Position numbers and translations under genes: made by a program
NCBI GenBank assembly: GCA_948444795.1
Contig: CAOJUX010000005.1
Coordinates: 338-32,337, forward strand
Length of the DNA stretch: 32,000 nt
Source: an uncultured Erysipelotrichaceae bacterium
GTDB lineage: Bacteria; Bacillota_I; Bacilli_A; RF39; UBA660
Reading direction: 5' to 3'
In this document: piece after piece, positions 1-32,000 of the stretch
Position numbering within the stretch: position 1 is the first letter of the stretch
How the letters are laid out: each line of letters opens with the position of its first letter
The notes under the pieces: generated by a model
Told to the model about the DNA's origin: nothing
Databases searched by the model: none
Seen by the model: the letters and a program-made list of their open reading frames with translations, nothing else

Positions 1-393
1 TGCTGGAACATTATATAACTGTGATAAAACAACATTACAAGTTTTTCTACCAACTCCTGGTAAACTTTCTAAATACTCTCTATTATTAGGAACTTTTCCA
101 TTATAATTAAGAATTAAATCTGTCGCTATATTTTTTAAATATTTTGATTTTTTAGTATAAGATCCAACCGGTCTAATAATATTTTCAATTTCATTTAAAG
201 ACAAGTCTTTTATACCATATATATCATATTTTTTAAATAATTCTTTTGTTACCATATTCACTCTTTTATCAGTGCATTGAGCACTTAAAACAGTAGCCAT
301 TAAAAGTTCGTAATCTTTATTAAAAATTAGTTCACATTTAGCGTCAGGAAATAACTCATCTAAATATTTTATTAAATTTTTACTCGTTATCAT
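1..393 (-). CDS. nth: Endonuclease III (Nth), N-terminal 131 codons; the 3' end runs off the window
   Basis: My translation from the ATG at 393 gives MITSKNLIKYLDELFPDAKCELIFNKDYELLMATVLSAQCTDKRVN...LPGVGRKTCNVVL, which carries the HhH-GPD signature. The ATG overlaps the dnaD stop. The dnaD-nth order matches Bacillus. Confidence 0.85.
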   Translation of the reverse strand, partial: MITSKNLIKYLDELFPDAKCELIFNKDYELLMATVLSAQCTDKRVNMVTKELFKKYDIYGIKDLSLNEIENIIRPVGSYTKKSKYLKNIATDLILNYNGKVPNNREYLESLPGVGRKTCNVVLSQLYNVPA

Positions 394-1003
394 CAAGCCA
401 GTTATAATCAAATAATTCCTTCGATTCAGTTTGGAATCTTCTATTATTTTGATTAACCTCCTTCATATTTTTATATCCTTTTCGTTGCCATTCATAAAGA
501 ATTTTATCAATATATCTTAAACTACGAACTCCATTATATACTGCTTCTTTTAAAGCTCCCAAAACTAGTTCTTCACTATATCCTTTTTCTATCCAAGCTC
601 TTATAATTTCATATTCATAAGAAGATATTGAGCCCAGCTCTCTTTCAAAAATACTATATATATCACTTTCCTCTTTCTTTTTTTCTTCATCATTATAAAA
701 AGACTCTATTATAATATAAAGATTTTCTAAAGAAACAAACTCACATATTTTCCCATAATCATCCTTTTTTGTTTCTAAACTAATTAAATTTTTACTTAAA
801 AGAGAATTAAAAGAATCCATAATTTCATTTGTACTAATTTTTAATGCTTTAGAAATCACATTTATATCAAACAAAACATTTCCTTCATCCCAAAAATAAG
901 TCAAAAGAAAAAATTCATTTAAACTTAAATTTTTCTTTTTGGAAATATCGGCCAAAAATATAGGGAAATAAATATATCTTTCTCTTAATACAGCTTTATT
1001 CAA
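380..1003 (-). CDS. dnaD: DnaD-domain replication initiation / membrane attachment protein
   Basis: The C-terminal YEYEIIRAWIEKGYSEELVLGALKEAVYNGVRSLRYIDKILYEWQRKG matches the DnaD/DnaB_2 repeat. It sits upstream of nth. Confidence 0.75.
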   Translation of the reverse strand: MNKAVLRERYIYFPIFLADISKKKNLSLNEFFLLTYFWDEGNVLFDINVISKALKISTNEIMDSFNSLLSKNLISLETKKDDYGKICEFVSLENLYIIIESFYNDEEKKKEESDIYSIFERELGSISSYEYEIIRAWIEKGYSEELVLGALKEAVYNGVRSLRYIDKILYEWQRKGYKNMKEVNQNNRRFQTESKELFDYNWLDDNE

Positions 1004-1010
1004 ATTTAAG

Positions 1011-1808
1011 TCACTTCCTCTCTATAAAGTCTTGATAATAAATTTTTAAACTTTTTCTTATATCCAATATAGTATTTTTTTCACTTTTTGTAAATGGTAT
1101 ATCTCTCCTATATTCAATTTGAGCCAGATTTATATATAATTCATCGCTTAAAGAATTAATATGAAATATTAATCCCAAATCCAAATTATACTCTTTTATT
1201 AAATTTAAACCTCTTAATCTATTTTTATTATCTAAAATTTTTATTAACTCTTCTTTTATTCTAAAACCACTAAGGTTTTTAACTAAATAATTATATTTTT
1301 TCAAATCAAAACTAATATTAAATTCTAATATAGTAGCAAATCTAACTGCTCTTAGTATTCTAAGAGGATCATCTTTTAATTTTTTGGCAGTATCACCAAT
1401 TATTCTAATTTCTTTATTATGCAAATCCTTTAAACCATCTAACTTATCAATTAACATTTCATTTTTATCCATACATATAGCATTAATAGTAAAATCTCTT
1501 CTTTTTAAATCTTCTTCTAATGAGTTTATAAATTCTATTTTAGTTGGTTTTCTTTTTATATAATAATCTTCTTTTCTAAATGGTGTAATATCAATATTAT
1601 AATCACTAATTTTCAAAGTTATTACTCCAAAACTATTAGCTTTAACTTTAAAAAGACCTTCTAAGTCGTTTGGAAGAGCATTTGTACAAATGTCTACATC
1701 AAAAGAATTAATACCTAATAAATAATCTCTGACATATCCTCCAACTATATATGCTAAAAATCCTTTTTTATTTAAACTATCTAAAATATTATATATAACC
1801 TTTTCCAT
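1011..1808 (-). CDS. cca: tRNA nucleotidyltransferase (CCA-adding enzyme / poly(A) polymerase head-domain family), short form
   Basis: The N-terminus carries GGYVRDYLLG...DVDICT, the nucleotidyltransferase motif, and RDFTINA. At 265 aa it is shorter than the classical ~400 aa enzymes. Confidence 0.75.
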   Translation of the reverse strand: MEKVIYNILDSLNKKGFLAYIVGGYVRDYLLGINSFDVDICTNALPNDLEGLFKVKANSFGVITLKISDYNIDITPFRKEDYYIKRKPTKIEFINSLEEDLKRRDFTINAICMDKNEMLIDKLDGLKDLHNKEIRIIGDTAKKLKDDPLRILRAVRFATILEFNISFDLKKYNYLVKNLSGFRIKEELIKILDNKNRLRGLNLIKEYNLDLGLIFHINSLSDELYINLAQIEYRRDIPFTKSEKNTILDIRKSLKIYYQDFIERK

Positions 1809-1840
1809 AAGAAAATTATATCACAAAATCAAGTATAAAT

Positions 1841-1868
1841 TTGACATAATTGAAATATAGTGTATAAT
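1841..1868 (+). promoter_or_regulatory. Sigma-70-type promoter of rpsD
   Basis: TTGACA (1841-1846), a 16-nt spacer ending in TG, then TATAAT (1863-1868). Confidence 0.5.
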
Positions 1869-1874
1869 AATTAT

Positions 1875-2026
1875 TGCAATAAGTTGGCAGCAGAATTATT
1901 TAATTATTAACGTGTTTATAAAAATTTCAAAGTATTAAAATCTGCCATTTCAAGAAATGATTAATATAAACTCCCTAGTAATTAATTTTCTATAACTTGT
2001 AGCAAATAAAAAGAAAGGAGATTATT
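1875..2026 (+). promoter_or_regulatory. rpsD 5' leader, candidate S4 autoregulatory structure
   Basis: A ~150-nt untranslated leader shows long-range complementarity (tggcag...ctgcca) ahead of the RBS aaaggag. S4 autoregulation through the rpsD leader is established in Firmicutes. Confidence 0.4.
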
Positions 2027-2629
2027 ATGGCAAGATATACAGGACCTGCTTATAAAAAAGCAAGAAGATTAAACTTTTCACTTTTAGAAAATGGTAAAGA
2101 ACTTGCAAAACGTCCATATGCACCTGGTCAACATGGTACTGATAGAAGAAAAAAACTAAGTGAATATGGCATCCAATTACAAGAAAAACAAAAAGTAAGA
2201 CTTATGTATGGACTTACCGAAAAACAATTTAGAAGAGTTTTTGAACGTGCTTCTAAAATGAAAGGTATCGCTGGTGAAAATTTACTTAAATTACTAGAAA
2301 GTCGTTTAGATAATATTGTTTATCGTATGGGACTTGCAAAAACTAGACGTGCTTCACGTCAAGTAGTTAACCATGGACATATTTTAGTAAATGGTAAAAA
2401 AGTAAATATTCCATCATATCAAGTTAAACCTGGTGATATTGTAAGTGTTAAAGAAAACTCACAAAATCATCAAGCTATTAAAGAAGCTTTAGAAGCCACT
2501 TTAAAAACACCTGCATATGTAGAATTTGATGCTAAAAAAATGACTGGTAAATATGTAAGATTACCAGACAGAAGTGAACTTAATCAAGAGATTGATGAAA
2601 GCTTAATTGTTGAATTCTATAACAGATAA
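2027..2629 (+). CDS. rpsD: 30S ribosomal protein S4
   Basis: [19 protein letters not shown]...[26 protein letters not shown] carries the S4 N-terminal domain plus the S4 RNA-binding domain. A strong RBS precedes it. Confidence 0.97.
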
Positions 2630-2655
2630 AAAATCGGAAAACCCGATTTTTTTTA
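2628..2655. terminator. Bidirectional intrinsic terminator between rpsD and the convergent gene
   Basis: aaaaATCGGaaaacCCGATttttttt forms a stem flanked by an A-run and a T-run. Confidence 0.7.
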
Positions 2656-2656
2656 T

Positions 2657-3533
2657 TTATTTTATAAATCTAATATTAGAATATGAGGTGGAATCATTTG
2701 AAGTTCCACTCTTATCATTATAACCACCTATAAAAGAAATAATATGTTCCCCAACTATTCCTCTTACATCTAATATATACTCATGCCATTCATTATCTAA
2801 TTTACTATAAATATAATTAAATATATCAAAAGATTCATTGTTATATATTATAGGATATAATATACTTTTTTCTTCTTCAGGTACGCTACAACCTGATAGA
2901 TACTTTAACCCATCAGAGACAATTACTTTCACTGTTCCATAATCTACATTCTTTTTAGCATAAAATTTAATATAACTCACATCATCAAAATTAAGCTCAT
3001 AATCCCATCTTAACAAGGATGATAATTGACCATAGCCACAACTTGGTAGATATTCATTATTTGCTTTTCCTGTAATCGTAAAGCCGTCAGTTCCATCTAC
3101 TTGATTAGTTAAATATTCTGGGGTAACATTTTTAAATTCTCCTTGATCAAGTATCTCTCTTGTCACTAAAACTTCTGTTATTGTTTCAAATTTTAAAGTA
3201 CATATTGTAGGTTTATTAGTAGATATATTTACTATCCATTTATCTTTATCCCATTCTAAAATAGCTTCTTTATTTGTACAATCATAATCTACATATTTAT
3301 GACCATTTTTATCAGGAAAACTATCTTGTTTTACTCCATCTACTAGGACTGCTAAAGTTATATCTCCTTTGGTAAAGTTTGGTATCCTTCCTTCTAGTAT
3401 ATTAAATGTTTTACTTGTTTCAAATAATGCAAAACTTCTATATACTAAAATACCCCCCCCCCAGTACTAGGACTAGGGCGATTGTGCTTAGGAGGGTGTA
3501 TTTTAGTTTTTTATTTTTTTCAAATTTTTTCAT
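2657..3533 (-). pseudogene. N-terminally membrane-anchored or secreted protein gene interrupted by a frameshift at a G10 tract (phase-variable, or a homopolymer sequencing error)
   Basis: AGGAGG plus 7 nt precedes the ATG at 3533, giving MKKFEKNKKLKYTLLSTIALVLVLGGG. The frame stops at 3440-3438 just after the G10 run. Removing one G joins it in frame, with no stop, to the 169-aa ORF (2657-3166) for about 291 aa. The track ORF begins at a GTG only because no start codon occurs between 3451 and 3166. Confidence 0.6.
3453..3462 (-). repeat. Homopolymeric tract: C10 on the plus strand, G10 in the coding sense
   Basis: Counted directly and anchored by the track ORF 3406..3603 (TAC CCC CCC CCC AGT). 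Confidence 0.95.
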
Positions 3534-3559
3534 TTTTCTTCCTCCTATTTTCTATCAAT

Positions 3560-3588
3560 ATTATAACCCACTATTATTCATAATTCAA
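3560..3588 (-). promoter_or_regulatory. Sigma-70-type promoter for the G10-interrupted gene
   Basis: Minus strand reads TTGAAT (3588-3583), a 17-nt spacer, then TATAAT (3565-3560), about 25 nt upstream of the ATG at 3533. Confidence 0.5.
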
Positions 3589-3709
3589 TTAGTAATAATG
3601 TAGTATTATTACATTTTTTAATTTACAGTTATTTTACATGTATAATATTATCATAAACATTTTATAATATATATTTACATTTTTGTACGATTATTTTTAT
3701 AGAAAATAA

Positions 3710-4579
3710 TTAATCATTACTTTCCCATCTACCATAAATACCACAAGGAAGAATCAAATTATCACGAGTTATAGGAAGGCCAATTTCCCCACTTTCAACT
3801 TTTCCAGAAGGATATTTTTTTAGTAAAGTCATTTTCAAAATATTATTCAAAACAGTGCTGGATATTCCTGTAGTATAAGAATTTATTAAAAAAAACAAAG
3901 GTTTATCTGATAAAACTTTCATACATATATCTATTAAATAATATATATTTTTTTCAAACTTCCATACTTCTTTATTAGGACCTCTTCCATAACTAGGAGG
4001 GTCCATAATAATGGCATCATATTTATTTCCTCGCCTAATTTCTCTTTCCACAAACTTTACACAATCATCTACTATAAATCTAATTTCATGATCATCTAGT
4101 TTACATAAATGCATATTTTCTTTAGCCCAATCAGTCATTCCCCGTGAAGCATCAACATGTACTACTTTAGCTCCAGCACAAGACGCCGCCATCGTTGCAC
4201 CACCTGTATAAGCAAATAAATTAAGTACTTTAATTTCTCTAGTTTCTCTACTTATTTTATCCATAATAAAATCCCAATTAGATGCTTGTTCTGGAAATAG
4301 TCCTGTATGTTTAAAATTAGTTGGACTTATTTTAAATTCTAGATCTTTATACTTAATAGTCCAAAATTCTGGTAAATTAGTTTTAAAATCCCAGTAGCCG
4401 CCGCCATCGCTTTTACGATGGTAATAACCATCAATTTTATCCCACTTAGAATAATCTATAACACTCCAAATAGCTTGTGGGTCTGGTCTTCTAAAAATAA
4501 AATCTCCAAATCTTTCTAATTTTTCTCCACCTCCAGCATCAATGCACTCATAATCAGTCCACTCATTACTTAATTTCAT
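3710..4579 (-). CDS. Class I SAM-dependent methyltransferase (RlmI/PF10672-like catalytic domain)
   Basis: LNLFAYTGGATMAASCAGA is a SAM-binding motif I and IIMDPPSYGRGP is a DPP(S/F) motif IV. Confidence 0.8.
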   Translation of the reverse strand: MKLSNEWTDYECIDAGGGEKLERFGDFIFRRPDPQAIWSVIDYSKWDKIDGYYHRKSDGGGYWDFKTNLPEFWTIKYKDLEFKISPTNFKHTGLFPEQASNWDFIMDKISRETREIKVLNLFAYTGGATMAASCAGAKVVHVDASRGMTDWAKENMHLCKLDDHEIRFIVDDCVKFVEREIRRGNKYDAIIMDPPSYGRGPNKEVWKFEKNIYYLIDICMKVLSDKPLFFLINSYTTGISSTVLNNILKMTLLKKYPSGKVESGEIGLPITRDNLILPCGIYGRWESND

Positions 4580-5229
4580 ATATTAACACCTATACCTCTA
4601 TCCATATCATCTAATAATTCAATTCCATTATTTTTATAAAATTCTTCATATAATTCTAATATATCTTCACCTGTCTGTTGATAAAACTGTTCACATAAAT
4701 AATTATAACTATCATAAAAAGCATATCTTCTAATTGAATTATCTAAATATTTTCCTTGTATTTCTTTTATAAATTCAAGAGGTAACAAATTATATACCTC
4801 AGGTTTAACAAGTCTATTTTTTAAAGTAAACTCTTCTGAAATGTAACTTATAAAACCTTTTCTTAAATCTATACAACAAGATTGGTTTTTATTAGGATTA
4901 GAAAGACCAATAAATTCTTTCTCGGGAATATGTAAAGTTATTAACAAATTTAGTATTTTCTCTAATAAAACATTATCTACAAAATATTTTTTTATTTTAT
5001 CATAATCATTACTTTCAAATATTTTATGATTAGGATTTAAATGAATTTTATCATTTTTAACTAAGCTATCAATCACTACAATATTATTTGTTGCAAGTAA
5101 TTTATTTATTAAAGATTGTTTTTTCCCTAGTAAATAGGCATCATAGTCTCTTTTTATACTATTTAATAAATAAATTGCTTGTTGATTTAATTCAGTTTGT
5201 AATTTTTCATAATCAATCACTTTAATCAC
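4576..5229 (-). CDS. Hypothetical protein
   Basis: A 217-aa ORF with a GTG start that overlaps the downstream methyltransferase start by 4 nt, suggesting an operon. I recognise no motif. Confidence 0.5.
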   Translation of the reverse strand: MIKVIDYEKLQTELNQQAIYLLNSIKRDYDAYLLGKKQSLINKLLATNNIVVIDSLVKNDKIHLNPNHKIFESNDYDKIKKYFVDNVLLEKILNLLITLHIPEKEFIGLSNPNKNQSCCIDLRKGFISYISEEFTLKNRLVKPEVYNLLPLEFIKEIQGKYLDNSIRRYAFYDSYNYLCEQFYQQTGEDILELYEEFYKNNGIELLDDMDRGIGVNI

Positions 5230-5269
5230 TCTCTTATCAATTATATCATAGGATATTTTTGAAAAGCAA

Positions 5270-5305
5270 ATTAAATAAAGAAGCTTTATTTAAAAATTAG
5301 CTTCT
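5270..5305 (-). terminator. Intrinsic terminator downstream of the FAD-dependent gene
   Basis: On the minus strand, AGAAGCT (5305-5299) pairs with AGCTTCT (5285-5279) and is followed by a T-rich tail. Confidence 0.5.
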
Positions 5306-5351
5306 TCTATTCTTAAATTATGTTTCTTATAAACTATTAGTAAAAGTTAAT

Positions 5352-6917
5352 TTATCTATCAAAAGTTGTTCTAATTATCGCTTCTGCTACTTTCATTCCA
5401 TCCATAGCAGATGTCATAATACCTCCAGCATATCCAGCTCCCTCACCAGCAGGATAAACACCCTCAATATTAGATACAAATTTATCATTTCTTAGAATTC
5501 TAATTGGTGATGAAGTTCTAGATTCCACACCTAAAATAATAGCATCGTCATTATTAAAGCCTATAAGTTTAGTGCCAAAATACTCAATAGCTTCTTTTAT
5601 ATCTTCATTTATAAACTCTGGAAAAATTAAATTAACATTAGCATTTTTATATGAACCACAAATATCTAAATTTTTAACAGTTTCTAACACTTCACCTTTT
5701 TTATAATCACTATATCTCATACAAGGAATAAATCCCTCTCCTACAAGATAAGCCTTTCTCTCTAACTTTTTTTGAAACTCTACCCCATCAAATAAAGATA
5801 ATCCATAATCATTTTCATTAACTGTCACAACAATAGCACTATTACTGTAATTTGCATCTCTTTTATAATTACTCATTCCATTTATAGAAAGCTCACCTAA
5901 CTTATTACTTGCATTAACAACATATCCCCCAGGACACATGCAAAAAGAATACACACCTCTATTATCCTTACTTTTATAAGTTAATTTATAACTAGCAGAA
6001 GGTAAAAAATCACTAAAACTACCATACATTGCTTTATTAATAAGAGCTTTTTTATGCATTACTCTAACACCAATCGCAAAAGGTTTTGACTTCATTTCTA
6101 TTCCTACATTATCAAGAAGTTTAAAAGTATCTCTCGCACTATGACCAATAGCAAGTATTAAACTATCACACTCTATTTCTTCCTCTTGATTAACTATAAT
6201 TTTATCAAGTTTATTATTCTTAATTAAAATATCAGTTAGACAAGTAGAAAATTTAAATTCACCACCTAAAGATATAATGTAATTTCTCATATTTTTAACA
6301 CAAGCACACAAATTATCAGTACCAATATGTGGATTTTGTAAAAATAATATATCTTCTGGTGCTCCAAATTTAACAAATGTCTCTAAAACAAATCTATTTC
6401 TATAACATTTATCATTAACTCCTGTATTTAACTTTCCATCTGAAAAAGTTCCAGCTCCGCCTTCTCCAAAAAGAACATTATCTTCTTCATTTAAAATATT
6501 TTCTTGCCAAAATCTATTAACATCTTTAAACCTTTCGTCTATTTCTTTTCCCCGTTCTATTATAATCGGTTTTAACCCAGAAAGAGCTAATAAATAAGCC
6601 GAAAAAAGACCAGCTGGACCACTACCAACAACTATCACTCTTTTATTACTTTTACAATATTTTAAAATATTGTATTTTGTATTTTTATACTCTAATATAT
6701 CTTTATCTTTTCTAATTTTTCCTTCATTTTTAACATCTACTAAAACTTCTAAAACATATAATATATTGCTCTTAATTCTTGCATCAATCGATTTTTTTAA
6801 AAGTTTAAAACCAAATAAATCATTCAAATCAATATTAAGTTTTTTTACTATTTTCTTTTTTATATTATCATCACTATATTTTAAAATAGATATTTTTATA
6901 TTCTTTACTCTTAACAT
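5352..6917 (-). CDS. FAD-dependent protein (COG2509-type NAD(P)/FAD oxidoreductase)
   Basis: VIVVGSGPAGLFSAYLLA is a dinucleotide-binding GxGxxG motif. The C-terminal YPAGEGAGYAGGI is typical of this family. Confidence 0.8.
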   Translation of the reverse strand: MLRVKNIKISILKYSDDNIKKKIVKKLNIDLNDLFGFKLLKKSIDARIKSNILYVLEVLVDVKNEGKIRKDKDILEYKNTKYNILKYCKSNKRVIVVGSGPAGLFSAYLLALSGLKPIIIERGKEIDERFKDVNRFWQENILNEEDNVLFGEGGAGTFSDGKLNTGVNDKCYRNRFVLETFVKFGAPEDILFLQNPHIGTDNLCACVKNMRNYIISLGGEFKFSTCLTDILIKNNKLDKIIVNQEEEIECDSLILAIGHSARDTFKLLDNVGIEMKSKPFAIGVRVMHKKALINKAMYGSFSDFLPSASYKLTYKSKDNRGVYSFCMCPGGYVVNASNKLGELSINGMSNYKRDANYSNSAIVVTVNENDYGLSLFDGVEFQKKLERKAYLVGEGFIPCMRYSDYKKGEVLETVKNLDICGSYKNANVNLIFPEFINEDIKEAIEYFGTKLIGFNNDDAIILGVESRTSSPIRILRNDKFVSNIEGVYPAGEGAGYAGGIMTSAMDGMKVAEAIIRTTFDR

Positions 6918-8107
6918 ACTTCACCAACTACTATTCCACTTAAAAAAGCAAATGTTAGATTATATCCTCCACAATCTCCATCAATATCTAAAACTTCTCC
7001 AATAAAATAAAGATTATCTATTTTCAAAGACTCAAAATTATTTTTAACCTCTTCTAAAGATACTCCTCCACTTGTAACTTGAGCTGTATCAAAACCAAGA
7101 GTATCTACTACTATTAACTCATAATTAATTAAATTATCACACAATATCTTTTTTTTATTTTCGCTTATATCATTCCAGTATGATTTACTACTAATATCTG
7201 ATCTCTTAAGTAAATAATAAACTAACTTATAATTAAGAATTCCCTCAAACAACTCTGATATTGTTCGATTTTTAAGTTTATTATTTCTTTCATCTATAAA
7301 TGTTTTAATATCTATTTCTAAATCAGGTAAAAAATTTATTTTAATTATTTCCTTTTTATTTTTATAAAGTCCCCTAGTAATAATACTACTTAAATTAAAA
7401 GCACATATACCACTAATACCATAATCAGTAAGTTGTACTTCTCCTATTTCTATCTTTTTAAGATTATTTTCTTCATATAAAGAAAGCTTAGCAAAAGTTC
7501 TTATTTTCTCCCAATCTTTAAAATTACCTTCCCCAACTAGTTGGACAAGCGATGGTAATTGTTTAACTATATTAATATCTAAACTTTTTATTACATCATT
7601 AAAATCTCCATTACTACCAGTTTTTGGATATGACTTACCGCCAGTTGCAATAATTACTTTATCTCCTTTAAAATCTCCTAAATTAGTATTAATTACGAAA
7701 TTATTATCATTTATTTTTATATCTTTAACTTTGCAATTTAAAATTATTTCAACTCCCAAATTAATAGCCTCATTTAAAATAGCTGCTTTTACCCCTATTG
7801 CTTGATTAGAATAAGGATAATAATAACCATCTCTAATTTGAGATATGAGTCCAATAGAATCAAAAAAATTAAGGACTTTATTAAGTCTTTCCTCATTTAT
7901 AAATAAATCTAAAGAGACATTAGTACTAGTATGATATTTGCTTATATTGTTATTGCTATTAAAATAATTACATTTTCCATTACCAGTAAGTAAAAGTTTC
8001 TTAAGAACACTATCATTTTTTTCTAAAATAGTTACTTTTTTATTATTTCTCGCAAGAGTTATAGCACAAGCAAATGATGCCACTCCCCCACCAATTATAT
8101 ATATCAA
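6911..8107 (-). CDS. BaiN/HI0933-family flavoprotein (aminoacetone-oxidase-like)
   Basis: MIYIIGGGVASFACAITLA carries GxGxxA. TGNGKCNYFN, ATGGKSYPKTGSNGD and GGYNLTFAFLSG are family signatures. Confidence 0.8.
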   Translation of the reverse strand: MIYIIGGGVASFACAITLARNNKKVTILEKNDSVLKKLLLTGNGKCNYFNSNNNISKYHTSTNVSLDLFINEERLNKVLNFFDSIGLISQIRDGYYYPYSNQAIGVKAAILNEAINLGVEIILNCKVKDIKINDNNFVINTNLGDFKGDKVIIATGGKSYPKTGSNGDFNDVIKSLDINIVKQLPSLVQLVGEGNFKDWEKIRTFAKLSLYEENNLKKIEIGEVQLTDYGISGICAFNLSSIITRGLYKNKKEIIKINFLPDLEIDIKTFIDERNNKLKNRTISELFEGILNYKLVYYLLKRSDISSKSYWNDISENKKKILCDNLINYELIVVDTLGFDTAQVTSGGVSLEEVKNNFESLKIDNLYFIGEVLDIDGDCGGYNLTFAFLSGIVVGEVC

Positions 8108-8145
8108 TCCTAATCACTTCCAATAGCAATAGTATATAATAATGT

Positions 8146-8523
8146 TTAACTAAAAGCAATTTCTGTATCAATATTATCATCAGTAACAGCAATAATTAAA
8201 AAAATAATTCCACTTATTAAAATAAGTAATGAGCCAATAAAAGATGCATATGTAAGAATTACCTTTTTCTCACTATCACAAGAATCTAAATCTTTTATAT
8301 CATCTAAACTATCTTTCACAAAATAATAATAAACAAATAATAATATAGAAAAAATAATAATCATTATTATTTGATATTTATGTTTGGCATCATCACTTTT
8401 ATTTAATATAAATTCTTTTTCAAAATTATTAGCAATAAAACTAAGGATTATAATGCCAATATATATAATCCATATCATATTTTCATGCTTTATATCCTTA
8501 AGTCTATCTAAACTTCTATCCAT
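8146..8523 (-). CDS. Small integral membrane protein
   Basis: Three hydrophobic segments, tightly packed with the upstream gene. Confidence 0.5.
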   Translation of the reverse strand: MDRSLDRLKDIKHENMIWIIYIGIIILSFIANNFEKEFILNKSDDAKHKYQIIMIIIFSILLFVYYYFVKDSLDDIKDLDSCDSEKKVILTYASFIGSLLILISGIIFLIIAVTDDNIDTEIAFS

Positions 8524-8524
8524 A

Positions 8525-9040
8525 TTAAATTTTATTTATTTTTTTCTTATTTAGAAACAAATTTATAAAATCTAATATAAATAATAATATCAATATATAA
8601 GTTACAAAATTAGGAATTAAGTATATAAATTTATTTATTAAAGGATTAACTATATAAATAATTAAAATAGCCCCCAGCATCCATACTAAACTTACTTCTA
8701 AAGCAATATATTTTCCAATATGAAACTTAAAATTACTATAATTCCAAAAAGTTTTATGAAATATTTTCTCTATTAGAATCCCCCCTATAAATTCCAGAAA
8801 AGTTAAGGAAAAGGCAATCACAAATAAAACAATTATCAACTCCCAAAAAAAGTTTAAATTTAATATTTTAAATAAATAATCAGATATAAAAAGAATTAAT
8901 AACGAGCCAAAACCATAAATCGGTGTAACTGGCCCTTTTAAAATTCCGCTTTTAAGTTTAGCTCCTCTAAAAAAATCATATAATATTTCTACTATATATC
9001 CAAAAAAAGAATAAATAAAAAAATAATTAATAAAGTACAT
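8525..9040 (-). CDS. Polytopic membrane protein (PF06541 / putative ABC-transporter type IV-like)
   Basis: FFGYIVEILY...GPVTPIYGFG is an N-terminal signature, and there are several TM helices. Confidence 0.55.
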   Translation of the reverse strand: MYFINYFFIYSFFGYIVEILYDFFRGAKLKSGILKGPVTPIYGFGSLLILFISDYLFKILNLNFFWELIIVLFVIAFSLTFLEFIGGILIEKIFHKTFWNYSNFKFHIGKYIALEVSLVWMLGAILIIYIVNPLINKFIYLIPNFVTYILILLFILDFINLFLNKKKINKI

Positions 9041-9140
9041 TTAACCACCTTTTTATAATATTTTCTAAAAAACAAAATTATATTCATTTATTTACTAAGT
9101 CATAAAAAAATTGTAATATTATAGTAGGAAGTGATTTATT

Positions 9141-9833
9141 TTGAAAAAGAAAAATATTTTCTATTTAATTTTAGTTATCTTACTTATAGGTATTTTTGCA
9201 TTTTATGATTATAGCCCTAGTAGTAGTTATGAAAATAATATCAATACTTATACATCAAGTGATATTCCTAACTACGAAGATAAAAAATTTATTGTTTTAA
9301 ACGAAAATAAGCCTGATTTTGATATGAGTAAAGATTATAGCAAAACTTTTGAAGAATATAGCAAGTTAGATGATTTAGGAAGATGTGGAATAGCATTTGC
9401 TAATCTTGGAATCAATTTAATGCCAACAGAAGAACGTGAAAGTATTGCGTCTATTAAACCAACTGGGTGGCATACAGTAAAATATGATAGTATTAACGGT
9501 AAATATTTATATAATAGATGTCACTTAATTGGCTACCAACTAACTGGAGAAAATGCCAATCCTCAAAACTTAATAACATGTACTAGAACTATGAATGCCA
9601 AAACTATGTTACAATTTGAAAACAAAGTAAGTGAATATATTAAAAGAACTAATAATCACGTTTTATATAGAGTTACTCCAATCTTTGAAAATGATAACTT
9701 ACTTGCCAAAGGAGTTATTCTAGAAGCTAAGTCTATTGAAGATACTGAAATAGAATTTAATGTTTTTATCTATAATGTTGAAGATGGAATCGAAATAAAC
9801 TATCAAAATGGTGACAGTAAAAAAGTGGAATAA
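9141..9833 (+). CDS. Secreted DNA/RNA non-specific endonuclease (DNA-entry nuclease-like)
   Basis: TTG start after aggaag, an N-terminal TM/signal segment, and GRCG...WH...YNRCHLIGYQLTGENANPQNLITCTRTMN, which is the Endonuclease_NS_2-type core. Confidence 0.8.
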   Translation: MKKKNIFYLILVILLIGIFAFYDYSPSSSYENNINTYTSSDIPNYEDKKFIVLNENKPDFDMSKDYSKTFEEYSKLDDLGRCGIAFANLGINLMPTEERESIASIKPTGWHTVKYDSINGKYLYNRCHLIGYQLTGENANPQNLITCTRTMNAKTMLQFENKVSEYIKRTNNHVLYRVTPIFENDNLLAKGVILEAKSIEDTEIEFNVFIYNVEDGIEINYQNGDSKKVE

Positions 9834-9835
9834 AC

Positions 9836-10375
9836 TTATTTTTTATATAAGAAACAGTCAAATTCGTGAGAATAGATTACACCAATAGCTTGCAAGTAAG
9901 AATAAATTATTGTACTCCCTACAAACTTCATGCCACGTCTTTGCAAATCTTTAGAAATTTCATCAGACAAAGTATTTGTAGTTTTACCTACTTCTATATA
10001 AACTTTATCTTTTGTAAATACTTTTAAATAATTATAAAAATTTCCATATTCTAAAATAATACTTTTAAATATTTTAGCATTATTAATACTTGCTTTTATC
10101 TTTAATTTATTACGAATTATCTTCTCATCTTTAATCAGTCTATTTATCTTTTCATCATCATATAAACATACTTTATCTATTTCAAAATAATCATAAGCTA
10201 TTCTAAAATCATCTCTTTTATTAAGTACACACTCCCATGATAAACCAGCTTGAAATGACTCTAAAATAAGCATTTCAAATAAATATTTATCATCTTTCCT
10301 TAGAACTCCCCACTCCTTATCATGATAATAAATATATTTCTTATTTTTTAAATTACACCAACTACATCTTTTCAT
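9836..10375 (-). CDS. tag: DNA-3-methyladenine glycosylase I
   Basis: CSWC...YHDKEWGV...LILESFQAGLSW are Tag signatures. Confidence 0.9.
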   Translation of the reverse strand: MKRCSWCNLKNKKYIYYHDKEWGVLRKDDKYLFEMLILESFQAGLSWECVLNKRDDFRIAYDYFEIDKVCLYDDEKINRLIKDEKIIRNKLKIKASINNAKIFKSIILEYGNFYNYLKVFTKDKVYIEVGKTTNTLSDEISKDLQRRGMKFVGSTIIYSYLQAIGVIYSHEFDCFLYKK

Positions 10376-10382
10376 ATTATGG

Positions 10383-10673
10383 CTAACTCTTCAAATCTTT
10401 ATAAGAGTCTAAAACTATATCTCTTATTAATTCTTTATCATCAGTATCTACAAAATACATTGGTTTAGCCCCTTTATAAGGTATTATTTTTTCCAAATTA
10501 TATTTCTTATTACCTTCTACAATCTTAACTAGTATTCTATTATCATAAATACCTCCAAATAAAACATTATTATAATATAATAAATATTCGCCCATCATAG
10601 ACCTACAAGTAATATTATCAAGTAAATTAAGTTGTTCTAAAACAAAATTTTTATAATCTTTCGTTGTTGCCAC
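10383..10673 (-). CDS. TfoX N-terminal-domain protein
   Basis: FVLEQL...CRSMMGEYLLYYNNVLFGGIYDNRILVK resembles the TfoX_N fold family. GTG start. Confidence 0.65.
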   Translation of the reverse strand: MATTKDYKNFVLEQLNLLDNITCRSMMGEYLLYYNNVLFGGIYDNRILVKIVEGNKKYNLEKIIPYKGAKPMYFVDTDDKELIRDIVLDSYKDLKS

Positions 10674-10682
10674 ATTAACACC

Positions 10683-10883
10683 TTATTTTTTCTTTTTCCC
10701 AAAAAACTTTAATATACCTATAAGAGCTAAAATAATACATAAACCTAAATTTAAAATTTTAAACTTAGATCCCCAATAATAAGATATAAAAAATCCTATT
10801 GCACATATAAAACATAATGCTCCTATAACTCTATCTCTTTTCATCAAACAACACCTACAATCTATAAACCAATTATAACACAT
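10683..10883 (-). CDS. Small membrane protein
   Basis: 66 aa with two hydrophobic helices. It abuts the glycerophosphodiesterase gene stop. Confidence 0.4.
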   Translation of the reverse strand: MCYNWFIDCRCCLMKRDRVIGALCFICAIGFFISYYWGSKFKILNLGLCIILALIGILKFFGKKKK

Positions 10884-12709
10884 TAACCAAAAATATTCTC
10901 TATATATTTAACATATTCATTAATGATATTACTAGTTTTATTAGAAAAGATAATTTCTTTAGTCATCAAAACATCATCAGTAATAATATTATCTACTTTC
11001 AAATCAATCATTTTCTGAACATTGCTTGAATTATTAACAGTCCAAGCATAAATTTCCTTTCCTTGATTATGGACTTCTTTTACAAGAGATGATGTAATAC
11101 TTGCCTCTTCAATACTAAAACTATCTGCCTTATCAAAAATGCTAAGATCACCATAAACAAAACTCATAACATACCCTGTTGTTATTTCATCATCATATGC
11201 TTTAATTTTTTCTAAAACTTCATAATTTTGTGATGTTAGCACACATTCCTTTTGAAAACCAAATTTATTAACTATATCTATTACATTTTCAACTAATTTT
11301 TTTTCATAACCAGTAGGTTTTATTTCTATATTAAGATTAATATTATTATTTTTAGCCCACAAAACCACATCTTCAAATAAAGGTATTCTCTCATCTTTAA
11401 AAGATTCATTCATGAAACTTCCTGCATCAAAATTTTTTACCTCATCATATGATGTCTCCCAAGTATGTTTATTTATTCCTGTTGTTCTTTTAAAATTTTT
11501 ATCATGTATTACAATTATTTTACCATCTATAGTTTCCTGAACATCAATTTCAATAAAATCTGCCCCATAATTTTTAGCACTTACAAAAGCTGAAAAAGTA
11601 TTTTCTGGACAGTCTAAAGAAGCACCTCTATGAGCAGTAACTAAAATATTATTAGCATATTCAATATTAATATTATAGTTACCTTTATAAATATTATAAG
11701 TAAAAATAGAGCCAAAAATTAAAGCTAAAAAATAAATAAAAATTATCACTTTTCGAATTTTTCTATCTAAATTTTCATTTTCTTTATTATATTTAATTTT
11801 TAAAGAGGGTATCTTTACACCTAATTCTTCTTTCCTAATATAATATAAAATACTTATACAGGCATAACTTAAAGGTGTAGATAAAAGAGTTACAACAATA
11901 AAAGAAATAACAATAAATAACCAAATCGAAGTTGCTGTTATACTTTTAATAATTACGATACTATACTTAATTTTATTTAATGAAGTAATTATTAATATAC
12001 CTAAAGCAATTACTATTATATATAAAAAATATAAAGTTAATTGTACTAATAAAATAGATATAAGATCTTTAAAACAATTTTTAGAAGAAAGAAGAGAACT
12101 TGTCTTCCTTGCTTCTTTAAATGAAACATCCTCAAGGACCATAGAGTGTACTGAATAAATCCATCTATGTAAAATACTAATTAAAAATATAATAATAACA
12201 CTAAATAATATTAATAATAATCTATTATTTAAAACAAAATCTAAGATAAATTCTGGTATTTTAATTGTAGATATAAAACTAGAAGAAATACCAATATTTA
12301 AAAAAGGTATTAAAAAAAGAACTAAAAAAGATAAAGGAATATTCTTAATAGAAAATAATTTTTTACATTTATTCAAAGAAACTCTAATCGCTTGTATTAC
12401 TTTAATTTTAGTTTTTTTATAAGACTGATTTAATATAACAATTATTGTAATTATATCAAACATTGCATAAACCATCATTAAAAGAATTAAAATTAAAAGC
12501 ATTAAAATAGTAATTGGATTTTTTAAAAAAGAAAATATATTTTCAAGGGTTAAATAATTATATCCAGTTATTTTCATAATTAAATTAAATATATTTAAAA
12601 ATATTGGTACAAAAATCAAAAAACTAAGTAACTTAAAAATCAATTCAAAAAGTACTAATGATTTTAAATTATATTTTATTAAATTAATAACCAGTTTTAA
12701 TTTTTTCAT
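10883..12709 (-). CDS. Membrane-bound glycerophosphodiester phosphodiesterase
   Basis: The N-terminal ~330 aa are polytopic (GPDPase membrane domain-like). The C-terminus carries HRGAS..PENTFSAF..GADFIEIDVQETIDGKIIVIHD, the GDPD catalytic motifs. Confidence 0.85.
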   Translation of the reverse strand: MKKLKLVINLIKYNLKSLVLFELIFKLLSFLIFVPIFLNIFNLIMKITGYNYLTLENIFSFLKNPITILMLLILILLMMVYAMFDIITIIVILNQSYKKTKIKVIQAIRVSLNKCKKLFSIKNIPLSFLVLFLIPFLNIGISSSFISTIKIPEFILDFVLNNRLLLILFSVIIIFLISILHRWIYSVHSMVLEDVSFKEARKTSSLLSSKNCFKDLISILLVQLTLYFLYIIVIALGILIITSLNKIKYSIVIIKSITATSIWLFIVISFIVVTLLSTPLSYACISILYYIRKEELGVKIPSLKIKYNKENENLDRKIRKVIIFIYFLALIFGSIFTYNIYKGNYNINIEYANNILVTAHRGASLDCPENTFSAFVSAKNYGADFIEIDVQETIDGKIIVIHDKNFKRTTGINKHTWETSYDEVKNFDAGSFMNESFKDERIPLFEDVVLWAKNNNINLNIEIKPTGYEKKLVENVIDIVNKFGFQKECVLTSQNYEVLEKIKAYDDEITTGYVMSFVYGDLSIFDKADSFSIEEASITSSLVKEVHNQGKEIYAWTVNNSSNVQKMIDLKVDNIITDDVLMTKEIIFSNKTSNIINEYVKYIENIFG

Positions 12710-12784
12710 ATAAGCCTCACTATATTAGTATAACATACAATTAAATTATCATAGTATAATTATTGCCATTGCAAAACCTATAAT

Positions 12785-13075
12785 TCACTTTTTTGTATTT
12801 ATTTTTCTTATTTTTATAACAAAGATTTTTTTAAATTTATAAATGCAAGCAAAAAATAAACTTAAACTTATAATAAACATCAAAAAGCTAATAATCTTTT
12901 GTCTTTTCCATAAAGACACACTAACCAAAAACATAAAAACTAATATAATGCCAAAAAATAAAACAATTAAAAATATTAAAGGATATCTTATTATTTTAGG
13001 AATTTTTTTATTTTTACTAATTTCTAAACTACCTTCTAATATTAGTTCTAAAAATAATTCAATTATAAAATCCAT
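12785..13075 (-). CDS. Small membrane protein
   Basis: 96 aa with two or three hydrophobic segments. An antisense ORF on the plus strand is less plausible. Confidence 0.4.
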   Translation of the reverse strand: MDFIIELFLELILEGSLEISKNKKIPKIIRYPLIFLIVLFFGIILVFMFLVSVSLWKRQKIISFLMFIISLSLFFACIYKFKKIFVIKIRKINTKK

Positions 13076-13137
13076 GTTTACCTCTCCATTTATTTATAAT
13101 ATGATTATATCATGTTTAAAAATATAGTAATTGTTAT

Positions 13138-14301
13138 TTATTTTTTCCTACTATTTAAGAGTTCTTTATCCACATAAATAACTCTTCCTCCTTTAGGATT
13201 TATTCTTTCATTACCAAATACTATCCATATTATATGCATTTCTAAATCTGGCATATCAGCATCTCCATCCGTAAATATAATTTTATTAAGAACATTGGCC
13301 GAAAAAGCTCTAACTGCCACATTAAAATCAGTACCACCACCACCGCGAAATTCCATATTTCCAATGTCTTCTTCATTATTTATATTATGAAATCCATAAA
13401 ACTTCGTATCAAAGCATCCAACTTTTAGTTTTGAACTTCCTAAAATGTTTTTACATTCAATTAAAAAATTTCTCAAAAGATCTTCGTTAATTGACCCACT
13501 CGTATCTAATACTATTTCGGTTTCTGAAAAAGGTTGTGCCTCTAAGGAGGGGGTTACAACTCCATCTTCTATATAAGCATTTTCAAACGACCAATCATAA
13601 TCATATTTAATATTTTCTTGTAAAATTCTATTCCAATTTAATAACGCTGAAGCAGTGCCAATACTCTTAACAATTCTTTTATCACTATCTACATCCTGTC
13701 CTAGTGATTTACTAGTAAGATTATTTTGAAAATCATTTAACTGTTGCTTATATATTTGTTTATTCAACTTAAAAACTTCTTTTTCACTTATCCCTTTTTC
13801 ATTCATAGTATCATTAGCTGATTTTTCAATTATATTTTTTGTGACTTCTTTCCATAAAGAATGATTATCAACTTCCCCATATTTTTCTTTAAATTCTTTC
13901 TCCCCAATCTTTTGTTTTTCCTCTAAAAGCATATCATAAAGCTCTTCCGCATCATAATTAATGGCTAAAGGTATATCAACAACACCCTTTATTATTGTAA
14001 GCCCATCATTTTTTAAATTAGCATTTATTACTCCATCAGTTGCTATATTCCAAACTTCCACATCTCGATCATTTTTTCTATTTAAATGATTAAAGGCAAC
14101 ATGACTAACCTCATAAGCAACTAAAAAAACTTGTTCGCTAGAAGTAAGGGCTCCTAAAAAATCCGGATTATAAAAAACATGTTTACCATCAGTTGCAGCG
14201 GTTTTATAAGAACAATCAGAAATAAATTCTAAATTAGCAATTATACTTCCAAAGAGAGGATATTTTATCATAACCCTTCTTATAATCAAATCTATTTGCA
14301 C
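13138..14301 (-). CDS. VWA-domain protein with an N-terminal metallopeptidase-like domain (DUF2201-type partner of MoxR-like ATPases)
   Basis: N-terminal PLFGSI...TDGKHVFYNPDF...YEVSHVAFNH is a peptidase-like motif with Tyr in place of the first His. The C-terminus carries VLDTSGSI, a MIDAS DxSxS motif. Confidence 0.8.
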   Translation of the reverse strand: MQIDLIIRRVMIKYPLFGSIIANLEFISDCSYKTAATDGKHVFYNPDFLGALTSSEQVFLVAYEVSHVAFNHLNRKNDRDVEVWNIATDGVINANLKNDGLTIIKGVVDIPLAINYDAEELYDMLLEEKQKIGEKEFKEKYGEVDNHSLWKEVTKNIIEKSANDTMNEKGISEKEVFKLNKQIYKQQLNDFQNNLTSKSLGQDVDSDKRIVKSIGTASALLNWNRILQENIKYDYDWSFENAYIEDGVVTPSLEAQPFSETEIVLDTSGSINEDLLRNFLIECKNILGSSKLKVGCFDTKFYGFHNINNEEDIGNMEFRGGGGTDFNVAVRAFSANVLNKIIFTDGDADMPDLEMHIIWIVFGNERINPKGGRVIYVDKELLNSRKK

Positions 14302-14310
14302 GCCAAACCT

Positions 14311-14712
14311 CTATATATGTACTAATAAAGAATAAACTTCTTCATTAATCTTATTTTTTTCTAAATCTTTACAAGTAACAATTATCAAACAATTATCTGG
14401 TATATCAAAAGTACTAATTTTTTTATATTTTAATATTTCAATAAATTTTTTTTGTTCTAAAAGAGGAATTTCATTAATATTTTCAATTATTAAAATAGCT
14501 TTATCTTTTATACTTTTTGAAATTAATTCTCTATACCATAAAGGAGGCCAAAAATTGGTATCTTCATAATGTCCATTTAATAATTCTCTTGGTATATCTG
14601 CTTTTAAAACAACAGCATTTTTAAAAGAACTAGTTACTATATTATCTACTAACAATGGTGAAATATTTGCTTTAAAATAATTATCAAACATTTTTAATCT
14701 TTTACTATTCAT
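14311..14712 (-). CDS. Hypothetical protein between the ATPase and VWA genes
   Basis: Its ATG overlaps the ATPase stop (TAATG at 14714-10) and it ends 9 nt before the VWA gene, so translational coupling in an operon is likely. Confidence 0.55.
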   Translation of the reverse strand: MNSKRLKMFDNYFKANISPLLVDNIVTSSFKNAVVLKADIPRELLNGHYEDTNFWPPLWYRELISKSIKDKAILIIENINEIPLLEQKKFIEILKYKKISTFDIPDNCLIIVTCKDLEKNKINEEVYSLLVHI

Positions 14713-16286
14713 TATCTTGACTCCCCTCTCTTCATTTCTTCTTCCATTTCTATCTCAACTAAATACTCTAATCTTTCCTTATCACCATGTGCCCACATCG
14801 ATTCAAACGCTGCCCTTGATTCTGATCCAACCAATTTCATAAAATCTCTTACTAATCTAAAGTTTTCAAAATCAACTGAAGATAATCCTGCTGCAGTTAC
14901 AAACTTTTGAGCGGAGTTCATATTTAAATCTGTTTCAGTATAATTATGATTTATAACATCATCAACTGTTATTACTCCATACCTTACAAATTCTTTAAAA
15001 TCTACTGTTAACTCTTCTCCAACAAGAGCTCTAAGCATATCAGGTCTTCTTGTCTTATAAAGTACTTTAGAAGCCATTTCCCATTTTCTAGGATCAGCAT
15101 TAGGTTTATTACCTGTATATTTTGTTCTTAAAACATCAATGCCAGAAAAATACTTATAAGAAATATAAGCATATATTGCAGGATGAATTTTAAACTCAGT
15201 TCCATCATCTTCATAATCTAATCTCTCATAATTCTCTTTTGGTGTTACTGCCCATTTAAGCCAGCTACTTACTGTCGTTTCAATATAAACATGAGCAAAT
15301 CTATTATAAAGTGGTTCAGAAAGTTTATTAGCAGACATAGAATCAGAAAGTTCATTTCCTGCGGCAACAATTCTCGCATTACTAGGTAATTTCCATTTCC
15401 CATCAATCTCTTTATCTAAAACAATATTAAAAGCCTGTCCCTGAACCGAAGGAAGTGCATTTGTAAGCTCATCAAAGAAAATAATATGAATCTTATCAGG
15501 CTCAGCTTCACATCTTTTAAGTACTTTTTGATACCAAGTTGGAGGAATATCAATCATCTCTTTAGTTTCTGAATTATATACACTTTTACCATTTAAACTA
15601 GAAGGAGTAGCATTTGCCATATAAATTATTTCACAATCTGGATCAAGTTCTTTAACTCTTGCTGATTTACCATCACTAGATTTACCATGCAAAAAAACAG
15701 GAATATTACTCTCAATAGCTCCTTTTATAATATCTTCTTCACTTACATTATCAAAATTAAAATCATATACATTTTTACTATTTATAGTACTATTTATAGT
15801 ATTATCTATTGTTATCTCACTTGGAATTATAGCTTTTGCTAGATACTTATCCATAAACTTTTTTATATTAGTATTATCAAAATCGCAGGTATAATCTACT
15901 TCATTAAATTGAACACCTGAAAAAATTATTTTCTTAGCTAAAACTATTTTTTTAACACTATCAACTATCCAAGTTATTGGTTCAACCAAGACAAAATAAG
16001 GTCTTCCCTCTTCTATCCTTTGACCATTTGACAAAGTTTCTCCCGCACTATTAGTATCTGCTACTATTCGAATATATTTATTACCATTATATTCATATTC
16101 TGAAAAAAATCTTTCTTTAAAAGATTCATTTGTATTACTGGTAGAAACTGAATCAGCTGGATACTCTTTACCAGTTTTATTTAAATTGCCAATCACATAT
16201 AAATTTTCTAGAATATTTTCTAGTTCTACAGAAGCAACAGTTTGTGGAAACTCTCCATAATCCTCTTCAAAAACTCCCCCTCTCAC
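14712..16286 (-). CDS. MoxR/AAA_5-like AAA+ ATPase; C-terminal 524 codons of the DGR target frame
   Basis: Walker A is LHGKSSDGKSA, Walker B is IIFFDELTNA, sensor is AAGNE, plus LYNRF. It is in the same frame as ORF 16383..16616 and is separated from it by only one TAG. Confidence 0.8.
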   Translation of the reverse strand: MRGGVFEEDYGEFPQTVASVELENILENLYVIGNLNKTGKEYPADSVSTSNTNESFKERFFSEYEYNGNKYIRIVADTNSAGETLSNGQRIEEGRPYFVLVEPITWIVDSVKKIVLAKKIIFSGVQFNEVDYTCDFDNTNIKKFMDKYLAKAIIPSEITIDNTINSTINSKNVYDFNFDNVSEEDIIKGAIESNIPVFLHGKSSDGKSARVKELDPDCEIIYMANATPSSLNGKSVYNSETKEMIDIPPTWYQKVLKRCEAEPDKIHIIFFDELTNALPSVQGQAFNIVLDKEIDGKWKLPSNARIVAAGNELSDSMSANKLSEPLYNRFAHVYIETTVSSWLKWAVTPKENYERLDYEDDGTEFKIHPAIYAYISYKYFSGIDVLRTKYTGNKPNADPRKWEMASKVLYKTRRPDMLRALVGEELTVDFKEFVRYGVITVDDVINHNYTETDLNMNSAQKFVTAAGLSSVDFENFRLVRDFMKLVGSESRAAFESMWAHGDKERLEYLVEIEMEEEMKRGESR

Positions 16287-16327
16287 TCCGTTCGAGGAGA
16301 TACTTTGGATTAAAGAGTACGGTAAAG

Positions 16328-16405
16328 CTGGGCGGGAACCAACATCACAATTAGTAACATCGCCCCAGTCATCATTACCACTCTAACTAACAGCGCGGGC
16401 ACAAT
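16328..16405 (-). repeat. DGR variable repeat (VR)
   Basis: It is 69/78 identical to 17896-17973. The nine differences are at 16349, 16350, 16361, 16363, 16364, 16370, 16373, 16381 and 16387. Eight of them are opposite TR adenines in the minus sense. Confidence 0.9.
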
Positions 16406-16616
16406 TTGAATTATAAGGTGTTTTTGTCCACCAATAACCAGTTCTATTTTTTAATTCATTATCATTATTTACATGAAAACTATCAGATACATAACCACCT
16501 AACAAAATTAAAAAATCAGTTATAGCAGCTTTTGTTCCATATATATTCATTATTTCTGATTTATTATCACCAAAAATTTGGTTAACATCTAAAAAAGTAA
16601 AGTTCATATCCATCAC
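16383..16616 (-). CDS. N-terminal part of the DGR target: ligand-binding-like variable domain, terminated by an in-frame TAG inside the VR
   Basis: FTFLDVNQIF...TKAAITDFLILLGGYV...GYWWTKTPYNSNCARAVS*, continued after the TAG by SGNDDWGDVTNCDVGSRPAL. This resembles the FLLS..E / YWLRSP / GVRPAL lectin-like domains known as DGR targets. The best RBS (AGGTGA) favours the ATG at 16607. Confidence 0.7.
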   Translation of the reverse strand: MMDMNFTFLDVNQIFGDNKSEIMNIYGTKAAITDFLILLGGYVSDSFHVNNDNELKNRTGYWWTKTPYNSNCARAVS

Positions 16617-16650
16617 CTAACTATAGAATAGCATACTTTGCCATTTTTTA

Positions 16651-17664
16651 TCAATCATCTTTCAAAGAAATTGTAAAGTTTTTAAAATTTTTCTTTTCAT
16701 TAGTATTTTTAACATGATTATAAAATGAATTTAATCTTTGCTTTACATAATCTTCATCTACTATACCTTTGATGTACAACTTATTTACGGTTTTTAAATG
16801 TTTTTTTATTCTTTGTTTTGACGAAGAACGGAGTTTAACAACTATTTTTCCTTTAGGTGTTAATATATGCCTAAAACCTAAAAAATCTACACCATTACTT
16901 AGCCTTCCAATTTGAGTTTTCTTATTTAATTCAAGTTTTAATAATTTTAAACACATTTCTTCGATTACATTCTTACAATAAACTAGATACTTTTTATCTC
17001 TAGATATCAAAATAAAATCATCCATATATCTCACATAATATTTAATATTCAATTTTTCTTTAATAAAATGATCAACTTTATTTAAATAAAATAAAGCAAA
17101 CCATTGGTTAGATTGACTTCCTAAAGGAAGACCTTCATTTTTATTATTTATTAATATTTTTATTAACCATTTTTCATCTTCCGTAAAATCTATATCATTT
17201 AAAAGTTTTAATAAAATATCATGATCTATACTTGCAAAATATTTTCTTATGTCGCATTTTAAAAAATATATATAATTATTATTATATTTAAAGAATTCTT
17301 TTTTCATAAATTTATGTAATCTTTCAATAGCAAAATGCGTTCCTTTTTCTATCCGACAAGCACAATTATCAAATATTAATTTTTTTTCTATTTTTGGTTT
17401 TAAAACAATATCACAAAAGCATCTAATTACTACTCTATCTTTAAAAGGATAAGCTTCTATTAACCTTTGTTTAGGTTCATATATAAAAAATTTTTTATAA
17501 TTTCCTAGTTTATATTTTTTAGTAACAAGTGCCTTATTTAAAGAGTATAAATTAACTGCCAAATTAACCTCAAATCTAATAACTTCTCCTTTATGTTGTT
17601 TTGAATTTCGACATTTTTTATATGCTAAATAAAGATGATCAAAACTAAAAATTTCTTCTAACAT
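16651..17664 (-). CDS. DGR-type reverse transcriptase
   Basis: CDIRKYFASIDHDIL (RT motif 3/A), GLPLGSQSNQWFALFYL (DGR-like [I/L]GxxxSQ-type motif 4) and YVRYMDDFILIS (YxDD). It is 337 aa with no maturase or endonuclease domain and lies adjacent to the TR. Confidence 0.92.
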   Translation of the reverse strand: MLEEIFSFDHLYLAYKKCRNSKQHKGEVIRFEVNLAVNLYSLNKALVTKKYKLGNYKKFFIYEPKQRLIEAYPFKDRVVIRCFCDIVLKPKIEKKLIFDNCACRIEKGTHFAIERLHKFMKKEFFKYNNNYIYFLKCDIRKYFASIDHDILLKLLNDIDFTEDEKWLIKILINNKNEGLPLGSQSNQWFALFYLNKVDHFIKEKLNIKYYVRYMDDFILISRDKKYLVYCKNVIEEMCLKLLKLELNKKTQIGRLSNGVDFLGFRHILTPKGKIVVKLRSSSKQRIKKHLKTVNKLYIKGIVDEDYVKQRLNSFYNHVKNTNEKKNFKNFTISLKDD

Positions 17665-17895
17665 TATAATTTACCTCCAAATAAAATAAACACCCCTTTA
17701 AACATCCAAAAAGTTTTAATAAACTTGTTGTTTGTGTGAGTGTTTTTATATATTCTTCTATCGCATTTTAAATATTTATTTTAGCGATTAGAAAAGAAGA
17801 AAATTCCTTCACCTTACAATACTGATATATTTATCTTAAAATATATTTCTCTGATTTGTTTTCTGAATTTTTATATAATTCCTTCAAAAGTGAAT
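17665..17895 (-). ncRNA. TR-to-RT spacer, expected to be part of the DGR template RNA
   Basis: A 231-nt non-coding gap lies between the TR 3' end and the RT start. In characterised DGRs the spacer RNA is needed for priming. The role here is inferred. Confidence 0.4.
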
Positions 17896-17973
17896 CTGGG
17901 CGGGAACCAACATCACGTTTAGTAACATTGTTCCAGTTATTATTACCATTCTAATTAACAGCGCGGGCACAAT
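17896..17973 (-). repeat. DGR template repeat (TR)
   Basis: Minus sense reads attgtgcccgcgctgttaattagaatggtaataataactggaacaatgttactaaacgtgatgttggttcccgcccag. It has 22 adenines and six in-frame AAY codons, and lies between the Avd-like ORF and the RT. Confidence 0.9.
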
Positions 17974-18026
17974 AGAGGCCAAAATATAAATTTTCTTCTT
18001 AATTAAAGGCCTTTGGACCAATAATC

Positions 18027-18611
18027 CTAATTGTTTTTGTTAAATCTTTTATCATCACTTTTTTTCCAAGAGGTAATTAAACTAATAGCTTCGGCAAGTT
18101 GTATTGATATTTGTTTATATTGTTTTTTTAAAATACAACCAGAACTTTCTGCTATCATTGCTACATAACCTAATAATTTTAATTTAACTATAGCTTCTTT
18201 TTGAAAATCTTCTCTTTTTACTTTATTACTATTAGAATCTAATCTTATAAAATTTGCATTTAAAAGACATTCTAATGTATCTAAACAATAATTTTGCATT
18301 CTATTTACAAATACTCCTCTAAATCTTTTAGGAGAATTTTCTGTTACCGCAATTACATAAGCGCATAATTTTTTTACAATTGTAATAACTATCAAGTCAT
18401 TAGAATTTTGCGGTATTTTATTAATGATTTTTTGCTCTTTTTCTTCTTCTAAAATTATCTTTTTTACAATATCTTCATTAAATTTATTATTATTAGCTAT
18501 CGCAAATTCTTTCTTTATTGCTAGTACATCCTCTGTATTGTTTACTGAATCAAGATCAAGATTAATTTCTTTTGGTATTTTTAAATTGTTTGTTCTATTA
18601 ACCTGTAACAC
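18027..18611 (-). CDS. Avd-like accessory protein (four-helix-bundle type) with an N-terminal extension; start uncertain
   Basis: It occupies the position immediately 5' of the TR. The C-terminal ~120 aa are helical and end in ...QLAEAISLITSWKKS, reminiscent of Avd / 23S-IVS four-helix-bundle proteins. GTG start without a good RBS. Confidence 0.5.
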   Translation of the reverse strand: MLQVNRTNNLKIPKEINLDLDSVNNTEDVLAIKKEFAIANNNKFNEDIVKKIILEEEKEQKIINKIPQNSNDLIVITIVKKLCAYVIAVTENSPKRFRGVFVNRMQNYCLDTLECLLNANFIRLDSNSNKVKREDFQKEAIVKLKLLGYVAMIAESSGCILKKQYKQISIQLAEAISLITSWKKSDDKRFNKNN

Positions 18612-18747
18612 TTATTAATTTTTCATAAATAAAATATATATTTATGATTACCTCCTAAGATATTATAACATTATTTTTTGATTTTTAAATATATATTAAT
18701 ATATTTTATTTATTATAGTCATAAAATTGAATATAAGTAGGTGAAAA

Positions 18748-19224
18748 ATGAATAATGAATATGCTCTTAATTTTATAATTCCTACAGGGCCATCAGGAGA
18801 TAATGGTGTAATAGAACCTAGTATTAGTTTGGTTTATAATGACATGACAACAAGTGGAACAGTTTCAATTAATAGAAGTACAATATATCCTAAAGATTCA
18901 ACTGTCTTTACAGTTCAAAATAATCAGTTATTATTTAATAGTCGTGGTAAATTTGAATATAATATATCTGGTATAATAAAAAAACAAAACTCAGATTCAA
19001 CTACGAACTTAGTCTTAAGAACAAGAAATAATTCTGGTATTACTAATAATTTATTCGTATTTAATGTTAATCAAGGGGAAGATGAAATTTATTTTTTCCA
19101 AACAAAAATTGGCGAATACTCTGGATCTCAATCTGTTAATTTAATATTTAATAAAAATGCTGATTCAAGTTCGAAATTAGAAAATGTTGAACTAACTATA
19201 AAAAAATTATATGATTGGGAATAA
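18748..19224 (+). CDS. Paralog 1 of a small beta-rich protein family (BclA-C-terminal / C1q-TNF-like suspected)
   Basis: N-terminal EYALNFIIPTGPSGDNG, an internal G.FEY.ISG, YFFQTK, and C-terminal LTIKKL. These are shared with the next three ORFs. Confidence 0.6.
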   Translation: MNNEYALNFIIPTGPSGDNGVIEPSISLVYNDMTTSGTVSINRSTIYPKDSTVFTVQNNQLLFNSRGKFEYNISGIIKKQNSDSTTNLVLRTRNNSGITNNLFVFNVNQGEDEIYFFQTKIGEYSGSQSVNLIFNKNADSSSKLENVELTIKKLYDWE

Positions 19225-19227
19225 AAA

Positions 19228-19689
19228 ATGGAAGAAAATATAGAATATGTAATAGATTTTATTTTACCTAAAGGAAAACCAGGATATGGTTCCTTTGAAG
19301 CATTAACATATATAACATTTCAAAATCAGATAAATAATGGTTCTTTAACTAGTTTAAAAGCATTAAAAATACCACGAAATACTAATATATTTAACGTTAC
19401 TAATAATATTATAATAGAACATACTGGCTGTTATATATTTACAATAAGCGGATTATTAAAAGAATCTGGAAATACTAACCCATTATTTAATATACAACTA
19501 GAAAATAATGGTATATCAGAAAATCTCATAACAGTAAATTTAAATCTAGAACAAAAATTATATTTTTCACAAACTAAAGTTAAGAATTGCCAAAAAAATA
19601 CTATAATAAAACTAACTTTACAAAAAGCAAATAATTCTGATGCATCTTTAGAAGGAGCAAATTTAATAATTAAAAAATTACCCTTATAG
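19228..19689 (+). CDS. Paralog 2 of the same family
   Basis: EYVIDFILPKGKPGYG, GCYIFTISG, YFSQTK, LIIKKL. It starts 3 nt after paralog 1. Confidence 0.6.
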   Translation: MEENIEYVIDFILPKGKPGYGSFEALTYITFQNQINNGSLTSLKALKIPRNTNIFNVTNNIIIEHTGCYIFTISGLLKESGNTNPLFNIQLENNGISENLITVNLNLEQKLYFSQTKVKNCQKNTIIKLTLQKANNSDASLEGANLIIKKLPL

Positions 19690-19702
19690 AAAAGAGGAAA
19701 AA

Positions 19703-20155
19703 ATGGAATATTCACTCAATTTTGTTATTCCAGAAGGATTAAGAGGAGAATCAGCTATTGAAGGAATAGCATATCTTGAATACCTTTCAAAACAGTCCCA
19801 AGGTGAAGTTGATATAAACTCTTCTAATTCATTTACCAATAATACAACTATTTTTTTTATCTATACAAATAAAATTTTATTAAAAAAAGAAGGATTATAT
19901 GAATTTATATTTAGTGGTAAAATATTTACATCAATTAATTCAGATTATTCTTTAAAACTAATAAGTGAGAATAATGGTAATGTTCAAGAAATTATAGATT
20001 TATCATTAGAACAAAGTATTAATGAAATTTACTTTTCAAAAATAAAAATCTTAAATTTATCATCAGATAATAATATTTCAATAATTTTTGATCCTAAAAA
20101 CAATAAAATTATTAATTTAGAAAATACAACTTTATTAATTAAGAAATTCAAATAA
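19703..20155 (+). CDS. Paralog 3 of the same family
   Basis: EYSLNFVIPEGLRGES, GLYEFIFSG, YFSKIK, LLIKKF. Confidence 0.6.
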   Translation: MEYSLNFVIPEGLRGESAIEGIAYLEYLSKQSQGEVDINSSNSFTNNTTIFFIYTNKILLKKEGLYEFIFSGKIFTSINSDYSLKLISENNGNVQEIIDLSLEQSINEIYFSKIKILNLSSDNNISIIFDPKNNKIINLENTTLLIKKFK

Positions 20156-20210
20156 ATTATTTTTGACTATCTTTTTATAAGTTCATTGTAAATAAAGAAC
20201 CTTTATAATA

Positions 20211-20243
20211 AAAAAAGGACATATTAATTCTTGTCCCTTTAAA
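20211..20243. terminator. Bidirectional terminator between convergent paralogs 3 and 4
   Basis: aaaaaaaGGACAtattaattctTGTCCcttt, flanked by an A-run and a T-run. Confidence 0.5.
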
Positions 20244-20254
20244 GTTATTAATCT

Positions 20255-20740
20255 TTAATTTAATTTTTTTATAAGTACATTTACATGATCTGTTTCTACC
20301 GTTGGAGTATTATAAAAACCTAAACTTACACATAAATTAATCGTTTGATCAAATTCAAAAACACCAGTTGATGAAAAATAGGTATATTGATTATCTCCTA
20401 ATAGTTCAATATCCATATCAGGTAAAGTAGTTGTTGCACTACTTGTTATAGCAAGTAAATGAAGAACAGCCTGACCAGTCGTTCCTGGTTTTTTTAAATA
20501 ACCAGAATATGTTATTTCGTATAAACCAGGACCCATTTGAACTTCTTGCCCAATAATTGTATAATTTGAAGAATTAGTAGGATAAATTTTGTTTTTTTCA
20601 ATATCTAAATCTCCTTGAATATTTTTTTTATTCATGTAGCTAATAAAGCAGATATTAGGCTCTGCAGTTGGGCCAGTTGGGCCTGTAGTTCCACAAGGAA
20701 TCACAAAATCTAAAACATATTCATTTGATTTTTCTGCCAT
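20255..20740 (-). CDS. Paralog 4 of the same family, with a GPTGPT collagen-like remnant
   Basis: EYVLDFVIPCGTTGPTGPTAEP, GLYEITYSG, YFSSTG, VLIKKL. Confidence 0.6.
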   Translation of the reverse strand: MAEKSNEYVLDFVIPCGTTGPTGPTAEPNICFISYMNKKNIQGDLDIEKNKIYPTNSSNYTIIGQEVQMGPGLYEITYSGYLKKPGTTGQAVLHLLAITSSATTTLPDMDIELLGDNQYTYFSSTGVFEFDQTINLCVSLGFYNTPTVETDHVNVLIKKLN

Positions 20741-20826
20741 TTAAAACTCTCCTTATTTTTTTATATATTATATTTTATGTAAGGAGATTTATAAAGGCAC
20801 TGCGTTTTACTTAAATAAATTTCACC

Positions 20827-21495
20827 CTAGTTTCTTTCAATAATTATATCGGCAACATTTAAATTTAAATCACTAAATATATTATCACAAATTATTTTTG
20901 CTACTTCATTAGGATTCATAAAAGTATTTTGTTTTTCTTCAGTTACATAATCCCTACTATTTTTATAAAAATTAGTATTAATCCCTCCAGGATATACACC
21001 AATTACTTTTACTGATGTTCCTTTATATGCAACTTTTAAACTTTCAGTATACCCTTTTTCTCCCCATTTAGTTGCACAATATACACTTTCTTGTTTGTTA
21101 CCTCTTAATGCTGCTGATGACATAATGTTTACAATTTTTAAATCTTTTTCATTTTTAATTCTTAAAGTATTGGAAGAACATAGTATCATTCCTCGAAGTC
21201 CTTTAAAGCATTTATCTATATCACTTTTATTATATTCAGATGGTAATTTAAAAGAAGGCTCTCCTGCATTATTTATTAAATATTTTATATTACCTAATTT
21301 TGATATTTCATCAATTGAATCTTCAACAAATTTTTCATCAGCAATATCTCCAATAAACTCTTTGTAATTTTCATTATTAGTATTAGATTTTTCTCTATCT
21401 AAATTACAAACTAATAAATCTTTATGTAATGAATAATCAACAATTGCTTTTCCTAATCCATTAGTTCCACCTGTTATTATAATAATATCTTTCAT
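20827..21495 (-). CDS. Short-chain dehydrogenase/reductase (SDR)
   Basis: TGGTNGLGKA (cofactor motif), NNAG, and YCATKWG (the YxxxK catalytic motif). Confidence 0.9.
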   Translation of the reverse strand: MKDIIIITGGTNGLGKAIVDYSLHKDLLVCNLDREKSNTNNENYKEFIGDIADEKFVEDSIDEISKLGNIKYLINNAGEPSFKLPSEYNKSDIDKCFKGLRGMILCSSNTLRIKNEKDLKIVNIMSSAALRGNKQESVYCATKWGEKGYTESLKVAYKGTSVKVIGVYPGGINTNFYKNSRDYVTEEKQNTFMNPNEVAKIICDNIFSDLNLNVADIIIERN

Positions 21496-21525
21496 TGTTT
21501 CTCTCCTTAATTTAAATTATATCAA

Positions 21526-22095
21526 TTAATAGAAAATATTTTCTATCTTTTGGTCTAAATGATTTTCTTTCATATCTACACTTTCCCAAGGGTATGTAAA
21601 AAGTTTCTCTCTTGGTAAATCAAAACCATAAAATCCTTTTATAACATCTTTTGGAATATTTTTTTCTCCCCTTATACAAATTGTAGAAAATAGTAGTTTA
21701 GCTTTTGGTAAAGTCTTTCTTATTTCGTCAAGTGCAGTATTTACAGTATCACCTGAACTATAAGTTCCCTCAACAACTAACAACACAAGTTCTTTATTTT
21801 TATCTAAATCTTTTAAAGTATTCAATAAAACAATGTGATCATAAATTCCATTTTGTTTTATCTTCTTTACTTGTATTGGTGCAAACTTTATTAAGTTTAA
21901 TTCATTTGCAATATAAACAGCGGGAACAGCACCACTACGCAAAATTGGAACAACATAATCAATTCTTAAGTTATTAGCAGTACAATAGTCATTTATTTCT
22001 TTTGAGACTTTTAAACAATAGCTTTTAAAATCATCATGTGACATACTTTTTATTTCATCTTCATACTCTATCTTATCATTGCTTCGCGTATACAT
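21526..22095 (-). CDS. Phosphoribosyltransferase-domain protein
   Basis: ELVLLVVEGTYSSGDT is a PRPP-binding loop. Confidence 0.75.
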   Translation of the reverse strand: MYTRSNDKIEYEDEIKSMSHDDFKSYCLKVSKEINDYCTANNLRIDYVVPILRSGAVPAVYIANELNLIKFAPIQVKKIKQNGIYDHIVLLNTLKDLDKNKELVLLVVEGTYSSGDTVNTALDEIRKTLPKAKLLFSTICIRGEKNIPKDVIKGFYGFDLPREKLFTYPWESVDMKENHLDQKIENIFY

Positions 22096-22096
22096 A

Positions 22097-22498
22097 CTAA
22101 TCCTCCTCTATTATTTCCATTAAAATTTCATTAGGATCTTTAATAAAGAAATAAGGTCTTCCCAATCTTCCCTTTGTAATCATTATTTCTGAATCATTTA
22201 ATTTATTGTTTTCAACAAAATTCTTTGCTTCATAAATATCTTTTACACCAATACCAAAATGTTTATTTCCAATTGTTTTTAAATCTACAGTCAAATCTTT
22301 AGAATGTTCTGGTAATTTATTGTTTTCCATATAATGAAATATTTCTAATATCATATTTCCTAATTTAATCATTACTATATCTACACTATCATCATGATAT
22401 TCCTTATATTTTTCAAAACCAAATAATTTATAAAAATTCAATGTATCTTCTAAATTATCTGCACTTATAGTAACATGATTAAAATTAAACATAATCAT
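22097..22498 (-). CDS. VOC/glyoxalase-family protein
   Basis: FNHVTISADNLEDTLNFY...LEIFHY...HFGIGV...DPNEILMEII are repeats of the beta-alpha-beta-beta-beta module. Confidence 0.8.
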   Translation of the reverse strand: MIMFNFNHVTISADNLEDTLNFYKLFGFEKYKEYHDDSVDIVMIKLGNMILEIFHYMENNKLPEHSKDLTVDLKTIGNKHFGIGVKDIYEAKNFVENNKLNDSEIMITKGRLGRPYFFIKDPNEILMEIIEED

Positions 22499-22599
22499 TT
22501 CTCCCTCTCACTAGATTTAATACCTAATCTATTTTTGTTTTAATATTATCATGTAATGGACATTTAATACAAAACTTCTTCTTATTGCAAAAATCATTA

Positions 22600-22939
22600 C
22601 TATTTAAAAAAATCTTCATCTATCAATGGAATAATATCTATCGCAGGTTCCTCATACGGATGTACTTCTCTTAATTTTGTTATTTCTTTTTAACATTTTC
22701 AATAGCACATATGACTTCTAATTTTTCTTCTTCTACAAATTCTATATTGTTCTTTTTCCCAATATATGGATTAGCACTATCATTTGGTTTAAAAGTTCCA
22801 ATAGATTTTATAGATGTTGCACAATAAGAATAGTTACCTATTATTCCAGCACCTCATTGCAAATTACTTCTCTTACTTCTTCAACATTTTCTAATGGAAT
22901 TGTTACAAAAATTTTTACTCTTTTTATTTCTATATTCAT
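22600..22939 (-). pseudogene. Decayed gene for a small PII/CutA-like protein (COG3323-like, HPYEEPA motif) with two 1-nt frameshifts
   Basis: AGGAGG plus the ATG at 22939 gives MNIEIKRVKIFVTIPLENVEEVREVICNE. After a shift it reads GAGIIGNYSYCATSIKSIGTFKPNDSANPYIGKKNNIEFVEEEKLEVICAIENVKK. After a second shift in an A-run it reads EITKLREVHPYEEPAIDIIPLIDEDFFK*. Confidence 0.65.
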
Positions 22940-23030
22940 TTTTCCTCCTAAGCTATTTTTATAACATTAATGACAGTTATTTTTACTATATCCTAGCAAA
23001 GTTTAATGTCATAGTGCCATTTTAATATTA

Positions 23031-23786
23031 TTATTCATTATCTTCTAAAAAGTAATTAACCATTTTTTCATAATTATCTTGACTATTTAAACAAGTATCT
23101 ATTAAATAACCTTTTTCATTATTCGTTTGATATTCTTTAATACCTCTTATATAAAAATCTTTATTTCTATCTTCGATAAAGAAAGGCATTATGTCATTGT
23201 ATAGACACTCTTTAAACATTATCATTCTTCCAACTCGACCATTTCCATCTTGGAAAGGATGAATTTTTTCAAATCTAACATGAAATTCAATAATATCTTC
23301 AACCATCTTTTTATCTATTTTATCATACCAATAGAGTAATTCTTTCATATCACTTGCTACATTACTTGGAAGTGATGTTGTAATGTTACCAACAAAGTTC
23401 TTTTTATTTTTATATTCTCCTACATTAAACCATTCTTTTTCACTATCAGTTAAAGTACCAGCTTTTAAGATAAAGTGAAATTTCTTTATCATATCCTCAG
23501 TTAGTTTATCATCAATAGTATCTAACATATATTTAAATAAAGTAAAATGATTTTTTATTTCAGTAGCATCTTTTAAAACAATAACTTTATCTTTAGTCGT
23601 TAAAATTGTTCCCGTATCATAAATACTTGCAGTTTCATCAGGTGTTATTGTAGATCCTTCTATATGATTTGTATTGTAAGAAAAATCAAGTTGAGTTTTA
23701 TGATAAAGGTTACCTGATAAACCAATATTTTTTTGTTCAATCAATGCTTTTTTTATTTTACTTACTTCCATTTTTCTTGCCTCCAT
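23031..23786 (-). CDS. Fic/DOC-family protein (AMPylase-type)
   Basis: The canonical HPFQDGNGRVGR motif is present. Confidence 0.9.
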   Translation of the reverse strand: MEARKMEVSKIKKALIEQKNIGLSGNLYHKTQLDFSYNTNHIEGSTITPDETASIYDTGTILTTKDKVIVLKDATEIKNHFTLFKYMLDTIDDKLTEDMIKKFHFILKAGTLTDSEKEWFNVGEYKNKKNFVGNITTSLPSNVASDMKELLYWYDKIDKKMVEDIIEFHVRFEKIHPFQDGNGRVGRMIMFKECLYNDIMPFFIEDRNKDFYIRGIKEYQTNNEKGYLIDTCLNSQDNYEKMVNYFLEDNE

Positions 23787-23883
23787 ATATTCCTATTATA
23801 ACATTTTTTGCAAATGATTAATATTAATTTATATTAAAAAAATCTAACTCAATTATACAACTATAATAGACTAACTGGTACAA

Positions 23884-24429
23884 TTAAAATTCATTTTTCA
23901 AAACATGATTTAGAAACTCTACAATATCAAGTTCTTTATCTTTAAATAAAACTCTGTTAACATTCTGATTATTTATAAGTAGAGTTCCTTTTAGCATATT
24001 ATATTCTACACAACAATGATTATCTATCTTAAGCAATTTATCTTGTAGTTTAATTTCAGGCACATTATAAATCATTGCAAGTTCACTTCCTATGTTCCTT
24101 TCTTTTGCTCTAAATAAATGCCCACAATATAAACATAAGTGAGTTCTATGTGGCGTATAAGCAAACTTTCCATTATCAGAATGATAACGTCCACAATGAC
24201 TACATTTTACCATTTCTAATGGTATATTATTTAATTTAGCAAGCATTATTCCACCAAAGTCTTTATAGGTTAATAAAGATTTATCATATTCTAATACTCC
24301 ATTAAATACTTTATTATTTATTATTATTTTAGGGATAACATTTTCTAATATATTTTCATATTTAATACTTATATTCTTAATTTCATTTTGCTTAATATTT
24401 AATCTATTATTATATATTTCTTCTAACAT
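23884..24429 (-). CDS. Hypothetical zinc-ribbon protein
   Basis: CSHCGRYH...HLCLYCGHLF gives CxxC...CxxC. A good RBS (aggagg) precedes it. Confidence 0.5.
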   Translation of the reverse strand: MLEEIYNNRLNIKQNEIKNISIKYENILENVIPKIIINNKVFNGVLEYDKSLLTYKDFGGIMLAKLNNIPLEMVKCSHCGRYHSDNGKFAYTPHRTHLCLYCGHLFRAKERNIGSELAMIYNVPEIKLQDKLLKIDNHCCVEYNMLKGTLLINNQNVNRVLFKDKELDIVEFLNHVLKNEF

Positions 24430-24676
24430 ATTTCCTCCTTCTTATGAATCGGTCAGACGCGTCTGGCCAATTCATTATATAATATTTAGTATTATCTTAA
24501 ATTTTTTAAGTATTAAATTTTACAGATATTATCTGAACTTTTTGCGCTTTAATATCACTTATATTATAGCATTATTATTGATACTATTTTATGTAGCATT
24601 TTTGTTAAACTTTCTTAATCAAAATTAACACTTTTTAACCTCTTTTATGTAAATTTAATCACTTTTAATTCATAAT

Positions 24677-24702
24677 AACAAAAATGGAGCCTTAAAGGCT
24701 CC
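24677..24702 (-). terminator. Orphan minus-strand intrinsic terminator in a 470-nt intergenic region
   Basis: Minus sense reads GGAGCCtttaaGGCTCC followed by ATTTTTGTT. There is no annotated minus-strand ORF upstream of it. Confidence 0.4.
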
Positions 24703-24899
24703 TTCAGGGGGCTAAAATTTATTGCATATAAAATTAATTATTGCTAATTAGTTCCTTATATTTTAAGCAATTCTAAATCGTTTTAGATTAATAAAATTTA
24801 AAATATATTACTTAATTTTGTAATTTGAGTACCTATTTGGGTACCTAAAAGAGATATACTACTACTTATATTCTTCCTATAAATGAAAGGAAAAATATT

Positions 24900-25262
24900 A
24901 TGGAAATAACTTATACTAAATGTGGTGATTATTTATTACCAAATCTAATTTTAAAATCTAGAAAACAAGAAAATTTAAATAAATATGGGCTAATGAGATT
25001 AGACTATCTGAAAAAGAATAAATCTACCTTATATCAACAATTATTAATGCAGGATAAACTATACGATCATCTTTTTTCAGTCAGTGTTGAAGCAGAAAAT
25101 AAAGTTAATTATCTAATTGATAAAATGGTTAAACTAGATGGCTCTATTAATGAAAATTTAAAAGTAACTAATCAAATGTTATGGGTACAAAAAATGAATA
25201 ACTATAAAAATACTGCTGAAGAAATAGTTTTAAAAGAACTTATCTATGGAGATACAATATGA
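24900..25262 (+). CDS. TnpV-like protein (accessory protein of Firmicutes transposons and ICEs)
   Basis: ITYTKCGDYLLPNL...YGLMRLDYLKKN...LYQQLLMQDKLYDHL...MLWVQKMNNYKNTAEEIVLKELIY matches the TnpV family pattern as I recall it. Confidence 0.65.
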   Translation: MEITYTKCGDYLLPNLILKSRKQENLNKYGLMRLDYLKKNKSTLYQQLLMQDKLYDHLFSVSVEAENKVNYLIDKMVKLDGSINENLKVTNQMLWVQKMNNYKNTAEEIVLKELIYGDTI

Positions 25263-25570
25263 TAAAAGGTAAAGAAGATATAACTGATAAAGAATTTGAA
25301 GAGATACTCCTACCTTTTTATGACAACTACAATGAATATATGATTAACTATGTTATTCCAGACACCATAGCATTTTATCTAGCAAATGGATATAGTAGAG
25401 ATTGTCTATCTGATTGTCCATTATATAATCATATCAATTCTGCAATAGATATTTTTAATGTGAGCTGTGATATTAATAATTTAACACCACAGATAAAACA
25501 AATTTTAAAAATTAAATTTAATCTCAAAATAGTAAATGATAATCCACTGAAAATTGAAAAATATATGTAA
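25259..25570 (+). CDS. Hypothetical protein
   Basis: 4-nt overlap with the TnpV-like gene, followed by a terminator. Confidence 0.5.
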   Translation: MIKGKEDITDKEFEEILLPFYDNYNEYMINYVIPDTIAFYLANGYSRDCLSDCPLYNHINSAIDIFNVSCDINNLTPQIKQILKIKFNLKIVNDNPLKIEKYM

Positions 25571-25573
25571 GAA

Positions 25574-25612
25574 AATAAGCACTTTCTAAATAATAGATTG
25601 TGCTTATTTTTA
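25574..25612 (+). terminator. Intrinsic terminator
   Basis: AATAAGCAC (25574-25582) pairs with GTGCTTATT (25600-25608), followed by TTTAT. Confidence 0.6.
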
Positions 25613-25648
25613 TATCTATATTGTCCTAGATATCTATATTGTCCTAGC
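25613..25648. repeat. Tandem direct repeat, 2 x 18 nt (tatctatattgtcctag[a/c])
   Basis: Read directly, 17/18 identical. The second unit runs into the left inverted repeat. Confidence 0.9.
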
Positions 25649-25671
25649 CAGCACTGAAAACCTACTCCCGC
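25636..25671. repeat. Left copy of the ~36-nt inverted repeat (atattGTCcTAGCCAGCACTGaaaacCTACTCCCGC)
   Basis: It is the reverse complement of 29366-29401, with identical blocks TAGCCAGCACTG and CTACTCCCGC. Confidence 0.85.
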
Positions 25672-25703
25672 AAGGTTTTCTATTATGGGAAAACCCATAC
25701 CCC

Positions 25704-27110
25704 TTATCTATTATTATTTATAACCTGTATCAACTCTTTAACTGATTTAGATAATTCAACGTCAGTATAAATAATATTATTATCAGGATGATCTATGCAA
25801 TTTCTTATATAGGTGGGCAAAGTATCATACTCTTTTATATTGTGTACACTAATTTGTTTAAAATAATGTTTTAAAGTAGCACCTTGATTTTTTAACCACT
25901 CATCAGTTTGTTTAATACTAGCATTACTTAATAAATTCCCATTACAGTCTGATACATAGTTTTCCTGAACATAGCCATATAGCAAATTATGAAAATCTGT
26001 GGTAAATAAATCAAATATAGCATATTTAATTTCAGCAATTGTGATAGTTGGCAAAACTATCCCTTGCGAATCTTTGTAAAATTTTTGGTAAGAATTATTA
26101 CTTATTTTTATTACCAAACAATCATCTTGGTTTAATGCGCTTGATAAAATATGTTCTGAATGAGTAGCAATAAAAATCTGTGATGTTTGAATTAAATTTT
26201 CAGAAAAAATATTTTTATAATAATCAAATATTTTTTCTTCCCATTTTGGGTGCAAGCTTATTTCTGGTTCATCAATAAAAACTGGAACACCTTTTAAACT
26301 ATTCTTATTTTGTAATAAATATGTACCTCTAAATATTATTTGTTTTTCCCCTGAACTTAAGGAAGATATGTCTATCTCATTATTACCCTTTTTAAAAACA
26401 GGCATTGAATTGTTTCTTATACCTTCAAATTCTATTGTTTCACTAAAAATAACTTTAAAGGCATCAGTAAAACGTTTCAATCTAACATGATAAATATCTT
26501 CTGGTACAGGGCTTCCCTTGTGTTTTCCTATCCAAGAGTCTATATCACAACTATCTTGTACAGAAATGTTTACTAAAAGTTGGATTATCTCAAAAGCCAT
26601 ATCATTTGGTATTTCACATGAAACATTATCTATTGTTTTATTAGTTGGTCCTTCGACATTATTTCTTGGATTGTAATTAATATCAACATTTGAATATAAG
26701 CCATTTATTTTAAAGTTTTCAAATTTCTCTGTTGAATCTTGTCTTTTAACATTTTTAATTACTGAACCATCTTTTATAAATTTAATAGAGTAAGATAGGC
26801 TACCATTTTCACTCTTTGATATAGTCAAAATTGCATCATTTATTGTATCTTGTTCATTATCAAAGTTACAATAATTTTCCGATGATACATCTATAAATAT
26901 TTCGTGTGTTACCTTCGGATAAACAATACTAAAAGTATGAAAGTTAGTATTACTGATATTATATAATTCTTCTAACAATTTTGTTTTTCCACTTCCATTT
27001 TCTCCAGCAATTATTATATTATTAAAAGTTATACCATTATTAGTAAAGTCAAAAGTTTGATTACCAAATATTACATGATTGAAAAATTTTATTGATTTAA
27101 TGCGAATCAT
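25704..27110 (-). CDS. AAA_15/AAA_21-type (ABC/SMC-like) ATPase with an unknown C-terminal domain
   Basis: Walker A is IIIAGENGSGKTKLLEEL, the signature-like motif is LSSGEKQ, Walker B is VFIDEPEISLHP, and the H-loop is ATHSEHIL. Confidence 0.8.
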   Translation of the reverse strand: MIRIKSIKFFNHVIFGNQTFDFTNNGITFNNIIIAGENGSGKTKLLEELYNISNTNFHTFSIVYPKVTHEIFIDVSSENYCNFDNEQDTINDAILTISKSENGSLSYSIKFIKDGSVIKNVKRQDSTEKFENFKINGLYSNVDINYNPRNNVEGPTNKTIDNVSCEIPNDMAFEIIQLLVNISVQDSCDIDSWIGKHKGSPVPEDIYHVRLKRFTDAFKVIFSETIEFEGIRNNSMPVFKKGNNEIDISSLSSGEKQIIFRGTYLLQNKNSLKGVPVFIDEPEISLHPKWEEKIFDYYKNIFSENLIQTSQIFIATHSEHILSSALNQDDCLVIKISNNSYQKFYKDSQGIVLPTITIAEIKYAIFDLFTTDFHNLLYGYVQENYVSDCNGNLLSNASIKQTDEWLKNQGATLKHYFKQISVHNIKEYDTLPTYIRNCIDHPDNNIIYTDVELSKSVKELIQVINNNR

Positions 27111-27199
27111 AATTTACACCTTACCTTCTATATATATACAATTTCTATTAAATTGCATATTTCGGCCGATTTTTATATATACTATTAAAGACATAGTTA

Positions 27200-27228
27200 T
27201 TGACAAATAATCATTTATTTGCTATATT
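27200..27228 (+). promoter_or_regulatory. Near-consensus sigma-70 promoter pointing antisense to the flanking genes
   Basis: TTGACA (27200-05), a 17-nt spacer, then TATATT (27223-28). Confidence 0.55.
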
Positions 27229-27234
27229 AAGTAT

Positions 27235-27312
27235 GTCAAAAGCAATTAAGTTTGCTTGGGGTTCGTGGTATCACGGACGGTAAGAACTGGTTTATCCAGT
27301 TCTTATTTTTTG
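27235..27312 (+). ncRNA. Candidate ~75-nt small RNA (promoter-to-terminator unit)
   Basis: Hairpins are AAGCAAttaagtTTGCTT and CGTGgtatCACG. The terminator is AAGAACTGGtttatCCAGTTCTT plus ATTTTTT (27282-27311). No ORF is present. Confidence 0.45.
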
Positions 27313-27313
27313 T

Positions 27314-28159
27314 TTAAGGAAATATTTTTATTCCTTTATTTTTATAATTTGGATACCCAACTATTTTATTTTCAAATGTTAGAAATGCCTTATCTTGGGT
27401 ATTTCTTTTAACATATTTATGAATTGGATATGAAAACAAATCTGTTATTTCTAATCCAACATAAGTAGAACTATATTCTTCATTCCATTTAGGATTAAAA
27501 TATACTCCTTCTATTTTAGATTTTAGTTCTTTAGAACTAATTTTTTTAGTGCCTGTTTTATTGATAACTTTACTAATATGTTCTAGCAATTCGTTATCTT
27601 CATCTTTACCTCTTGCTTCAAGCATTATTACACCTTTTTTATTATTTTCAGTAGCATAGATATATCTTTCTAATAGAAAATCAAATGCTACATTATAAAC
27701 ATTATGAGTATAACCTTTTTTCAAATATTCATAAAGATTTATACTAATTGAAATAATTTTACATTTTATATTCTTCATAGTATCAGTTAAATCAATCATA
27801 AACTCATTATAATTTATAACACTATCATTAAAGCAATTATCGTGTTTTCTTATATCTCTTGAGTGAAAGCATACCGCTTTATCTCTCTTTAATTTACTAT
27901 CATAAAACATACCATTTTCCCAGTACTTATTTTTTAATGACTTTATAATTTTCTTTGAGTTTATATATTCTTCTTTTGTAAAAATACACCCTGTAATGGT
28001 AAAGTATTTATCATCTTCTGATATTTCTTTTTCATTAGATATTTGTTTTAATACATAAGTTAAATTACTGCTACTGCCATTTTCATCAATACACATAACA
28101 TAATCAATATCCTTTTTCATTGATAAAATTTTAGTAGGTTTATCATACCATTTTGACAC
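27314..28159 (-). CDS. DUF3800-like protein
   Basis: The N-terminal VMCIDENGSS resembles the DUF3800 [I/V]DESG start motif. Assigned from recollection only. Confidence 0.5.
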   Translation of the reverse strand: MSKWYDKPTKILSMKKDIDYVMCIDENGSSSNLTYVLKQISNEKEISEDDKYFTITGCIFTKEEYINSKKIIKSLKNKYWENGMFYDSKLKRDKAVCFHSRDIRKHDNCFNDSVINYNEFMIDLTDTMKNIKCKIISISINLYEYLKKGYTHNVYNVAFDFLLERYIYATENNKKGVIMLEARGKDEDNELLEHISKVINKTGTKKISSKELKSKIEGVYFNPKWNEEYSSTYVGLEITDLFSYPIHKYVKRNTQDKAFLTFENKIVGYPNYKNKGIKIFP

Positions 28160-28175
28160 TTTACCATCTCCTAAC

Positions 28176-28718
28176 TTAATTACTTAAACTGAATTTTGAT
28201 ATTTCTTCACCTGGATAATTATATAAAACTATTTCATCAAATTCTAAATAAAATGGTTCAAATTTCTCTAATATTTTACTTTGCAAAGTCTTAATAATTT
28301 CATAATCTTTATCAATATGTAAAGTCATATGAAATATAAAATTTTCTGGGTTATAATGTTCCTTTGGAAATTTACAATAGAAAAGTTTTTGTAATTCTTT
28401 TAAATCTTGGTTATCTTCTATGCCTAGATATAAAACATAACTATCATATTTACCATTCATTATTTCAACTTTATTTATTTTTAATTTTATTTTATCAATA
28501 TTAACTGTTTTAATTAAATCAATAAATTCATCTTGATTTTCTTTATTTGTAGCAAAAATAGTAAAGTGGTATGGTAGATTATCAATACCATATCTATGCT
28601 CATCATCAATACCATATGGGACTTTACAAGTTTTAAGTTTAATATCCGACATAAGTTTATCAATTTTCTTAAGTTCACTTTGCTCTAGACTACTTATTAA
28701 TGTAATTCTCCTACTCAT
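28176..28718 (-). CDS. 2H phosphoesterase superfamily protein (LigT / cyclic phosphodiesterase-like)
   Basis: There are two HxTx motifs, YHFTIFAT and FHMTLHID. I trimmed the start to the ATG at 28718 (MSRRITL...), which removes the overlap with the upstream gene. Confidence 0.7.
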   Translation of the reverse strand: MSRRITLISSLEQSELKKIDKLMSDIKLKTCKVPYGIDDEHRYGIDNLPYHFTIFATNKENQDEFIDLIKTVNIDKIKLKINKVEIMNGKYDSYVLYLGIEDNQDLKELQKLFYCKFPKEHYNPENFIFHMTLHIDKDYEIIKTLQSKILEKFEPFYLEFDEIVLYNYPGEEISKFSLSN

Positions 28719-28722
28719 AAAA

Positions 28723-29319
28723 CTAATCACCCTTACATTCATGTAAATAATTATATATATCAATCCAATTTTTAAAACAGTTAATGTTATCTTTTTCAAC
28801 AATATCATTATTTGCAATCATAATTGCAGAAATTCCCCCTGTAATAACATTTTTGCAATTACTAATACTATCATCGATTAATATATCTATATTTTCATCT
28901 AAACAAATTTTCTTTTTATTTCTTGCATTTACAATTAATTTATCAAAATATATATCATTTTTATTTAACCAATTCATACTTTGCTTATATGGATCTTCAT
29001 GAAACTCACTATCTCTTGCTGTAATTATATATATTTCATTTCCTTCATCATGCAATTTTTTAATTATTTCCACGCAATCTTTTCTAGGGATAGCATTATT
29101 AGTTATACTTTCTTGAATTGTCCCTAAAAAATGTTTTAATTCTTCATAACTAAAATCAAATATTTTTTGATAAATATTACCATCGTTATAAACATCATTT
29201 ATTTCTATATTTTCATTTTCTACTTTTTTATTAAGTGTTTTTGCATACTCAAAAGCAGCATTATTTAACTGTTCTCTTATATCTGTTAAAGTATCATCTA
29301 TATCTATTCCTATTCTCAA
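28723..29319 (-). CDS. HAD-family 5'(3')-deoxyribonucleotidase-like (NT5C-like) phosphatase
   Basis: MRIGIDIDDTLTD (DxDxT), IITARD, and ILIDDS. TTG start 7 nt after GAGGTGA. Confidence 0.65.
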   Translation of the reverse strand: MRIGIDIDDTLTDIREQLNNAAFEYAKTLNKKVENENIEINDVYNDGNIYQKIFDFSYEELKHFLGTIQESITNNAIPRKDCVEIIKKLHDEGNEIYIITARDSEFHEDPYKQSMNWLNKNDIYFDKLIVNARNKKKICLDENIDILIDDSISNCKNVITGGISAIMIANNDIVEKDNINCFKNWIDIYNYLHECKGD

Positions 29320-29365
29320 AATAATTCACCTCACATTATTAGGGTTTGGTACTCCAATTCAAATG

Positions 29366-29401
29366 GCGGGAGTAGATCCGCAGTGCTGGCTAAGACACTA
29401 T
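29366..29401. repeat. Right copy of the ~36-nt inverted repeat (GCGGGAGTAGatccgCAGTGCTGGCTAaGACactat)
   Basis: Reverse complement of 25636-25671. Confidence 0.85.
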
Positions 29402-29491
29402 TTTGCAACTAATGACAAGAGTGACATTTATAATAGACTCTACCCTAGAGTATTTATCTCCTGTCACACTGTCATTACTTACCGAAAAAAA

Positions 29492-30019
29492 TTATTTTTT
29501 AGACTTATTATCATCGATATGTACTATAGCATATTCCATTTTTTCTATATCTTCGTTAATGGTATTGACCATATTTTTAAATGCTTTATCTACTTTATTT
29601 TTTTCAGTTTGTTTCAATTTTTCATATTCTTTTGTCTTTTTATAATCATTTTTATTTATAAAATCTAGCAAAATTTCTTTAGCAAGAATATCATATTTGA
29701 AATTTTTTATGTATTCATCTATCAATGTAATTGATGAATCATCATTCTTAATTGCAATATTTGTATAGATTTTGTTATCAATTATTTCAATTTCTTCTTT
29801 AGTATAATCACATAATTTCATTAATTTTTTTACATCAATACCTAATACCATAGATAATTTTCTTAAAGATAGTACATTAGGTTTCTTTCTTTCACCCTTT
29901 TCTATCTTTGCTAGTGTGTTATTATCTATTCCAGTTCTTCTTGATAATTCTCTTTGTGATATACCTATTTTTTCTCTAGCACTCTTTACTACCATGGCTA
30001 AAGTTTTTTCTTCCATCAA
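29492..30019 (-). CDS. XRE/cI-type HTH repressor
   Basis: KIGISQRELSRRTGIDNNTLAKIEKGERKKP is an HTH_3 motif. It is divergent from the replication/integration genes. Confidence 0.85.
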   Translation of the reverse strand: MMEEKTLAMVVKSAREKIGISQRELSRRTGIDNNTLAKIEKGERKKPNVLSLRKLSMVLGIDVKKLMKLCDYTKEEIEIIDNKIYTNIAIKNDDSSITLIDEYIKNFKYDILAKEILLDFINKNDYKKTKEYEKLKQTEKNKVDKAFKNMVNTINEDIEKMEYAIVHIDDNKSKK

Positions 30020-30105
30020 TTACACCTCATTTACTCATCTACTACCATTTTAACACAATTTTGATTGCCAAACAATATTTTTGTGAGTTTTGATTACAAA
30101 ATGTA

Positions 30106-30157
30106 TTGACTTAAATTAAATCTGTATGATAATATATTGTTGTGAGTATAACTCACA
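30106..30157 (+). promoter_or_regulatory. Rightward promoter with an overlapping palindromic operator
   Basis: TTGACT (30106-11), a 16-nt spacer, then GATAAT. The palindrome TGTGAGTataACTCACA is at 30141-30157, and an extra half-site TTGTGAGT is at 30081-30088. Confidence 0.5.
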
Positions 30158-30239
30158 TATATAATTCTTTTCTTTATTGGTAATCCATATACATAGATAT
30201 TTTTATATCTAGAGTCTAACGAAAGGAGGAACACTTAAT

Positions 30240-30476
30240 ATGGATGCTAGAGAAACATTAAAACTTATTTCTAAGCAATGGTGTAATCTTAATGATTTAA
30301 TGCTACTTGCTGAAATAGGTAAAAATAATGCAGTGAAACTTAGGAAAGAGATAAAACAAGATTTAATAAATCAAGGTTATACTCTTCCCAATAACAGATT
30401 ACCAATGATTGAAGTCGTTAATAAGTTAAAAATAAATATTAATTATTTAGAAAAAATGGCAAAAGAAAATTTATAG
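30240..30476 (+). CDS. Small DNA-binding protein (Xis / regulator-like)
   Basis: 78 aa with a strong RBS (aaaggagg). It is the first gene of the rightward operon. The function is inferred from position only. Confidence 0.4.
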   Translation: MDARETLKLISKQWCNLNDLMLLAEIGKNNAVKLRKEIKQDLINQGYTLPNNRLPMIEVVNKLKININYLEKMAKENL

Positions 30477-30487
30477 AAAGGAATTAT

Positions 30488-31456
30488 ATGAAAACAATAG
30501 AAGAATTAAGAAGTAGTATTGTCGATATGAATTATATCATTAAAGATATGATTCGTGAAAATGGTTTATATTGCTTGCTTGGAGAAGCCAAAGTTGGTAA
30601 ATCCGCTATGGCTCTTCAAATAGCAAACTCTATTTGTAATGGCATTTCTTTTCTAGATTTAAAAACAAATAAAACACCAGTCCTTTATTTAAGTACAGAG
30701 ATGAATCCTACTGAAACAATAAGTCGTATAAATCTTATGGATTGTAAATTAAATACCAATGATTTCTTTTATACTTATCCAGAAGAAAACTCTACACAAC
30801 TTAGTATTATTAAAGTTGAAAAAGAAATTATGAACTTTTCTGAAAAGTACAATGGAAAACTCGTATTTATAGATATGTTTAATGGAATTAATTTTGGCTA
30901 TAACTATGATTTAAATAATTATCAAGATATGAGTCAAAATATATTTCCACAAATTAGAAATCTATGTAATAAATATAATGTTTCTATTATATTAGTTCAT
31001 CATTTAAATCGTAAAGGTAAATCTTTAGGTAGTACAGCAATAGATACTTGTGTTGATGGTAAAATAGCACTAAAACAAGATGAAAATATCAAATCAACAT
31101 TCTATCTAAAGTATGAAAGTAGAGATTATCCAAGTAAAAATTATATTTTAAAAAGAGATAATCATTTAATACTTACGATTGATGAGGATACCGAAGATAA
31201 ATTAAATGATAATTTAATACAATTCTTAAAATACGCGATTAACAAGCAAGAATTTACCTTTAAAATATCAGAAATGGTAAGTAAGTTAAATTTAAATATT
31301 ACACCACCTGTATTTGGTAAATTACTTACAAATAACAAAGAAAAGTTAGAAAAATTGGGACTCACTATTAAATCTAAAAGAACTGCTACAGATAGATTTT
31401 ATACTGCTATATATAAGGAACCTTTACTTGAAAGCAATAATTTCGAGGAGGAATGA
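30488..31456 (+). CDS. RecA-fold P-loop ATPase (AAA_25 / RepA-like replication protein)
   Basis: Walker A is GEAKVGKSAMALQIA, Walker B is LVFIDMF, plus ILVHHLNRKG. Confidence 0.7.
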   Translation: MKTIEELRSSIVDMNYIIKDMIRENGLYCLLGEAKVGKSAMALQIANSICNGISFLDLKTNKTPVLYLSTEMNPTETISRINLMDCKLNTNDFFYTYPEENSTQLSIIKVEKEIMNFSEKYNGKLVFIDMFNGINFGYNYDLNNYQDMSQNIFPQIRNLCNKYNVSIILVHHLNRKGKSLGSTAIDTCVDGKIALKQDENIKSTFYLKYESRDYPSKNYILKRDNHLILTIDEDTEDKLNDNLIQFLKYAINKQEFTFKISEMVSKLNLNITPPVFGKLLTNNKEKLEKLGLTIKSKRTATDRFYTAIYKEPLLESNNFEEE

Positions 31457-31458
31457 TT

Positions 31459-32000
31459 ATGGCGGTCAAACAATTAGATAAGTCTGAATGGACTAAAGAT
31501 GGTCGTAAATGGATATTTTATGACTATATAAAGAATTTAGATGGAACTAGAAGAAAATATAAGTCAAAGAAGTTTTTTACAAAAGCAGAAGCATTAAAAG
31601 CTGAAAGAGAGTTTTTAACAACGAATACAGAAAGAGCAGATAAAGATCGTAATATGACTTTTAAAGATTTATATACTCTCTTCTATGCCTATAAAGAGGA
31701 TAAAGTAAAATTCACTACTTTGAAAACTTATAGAGATAGACAAAAGTTCTTTAAAAATCTAGAAAAGGTTAAATTAAAGGATTTTAATATAGAACACTTT
31801 GAAAAATGGAAGAAAGAAATTAATTCCTATGGTTATACCACTAATCATAAAAATCATCTGTTTAAATTCTTTAAAGAATTATTAAACTATGCTACTAAAT
31901 GGTATAACTTTAATTTTACTGCAACTTATAATAAAATGACTAATTTTACAAATCCAAATGAAATACCCAAAGAAATGTTATTTTTTACTTATGATGAATT
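31459..32000 (+). CDS. Tyrosine recombinase / phage-type integrase, N-terminal 180 codons (open at the window edge)
   Basis: My translation gives MAVKQLDKSEWTKDGRKWIFYDYIKNLDGTRRKYKSKKFFTKAEALKAEREFL...MTFKDLYTLFYAYKEDKVKFTTLKTYRDR...HFEKWKKEI, i.e. an arm-type DNA-binding domain plus a SAM-like core-binding domain. Confidence 0.8.
   Translation, partial: MAVKQLDKSEWTKDGRKWIFYDYIKNLDGTRRKYKSKKFFTKAEALKAEREFLTTNTERADKDRNMTFKDLYTLFYAYKEDKVKFTTLKTYRDRQKFFKNLEKVKLKDFNIEHFEKWKKEINSYGYTTNHKNHLFKFFKELLNYATKWYNFNFTATYNKMTNFTNPNEIPKEMLFFTYDE

Follow-up and report, generated by a model that had tools for sequence, protein, structure and literature searches.

TR-encoded stop codons in a DGR that feeds an ATPase and VWA-peptidase module of gut Bacilli

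The stretch of DNA analysed here, 32,000 nucleotides long and hereafter called the window, carries a DGR whose target frame is interrupted by a TAG codon inside the VR. Is this codon a lesion in a dying gene, or is it supplied by the retroelement itself? The preliminary description of the locus had treated it as a defect to be repaired, a view that has to be given up: the TAG of the VR is a copy of a TAG at the same codon of the TR, and in-frame stops recur in most TRs of the family.

The locus and its retroelement

All the features that had been described beforehand are present, on the minus strand, in the order Avd, 81-nt TR, RT, target, 133-aa ORF and VWA/zincin DUF2201 protein:

18662..18689, minus strand: promoter-like site (TTTAAA, 16 nt, TG-TATAAT) upstream of avd; consensus match only
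18027..18611, minus strand: Avd-like accessory protein, 194 aa; PHROG 'Avd protein of DGR', 3e-15
17893..17973, minus strand: TR, 81 nt, with an in-frame TAG at 17953..17951 (VR reading frame); TR/VR comparison
16651..17664, minus strand: DGR reverse transcriptase (RT), 337 aa; RVT_1 1.4e-14, YMDD intact
14712..16607, minus strand: target gene, with N-terminal variable module, AAA+ ATPase and helical C-terminal region; homologues
16325..16405, minus strand: VR; TR/VR comparison
16383..16385, minus strand: in-frame TAG, templated by the TR, read as the OFF state; same TAG in the TR
14311..14712, minus strand: 133-aa protein (p133), putative degenerate AAA+ core paralogue; hhalign, kept in 50/54 loci
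13138..14301, minus strand: DUF2201_N zincin-like domain and VWA-like domain with MIDAS LDTSGS; Pfam, phrog_1314 2.5e-64

The DGR at this locus is real. Nine of the ten differences between the TR and the VR of the window fall at TR adenines (seven to G, one to T and one to C), the tenth being a C-to-T change, and in 12 related TR/VR pairs 135 of 292 TR adenines were substituted against 11 of 575 other bases. The VR spans about codons 68-95 of the target frame and ends with the G+C-rich GGTTCCCGCCCAG, which is common to the TR; the TR codons read AAT TAG AAT GGT AAT AAT AAC TGG AAC AAT GTT ACT AAA CGT GAT. When target alleles at least 90% identical were compared, 26% of all variation lay in 29 VR residues (4.5% of the length). 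Among the relatives, differing VRs derived from one TR occur inside a species, and hypervariability is confined to the VR; database searches found no other sequence of the window's own species. The RT is 58-71% identical to RTs adjoining A-mutated TR/VR pairs and clusters with RTs of TR/VR-bearing loci. DGR RTs typically carry an SQ dipeptide (Schillinger 2012, PMC3521204), of which this one retains the Q, with SNQ at the position where 11 relatives have SSQ. The Avd protein scored 28 bits with Pfam bAvd and 27.8 bits with NCBIfam DivGenRetAVD, both under the curated cut-offs, and its position upstream of the TR is kept in related loci.

The cassette of avd, TR and RT is chromosomal and feeds a co-oriented three-gene module. 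The flanks are housekeeping genes, both in the window and in relatives, rather than a defence island, and no nucleotide match of the window was found among 50,697 phage records. The RT stop precedes the GTG at 16616 by 34 nt, as had been reported, and the better-placed ATG at 16607 by 43 nt; the latter is the likely target start, being preceded by AGGTGA and agreeing with the MNNFTFL of the homologues. The ATPase stop overlaps the start of the 133-aa ORF (TAATG), and a 9-nt gap then leads to the GTG of the DUF2201 gene. The promoter-like site at 18662..18689 is a possible operon promoter, although matches of this kind are no more frequent in this AT-rich DNA than in shuffled sequence; between 18800 and 12700 the minus strand yielded no terminator-like site.

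The three-gene module

The target frame (16616/16607..14712) is split in the window by the TAG at 16385..16383 into ORFs of 74 and 524 aa. Databases contain more than 3,000 homologues, about 645 aa long, in which the frame is unbroken and which cover 98-100% of the target. These homologues being continuous, the variable domain and the AAA+ ATPase form one protein, as the preliminary description had proposed. Gene 1 begins with the variable domain, about 100 aa long, which is followed by a second beta-rich subdomain and by an ATPase of putative AAA_5/MoxR-like type. The motifs of the ATPase, Walker A HGKSSDGKS, Walker B IIFFDELT and sensor AAGN, all lie in invariant columns of alignments of 23 and 52 sequences; the AAA_5 label itself is borderline, at 22.5 bits against a cut-off of 22 with only half of the domain covered. 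A phage homologue is annotated 'MoxR-like', a BFVD search gave dynein-related AAA matches, and the ATPase region of the AlphaFold model is poor. No hydrophobic segment, TM segment or signal peptide was found in the target, whose maximum 19-residue Kyte-Doolittle mean is 1.37 against 2.91 for a neighbouring membrane protein. Hence the earlier reading of an N-terminal VR in a non-secreted frame agrees with these data, and the proteins of the module look cytoplasmic.

The neighbourhood is conserved across genomes, as had been anticipated. Of the 54 species loci that could be tested, 50 contain the target, p133 and DUF2201 genes together, and between about one third and one half of the loci have a DGR immediately upstream (RT match upstream in 25/55). 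Aligned with the ATPase of the target, p133 gave an hhalign probability of 93% (E 3.3e-7); it has no Walker A, its DE is replaced by EN, and Pfam gave no match. By these signs p133 is an inactive or degenerate AAA+ core paralogue of the target ATPase. Pfam found in gene 3 both DUF2201_N (2e-26) and the VWA-like DUF2201 (3e-13; 2.6e-13), with the MIDAS LDTSGS, GGT and FTDG conserved; its product joins a zincin-like peptidase domain to a VWA (MIDAS) domain. None of the PADLOC and NCBIfam defence models matches the ATPase, p133 or the DUF2201 protein, and no published description of the family was found in the literature. The locus had been called an uncharacterised departure from known DGRs; this stands for the family but not for the placement of its VR, since N-terminal VRs have been described already (PMC5758913, PMC10743442).

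The variable domain appears, from weak profile matches, to be homologous to the VR-bearing half of DUF6273 domains, which have been described as having a C-lectin fold (PMC10743442). Compared with the DUF6273 of tentaclins it gave an hhalign probability of 90% (E 1.4e-6) over the VR half only. The DUF6273 profile matched the window at E 0.006, its 16.9 bits falling short of the cut-off of 23.5 and the match being confined to residues 51-97; with the best homologue it gave 3.8e-6. The N-terminal module was modelled by AlphaFold with a pLDDT of about 90 (residues 1-265 of P0009), whereas an N-terminal-only model reached 40. Fold searches with the whole AlphaFold model returned only ATPase or MCM matches and lent no support to a C-lectin fold, which is weakly suggested by faint profile matches and an AlphaFold model without a corresponding match.

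Stop codons in the TRs and their possible meaning

Placement of TR adenines so as to avoid stop codons is a typical, not a defining, feature of DGRs (PMC10907252; 10.1101/2024.11.15.621889), and the TR of the window, with its in-frame TAG, departs from it. It is not alone in doing so. In-frame TAA, TAG or TGA codons, at the position of the window's TAG or close to it, were found in 15/23 distinct TRs of the target family (window, L004, L005, L006, L008, L009, L013, L017, L020, L021, L029, L042, L049, L159 and L167) and in 0/49 TRs of the neighbouring sister DGR clades (Fisher p = 4e-10, the counts being phylogenetically non-independent). The absence of stops from those 49 TRs implies that TRs normally purge them. 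On the RT tree the stop at the window's TAG codon spans the whole upper clade, its position being the same across RTs only about 60% identical; the L005 and L009 lineages lack it and have instead a TAA at a Trp codon, L004, L008 and L167 carry double stops, and L079 and L161, of a close clade, have TRs without a stop. The TAG of the window is no chance lesion, and the encoding of stops by the TR is a trait that recurs in this DGR family.

The consequences for the target gene are visible in the relatives. In one related species the stop position reads TAG in L165 and TAA in L166 (OFF), TAC in L168/L169 and TTA in L004 (ON). These loci have one common TR and the same flanks, with 98.5% nucleotide identity between L165 and L168. 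The VRs of L165 and L166 differ from each other and their Avd and RT are intact, while the RT of L168/L169 is frameshifted. Hence ON and OFF alleles of one gene, drawn from a single TR, were found within one species, this being a related species and not that of the window. Short ORFs from other assemblies (P0122, P0123, P0124 and P0126) end at exactly the window's TAG codon, and in species-representative genomes 5/92 N-terminal modules are interrupted, all five of them DGR-linked (p = 1e-4). The downstream ATPase ORF, p133 and the RT are intact in every OFF locus. The stop is retained in about 40% of the sampled VRs (4/10 unbiased loci, 5/11 when the window is included), the neutral chance of retention being expected at ~0.53 per TR stop codon.

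Taken as a whole, these observations are probably best explained by a DGR that acts at once as specificity randomiser and as on/off switch of a cytoplasmic sensor-ATPase module. Because a nonsense codon of the target frame is written into the TR, every round of retrohoming would rewrite the predicted binding loop and, in the same step, leave or remove the stop; the VR of the window has kept the TAG, and its target gene is therefore OFF. On ligand binding to the variable domain in the ON state, the ATPase and its inactive paralogue p133 would be driven to engage the VWA/MIDAS protein and so release or activate its peptidase; the module would probably act against phages or other invaders. Such a defence role is plausible. 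It is quite possible, though we hold it tentatively, that the TR nonsense codons are moreover a selected design feature, the DGR being a stochastic on/off switch and specificity randomiser for an immune module. Most cells would then be OFF, avoiding the cost of the module or self-reactive variants, a minority would display new specificities, and RT loss, as seen in L168/L169, could fix the useful ON variants.

The stops might instead be tolerated accidents, neutral or slightly deleterious (AAA to TAA, TGG to TGA), which survive since about half of the homing events erase them through adenine mutagenesis, the window then carrying a dead allele in a decaying locus. This account is possible, if somewhat doubtful. 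The OFF fraction, 4/10 or 5/11, lies close to what neutrality predicts, and the OFF alleles may thus owe their survival to tolerance and not to selection; the stop-free TRs of L079 and L161 fit it as well, and the non-A changes at the T of the stop codon in L006 and L013 suggest that the TR stop may post-date the last homing event. The window's own copy points the same way. The peptidase motif of gene 3 is YEVSH (YExxH) where 41/42 orthologues have HExxH, and a conserved Arg of the VR has become Cys through a non-A change; together with the S-to-N replacement in the RT, all three are compatible with decay. From YExxH and SNQ the copy may be decaying and may no longer be fully functional. Decay is seen elsewhere too, the VR being deleted in L011 and frameshifted in L029 and L080, and several loci keeping only RT remnants. 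However, the window is no outlier for changes at conserved sites, and accidents would account poorly for a stop at the same codon across such divergent RTs, for its absence from all 49 sister-clade TRs, for the double stops, for the Trp-codon stop where the usual codon lacks one and for the intact ATPase ORF, p133 and RT of every OFF locus. Two further accounts remove the OFF state altogether. Translation of the TAG, by stop-codon reassignment, pyrrolysine or programmed readthrough, would leave the gene ON; TAG is the rarest of the three stop-capable codons here, but this gains no direct support and is very unlikely, as TAG terminates 5/31 long ORFs in the window, TAA and TGA take its place in relatives and gene callers split the gene in three sources. 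An artefact of sequencing or assembly is less likely still: VRs are variable in populations, assemblers can give a chimaeric consensus and frameshifts occur inside the VRs of L080 and L029, yet the same TAG stands in the invariant TR, and more than 15 independent assemblies, produced by different projects, show the pattern again.

A different objection concerns the role of the module and not the stops. It could be a phage ATPase/VWA-peptidase machine that has been domesticated for a task other than immune sensing, say as a chaperone-protease with a variable substrate or as a device tied to DNA replication, the diversification of its recognition domain being incidental. Matches to phrog_1297 (4e-39) and phrog_1314 (2.5e-64), the presence of the DUF2201 protein in 597 phage records, the location of the DUF2201 gene next to a MoxR-like ATPase in an N4-like phage, upstream of the genes for helicase and DNA polymerase, the housekeeping flanks and the lack of defence-database matches all favour this. 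It is nevertheless rather unlikely: DGR hypervariation and tandem sensor-ATPase paralogues (12/78 loci) are signatures of a recognition arms race, and published DGR-linked NTPase/vWA systems are read as conflict systems (PMC7159879, PMC10907252), a reading that is itself inferential.

Relation to known systems

Links of DGRs to MoxR/vWA conflict systems, to which the preliminary description had alluded, are indeed published (Kaur et al. 2020, PMC7159879; Dore et al. 2024, PMC10907252). In the vWA-MoxR (VMAP or iSTAND) systems of cyanobacteria and gammaproteobacteria a C-lectin-type domain diversified by a DGR is linked to a MoxR-like AAA+ ATPase and to a vWA/MIDAS protein with a peptidase; the layout here is similar, with a variable domain that may be of C-lectin type and an ATPase that is putatively MoxR-like. 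In both cases a cytoplasmic location is predicted, and sensing is ascribed by proposal to the variable domain. Their 'strict architectural syntax', however, places the FGS/C-lectin domain at the C-terminus of the vWA component (PMC7159879), while in the present locus it is the ATPase that carries the variable domain, at its N-terminus. Their third component is a VMAP or iSTAND protein, for which this module has a putative degenerate AAA+ core; their peptidase is a trypsin or caspase and not a zincin-like DUF2201_N fused to VWA; their hosts are multicellular bacteria and not small-genome gut Bacilli; and stop codons in the TRs set the present family apart. The locus thus lacks two defining vWA-MoxR features, the VMAP component and a C-terminal variable domain on the vWA protein.

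N-terminal VRs are rare but known, three being listed by Wu 2018 (PMC5758913), and tentaclins are N-terminal DUF6273 C-lectin DGR targets of gut phages (PMC10743442). Tentaclin DGRs belong to the sister clades of the window's element: their cassettes keep the same order (avd, TR, RT, target with the VR near its 5' end), their RTs are 35-47% identical to the RT here, and the VR half of their DUF6273 aligns with the VR segment of the window. Tentaclins are surface proteins of phages in which Ig-like domains follow, whereas the domain here is shortened to about 100 aa and followed by a beta-rich subdomain and the ATPase in a chromosomal operon, and tentaclin-type TRs carry an in-frame stop in 0/49 cases. 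The ATPase/peptidase pair is, by profile comparison, homologous to the adjacent genes for a MoxR-like ATPase and a DUF2201 'metallopeptidase' in N4-like (Schitoviridae) and other phages, both of which match here (phrog_1297, phrog_1314). The phage ATPases are about 350-400 aa long, without the variable N-terminal module, p133 or a DGR, and the phage pair, the closest relative of the one here, sits in replication modules, while that of the window lies outside any phage or prophage.

The behaviour proposed for the locus resembles that of phase-variable loci, in which slipped-strand mispairing or DNA inversion, each a dedicated local mutational mechanism, likewise gives coexisting heritable ON and OFF alleles in one species. 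The proposed switch differs from these in being a templated nonsense codon rewritten by mutagenic retrohoming, and each switch event would also change the specificity of the protein. If the TR stops are indeed a selected feature, this would be phase variation driven by a retroelement, and it would contradict the rule of stop avoidance in TRs.

Organization of the locus

The diversity-generating retroelement (DGR) and its target operon lie on the minus strand of the window, with the following features:

18611..18027, minus: Avd-like accessory gene
17973..17893, minus: template repeat (TR), 81 nt
17664..16651, minus: reverse transcriptase (RT), 337 aa, Pfam RVT_1
16607..14712, minus: target frame, starting 34-43 nt past the RT gene, with one TAG inside
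16405..16325, minus: variable repeat (VR), collinear with the TR
16385..16383, minus: in-frame TAG of the target
minus: 133-aa ORF (p133), whose ATG overlaps the target stop (TAATG)
14301..13138, minus: DUF2201 gene, 387-aa ORF, beginning nine nt past the 133-aa ORF

The genes, their junctions, the repeats and their localization were re-checked in the window, and the preliminary description of the locus was accurate. The TR and the VR differ at nine TR adenines and at one C, and the locus presents a canonical DGR signature. The TR encodes a stop. Pfam assigned the accessory protein weakly to bAvd, the long frame of the target, at a borderline level, to AAA_5, and the last gene of the module to DUF2201_N and DUF2201 (VWA-like). 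No hydrophobic segment was found in any of the three module proteins. The G+C content of the locus is about 25%, and in DNA of this composition a promoter scan was uninformative. No G+C-rich hairpin was found 3' of the VR, where there is only an AT-rich one of 6 bp, about 100 nt away. The flanking genes are ordinary chromosomal ones (GDPD phosphodiesterase, methyladenine glycosylase and SDR), and the phage records gave no nucleotide match to the window DNA. Three tandem paralogous ORFs of 150-158 aa, encoded on the opposite strand (18748-20155, plus), adjoin the DGR cassette at its upstream end; each opens with a short Gly-X-Y-like stretch, e.g. IPTGPSGDNG, and has no match in Pfam or PHROG.

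Template stop codons and the alleles they produce

The TAG within the target had initially been considered a lesion to be repaired. However, the TR read in the VR frame is AAT TAG AAT GGT AAT AAT AAC TGG..., and hence the stop resides in the template, from which the TAG was copied; moreover, TR stops recur in related loci from other genomes or assemblies (L-numbers). A TAA or TAG is located at the window's codon in the TRs of L004, L006, L008, L013, L020, L021, L029, L042, L159 and L167, a TAA or TGA five codons further on, at the conserved Trp codon, in those of L005, L009, L004, L008 and L167, and a TAA at other codons in L017 and L049. Altogether, 15 of the 23 distinct TRs of this target family contain an in-frame stop, against none, either in TR or VR, of 49 TR/VR pairs of neighbouring DGR clades (Fisher p = 4e-10 for the TR stops, without phylogenetic correction). 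The control set was obtained from a metagenome scan with an RT profile, which returned mostly other DGR clades; their RTs are 35-47% identical to that of the window and their targets are DUF6273 plus Ig-like, that is, tentaclin-like. The metagenome scan with a single RT as query gave no matches. In the RT tree the stop at the window's codon occurs throughout the upper clade; four lineages lack it, two of which, L005 and L009, have the Trp-codon stop instead. Recoding of the TAG and an assembly artefact as its source were also weighed, and both were rejected.

The state of the VR varies among loci. A stop was kept (OFF) in the window (TAG), L005 (TAA), L008 (TGA), L017 (TGA), L021 (TAG), L159 (TAG, the TR having TAA), L160 (TAA) and L167 (TAG and TGA), and a sense codon was found in L004 and L009 (TTA), L020 and L029 (TGG), L042 (TAT), L006 (AGA) and L013 (CCG). 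Interrupted N-terminal modules amounted to 5 of 92 in 78 species loci, all five being DGR-linked (p = 1e-4). When the 74-aa N-terminal fragment of the window was used as query, short ORFs were recovered from other assemblies, and four of them stop at exactly the window's codon. In L006 and L013 the T of the TR stop (TAA) is also replaced in the VR codon, which is unusual for a DGR; the T of the stop codon was changed in 2 of 14 cases, versus 9 of 561 for other non-A bases (p = 0.03). Either the TR stop of these two loci post-dates the last homing, or stop-removing changes at non-A bases, which are rare, are favoured. In L011 (4894-5130) the whole VR is deleted in frame, joining ...DNDAR to SSNGVRG..., with Avd and RT still present, and one-base indels within the VR occur in L029 (7240-7260) and L080 (4340-4360).

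ON alleles, with an uninterrupted target frame, and OFF alleles coexist naturally. The homologous proteins P0076 (659 aa, cluster of 26) and P0277 (536 aa, cluster of 4) are 99% identical and share their chromosomal site, which has an FtsW-family gene on one side and PTS-EIIB/HisKA genes on the other. Loci L165 and L168 have 98.5% nucleotide identity, and one identical TR, carrying TAA and TGA, is present in L165, L166, L004, L168 and L169.

Alleles of the loci with one identical TR
L165: TAG at the stop position; OFF; Avd and RT intact
L166: TAA at the stop position, VR unlike that of L165; OFF; Avd and RT intact
L004: TTA at the stop position; ON; RT intact
L168/L169: TAC at the stop position, TGT at the Trp codon; ON; RT frameshifted, Avd internally deleted

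These alleles show that independent homing events from one template lead to both ON and OFF states. In L168 and L169 (1157-2995), both with the ON allele P0076, a frameshift affects the RT near residue 125, and residues 122-164 of Avd have been lost; in the OFF-allele strains of the same species RT and Avd are both intact. This single anecdote would correspond to an ON variant frozen by DGR loss, and the lesions could mean that a useful variant has been locked in, or could stem from an assembly error common to two runs.

The window's own copy has residues of its own at otherwise conserved sites. The zincin motif of its DUF2201 protein (14100-14135, minus) reads AYEVSHVAFNH, versus AHE[VI]CH..F.H in 41/42 orthologues, the first zinc-ligand His being replaced by Tyr in this genome only. 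An RT motif (about 17105-17125, minus) contains SNQ (LPLGSQSNQWF), versus SSQ in 11/11 aligned relatives, and the sole non-adenine TR/VR difference changes a nearly invariant Arg of the VR to Cys. The reading frames of RT, Avd, ATPase, p133 and VWA protein are all intact, and the window was not an outlier in a relaxed-constraint test based on singleton changes at otherwise invariant columns. A switchable OFF allele and early decay are about equally likely for this copy. The exact look-up of the 524-aa ORF retrieved no contig on record, and the searches recovered no further strain of this species.

The pooled substitution rate was 46% per adenine, with about half of the changes to G, from which the probability that a TR stop survives a homing event was calculated as about 0.53. 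The observed OFF fraction, about 40%, is near this expectation, and OFF alleles may accordingly be tolerated rather than selected. That the stops are adaptive, either as bet-hedging or as a way of avoiding costly or self-reactive variants, is given somewhat less than an even chance.

Composition and spread of the module

The search with the repaired target frame yielded more than 3,000 proteins, the best non-self matches (640-690 aa) having 57-64% identity at a query coverage of 98-100%. In the homologue alignment a hypervariable column falls at the window's TAG, while no variation is seen at the residues of Walker A, Walker B and the sensor. The relatives are encoded on 222 stretches (contigs from one genome per species), mostly of uncultured gut Bacilli, for example Coprobacillus sp. 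CAG:605 and Clostridium sp. CAG:417. The proposed conservation of the neighbouring genes was confirmed in the 78 loci fetched, since both the 133-aa and the DUF2201 genes are present in 50 of the 54 with enough downstream sequence, and an RT match is found upstream in 25 of the 55 with at least 3 kb of upstream sequence. These RTs include 16 of nearly full length as well as several that are mere remnants. In L034, L036, L039 and L072 the target is directly preceded by RT fragments (100-300 nt), with no Avd or TR, which suggests repeated DGR loss from a module that was ancestrally DGR-linked. The same N-terminal module is present in loci that lack a DGR, but with a fixed sequence, as in P0096, identical on 23 contigs; in DGR-bearing lineages, the 29 VR residues account for 26% of the total variation among alleles of at least 90% identity. 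An exhaustive search gave 5,316 clusters at 50% clustering, and in some of these the N-termini of the ATPase homologues are other, longer or absent. Two or more tandem sensor-ATPase copies occur in 12 of 78 loci, with up to four genes ahead of one p133/DUF2201 pair in L049 (7004-15000) and L040/L043; the VR windows of the four L049 copies are identical. In some proteins of about 910 aa (P0002, P0003 and P0012) the N-terminal module is duplicated.

In the module the target, a sensor-ATPase fusion, precedes an inactive AAA+ paralogue and a VWA-zincin protein. The variable segment gives a weak match to the VR-bearing C-terminal part of Pfam DUF6273 (E 0.006 for the window, 3.8e-6 for the best homologue), two homologues also match Fib_succ_major, and hhalign aligned the segment with the same part of sister-clade DUF6273 domains at a probability of 90%. 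A C-type lectin fold in which a hairpin bears the VR has been modelled for DUF6273 (PMC10743442), and the variable domain would probably adopt such a fold. A circular permutation of DUF6273 was not supported, the second hhalign segment having a probability of only 0.3%. In the AlphaFold2 model of the homologue P0009 the N-module (residues 1-265) is confident (pLDDT about 90) and the ATPase poor; the N-terminal 268 aa predicted without an alignment were unusable (pLDDT 40). Foldseek with the whole P0009 model against the PDB returned MCM chains alone, at an uninformative TM of about 0.1, the BFVD fold search matched phage AAA ATPases and left the N-module unmatched, and no significant match to PDB sequences came from profile searches that used the N-module, DUF2201 or the whole family as query. 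The 133-aa protein is a degenerate paralogue of the ATPase core (hhalign 93%) without Walker A, with Walker B DE changed to EN and the sensor N to C. In the DUF2201 protein the MIDAS (LDTSGS) is conserved, and HExxH...H is present in 41/42 orthologues.

Relatives are also found in phages. The target ATPase matches phrog_1297 (4e-39) and the DUF2201 protein phrog_1314 (2.5e-64), and relatives of the latter are present in 597 phage records. In the genome of an N4-like Vibrio phage, the DUF2201 protein and a 'MoxR-like ATPase' are encoded side by side, with the helicase and DNA polymerase genes downstream of them. In N4-like phages, as in Vibrio phage SBP1 (L164, MK301608.1 13331-16073), an HNH endonuclease gene lies between the MoxR-like ATPase and the DUF2201 'metallopeptidase', and this intervening gene accounts for the many phage records in which the DUF2201 protein is mislabelled as HNH endonuclease. 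The module thereby links a conserved N4-like phage gene pair of unassigned role to a diversifying cellular system. PADLOC and NCBIfam contain no model for the ATPase, p133 or the DUF2201 protein.

Proposed function and comparison with known systems

MoxR ATPases act on VWA partners. In the module described here, the DGR would randomize the binding loop and at the same time toggle expression; in the ON state a ligand would be bound by the variable domain, and the ATPase, which may form a mixed ring with p133, would act on the MIDAS/VWA protein, with the zincin domain as putative output. Hypervariation, the tandem sensor paralogues and the analogy with published NTPase/vWA DGR systems suggest a possible role in conflict with phages or other mobile elements. 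The initial interpretation as a diversifying intracellular sensor holds in part, as regards fusion and operon, and has to be extended to include the templated stop. The on/off state templated by the DGR is a well-supported and unexpected property that merits experimental follow-up, being amenable to TR editing and amplicon sequencing. An adaptive switch would constitute a compact natural case of bet-hedging over both expression and specificity, and it could be used in engineered DGR mutagenesis in which selection for mutated variants is built in.

DGRs that diversify cytoplasmic NTPase/vWA conflict systems have already been published (PMC7159879, PMC10907252), and N-terminal VRs are known from three cases (Wu 2018, PMC5758913) and from tentaclins (PMC10743442). 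The variable domain differs from these in being fused to the ATPase itself, which appears new, as do the composition of the module, its homology with the N4-like phage pair and its abundance in gut Bacilli; the sensor-ATPase, the inactive AAA+ paralogue and the VWA-zincin protein form a widespread uncharacterised module. The recurrent nonsense codons encoded by the TR appear to be the chief novelty among the papers covered, and an earlier description in other literature is possible; Roux 2021 (PMC8144416) mentions neither stops nor ATPase targets. Surveys drop loci with premature stops (Wu 2018, PMC5758913), and in this way the catalogues may have come to lack a class of DGRs together with their targets. 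When the template encodes the stop, 'broken' targets may be a normal and reversible state. The positioning of adenines so as to avoid stops is a stated rule of TR design (PMC10907252, 10.1101/2024.11.15.621889, PMC4159848), and this DGR family represents its opposite.

Follow-up and report, generated by a model that had tools for sequence, protein, structure and literature searches.

Template-encoded stop codons in a diversity-generating retroelement family and the interrupted state of one of its targets

The DGR locus and its interrupted target gene

The DNA analysed here (the window) is a stretch of 32,000 nucleotides from an uncultured Erysipelotrichaceae bacterium. Its minus strand carries a complete diversity-generating retroelement (DGR), composed of an Avd-like gene, a 78-nt template repeat (TR), a reverse transcriptase (RT) and then a target gene containing the variable repeat (VR) (Table 1). 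The Avd-like gene matches Pfam bAvd (E=3.2e-6; 28 bits, cut-off 40) and NCBIfam DivGenRetAVD (E=2.4e-6) over almost the whole of each profile, though both scores fall short of the cut-offs, and a gene of ~190-200 aa occupies the same position in related loci. The RT is 55-73% identical to the RTs found at the equivalent place in 36 related loci. RTs of the DGR clade have the signature [I/L]GxxxSQ in motif 4 (PMC3521204); as read by eye, the window motif is LPLGSQSNQWFA, that is LGxxxNQ, in which Asn replaces Ser and the Gln is kept. The TR contains 21 adenines within its last 67 nt, and the conserved sequence that directly follows it is a putative part of the DGR RNA. The motif CCNGAT[TC]NNCTTTTGAAG, which we used to pick out the TR, is present at about 19 genome loci, the window among them, and in metagenome contigs.

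Table 1. Features of the DGR and of the neighbouring genes, with positions in the window
Feature	Position	Strand	Remarks
Avd-like accessory gene, 194 aa	18027..18611	minus	near-full-length profile matches; terminates with TAG
TR, 78 nt	17896..17973	minus	ungapped repeat of the VR; differences nearly all at TR adenines
In-frame TAG of the TR	17951..17953	minus	context AAT TAG AAT
Conserved sequence ATTCACTTTTGAAG directly 3' of the TR	17882..17895	minus	TR and VR diverge here
DGR reverse transcriptase, 337 aa, intact	16651..17664	minus	Pfam RVT_1 E=1.4e-14; PADLOC RT E=1.5e-35; YMDD present
Target gene, 5' piece, 77 codons, DUF6273-like (C-type-lectin-like) domain	16383..16616	minus	ended by TAG; homologues continue past it
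VR	16328..16405	minus	differs from the TR at 8 adenines and by 1 C>T
TR-templated in-frame TAG in the VR	16383..16385	minus	same triplet in the TR; VR-specific bases on either side
Target gene, 3' piece, 556 open codons	14712..16382	minus	rest of the variable domain, middle region, AAA_5 (MoxR-like) ATPase
Conserved partner gene, 133 aa	14311..14712	minus	without family match
DUF2201 protein, conserved partner	13138..14301	minus	metallopeptidase-like N-terminal domain and VWA-like domain

The ATPase domain of the target is a borderline match to PF07728 AAA_5 (E=1.3e-4; 22.5 bits, cut-off 22). Most of the related loci that we examined have a gene of about 128-133 aa after the target, the ORF at this place in locus L020 being 163 aa; the 133-aa partner of the window has no match in Pfam, NCBIfam or PADLOC. 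Two genes downstream of the target lies the DUF2201 protein (Pfam DUF2201_N, E=2.1e-26; DUF2201, VWA-like, E=2.6e-13), and the gene order, including the position of this protein, is conserved across related loci. The target, the 133-aa partner and the DUF2201 protein have no match in PADLOC or NCBIfam, and we detected no VMAP domain in them. An apparent second TAG-split gene at 14313 is a frame coincidence between two separate genes, which lie in different frames in L004. No further VRs were found within the window.

The VR and TR form an ungapped 78-nt pair, which extends to 84 nt at 87% identity when the flanks are included. Eight of the nine differences are at TR adenines (seven A>G and one A>T) and fall at codon positions 1 and 2, with the exception of 16350. 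The earlier note on this DNA had likewise counted nine variable positions; however, it placed seven of them downstream of the TAG, where eight are located, with one upstream (16387). The VR-specific bases at 16387 and 16381 flank the TAG at a distance of 2 nt on each side. At their 3' ends both repeats share the identical G+C-rich, IMH-like sequence GTTGGTTCCCGCCCAG, after which the VR continues with CTTTACC and the TR with ATTCACT. The sole non-adenine difference in the 78 nt, a C>T at 16349, converts an Arg codon from CGT to TGT, and this codon is CGN in every related TR and VR nucleotide sequence examined. Cys is nevertheless found here in a few homologous proteins.

Fused homologues of the split target

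According to the earlier note, the ORFs 16616..16383 (77 aa) and 16286..14712 (524 aa) share a frame in which the TAG at 16385-16383 is the only separator, and an identical TAG is present in the TR at 17953-17951. Checking of the coordinates confirmed both points, and the TAG is therefore a real feature of the window. This single codon breaks a frame of 634 codons. A lone stop in 634 codons at 24.8% G+C that recurs as an identical triplet in the template cannot be put down to chance.

The two pieces belong to a single protein in other genomes. More than 2,800 homologues are single proteins of ~645 aa that cover 99% of the read-through product, with a DUF6273-like variable domain fused to an AAA_5 ATPase, and the split in the window is therefore the exception. 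As the earlier note had proposed, the variable domain spans the stop: homologues align unbroken through ...ARxV-x-[x]-x-G...W...RPALPY, and a weak DUF6273 match covers residues 52-98. The residue equivalent to the TAG codon is hypervariable among homologues. The match of the window read-through protein to Pfam PF19789 (DUF6273) is below the cut-off of 23.5 (E=0.0061, 16.9 bits), and precomputed PF19789 matches exist for six close homologues. An AlphaFold2 model of the read-through protein, built on a 24-sequence alignment, is too poor for assignment of a fold (pLDDT 46, with the variable domain below 35), and a sequence search of the PDB with the family profile gave no match.

We rejected the alternative that the pieces are two genuinely separate genes. 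The homologues are fused, and GTG 16286, the annotated start that gives the 524-aa product, is the Val codon of a conserved NGVRG motif. Around this GTG about 150 codons of the frame are without an ATG, and inspection by eye revealed no convincing ribosome-binding site before the GTG. Separate genes with their own start signals at all homologous loci, the arrangement that the earlier note had set against its own reading, are thus not what is found.

Conserved template stops and coexisting ON and OFF alleles in related species

We examined the templates of a set of 24 loci located by means of the ATPase or the TR flank, so that the state of the VR played no part in their selection. By hand tally, 13 of the 24 TRs contain an in-frame TAA, TAG or TGA. 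A stop is present in the VR at the TR-stop codon in 5 of the 13 loci with a TR stop, compared with 0 of the 11 loci without one. Over all loci fetched, TAA or TAG occupies the window's codon of the TR in 12, of which the window is one; the relatives are L004, L006, L008, L013, L020, L027, L080, L092, L093, L095 and L097. The TR stop is therefore not a private accident of the window. The templates of this DGR family, whose hosts are gut Bacilli and Tenericutes-like bacteria, routinely carry in-frame TAA, TAG or TGA at diversified codons. A recent mutation that knocked out the TR, one of the alternatives offered earlier, fits poorly, because the TAA/TAG codon is shared by lineages with targets only 55-63% identical. 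A scan of metagenomes by TR-flank pattern gave 8 contigs only, and a scan of IMG/VR gave one locus.

Across the family, TR adenines are changed in the VR at 246 of 573 positions (43%), compared with 29 of 1,035 (2.8%) for other bases. Adenines that precede G are rarely changed in the window's DGR family (6/56, 11%). At the window's codon the VR reads TTA, TGG, TTT or TGC in some genomes and is still a stop in others. L020 combines a TR TAG with a VR TGG, and elsewhere a TR TAA corresponds to TTA, TTT or TGG in the VR. Thus, the proposal that mutagenic retrohoming turns a template TAG into a sense codon has a counterpart in relatives, and L020 is an allele of the kind for which the earlier note had called for a survey, with a sense codon in the VR while the TR keeps TAG. 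Interrupted alleles with a stop in the VR are present in L005, L008, L017, L086, L090, L092, L093, L095 and L097, and in L082 a TAG at the window's codon is followed by an open frame. Among short N-terminal fragments (n=122), the window's codon is the end point of 19 and the Trp codon that of 25.

Intact (ON) and interrupted (OFF) alleles coexist among close relatives. L008 and L097 are 99.8% identical over 8.2 kb and both OFF (TGA/TGC and TTT/TGA, respectively), whereas L098 and L099 (GGG/TGG) encode an intact 645-aa protein, P0074, with an ATPase part 100% identical to that of L008 and L097. In a second case L005 (TAA) is OFF and L100 (TGT) is ON, the L100 product P0068 being 99.2% identical to L005 in the ATPase part. 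In a third, L092 (TAG) is OFF and the 100%-identical P0070 is intact. Several VR alleles occur within each of the related sets L008/L097/L098, L005/L100, L017/L086/L090 and L048/L049/L059. ON and OFF alleles in one species together with a local mutational mechanism, the hallmark of phase variation, are therefore seen in related species. Exact look-ups of the window proteins returned only one 51-kb contig, and they provided neither a second sample of the window's species nor an ON allele from it. The stochastic ON/OFF layer that the earlier note envisaged is thus borne out by coexisting alleles in related species and strain sets but not by an ON allele of the window's own species. The underlying interpretation, a stop switch operated by the DGR, is supported, as each step of the mechanism is seen in relatives.

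Readings of the template-encoded stop

The TAG of the window is probably a nonsense codon that the DGR itself wrote into its target, and would represent an OFF, or null, state that the DGR could rewrite. In this mechanism the DGR would diversify the N-terminal C-type-lectin-like (DUF6273-like) domain of a MoxR-type ATPase. As the RT copies the template, the adenines of stop codons would be either misread or copied faithfully. Misreading would convert TAG to TGG, TCG or TTG, and TAA to a codon for Phe, Leu, Ser, Tyr, Cys or Trp, and the resulting sense codon would allow production of an intact ~72-kDa sensor-ATPase fusion. A faithful copy, or a change from one stop to another, would leave the gene cut inside its variable domain. 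Because the Avd-like gene, TR and RT are intact, later retrohoming could restore the frame in the window. Since an A before G is rarely changed in this DGR family, TAG is probably re-installed in most retrohoming events, with Trp (TGG) the likely main escape, and the effect of a TAG template may be closer to that of a lock than to that of a switch. The anatomy, the conservation of the TR stops and the coexisting ON and OFF alleles of related species are observed directly, whereas reversibility of the window allele, loss of function of the cut gene and any benefit from the arrangement are inferred.

The same sequence could also arise if the target were a pseudogene into which the TAG was copied by chance, selection having gone and the element being in decay. 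Decay does occur in the family: L079/L080 combine a TAA with a 1-nt deletion, L027 has a frameshift in the VR, TR/VR recombination has removed the RT and the target's 5' end from L015, truncated RT remnants are found in L002, L032, L034, L037, L060, L067 and L076, and VR frameshifts account for about 40 of the 122 short fragments. In addition, the non-adenine change at the otherwise conserved Arg codon of the window may point to a gene that was already dead and under relaxed selection. However, the RT, Avd-like gene and TR of the window are full length, non-adenine mismatches amount to just 1 per 78 nt, the 556 codons past the TAG remain open despite the A+T-rich genome, and stop alleles in related strains have intact sister alleles. 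We consider a dead end of this type unlikely.

Somewhat less likely still is that the stop is decoded, with read-through or suppression giving some full-length protein, such that TR stops would tune the amount of the target and not switch it off. UGA is reportedly read as Trp at low efficiency in Bacillus subtilis. L017, L086 and L090, which are ~96% identical and have the same TR, carry three VR alleles that all have TGA for the TR TAA, a change with an estimated chance of about 0.14 per event. In the VR-independent set, four of the five VR stops derived from a TR TAA are TGA (L008, L017, L086 and L090), and L005 keeps TAA. Against this reading, the window codon is TAG rather than TGA, tRNA genes are absent from the window, and TAG terminates 7 of the 41 long open frames of the window, the Avd-like gene among them. 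In the related loci, the way in which long open frames are defined excludes any internal TGA, and TGG is the Trp codon counted there. Reassignment of TGA to Trp (code 4) in the relatives with a VR TGA was rejected, as their targets end in TGA, their long frames are unbroken and each counted Trp codon in those frames is TGG.

We also considered whether the VR consensus is an assembly artefact, a mosaic of population variants or TR reads that corresponds to no real molecule with TAG in the VR. The source is a metagenome-type assembly and the region is hypervariable; the consensus of such a region in a metagenome-assembled genome can mix several alleles. Chimeras in which the N-terminal domain runs into the TR 3' flank are indeed present among public sequences (P0216, P0238 and P0242). 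However, the VR-specific bases 2 nt to each side of the TAG show that it was not assembled from TR reads, and like alleles are present in many independent assemblies and strains, so that an artefact is very improbable. The recurrence of the pattern in many independent assemblies also means that sequencing error, a further alternative of the earlier note, does not fit. Finally, a changed genetic code in which TAG encodes an amino acid (Gln, Leu or pyrrolysine) has nothing in its favour except the in-frame TAG itself and can be set aside, because TAG is an ordinary stop in the window, ending those 7 of 41 long frames at lengths seen in relatives, while no other window gene is TAG-split and no suppressor tRNA is present in the window.

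We compared the locus with known systems. Like canonical DGRs (BPP-1 Mtd, Treponema TvpA, and those of Bacteroides and phage), it has an RT, an Avd-like gene, adenine-based TR/VR differences, an identical G+C-rich 3' end of the repeats followed by divergence, a VR in a C-type-lectin-like domain and an AAY-dominated TR. Unlike them, the window TR has, in addition to many AAA/AAG codons, an in-frame stop, and the TRs of its relatives have up to two. TRs have been described as avoiding nonsense outcomes (PMC12875486, PMC10907252, PMC4372165, bioRxiv 10.1101/2025.03.24.644984, 10.1101/2024.11.15.621889), a codon usage that is typical of DGRs, though not defining, and from which the window TR departs by its TAG. 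The DGR literature agrees with the earlier note that templates normally avoid stops: we found no description of TR-encoded in-frame stops in the literature searched in full text, which covers few subscription journals. A further difference is the place of the VR, close to the 5' end of a long gene in the window and at the 3' end in canonical DGRs, and the stop consequently removes about 88% of the protein.

The combination of a DGR, a MoxR-like AAA ATPase, a VWA protein and a third small partner is shared with MoxR-ATPase/vWA conflict systems, as described in Dore et al. 2024 (PMC10907252; Kaur et al. 2020 cited therein). Unlike in those systems as described there, the target gene of the window joins the variable lectin-like domain directly to the N-terminus of the ATPase, a DUF2201 protein that includes a metallopeptidase-like domain takes the place of the VWA partner, and neither a VMAP domain nor a PADLOC family was detected. 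The hosts also differ, being gut Bacilli for the window family and Chromatiales or cyanobacteria for the conflict systems. Reading of the target sequence by eye revealed no signal peptide or membrane segment, and the protein is therefore probably cytoplasmic; its predicted role is likely to be that of a diversified sensor.

A DUF6273, C-lectin-like variable domain, which that of the window target resembles, is found in tentaclins (PMC10743442) and in the targets of Faecalibacterium prophages (PMC11792537), and tentaclins share with the window target the N-terminal location of this domain and a VR close to the 5' end of the gene. In contrast to these phage receptor-binding proteins, the window target is a chromosomal ATPase fusion. 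A text search of PMC10743442 and PMC11792537 for 'stop codon', made with TR stops in mind, found nothing. Stop-codon adenines in a TR have been mutagenised and transferred to the target in engineered DGR reporters (Guo et al. 2011, PMC3240598; PMC12875486), but these are laboratory constructs, whereas the stop of the window family is a natural, conserved part of the template. In function the DGR would resemble phase-variable contingency loci based on slipped-strand repeats or invertible promoters, in which local hypermutation gives reversible ON/OFF alleles within a population. The DGR differs from such loci in that the change is made by template-directed reverse transcription, the binding site is rewritten along with it in every event, and the nonsense codon that constitutes the OFF state comes from the template.

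More speculatively, the template stops might be selected and not a tolerated cost, in which case the DGR would not only diversify a cytoplasmic MoxR-type sensor but also turn it ON or OFF (or act on it as a dimmer). The target would then be silenced by most retrohoming events, and rare ones would open the frame and at the same time install a new binding site; a leaky TGA might be retained in some lineages for low expression. It is also possible that the T of the TR stop codons came from the element occasionally mutating its own template.

The design rule of DGRs is that template codons are AAY, so that hypermutation never truncates the target, and recent work has argued that the biases of DGR RTs evolved to avoid stops. 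The family described here departs from this rule as a whole, with template stops at conserved positions across deeply diverged lineages. DGRs with premature stops were discarded in one survey (PMC5758913), and surveys of this type would miss or misjudge such elements. Annotated split genes beside an RT may be live targets, and for engineered DGRs a template stop is suggested as a built-in filter for mutagenised copies. For the biology of the family, the target would represent the naturally occurring, reversible inactivation of a gene through reverse transcription, in other words phase variation coupled to diversification.

An in-frame stop in template and target

The minus strand of the window carries a complete DGR together with its target operon (see the table of features). 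The variable repeat (VR) differs from the template repeat (TR) at eight TR adenines (seven A>G, one A>T) and at one non-adenine, C>T at 16349. By every testable criterion the element is a DGR, the single exception being an RT motif of LGxxxNQ as against the LGxxxSQ of DGR RTs.

Features of the DGR and target operon in the window
Feature	Position	Strand	Remarks
Avd-like gene	18611..18027	minus	bAvd E=3.2e-6, DivGenRetAVD E=2.4e-6; both below curated cut-offs, near-full profile coverage
TR, 78 nt	17973..17896	minus	gapless alignment with VR
TAG in TR	17953-17951	minus	identical to TAG in VR
Reverse transcriptase (RT), intact	17664..16651	minus	RVT_1 1.4e-14, PADLOC RT model 1.5e-35, YMDD present
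Target gene	start 16616	minus	
VR	16405..16328	minus	
TAG in VR	16385-16383	minus	followed by 556 open codons
133-aa gene		minus	member of target operon
DUF2201 gene		minus	metallopeptidase-like domain and VWA-like domain; member of target operon

The TAG in the VR is the sole break in the target frame and is present in the TR as well, which confirms the claim of the earlier note that one in-frame TAG is templated by the TR; its coordinates were also correct. Most of the nine TR/VR differences lie downstream of the TAG, as claimed, but they number eight rather than seven.

Several further features were seen around these elements. At 16349 the VR has TGT (Cys) where the TR has CGT (Arg) at 17917; this codon is CGN in all related TR/VR nucleotide sequences examined, and Cys occurs at the matching residue in a few homologues (P0004, P0066). 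Some 30 nt beyond the VR on its downstream side, at 16270-16300 and in related loci, S-S-N-G-coding DNA (ATCTCCTCGAACGGA) is nearly identical between loci, synonymous sites included, though the proteins are only about 60% identical; this stretch might act in cis when the target is recognised. Adjoining the DGR, at 18748-20740, are four small paralogues (150-161 aa), three of them plus-strand and one minus-strand, with N-termini like MNNEYALNFIIPTGPSG; two of the four were checked against Pfam and had no match.

TAG is a genuine stop in the window, and its recoding was rejected. At a window G+C of 24.8%, the 41 long open frames end in TAA (27), TGA (7) or TAG (7, the Avd-like gene among them); neither a tRNA gene nor another TAG-split gene was found in the window. 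A candidate second split gene at 14311-14313, where the 133-aa gene stops with TAG and the DUF2201 gene begins 9 nt later in the same frame, was rejected: in the related locus L004 they are distinct genes whose frames differ. In related genomes, too, TGA and TAG act as real stops; targets there stop with TGA near codon 640, every Trp codon counted in these targets is TGG, and frames run without a break for up to 819 codons.

The 634-aa read-through product of the window target has over 2,800 homologues. Of the 120 listed, almost every one is a single protein about 645 aa long (query coverage 98-100%, identity 57-64%) in which a DUF6273-like domain at the N-terminus is followed by a middle region and then by an AAA_5 (MoxR-like) ATPase, so the split target is the exception. 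The annotated start of the downstream piece, GTG at 16286, codes for the Val in a conserved NGVRG motif, the next in-frame ATG lies about 150 codons further on, and no independent start signal was seen after the TAG. With no such start and with fused homologues, the downstream piece probably does not stand as a separate gene, which counts against the earlier note's case of two separate genes. The DUF6273 match in the window is weak (E=0.0061), and a PF19789 hit is precomputed for six homologues; DUF6273 is a C-type-lectin-like domain and an established DGR target in phages, sometimes N-terminal (PMC10743442, PMC11792537). At the TAG position the homologues are hypervariable (F, L, S, Y, T, N, D, K, E, G, I, R and others).

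Template stops across the family

In species-representative genomes the scan turned up 78 loci, almost all of them from gut MAGs and mostly labelled Bacilli, Tenericutes or Mollicutes. An RT homologue was present in 36 of the loci fetched at that stage, nearly always just upstream of the target, and the related loci keep the order Avd-like gene, TR, RT, target, small gene (about 130 aa in most) and DUF2201. TRs were recognised by their conserved 3' flank, CCNGAT[TC]NNCTTTTGAAG.

TR codons in related loci (L numbers, from other genomes or contigs)
Position in target frame	TR codon	Loci
Window's codon	TAA	L004, L006, L008, L013, L027, L080, L092, L093, L095, L097
Window's codon	TAG	L020, window
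Window's codon	AAA, AAG or AAT	most other TRs
Window's codon	TGG	L046
One codon before window's codon	TAA	L046
Conserved Trp codon, six codons after window's	TGA	L004, L008, L092, L097
Conserved Trp codon	TAA	L005, L009, L091, L093
Two codons past Trp codon	TAA	L017, L086, L090

At least one in-frame TR stop was present in 13 of the 24 TR-VR loci that were located by way of their ATPase or TR flank, blind to VR state (11 of 18 distinct TRs, tallied by hand). In the target-protein tree, TAA or TAG at the window's codon is scattered through a clade only 55-63% identical to the window. Such spread excludes a recent private TR knock-out, an alternative that the earlier note had raised. In some genomes (L038, L039, L046; for example L046:6226, 9862, 11829) three or four paralogues of the target gene stand in tandem; the three VRs of L046 are mutually identical and depart from the TR at 10 adenines and 6 further bases.

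Published DGR work holds that TRs avoid nonsense codons (PMC12875486, PMC10907252, PMC4372165, bioRxiv 10.1101/2025.03.24.644984, 10.1101/2024.11.15.621889), and a large survey threw out DGRs with premature stops (PMC5758913). We found no account of TR-encoded in-frame stops in the DGR literature searched, most subscription journals lying outside that search; within this scope the earlier note's remark that it knew of no such case agrees with the literature. The DGR type itself is already known; what appears to be new is a template carrying in-frame stops. The window target is placed with the MoxR-ATPase/VWA systems linked to DGRs, which have been discussed as conflict systems (PMC10907252); it differs from these in that variable domain and ATPase are one fused protein and the VWA partner is a DUF2201 protein. 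No PADLOC family matched the target system.

Interrupted and intact alleles

The related DGRs are active: across 24 TR-VR pairs, the VR departs from the TR at 246 of 573 TR adenines (43%) and at 29 of 1,035 non-adenines (2.8%). Opposite a TR stop the VR may have a sense codon (TTA in L004 and L009; TGG in L004, L020 and L027; TGC in L008; TCA in L046; TAC in L091; TTT in L097) or a stop (TAG in the window; TAA in L005; TGA in L008, L017, L086 and L090). The conversion of TAG to sense that the earlier note predicted is thus seen in a relative, L020, where a TR TAG faces a VR TGG. In the unbiased set, the VR was interrupted in 5 of 13 loci with a TR stop and in 0 of 11 without. Since the observed rates give a neutral estimate of about 55% stop outcomes per TAA or TAG codon, selection against stop alleles looks weak.

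Intact and interrupted targets also occur among near-identical loci of a single species, which bears out the predicted ON/OFF behaviour in relatives (see the table of alleles). L008 and L097 share 99.8% identity across 8.2 kb and have identical TRs, and the homologous protein P0074, encoded on two contigs that do not include the TR (L098, L099), is 100% identical to the ATPase part of both. For the window's own species, no second sample was found in the collections searched.

Alleles in related loci, at the window's codon and/or the Trp codon
Locus	TR	VR	Target
L008	TAA...TGA	TGA/TGC	interrupted
L097	TAA + TGA	TTT + TGA (plus AAA > TGA)	interrupted
L098, L099		GGG/TGG	intact 645-aa P0074
L005	TAA	TAA	interrupted
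L100		TGT	intact P0068; ATPase part 99.2% identical to L005
L092	TAA + TGA	TAG + TGG	interrupted; intact counterpart P0070, ATPase part 100% identical
L093	TAA + TAA	TAG + TAG	
L095	TAA	TAA	

A profile search with N-terminal fragments returned 554 short proteins, whose end points were scored on 122 listed cluster representatives. Among these, 19 stop exactly at the window's codon, 3 one codon earlier, 25 at the Trp codon and 7 at an AAA (Lys) codon; this clustering is meaningful, because ends at contig edges would scatter. The contigs of four fragments (L092, L093, L095, L097) repeat the window layout of a short ORF followed by one of about 540 aa, and every VR stop at the window's or Trp codon there is matched by a TR stop. 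L082 has TAG at the window's exact codon with an open frame behind it.

A further 40 or so of the 122 are VR frameshifts. Public assemblies abound in frameshifted VRs (P0131-P0240; tails such as ...VGLAQLYLTLQSNQSPRTE or WWGSPSFTVLINL), with 1-nt deletions directly visible at L027:6250-6300 and L080:3955-4044; the frameshifts may stem from indels made by the RT or from errors in assembling a hypervariable region. At L015:5900-6100 the Avd-like gene directly abuts a TR/VR hybrid joined to the remaining target, the RT and target 5' end being absent, which looks like a deletion through TR x VR recombination. In three short proteins (P0216, P0238, P0242) the N-terminal variable domain is joined to the TR 3' flank (...RPDSLL..., ...RPDLLLKRL); they are VR/TR chimeras made in assembly or else genuine recombinants.

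Mutation was uneven across contexts. In 26 TR-VR pairs, adenines before G were changed in 6 of 56 cases (11%; 4 of those to G), against 44-53% in other contexts, and the first adenine of the AGA/AGG Arg codon in the G-N-R-N-W motif in 0 of 23. This sparing, which matches a bias described for the Bordetella RT (bioRxiv 10.1101/2025.03.24.644984), may reflect RT context bias or selection for Arg. In three VRs the T of a TR TAA is altered (AGA in L006 at ~6217, CCG in L013 at ~1642, GGG in L098); elsewhere, changes at bases other than adenine are uncommon (about 0.7% when L004 and L046 are left out). Possible readings are that the TR was formerly AAA (recurrent template A>T, perhaps self-mutagenesis), that the RT misreads template U, or that the frame was rescued by point mutations.

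A possible switch and its rivals

In the last retrohoming event in the window, 8 of 21 counted TR adenines would have been changed and the TAG adenine copied faithfully. That copy would have cut the gene within the lectin-like domain, leaving the ATPase with neither sensor nor start signal.

It is possible that the window target is instead a dead-end pseudogene; the one non-adenine change falls at the conserved Arg codon, and many relatives have decayed. Read-through of the stop is hinted at by three strains about 96% identical (L017:6220-6290, L086:1597-1690, L090:8309-8380), which have one TR in common and three different VR alleles, all with TGA where the TR has TAA (chance estimate about 0.14 per event); a leaky TGA may be favoured, or the codon may not be rewritten independently in each event. 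The window codon, however, is TAG, not TGA. An assembly mosaic in the window VR is unlikely, because VR-specific bases lie 2 nt from the TAG on each side (16387, 16381), so that the TAG cannot derive from TR reads.

A later retrohoming event could rewrite the window's TAG codon, since the Avd-like gene, TR and RT are intact. Because adenines before G are seldom changed, a TAG template should mostly re-install the stop, with TGG (Trp), as in L020, the probable main escape in the window genome. That template stops serve as an adaptive switch is a tentative and rather doubtful reading; the mechanism by which they may turn targets off and on is supported by the comparison of sequences among relatives.

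Follow-up and report, generated by a model that had tools for sequence, protein, structure and literature searches.

The DGR analysed here carries an in-frame stop codon in its template repeat (TR), and the same codon now stands in the variable repeat (VR) of its target gene, leaving that gene off or truncated as sequenced. Comparison with related cassettes suggested that this DGR couples hypermutation to stochastic on/off switching of its target, that the stop-bearing template is maintained in the clade and is not damage, and that the present copy is in the off state, a reading to which we assign a probability of roughly 0.55. Throughout, the window denotes the whole 32,000-nt stretch of DNA analysed, namely positions 338-32,337 of the forward strand of contig CAOJUX010000005.1 in the assembly GCA_948444795.1 of an uncultured Erysipelotrichaceae bacterium. 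The host, a gut bacterium related to Bacilli, has very AT-rich DNA, and the DGR cassette is chromosomal and lies entirely on the minus strand.

A sequence-only reading of this DNA had described a complete DGR built around two 78-nt repeats at 17896-17973 and 16328-16405 (69/78 identical), with the 17.9-kb copy as the TR, the 16.3-kb copy as the VR, and the order avd-like gene, TR, RT and target. The coordinates were found to be exact, the order was correct (Avd-like ORF 18611..18027, RT 17664..16651), and the identification as a complete DGR was upheld by the adenine bias, the RT match and the matches to Avd models. The components of the cassette are as follows.

17896..17973, minus strand: TR, 78 nt, intergenic; 8 of its 9 mismatches to the VR are TR adenines
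16328..16405, minus strand: VR, at target codons ~68-93, where the protein family has its hypervariable block
17896..17916, minus strand: IMH*-side core, the GC-rich invariant 3' end of the TR, by identity with the VR
16328..16348, minus strand: IMH, the last 21 nt of the VR, GC-rich and invariant by identity with the TR
16651..17664, minus strand: DGR reverse transcriptase (RT), 337 aa, with YMDD and a motif 4 reading LGSQSNQ; Pfam RVT_1, E=1.4e-14
18027..18611, minus strand: Avd-like accessory gene, 194 aa, ending in TAG; the C-terminal ~110 aa match bAvd
18662..18689, minus strand: candidate cassette promoter of low weight, sigma-70-like TTTAAA-16-TGnTATAAT, just upstream of the Avd-like ORF, from a scan barely above shuffles in AT-rich DNA (52 sites vs 41 expected)

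In the minus-strand sense, 8 of the 9 mismatches fell on an A of the 17.9-kb copy, which contains 22 A in 78 nt (hypergeometric p=1.0e-4), and none fell on an A of the 16.3-kb copy or on a T of the 17.9-kb copy. The adenine changes from TR to VR comprise seven A>G and one A>T, the ninth mismatch being a C>T that adjoins the A>T; the codon changes reported earlier (AAT>AGT, AAT>AGT, AAT>GAT, AAC>GAC, AAC>GGC, AAT>GAT, AAA>AAT and CGT>TGT) agreed with our re-reading. The 3' 21 nt (GTGATGTTGGTTCCCGCCCAG) are the same in both repeats, are GC-rich and occur nowhere else within the window (0 chance matches expected); the IMH assignment stood. Just past this core the repeats diverge, with ATTCAC at the TR vs CTTTAC at the VR, which marks the IMH*/IMH boundary, and the split between TR 'GAT TCA' and VR 'GCT TTA' is kept in all related cassettes. 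Downstream of the VR, a search for a hairpin gave nothing significant (z=0.65). Both the adenine bias (p=1e-3 to 1e-10) and the architecture recurred in 22 related TR/VR pairs and cassettes, and the same TR was found with differing VRs in different samples (L017/L092/L093 and L051/L052/L062), a pairing that points to live diversification in the relatives. The DGR proteins of the window itself are singletons on one 51-kb contig.

The best match of the RT among solved structures was chain 8ub7_A (E=1.5e-37, residues 2-290), with group II intron RTs at 1e-7 and retron RTs at 2.5e-6. From the sequence of this chain we take it to be the Bordetella bRT, which thus appears to be the closest solved relative. 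The description of LGSQSNQ as a DGR-style motif 4 did not survive, because the serine of the SQ dipeptide in the DGR signature [LIV]GxxxSQ (DiGReF paper, PMC3521204) is replaced by N, and all 18 of 18 related RTs read LGNQ(S/T)SQ. Moreover, the window VR shows the lowest mutated fraction among the cassettes compared (8/22 adenines), plus one non-adenine change; taken together with the N in place of the SQ serine, these features suggest that the RT may be impaired and that this copy could have been weakened or have died recently. The Avd-like protein has an N-terminal extension of ~75 aa and matched Pfam PF22296 bAvd (E=3.2e-6, 28 bits, below the curated cutoff of 40) and NCBIfam NF033474 DivGenRetAVD (E=2.4e-6, 27.8 bits, below the curated cutoff of 80). 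A PDB sequence search with this protein gave no match, and its gene keeps this place in 21 of the 22 relatives, where identity is 58-78%.

Between the TR and the RT, an alignment of 18 cassettes supported a structured RNA.

17688..17894, minus strand: structured spacer RNA with five helices, from the 18-cassette alignment and covariation
17894-17887 / 17815-17808, minus strand: helix H1, in which the TR 3' flank TTCACTTT pairs with AAGGTGAA
17881-17876 / 17870-17865, minus strand: helix H2
17846-17838 / 17833-17825, minus strand: helix H3
17792-17784 / 17764-17757, minus strand: helix H4
17745-17738 / 17695-17688, minus strand: helix H5, followed by a T-run

RNAalifold placed 39 pairs in the spacer across these 18 cassettes, with compensatory changes in 23 of them. 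In the control, 97.6% of cells were paired as against 38-58% with slid partners, and 0/500 shuffles matched the observed values; an Rfam search with the spacer RNA returned no family match.

The target and the two genes that follow it form a module with these members.

14712..16607, minus strand: target, one frame of 631 codons including the internal TAG, from continuous homologues and Pfam
14311..14712, minus strand: 133-aa gene overlapping the target stop, syntenic in 22/22 related cassettes at 41-65% identity
13138..14301, minus strand: DUF2201_N (putative metallopeptidase) plus DUF2201 (VWA-like), 387 aa; Pfam E=2.1e-26 and E=2.6e-13

The target likely starts at ATG 16607, with AGGTGA 5 nt upstream, and the merged frame is covered over 99% by more than 2,800 homologues of ~645 aa, all continuous. 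The predicted layout of the target joins a variable, DUF6273-like domain at the N-terminus to a beta-rich domain in the middle and to an ATPase of the AAA_5/MoxR type, with a Walker A-like HGKSSDGKS at residue 308 and a Walker B-like IIFFDE at residue 376; the VR lies in the N-terminal part (codons ~68-93/631), near the 5' end. Pfam AAA_5 matched at E=1.3e-4 (22.5 bits, cutoff 22), aligned only to the C-terminal half of the model, and DUF6273 matched below its cutoff at E=6e-3, reaching E<=0.01 in 5 of 31 family members. AF2 gave poor models (pLDDT 56 and 45), Foldseek and PDB profile searches with the variable domain gave no match, and neither did a profile search of the ATPase part against the PDB. 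The domain layout predicts that the target encodes an AAA+ ATPase and not a typical C-terminal lectin-type receptor-binding protein. Two genes downstream, the DUF2201 gene is syntenic in all relatives, and its product is the expected partner of a MoxR-type ATPase, while the 133-aa protein had no Pfam, NCBIfam or PADLOC match. As PADLOC matched no defence family to the target, the 133-aa protein or the DUF2201 protein, the role of the module as a sensor-plus-ATPase conflict or recognition system is one that we infer.

In the frame of the AAY codons, both repeats read TAG at the codon that separates the first two AAT>AGT changes, a feature that the sequence-only reading did not mention.

17951..17953, minus strand: in-frame TAG in the TR (AAT-TAG-AAT in the VR frame); 7 other relatives have TAA or TAG at the homologous TR codon
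16383..16385, minus strand: in-frame TAG in the VR (AGT-TAG-AGT), templated by the TR; the target is truncated after 74 codons

The claim of a classical DGR design therefore fell: the TR has AAY codons, yet it also holds this TAG and an AAA, at odds with a template whose adenines lie mainly in AAY codons, from which mutagenesis can make no nonsense codon, and the TAG has passed to the VR and interrupts the target as sequenced. Because the VR straddles the TAG, translation table 11 calls the target as two ORFs, 16616..16383 (77 aa) and 16286..14712 (524 aa). The TAG of the VR is flanked on both sides by VR-specific bases, which excludes a TR k-mer threaded in by the assembler. It falls on a hypervariable column of the protein-family alignment, and this position, together with the continuous homologues, indicates that the merged frame is the real gene; every family-invariant residue is kept on both sides of the stop. 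A stop-codon-recoded genome (e.g. code 15 or code 4) was rejected, since TAG, TAA and TGA all end ordinary genes and one ORF pair alone could be merged: of the 41 long ORFs in the window, 7 end in TAG, among them the avd-like gene and the target's neighbour, TAG readthrough merges only the ORF pair of the target, and each of the three stops ends genes in all 14 relatives checked. No tRNA gene lies within the window.

Across the clade, an in-frame TAA, TAG or TGA was present in 14 of 15 TR/VR pairs, at two or three recurrent codons, corresponding to 12 of 13 distinct TRs, a count taken from related lineages and hence statistically non-independent, much of which could be explained by inheritance from one ancestor and weak selection. 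By comparison, stops occurred in 0 of 6 distinct TRs of the sister subfamily (Fisher p=3e-4 vs the clade) and in 1 of 51 TRs of unrelated DGRs run through the same pipeline (Fisher p=5e-11). On the RT tree, the lineages with stops form a paraphyletic set of deep branches, and their RTs are 54-70% identical. Among the VRs, 7 of 15 still read the stop against 9.1 expected without selection, a comparison of 15 pairs only, three of which share one TR and all carry TGA; with an off fraction near the no-selection expectation, off alleles seem not to be purged. The adenine mutation fraction was 0.54 in stop codons vs 0.46 elsewhere, and the sense outcomes at stop codons were as predicted, namely codons for Leu, Trp, Cys and Tyr (TTA, TGG, TGC, TAT, TAC). 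Furthermore, VR stops were found in 7 of 32 DGR-adjacent targets vs 0 of 77 DGR-less paralogues (p=1e-4), a distribution that argues strongly that the stops come from the DGR, and at each locus whose VR has a stop, Avd and RT are intact and the rest of the target is open, so that the stop-bearing elements do not appear to be decaying.

By analogy with the Bordetella phage DGR, a transcript spanning the TR and the structured spacer would be made, the TR 3' flank would pair with the spacer to set up priming (the RNA structure itself being shown by covariation), the RT and the Avd-like protein would copy the TR into cDNA with misincorporation opposite adenines, and the cDNA would replace the VR with the shared GC-rich 3' end as guide. 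The rewritten segment would be the ligand-binding loop of the DUF6273-like N-terminal domain fused to the MoxR-type AAA+ ATPase, which would work with the 133-aa protein and the VWA/metallopeptidase-like protein. With TAG in the TR, a full-length protein results only if the single adenine of this codon is mutated, giving TTG, TCG or TGG (Leu, Ser or Trp); if the adenine is kept, the VR receives the stop, an outcome left after ~60% of rewrites by the adenine-outcome spectrum observed in the family. The TR stop is a second-order cost, the yield of productive rewrites being only halved, and the next retrohoming could turn the target on with a new specificity. More tentatively, and at somewhat less than even odds, the clade may have evolved its template stops such that each retrohoming draws both a new specificity and a roughly even coin flip on expression of the sensor-ATPase.

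The same codons could belong to a functional DGR in which the stop has no regulatory role, T-purine-purine codons being kept in the TR for the useful binding-site residues they give access to, and off alleles being tolerated waste that is selected out when the protein is needed. By computation, TAG can reach Leu/Ser/Trp, TAA Phe/Leu/Ser/Tyr/Cys/Trp and TGA Cys/Trp, with Trp beyond the reach of AAY, and one of the recurrent stop positions is indeed a scaffold Trp codon (TGG in the window and L006, TGA in L004 and L008, TAA in L005, L009 and L159). The sense outcomes observed (TTA, TGG, TGC, TAT and TAC) also fit this reading, and the AAA, AAG and AGA codons in these TRs, all able to yield stops, suggest a family generally tolerant of nonsense risk. 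However, waste under purifying selection predicts few off alleles among the dominant alleles of assemblies, where 7 of 15 were off against the 9.1 expected without selection, and at the other recurrent position homologues accept almost any residue, leaving no obvious need for a Trp-capable codon; we consider this explanation unlikely. Somewhat less probable still is a dying element, in which a chance TAG in the untranslated TR was copied to the VR by the next retrohoming, making the target a pseudogene in a decaying cassette with an NQ motif. Premature stops and truncations do remove more than half of the candidate DGRs in large surveys (Wu et al., 2018, PMC5758913), the window RT alone lacks the SQ serine, its VR combines a non-adenine mismatch with a low fraction of mutated adenines, and parts are broken in some relatives (an RT ORF of 254 aa in L006 and an interrupted avd in L081). 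Nevertheless, a single accident does not explain stops in 12 of 13 distinct TRs at 54-70% RT identity when 1 of 51 unrelated DGRs shows one; the window module has all five of its genes open, the target shows no second lesion and keeps its invariant residues, and outside the adenine positions the TR and VR still differ at one base only.

Decoding of the stop by a suppressor tRNA, high natural readthrough or local recoding is an alternative that would give full-length protein. TGA is the leakiest stop codon, UGA is read as Trp in relatives of Bacilli and Mollicutes, and the organisms of this clade are presumably related to such UGA-reassigning lineages; in addition, TGA stands at the Trp position in two TRs, and three different VRs from one TAA template all carry TGA. 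Against this, the codon in the window is TAG, all three stops serve as terminators of ordinary genes in the window as well as in each relative, no further gene is interrupted by a lone stop, the window holds no tRNA gene, and the stops of the clade include all three codons, for which no single reassignment accounts; we therefore regard decoding as very improbable. As for a chance or paralogous repeat beside a retron-, group II- or defence-type RT, the best NCBIfam and PADLOC matches of the RT were to group II, Drt3a, retron and UG families, all far below their cutoffs and in a library that has no DGR RT model. This reading is effectively refuted by the adenine bias (p=1e-4 in the window, 1e-3 to 1e-10 in 22 relatives), the match to the bRT-like 8ub7_A ~30 orders of magnitude better than to group II or retron RTs, the Avd-model matches, the conserved IMH, the structured spacer and the occurrence of one TR with different VRs across samples.

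To our knowledge, DGRs are the only natural machines for targeted protein hypermutation in prokaryotes. Avoiding nonsense codons in the template has been treated as a rule of their design, and has even been taken to mark elements that are under active selection; a clade with template stops, about half of its natural alleles off and its machinery intact is a counter-example, indicating that the rule is not universal and implying that a DGR may gate expression besides varying sequence. Survey pipelines that drop cassettes with premature stops would systematically miss such DGRs. If switching coupled to hypermutation holds, it would constitute a retroelement-driven phase-variation switch, by which a costly or potentially self-reactive recognition system would be silent in about half of lineages with fresh specificities in reserve, an idea that can be tested on existing metagenomic reads. 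The target, with its more than 2,800 homologues, also represents a new DGR target class in the gut, predicted to combine an N-terminal variable lectin-like domain and a MoxR-type ATPase with a VWA partner. It would carry intracellular sensor systems diversified by DGRs beyond multicellular bacteria, into abundant commensals of the gut with small genomes.

Compared with the prototype, the DGR of Bordetella phage BPP-1 (bRT, bAvd, TR, Sp RNA and Mtd), the window cassette shares an RT closest to 8ub7_A, taken as bRT, an Avd-like accessory protein, adenine-specific differences between TR and VR, an identical GC-rich 3' end with divergence just past it, and a structured spacer RNA pairing with the TR 3' flank. 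It differs in being chromosomal where BPP-1 is phage-borne, in its order (avd-TR-RT-target here vs target-avd-TR-RT), in the VR at the 5' end of the target and the in-frame stop in the TR, in a target that is an AAA+ ATPase fusion and not a tail-fibre tip, and in the ~75-aa N-terminal extension of Avd and the NQ for SQ in the RT.

A functional parallel is found in the DGR-associated vWA-MoxR (VMAP) ternary conflict systems of cyanobacteria and gammaproteobacteria, for which a role in invader recognition has been proposed and whose TR adenines are stressed as placed to avoid nonsense codons (Kaur et al., 2020, PMC7159879; Dore et al., 2024, PMC10907252). There, as predicted for the window, the DGR varies a lectin-type sensor domain of a module of MoxR-type AAA+ ATPase and VWA protein, and the system is cellular, not viral. 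A vWA partner is present in the window as the DUF2201 gene of the same operon; PADLOC recognised no effector or defence component among the target and the two genes that follow it. Moreover, the FGS/C-lec variable domain of VMAP systems is C-terminal and usually fused to the vWA protein, whereas the window has it at the N-terminus of the ATPase; the VWA partner in the window belongs to the DUF2201 metallopeptidase type; the hosts are small-genome gut Bacilli-like organisms instead of multicellular bacteria; and the stop-bearing clade does the opposite of the nonsense-avoiding TRs.

Tentaclins and other phage DGR targets with a DUF6273 C-type-lectin domain (PMC10743442) likewise have the VR in an N-terminal DUF6273-like domain near the target 5' end, on a similar scaffold, WW(L/T)(R/K)(S/T)P ... 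V ... G ... G(V/A)RPAL. In the phage proteins, however, the lectin domain is followed by Ig-like domains, whereas here the AAA+ ATPase comes next in a chromosomal operon, and the phage DUF6273-type TRs of our control set have no internal stops, unlike the stop-bearing clade. Finally, the proposed switch resembles classical bacterial phase variation by slipped-strand repeats or invertible promoters in that one gene is switched heritably, reversibly and stochastically by a local change in the DNA that is dedicated to it and gives mixed populations, but it would differ in that the switch is a retroelement-templated stop, obligatorily tied to re-randomisation of the binding site.

The two 78-nt repeats of the window, on the minus strand at 17973..17896 and 16405..16328, were identical at 69 of 78 positions, as the sequence-only reading had claimed. 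Its adenine bias was likewise reproduced: eight of the nine differences fell on adenines of the 17.9-kb copy, which has 22 A (hypergeometric p = 1.0e-4), and none on adenines of the 16.3-kb copy. The changes from template repeat (TR) to variable repeat (VR) comprised 7 A>G, 1 A>T and 1 adjacent C>T, and the codon changes listed earlier were correct. The 3' 21 nt described as invariant, GTGATGTTGGTTCCCGCCCAG, were indeed the same in TR and VR and occurred only at these two sites within the window, where neither a second target nor an additional invariant 3' end (IMH) was found; a hairpin 3' of the VR was no better than those of shuffled sequences. The repeat observation is real and far above chance, and we assign the element, with the following components, to the diversity-generating retroelements (DGRs) with very high confidence.

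Components of the DGR cassette and downstream genes
18689..18662, minus strand: promoter-like site (weak evidence)
18611..18027, minus strand: Avd-like ORF (both Avd models at E ~ 3e-6, under their cutoffs)
17973..17896, minus strand: TR
17664..16651, minus strand: reverse transcriptase (RT), YMDD present
16607..14712, minus strand: target; weak match to DUF6273 at the VR, then a match to AAA_5 (MoxR-type)
14712..14311, minus strand: 133-aa gene downstream of the target
14301..13138, minus strand: DUF2201_N + DUF2201 metallopeptidase/VWA-like gene

Residues 2-290 of the RT aligned to PDB chain 8ub7_A with E = 1.5e-37, whereas group II intron RTs gave 1e-7; from its aligned sequence (IGSLTSQ, YMDDIVVLG), we take this chain to be the Bordetella bRT. 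RT motif 4 (17094-17114, minus strand) reads LGSQSNQ in the window versus LGNQ(S/T)SQ in 18/18 relatives, so that N replaces the hallmark serine of SQ only in the window. The 194-aa Avd-like protein carries an N-terminal extension of ~75 aa ahead of the bAvd-like region, and the extension keeps its length within the clade (194-200 aa).

The ~230-nt spacer between TR and RT showed unusually high conservation and five helices, with compensatory changes in 23 of 39 pairs across 18 cassettes. In the pairing control, 97.6% of cells were paired versus 38-58% with slid partners, and 0/500 shuffles reached the observed values. In helix 1, TTCACTTT directly 3' of the TR pairs with AAGGTGAA ~70 nt downstream, which by analogy may resemble the way template and primer are arranged in the Bordetella DGR RNA. 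A T-run comes after helix H5 (17688-17745; AAACACTC / GGGTGTTT), just before the RT ribosome-binding site; together they have the appearance of a terminator or attenuator, at which the TR-spacer RNA could stop short of the RT gene. No Rfam family matched the TR or the spacer RNA.

Reading the repeats in the AAY frame revealed a feature absent from the sequence-only reading, namely an in-frame stop: the TR reads ...GTT AAT TAG AAT GGT... and the VR ...GTT AGT TAG AGT GGT.... In the VR, the TAG at 16385..16383 closes a 77-aa ORF, and the 524-aa ORF that follows begins only at 16286. Over 99% of its length, the merged frame (16607..14712, 631 codons) was matched by database proteins of ~645 aa, more than 2,800 in number, at 45-63% identity and every one of them continuous, while the TAG sits on a hypervariable column of the conserved scaffold ARxV-x-x-x-G-xxxxxx-V-xxR-xGxRPALPYS. 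On both grounds, the merged frame was judged to be the true gene. The target as sequenced is broken inside its own VR by a TR-templated codon.

Genome-wide stop-codon recoding was ruled out by stop usage and ORF merging in the window and 14 relatives. TAG ends 7 of the 41 long ORFs of the window, among them the avd-like gene and the immediate downstream neighbour of the target; its readthrough joins only the ORF pair of the target, and the window contains no tRNA gene. In the 14 related loci, TAA, TAG and TGA all terminate genes, and the gene-splitting stops are essentially VR stops only. An assembly artefact, in which TR k-mers would have been threaded into the VR, was also rejected, since each VR stop either has VR-specific bases beside it or is a codon specific to the VR.

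As for the remainder of the target, Walker A-like and Walker B-like motifs were found. AF2 models were poor (pLDDT 56 for the full-length target, 45 for the domain only), and Foldseek and PDB profile searches for the VR-domain and ATPase folds gave nothing significant; the assignments of the variable-domain fold and the ATPase class are weakly supported. The target module matched no known defence family in PADLOC.

When reference genomes, metagenomes and viral contigs were scanned, 164 related loci emerged, nearly all of them in MAGs from the gut that carry the label uncultured Bacilli or Tenericutes. In all, 23 distinct adenine-biased TR/VR pairs were found, which all show the same five genes in synteny, the TR lying ~1.5-1.6 kb upstream of the VR, and the related RTs are only 54-70% identical to that of the window. 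Two sets of loci (L017/L092/L093 and L051/L052/L062) each share one TR with differing VRs across samples, and provide direct evidence of live diversification within the family. Strain variants of the element itself were sought by exact-protein look-ups of its RT, the 524-aa fragment and the protein P0001, which returned no contig, their clusters being singletons. Many related genomes carry target paralogues in tandem arrays without an adjacent DGR (L049:7175-14909, L026, L040/L041, L030); the VR regions of some are identical (three same copies in L049), and those of others have diverged without adenine bias.

Within the window's subfamily, defined by the scaffold ARxV...G(A/S)RP, one or two in-frame stops were present in the TRs of 14/15 pairs (12/13 distinct TRs), at recurrent codons as listed below.

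In-frame stops in the TRs of the window's subfamily (L-numbers, related loci)
Position a, the codon that follows GTT-AAY: TAG in the window and L020; TAA in L004, L006, L008, L013, L021 and L043
Position b, the Trp codon of the scaffold: TAA in L005, L009 and L159; TGA in L004 and L008
Two codons beyond b: TAA in L017/L092/L093

By contrast, TR stops were found in 0/6 distinct TRs of the sister subfamily and in 1/51 distinct TRs of unrelated DGRs called de novo by the same logic, among which VR stops were absent. The sole control with a TR stop, the viral contig L173, has TGA two codons from the 3' end of the repeat, TGC in the VR and a DUF6273-type phage target. Fisher tests of the enrichment gave p = 5e-11 and p = 3e-4 on counts that are not independent events, because they are drawn from related lineages. 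In a crude neighbour-joining tree of the RTs, built without outgroups or support values, the stop-bearing lineages were deep and paraphyletic with clean clades nested among them; therefore, the TR stop has been either long kept or repeatedly gained.

The VR still had a stop in 7/15 pairs: TAG in the window and L021, TAA in L005, and TGA in L008 and L017/L092/L093. The other VRs read TTA, TGG, TGC, TAT or TAC (Leu, Trp, Cys, Tyr), as adenine mutagenesis predicts, and two VRs showed an additional non-adenine change at the stop codon. Where the TR has TAA, the VR reads AGA at L006:7202-7282 and CCG at L013:1627-1701, the T having changed too, which suggests that the TR codon was AAA at the last VR writing and later became TAA, or that non-adenine errors occurred. 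At L017:7214-7291, L092:4714-4791 and L093:4714-4791, one TAA template accompanies three otherwise distinct VRs that all carry TGA and have a synonymous GGA>GGC in common; this pattern may stem from replacement of only part of the VR, from common descent, or from selection for TGA as a possibly leaky codon.

In every locus with a VR stop, the Avd and RT were intact and the rest of the target was open. VR stops occurred in 7/32 targets whose immediate upstream neighbour is a DGR RT versus 0/77 paralogues without one (p = 1e-4). From the family spectrum of adenine outcomes (58% kept, 20% G, 12% C, 10% T), a single rewrite from the window TR was computed to leave a stop with a probability of ~0.6. 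Since the off alleles, in which the VR retains a stop, numbered 7/15 against 9.1/15 expected under no selection, and adenines mutated at similar rates inside stop codons (0.54) and elsewhere (0.46), off alleles are not noticeably purged.

The template-encoded stop, shown directly at the level of sequence, is the special trait of this element; each retrohoming would give an allele that is either off, or on with its binding loop renewed. Given that it is conserved clade-wide, that the cassettes are intact and that other DGRs differ, the trait is probably maintained rather than accidental. It may serve to switch a costly or self-reactive sensor-ATPase module stochastically on and off, or it may extend the reach of mutagenesis to Trp and hydrophobic codons, with off alleles as tolerated waste. 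That off alleles occur at near-neutral frequency, in a sample that is small and phylogenetically structured, favours stochastic switching over the gain in codon space. The window VR has the lowest mutated-adenine fraction (8/22), with 7 of its 8 adenine changes being A>G; in view of this low fraction, the NQ motif and the one non-adenine change, the window's own copy may be weakened or recently inactivated.

A phage origin of the element was rejected: the phage collection held no similarity, and the window contains housekeeping genes, its chromosomal neighbours including ribosomal protein S4, DnaD, a CCA/poly(A) polymerase-family enzyme and oxidoreductases. Just one target relative was found on viral contigs. 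Beside the DGR, at 18748-20740, lie four short ORFs that are paralogues (158, 153 and 150 aa on the plus strand, 161 aa on the minus strand) with a common N-terminal EYxLxF(I/V)IPxGxxG and C-terminal IKKL, one with a short collagen-like GTTGPTGPT run; they had no Pfam match and were missing from all related loci. A few kb from the DGR, a cluster that resembles either a defence island or the remnant of a mobile element occupies 23031-31456; it encodes Fic/DOC, an AAA_21/AAA_15 (AbiEii/OLD-like) ATPase, DUF3800 and an AAA_25/DnaB_C-like protein.

On TR codons, the literature searched either states the opposite rule or is silent on TR stops: the gut-microbiome DGR literature holds that AAY codons can never yield stops, and a major DGR survey dropped candidates with premature stops (PMC5758913). 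Neither template-encoded stops nor DGR-driven on/off switching or phase variation was described in the literature searched, to which this absence applies. DUF6273 lectin-type VRs are known from the phage 'tentaclins', where they are N-terminal (PMC10743442). In multicellular bacteria, DGRs diversify lectin-type sensors on vWA-MoxR conflict systems, for which the authors emphasise the avoidance of nonsense codons in TRs (PMC7159879, PMC10907252). The variable domain of those conflict systems is C-terminal and usually carried on the vWA protein (PMC7159879, PMC10907252), whereas in the window the VR lies near the 5' end of the MoxR-type ATPase gene itself.
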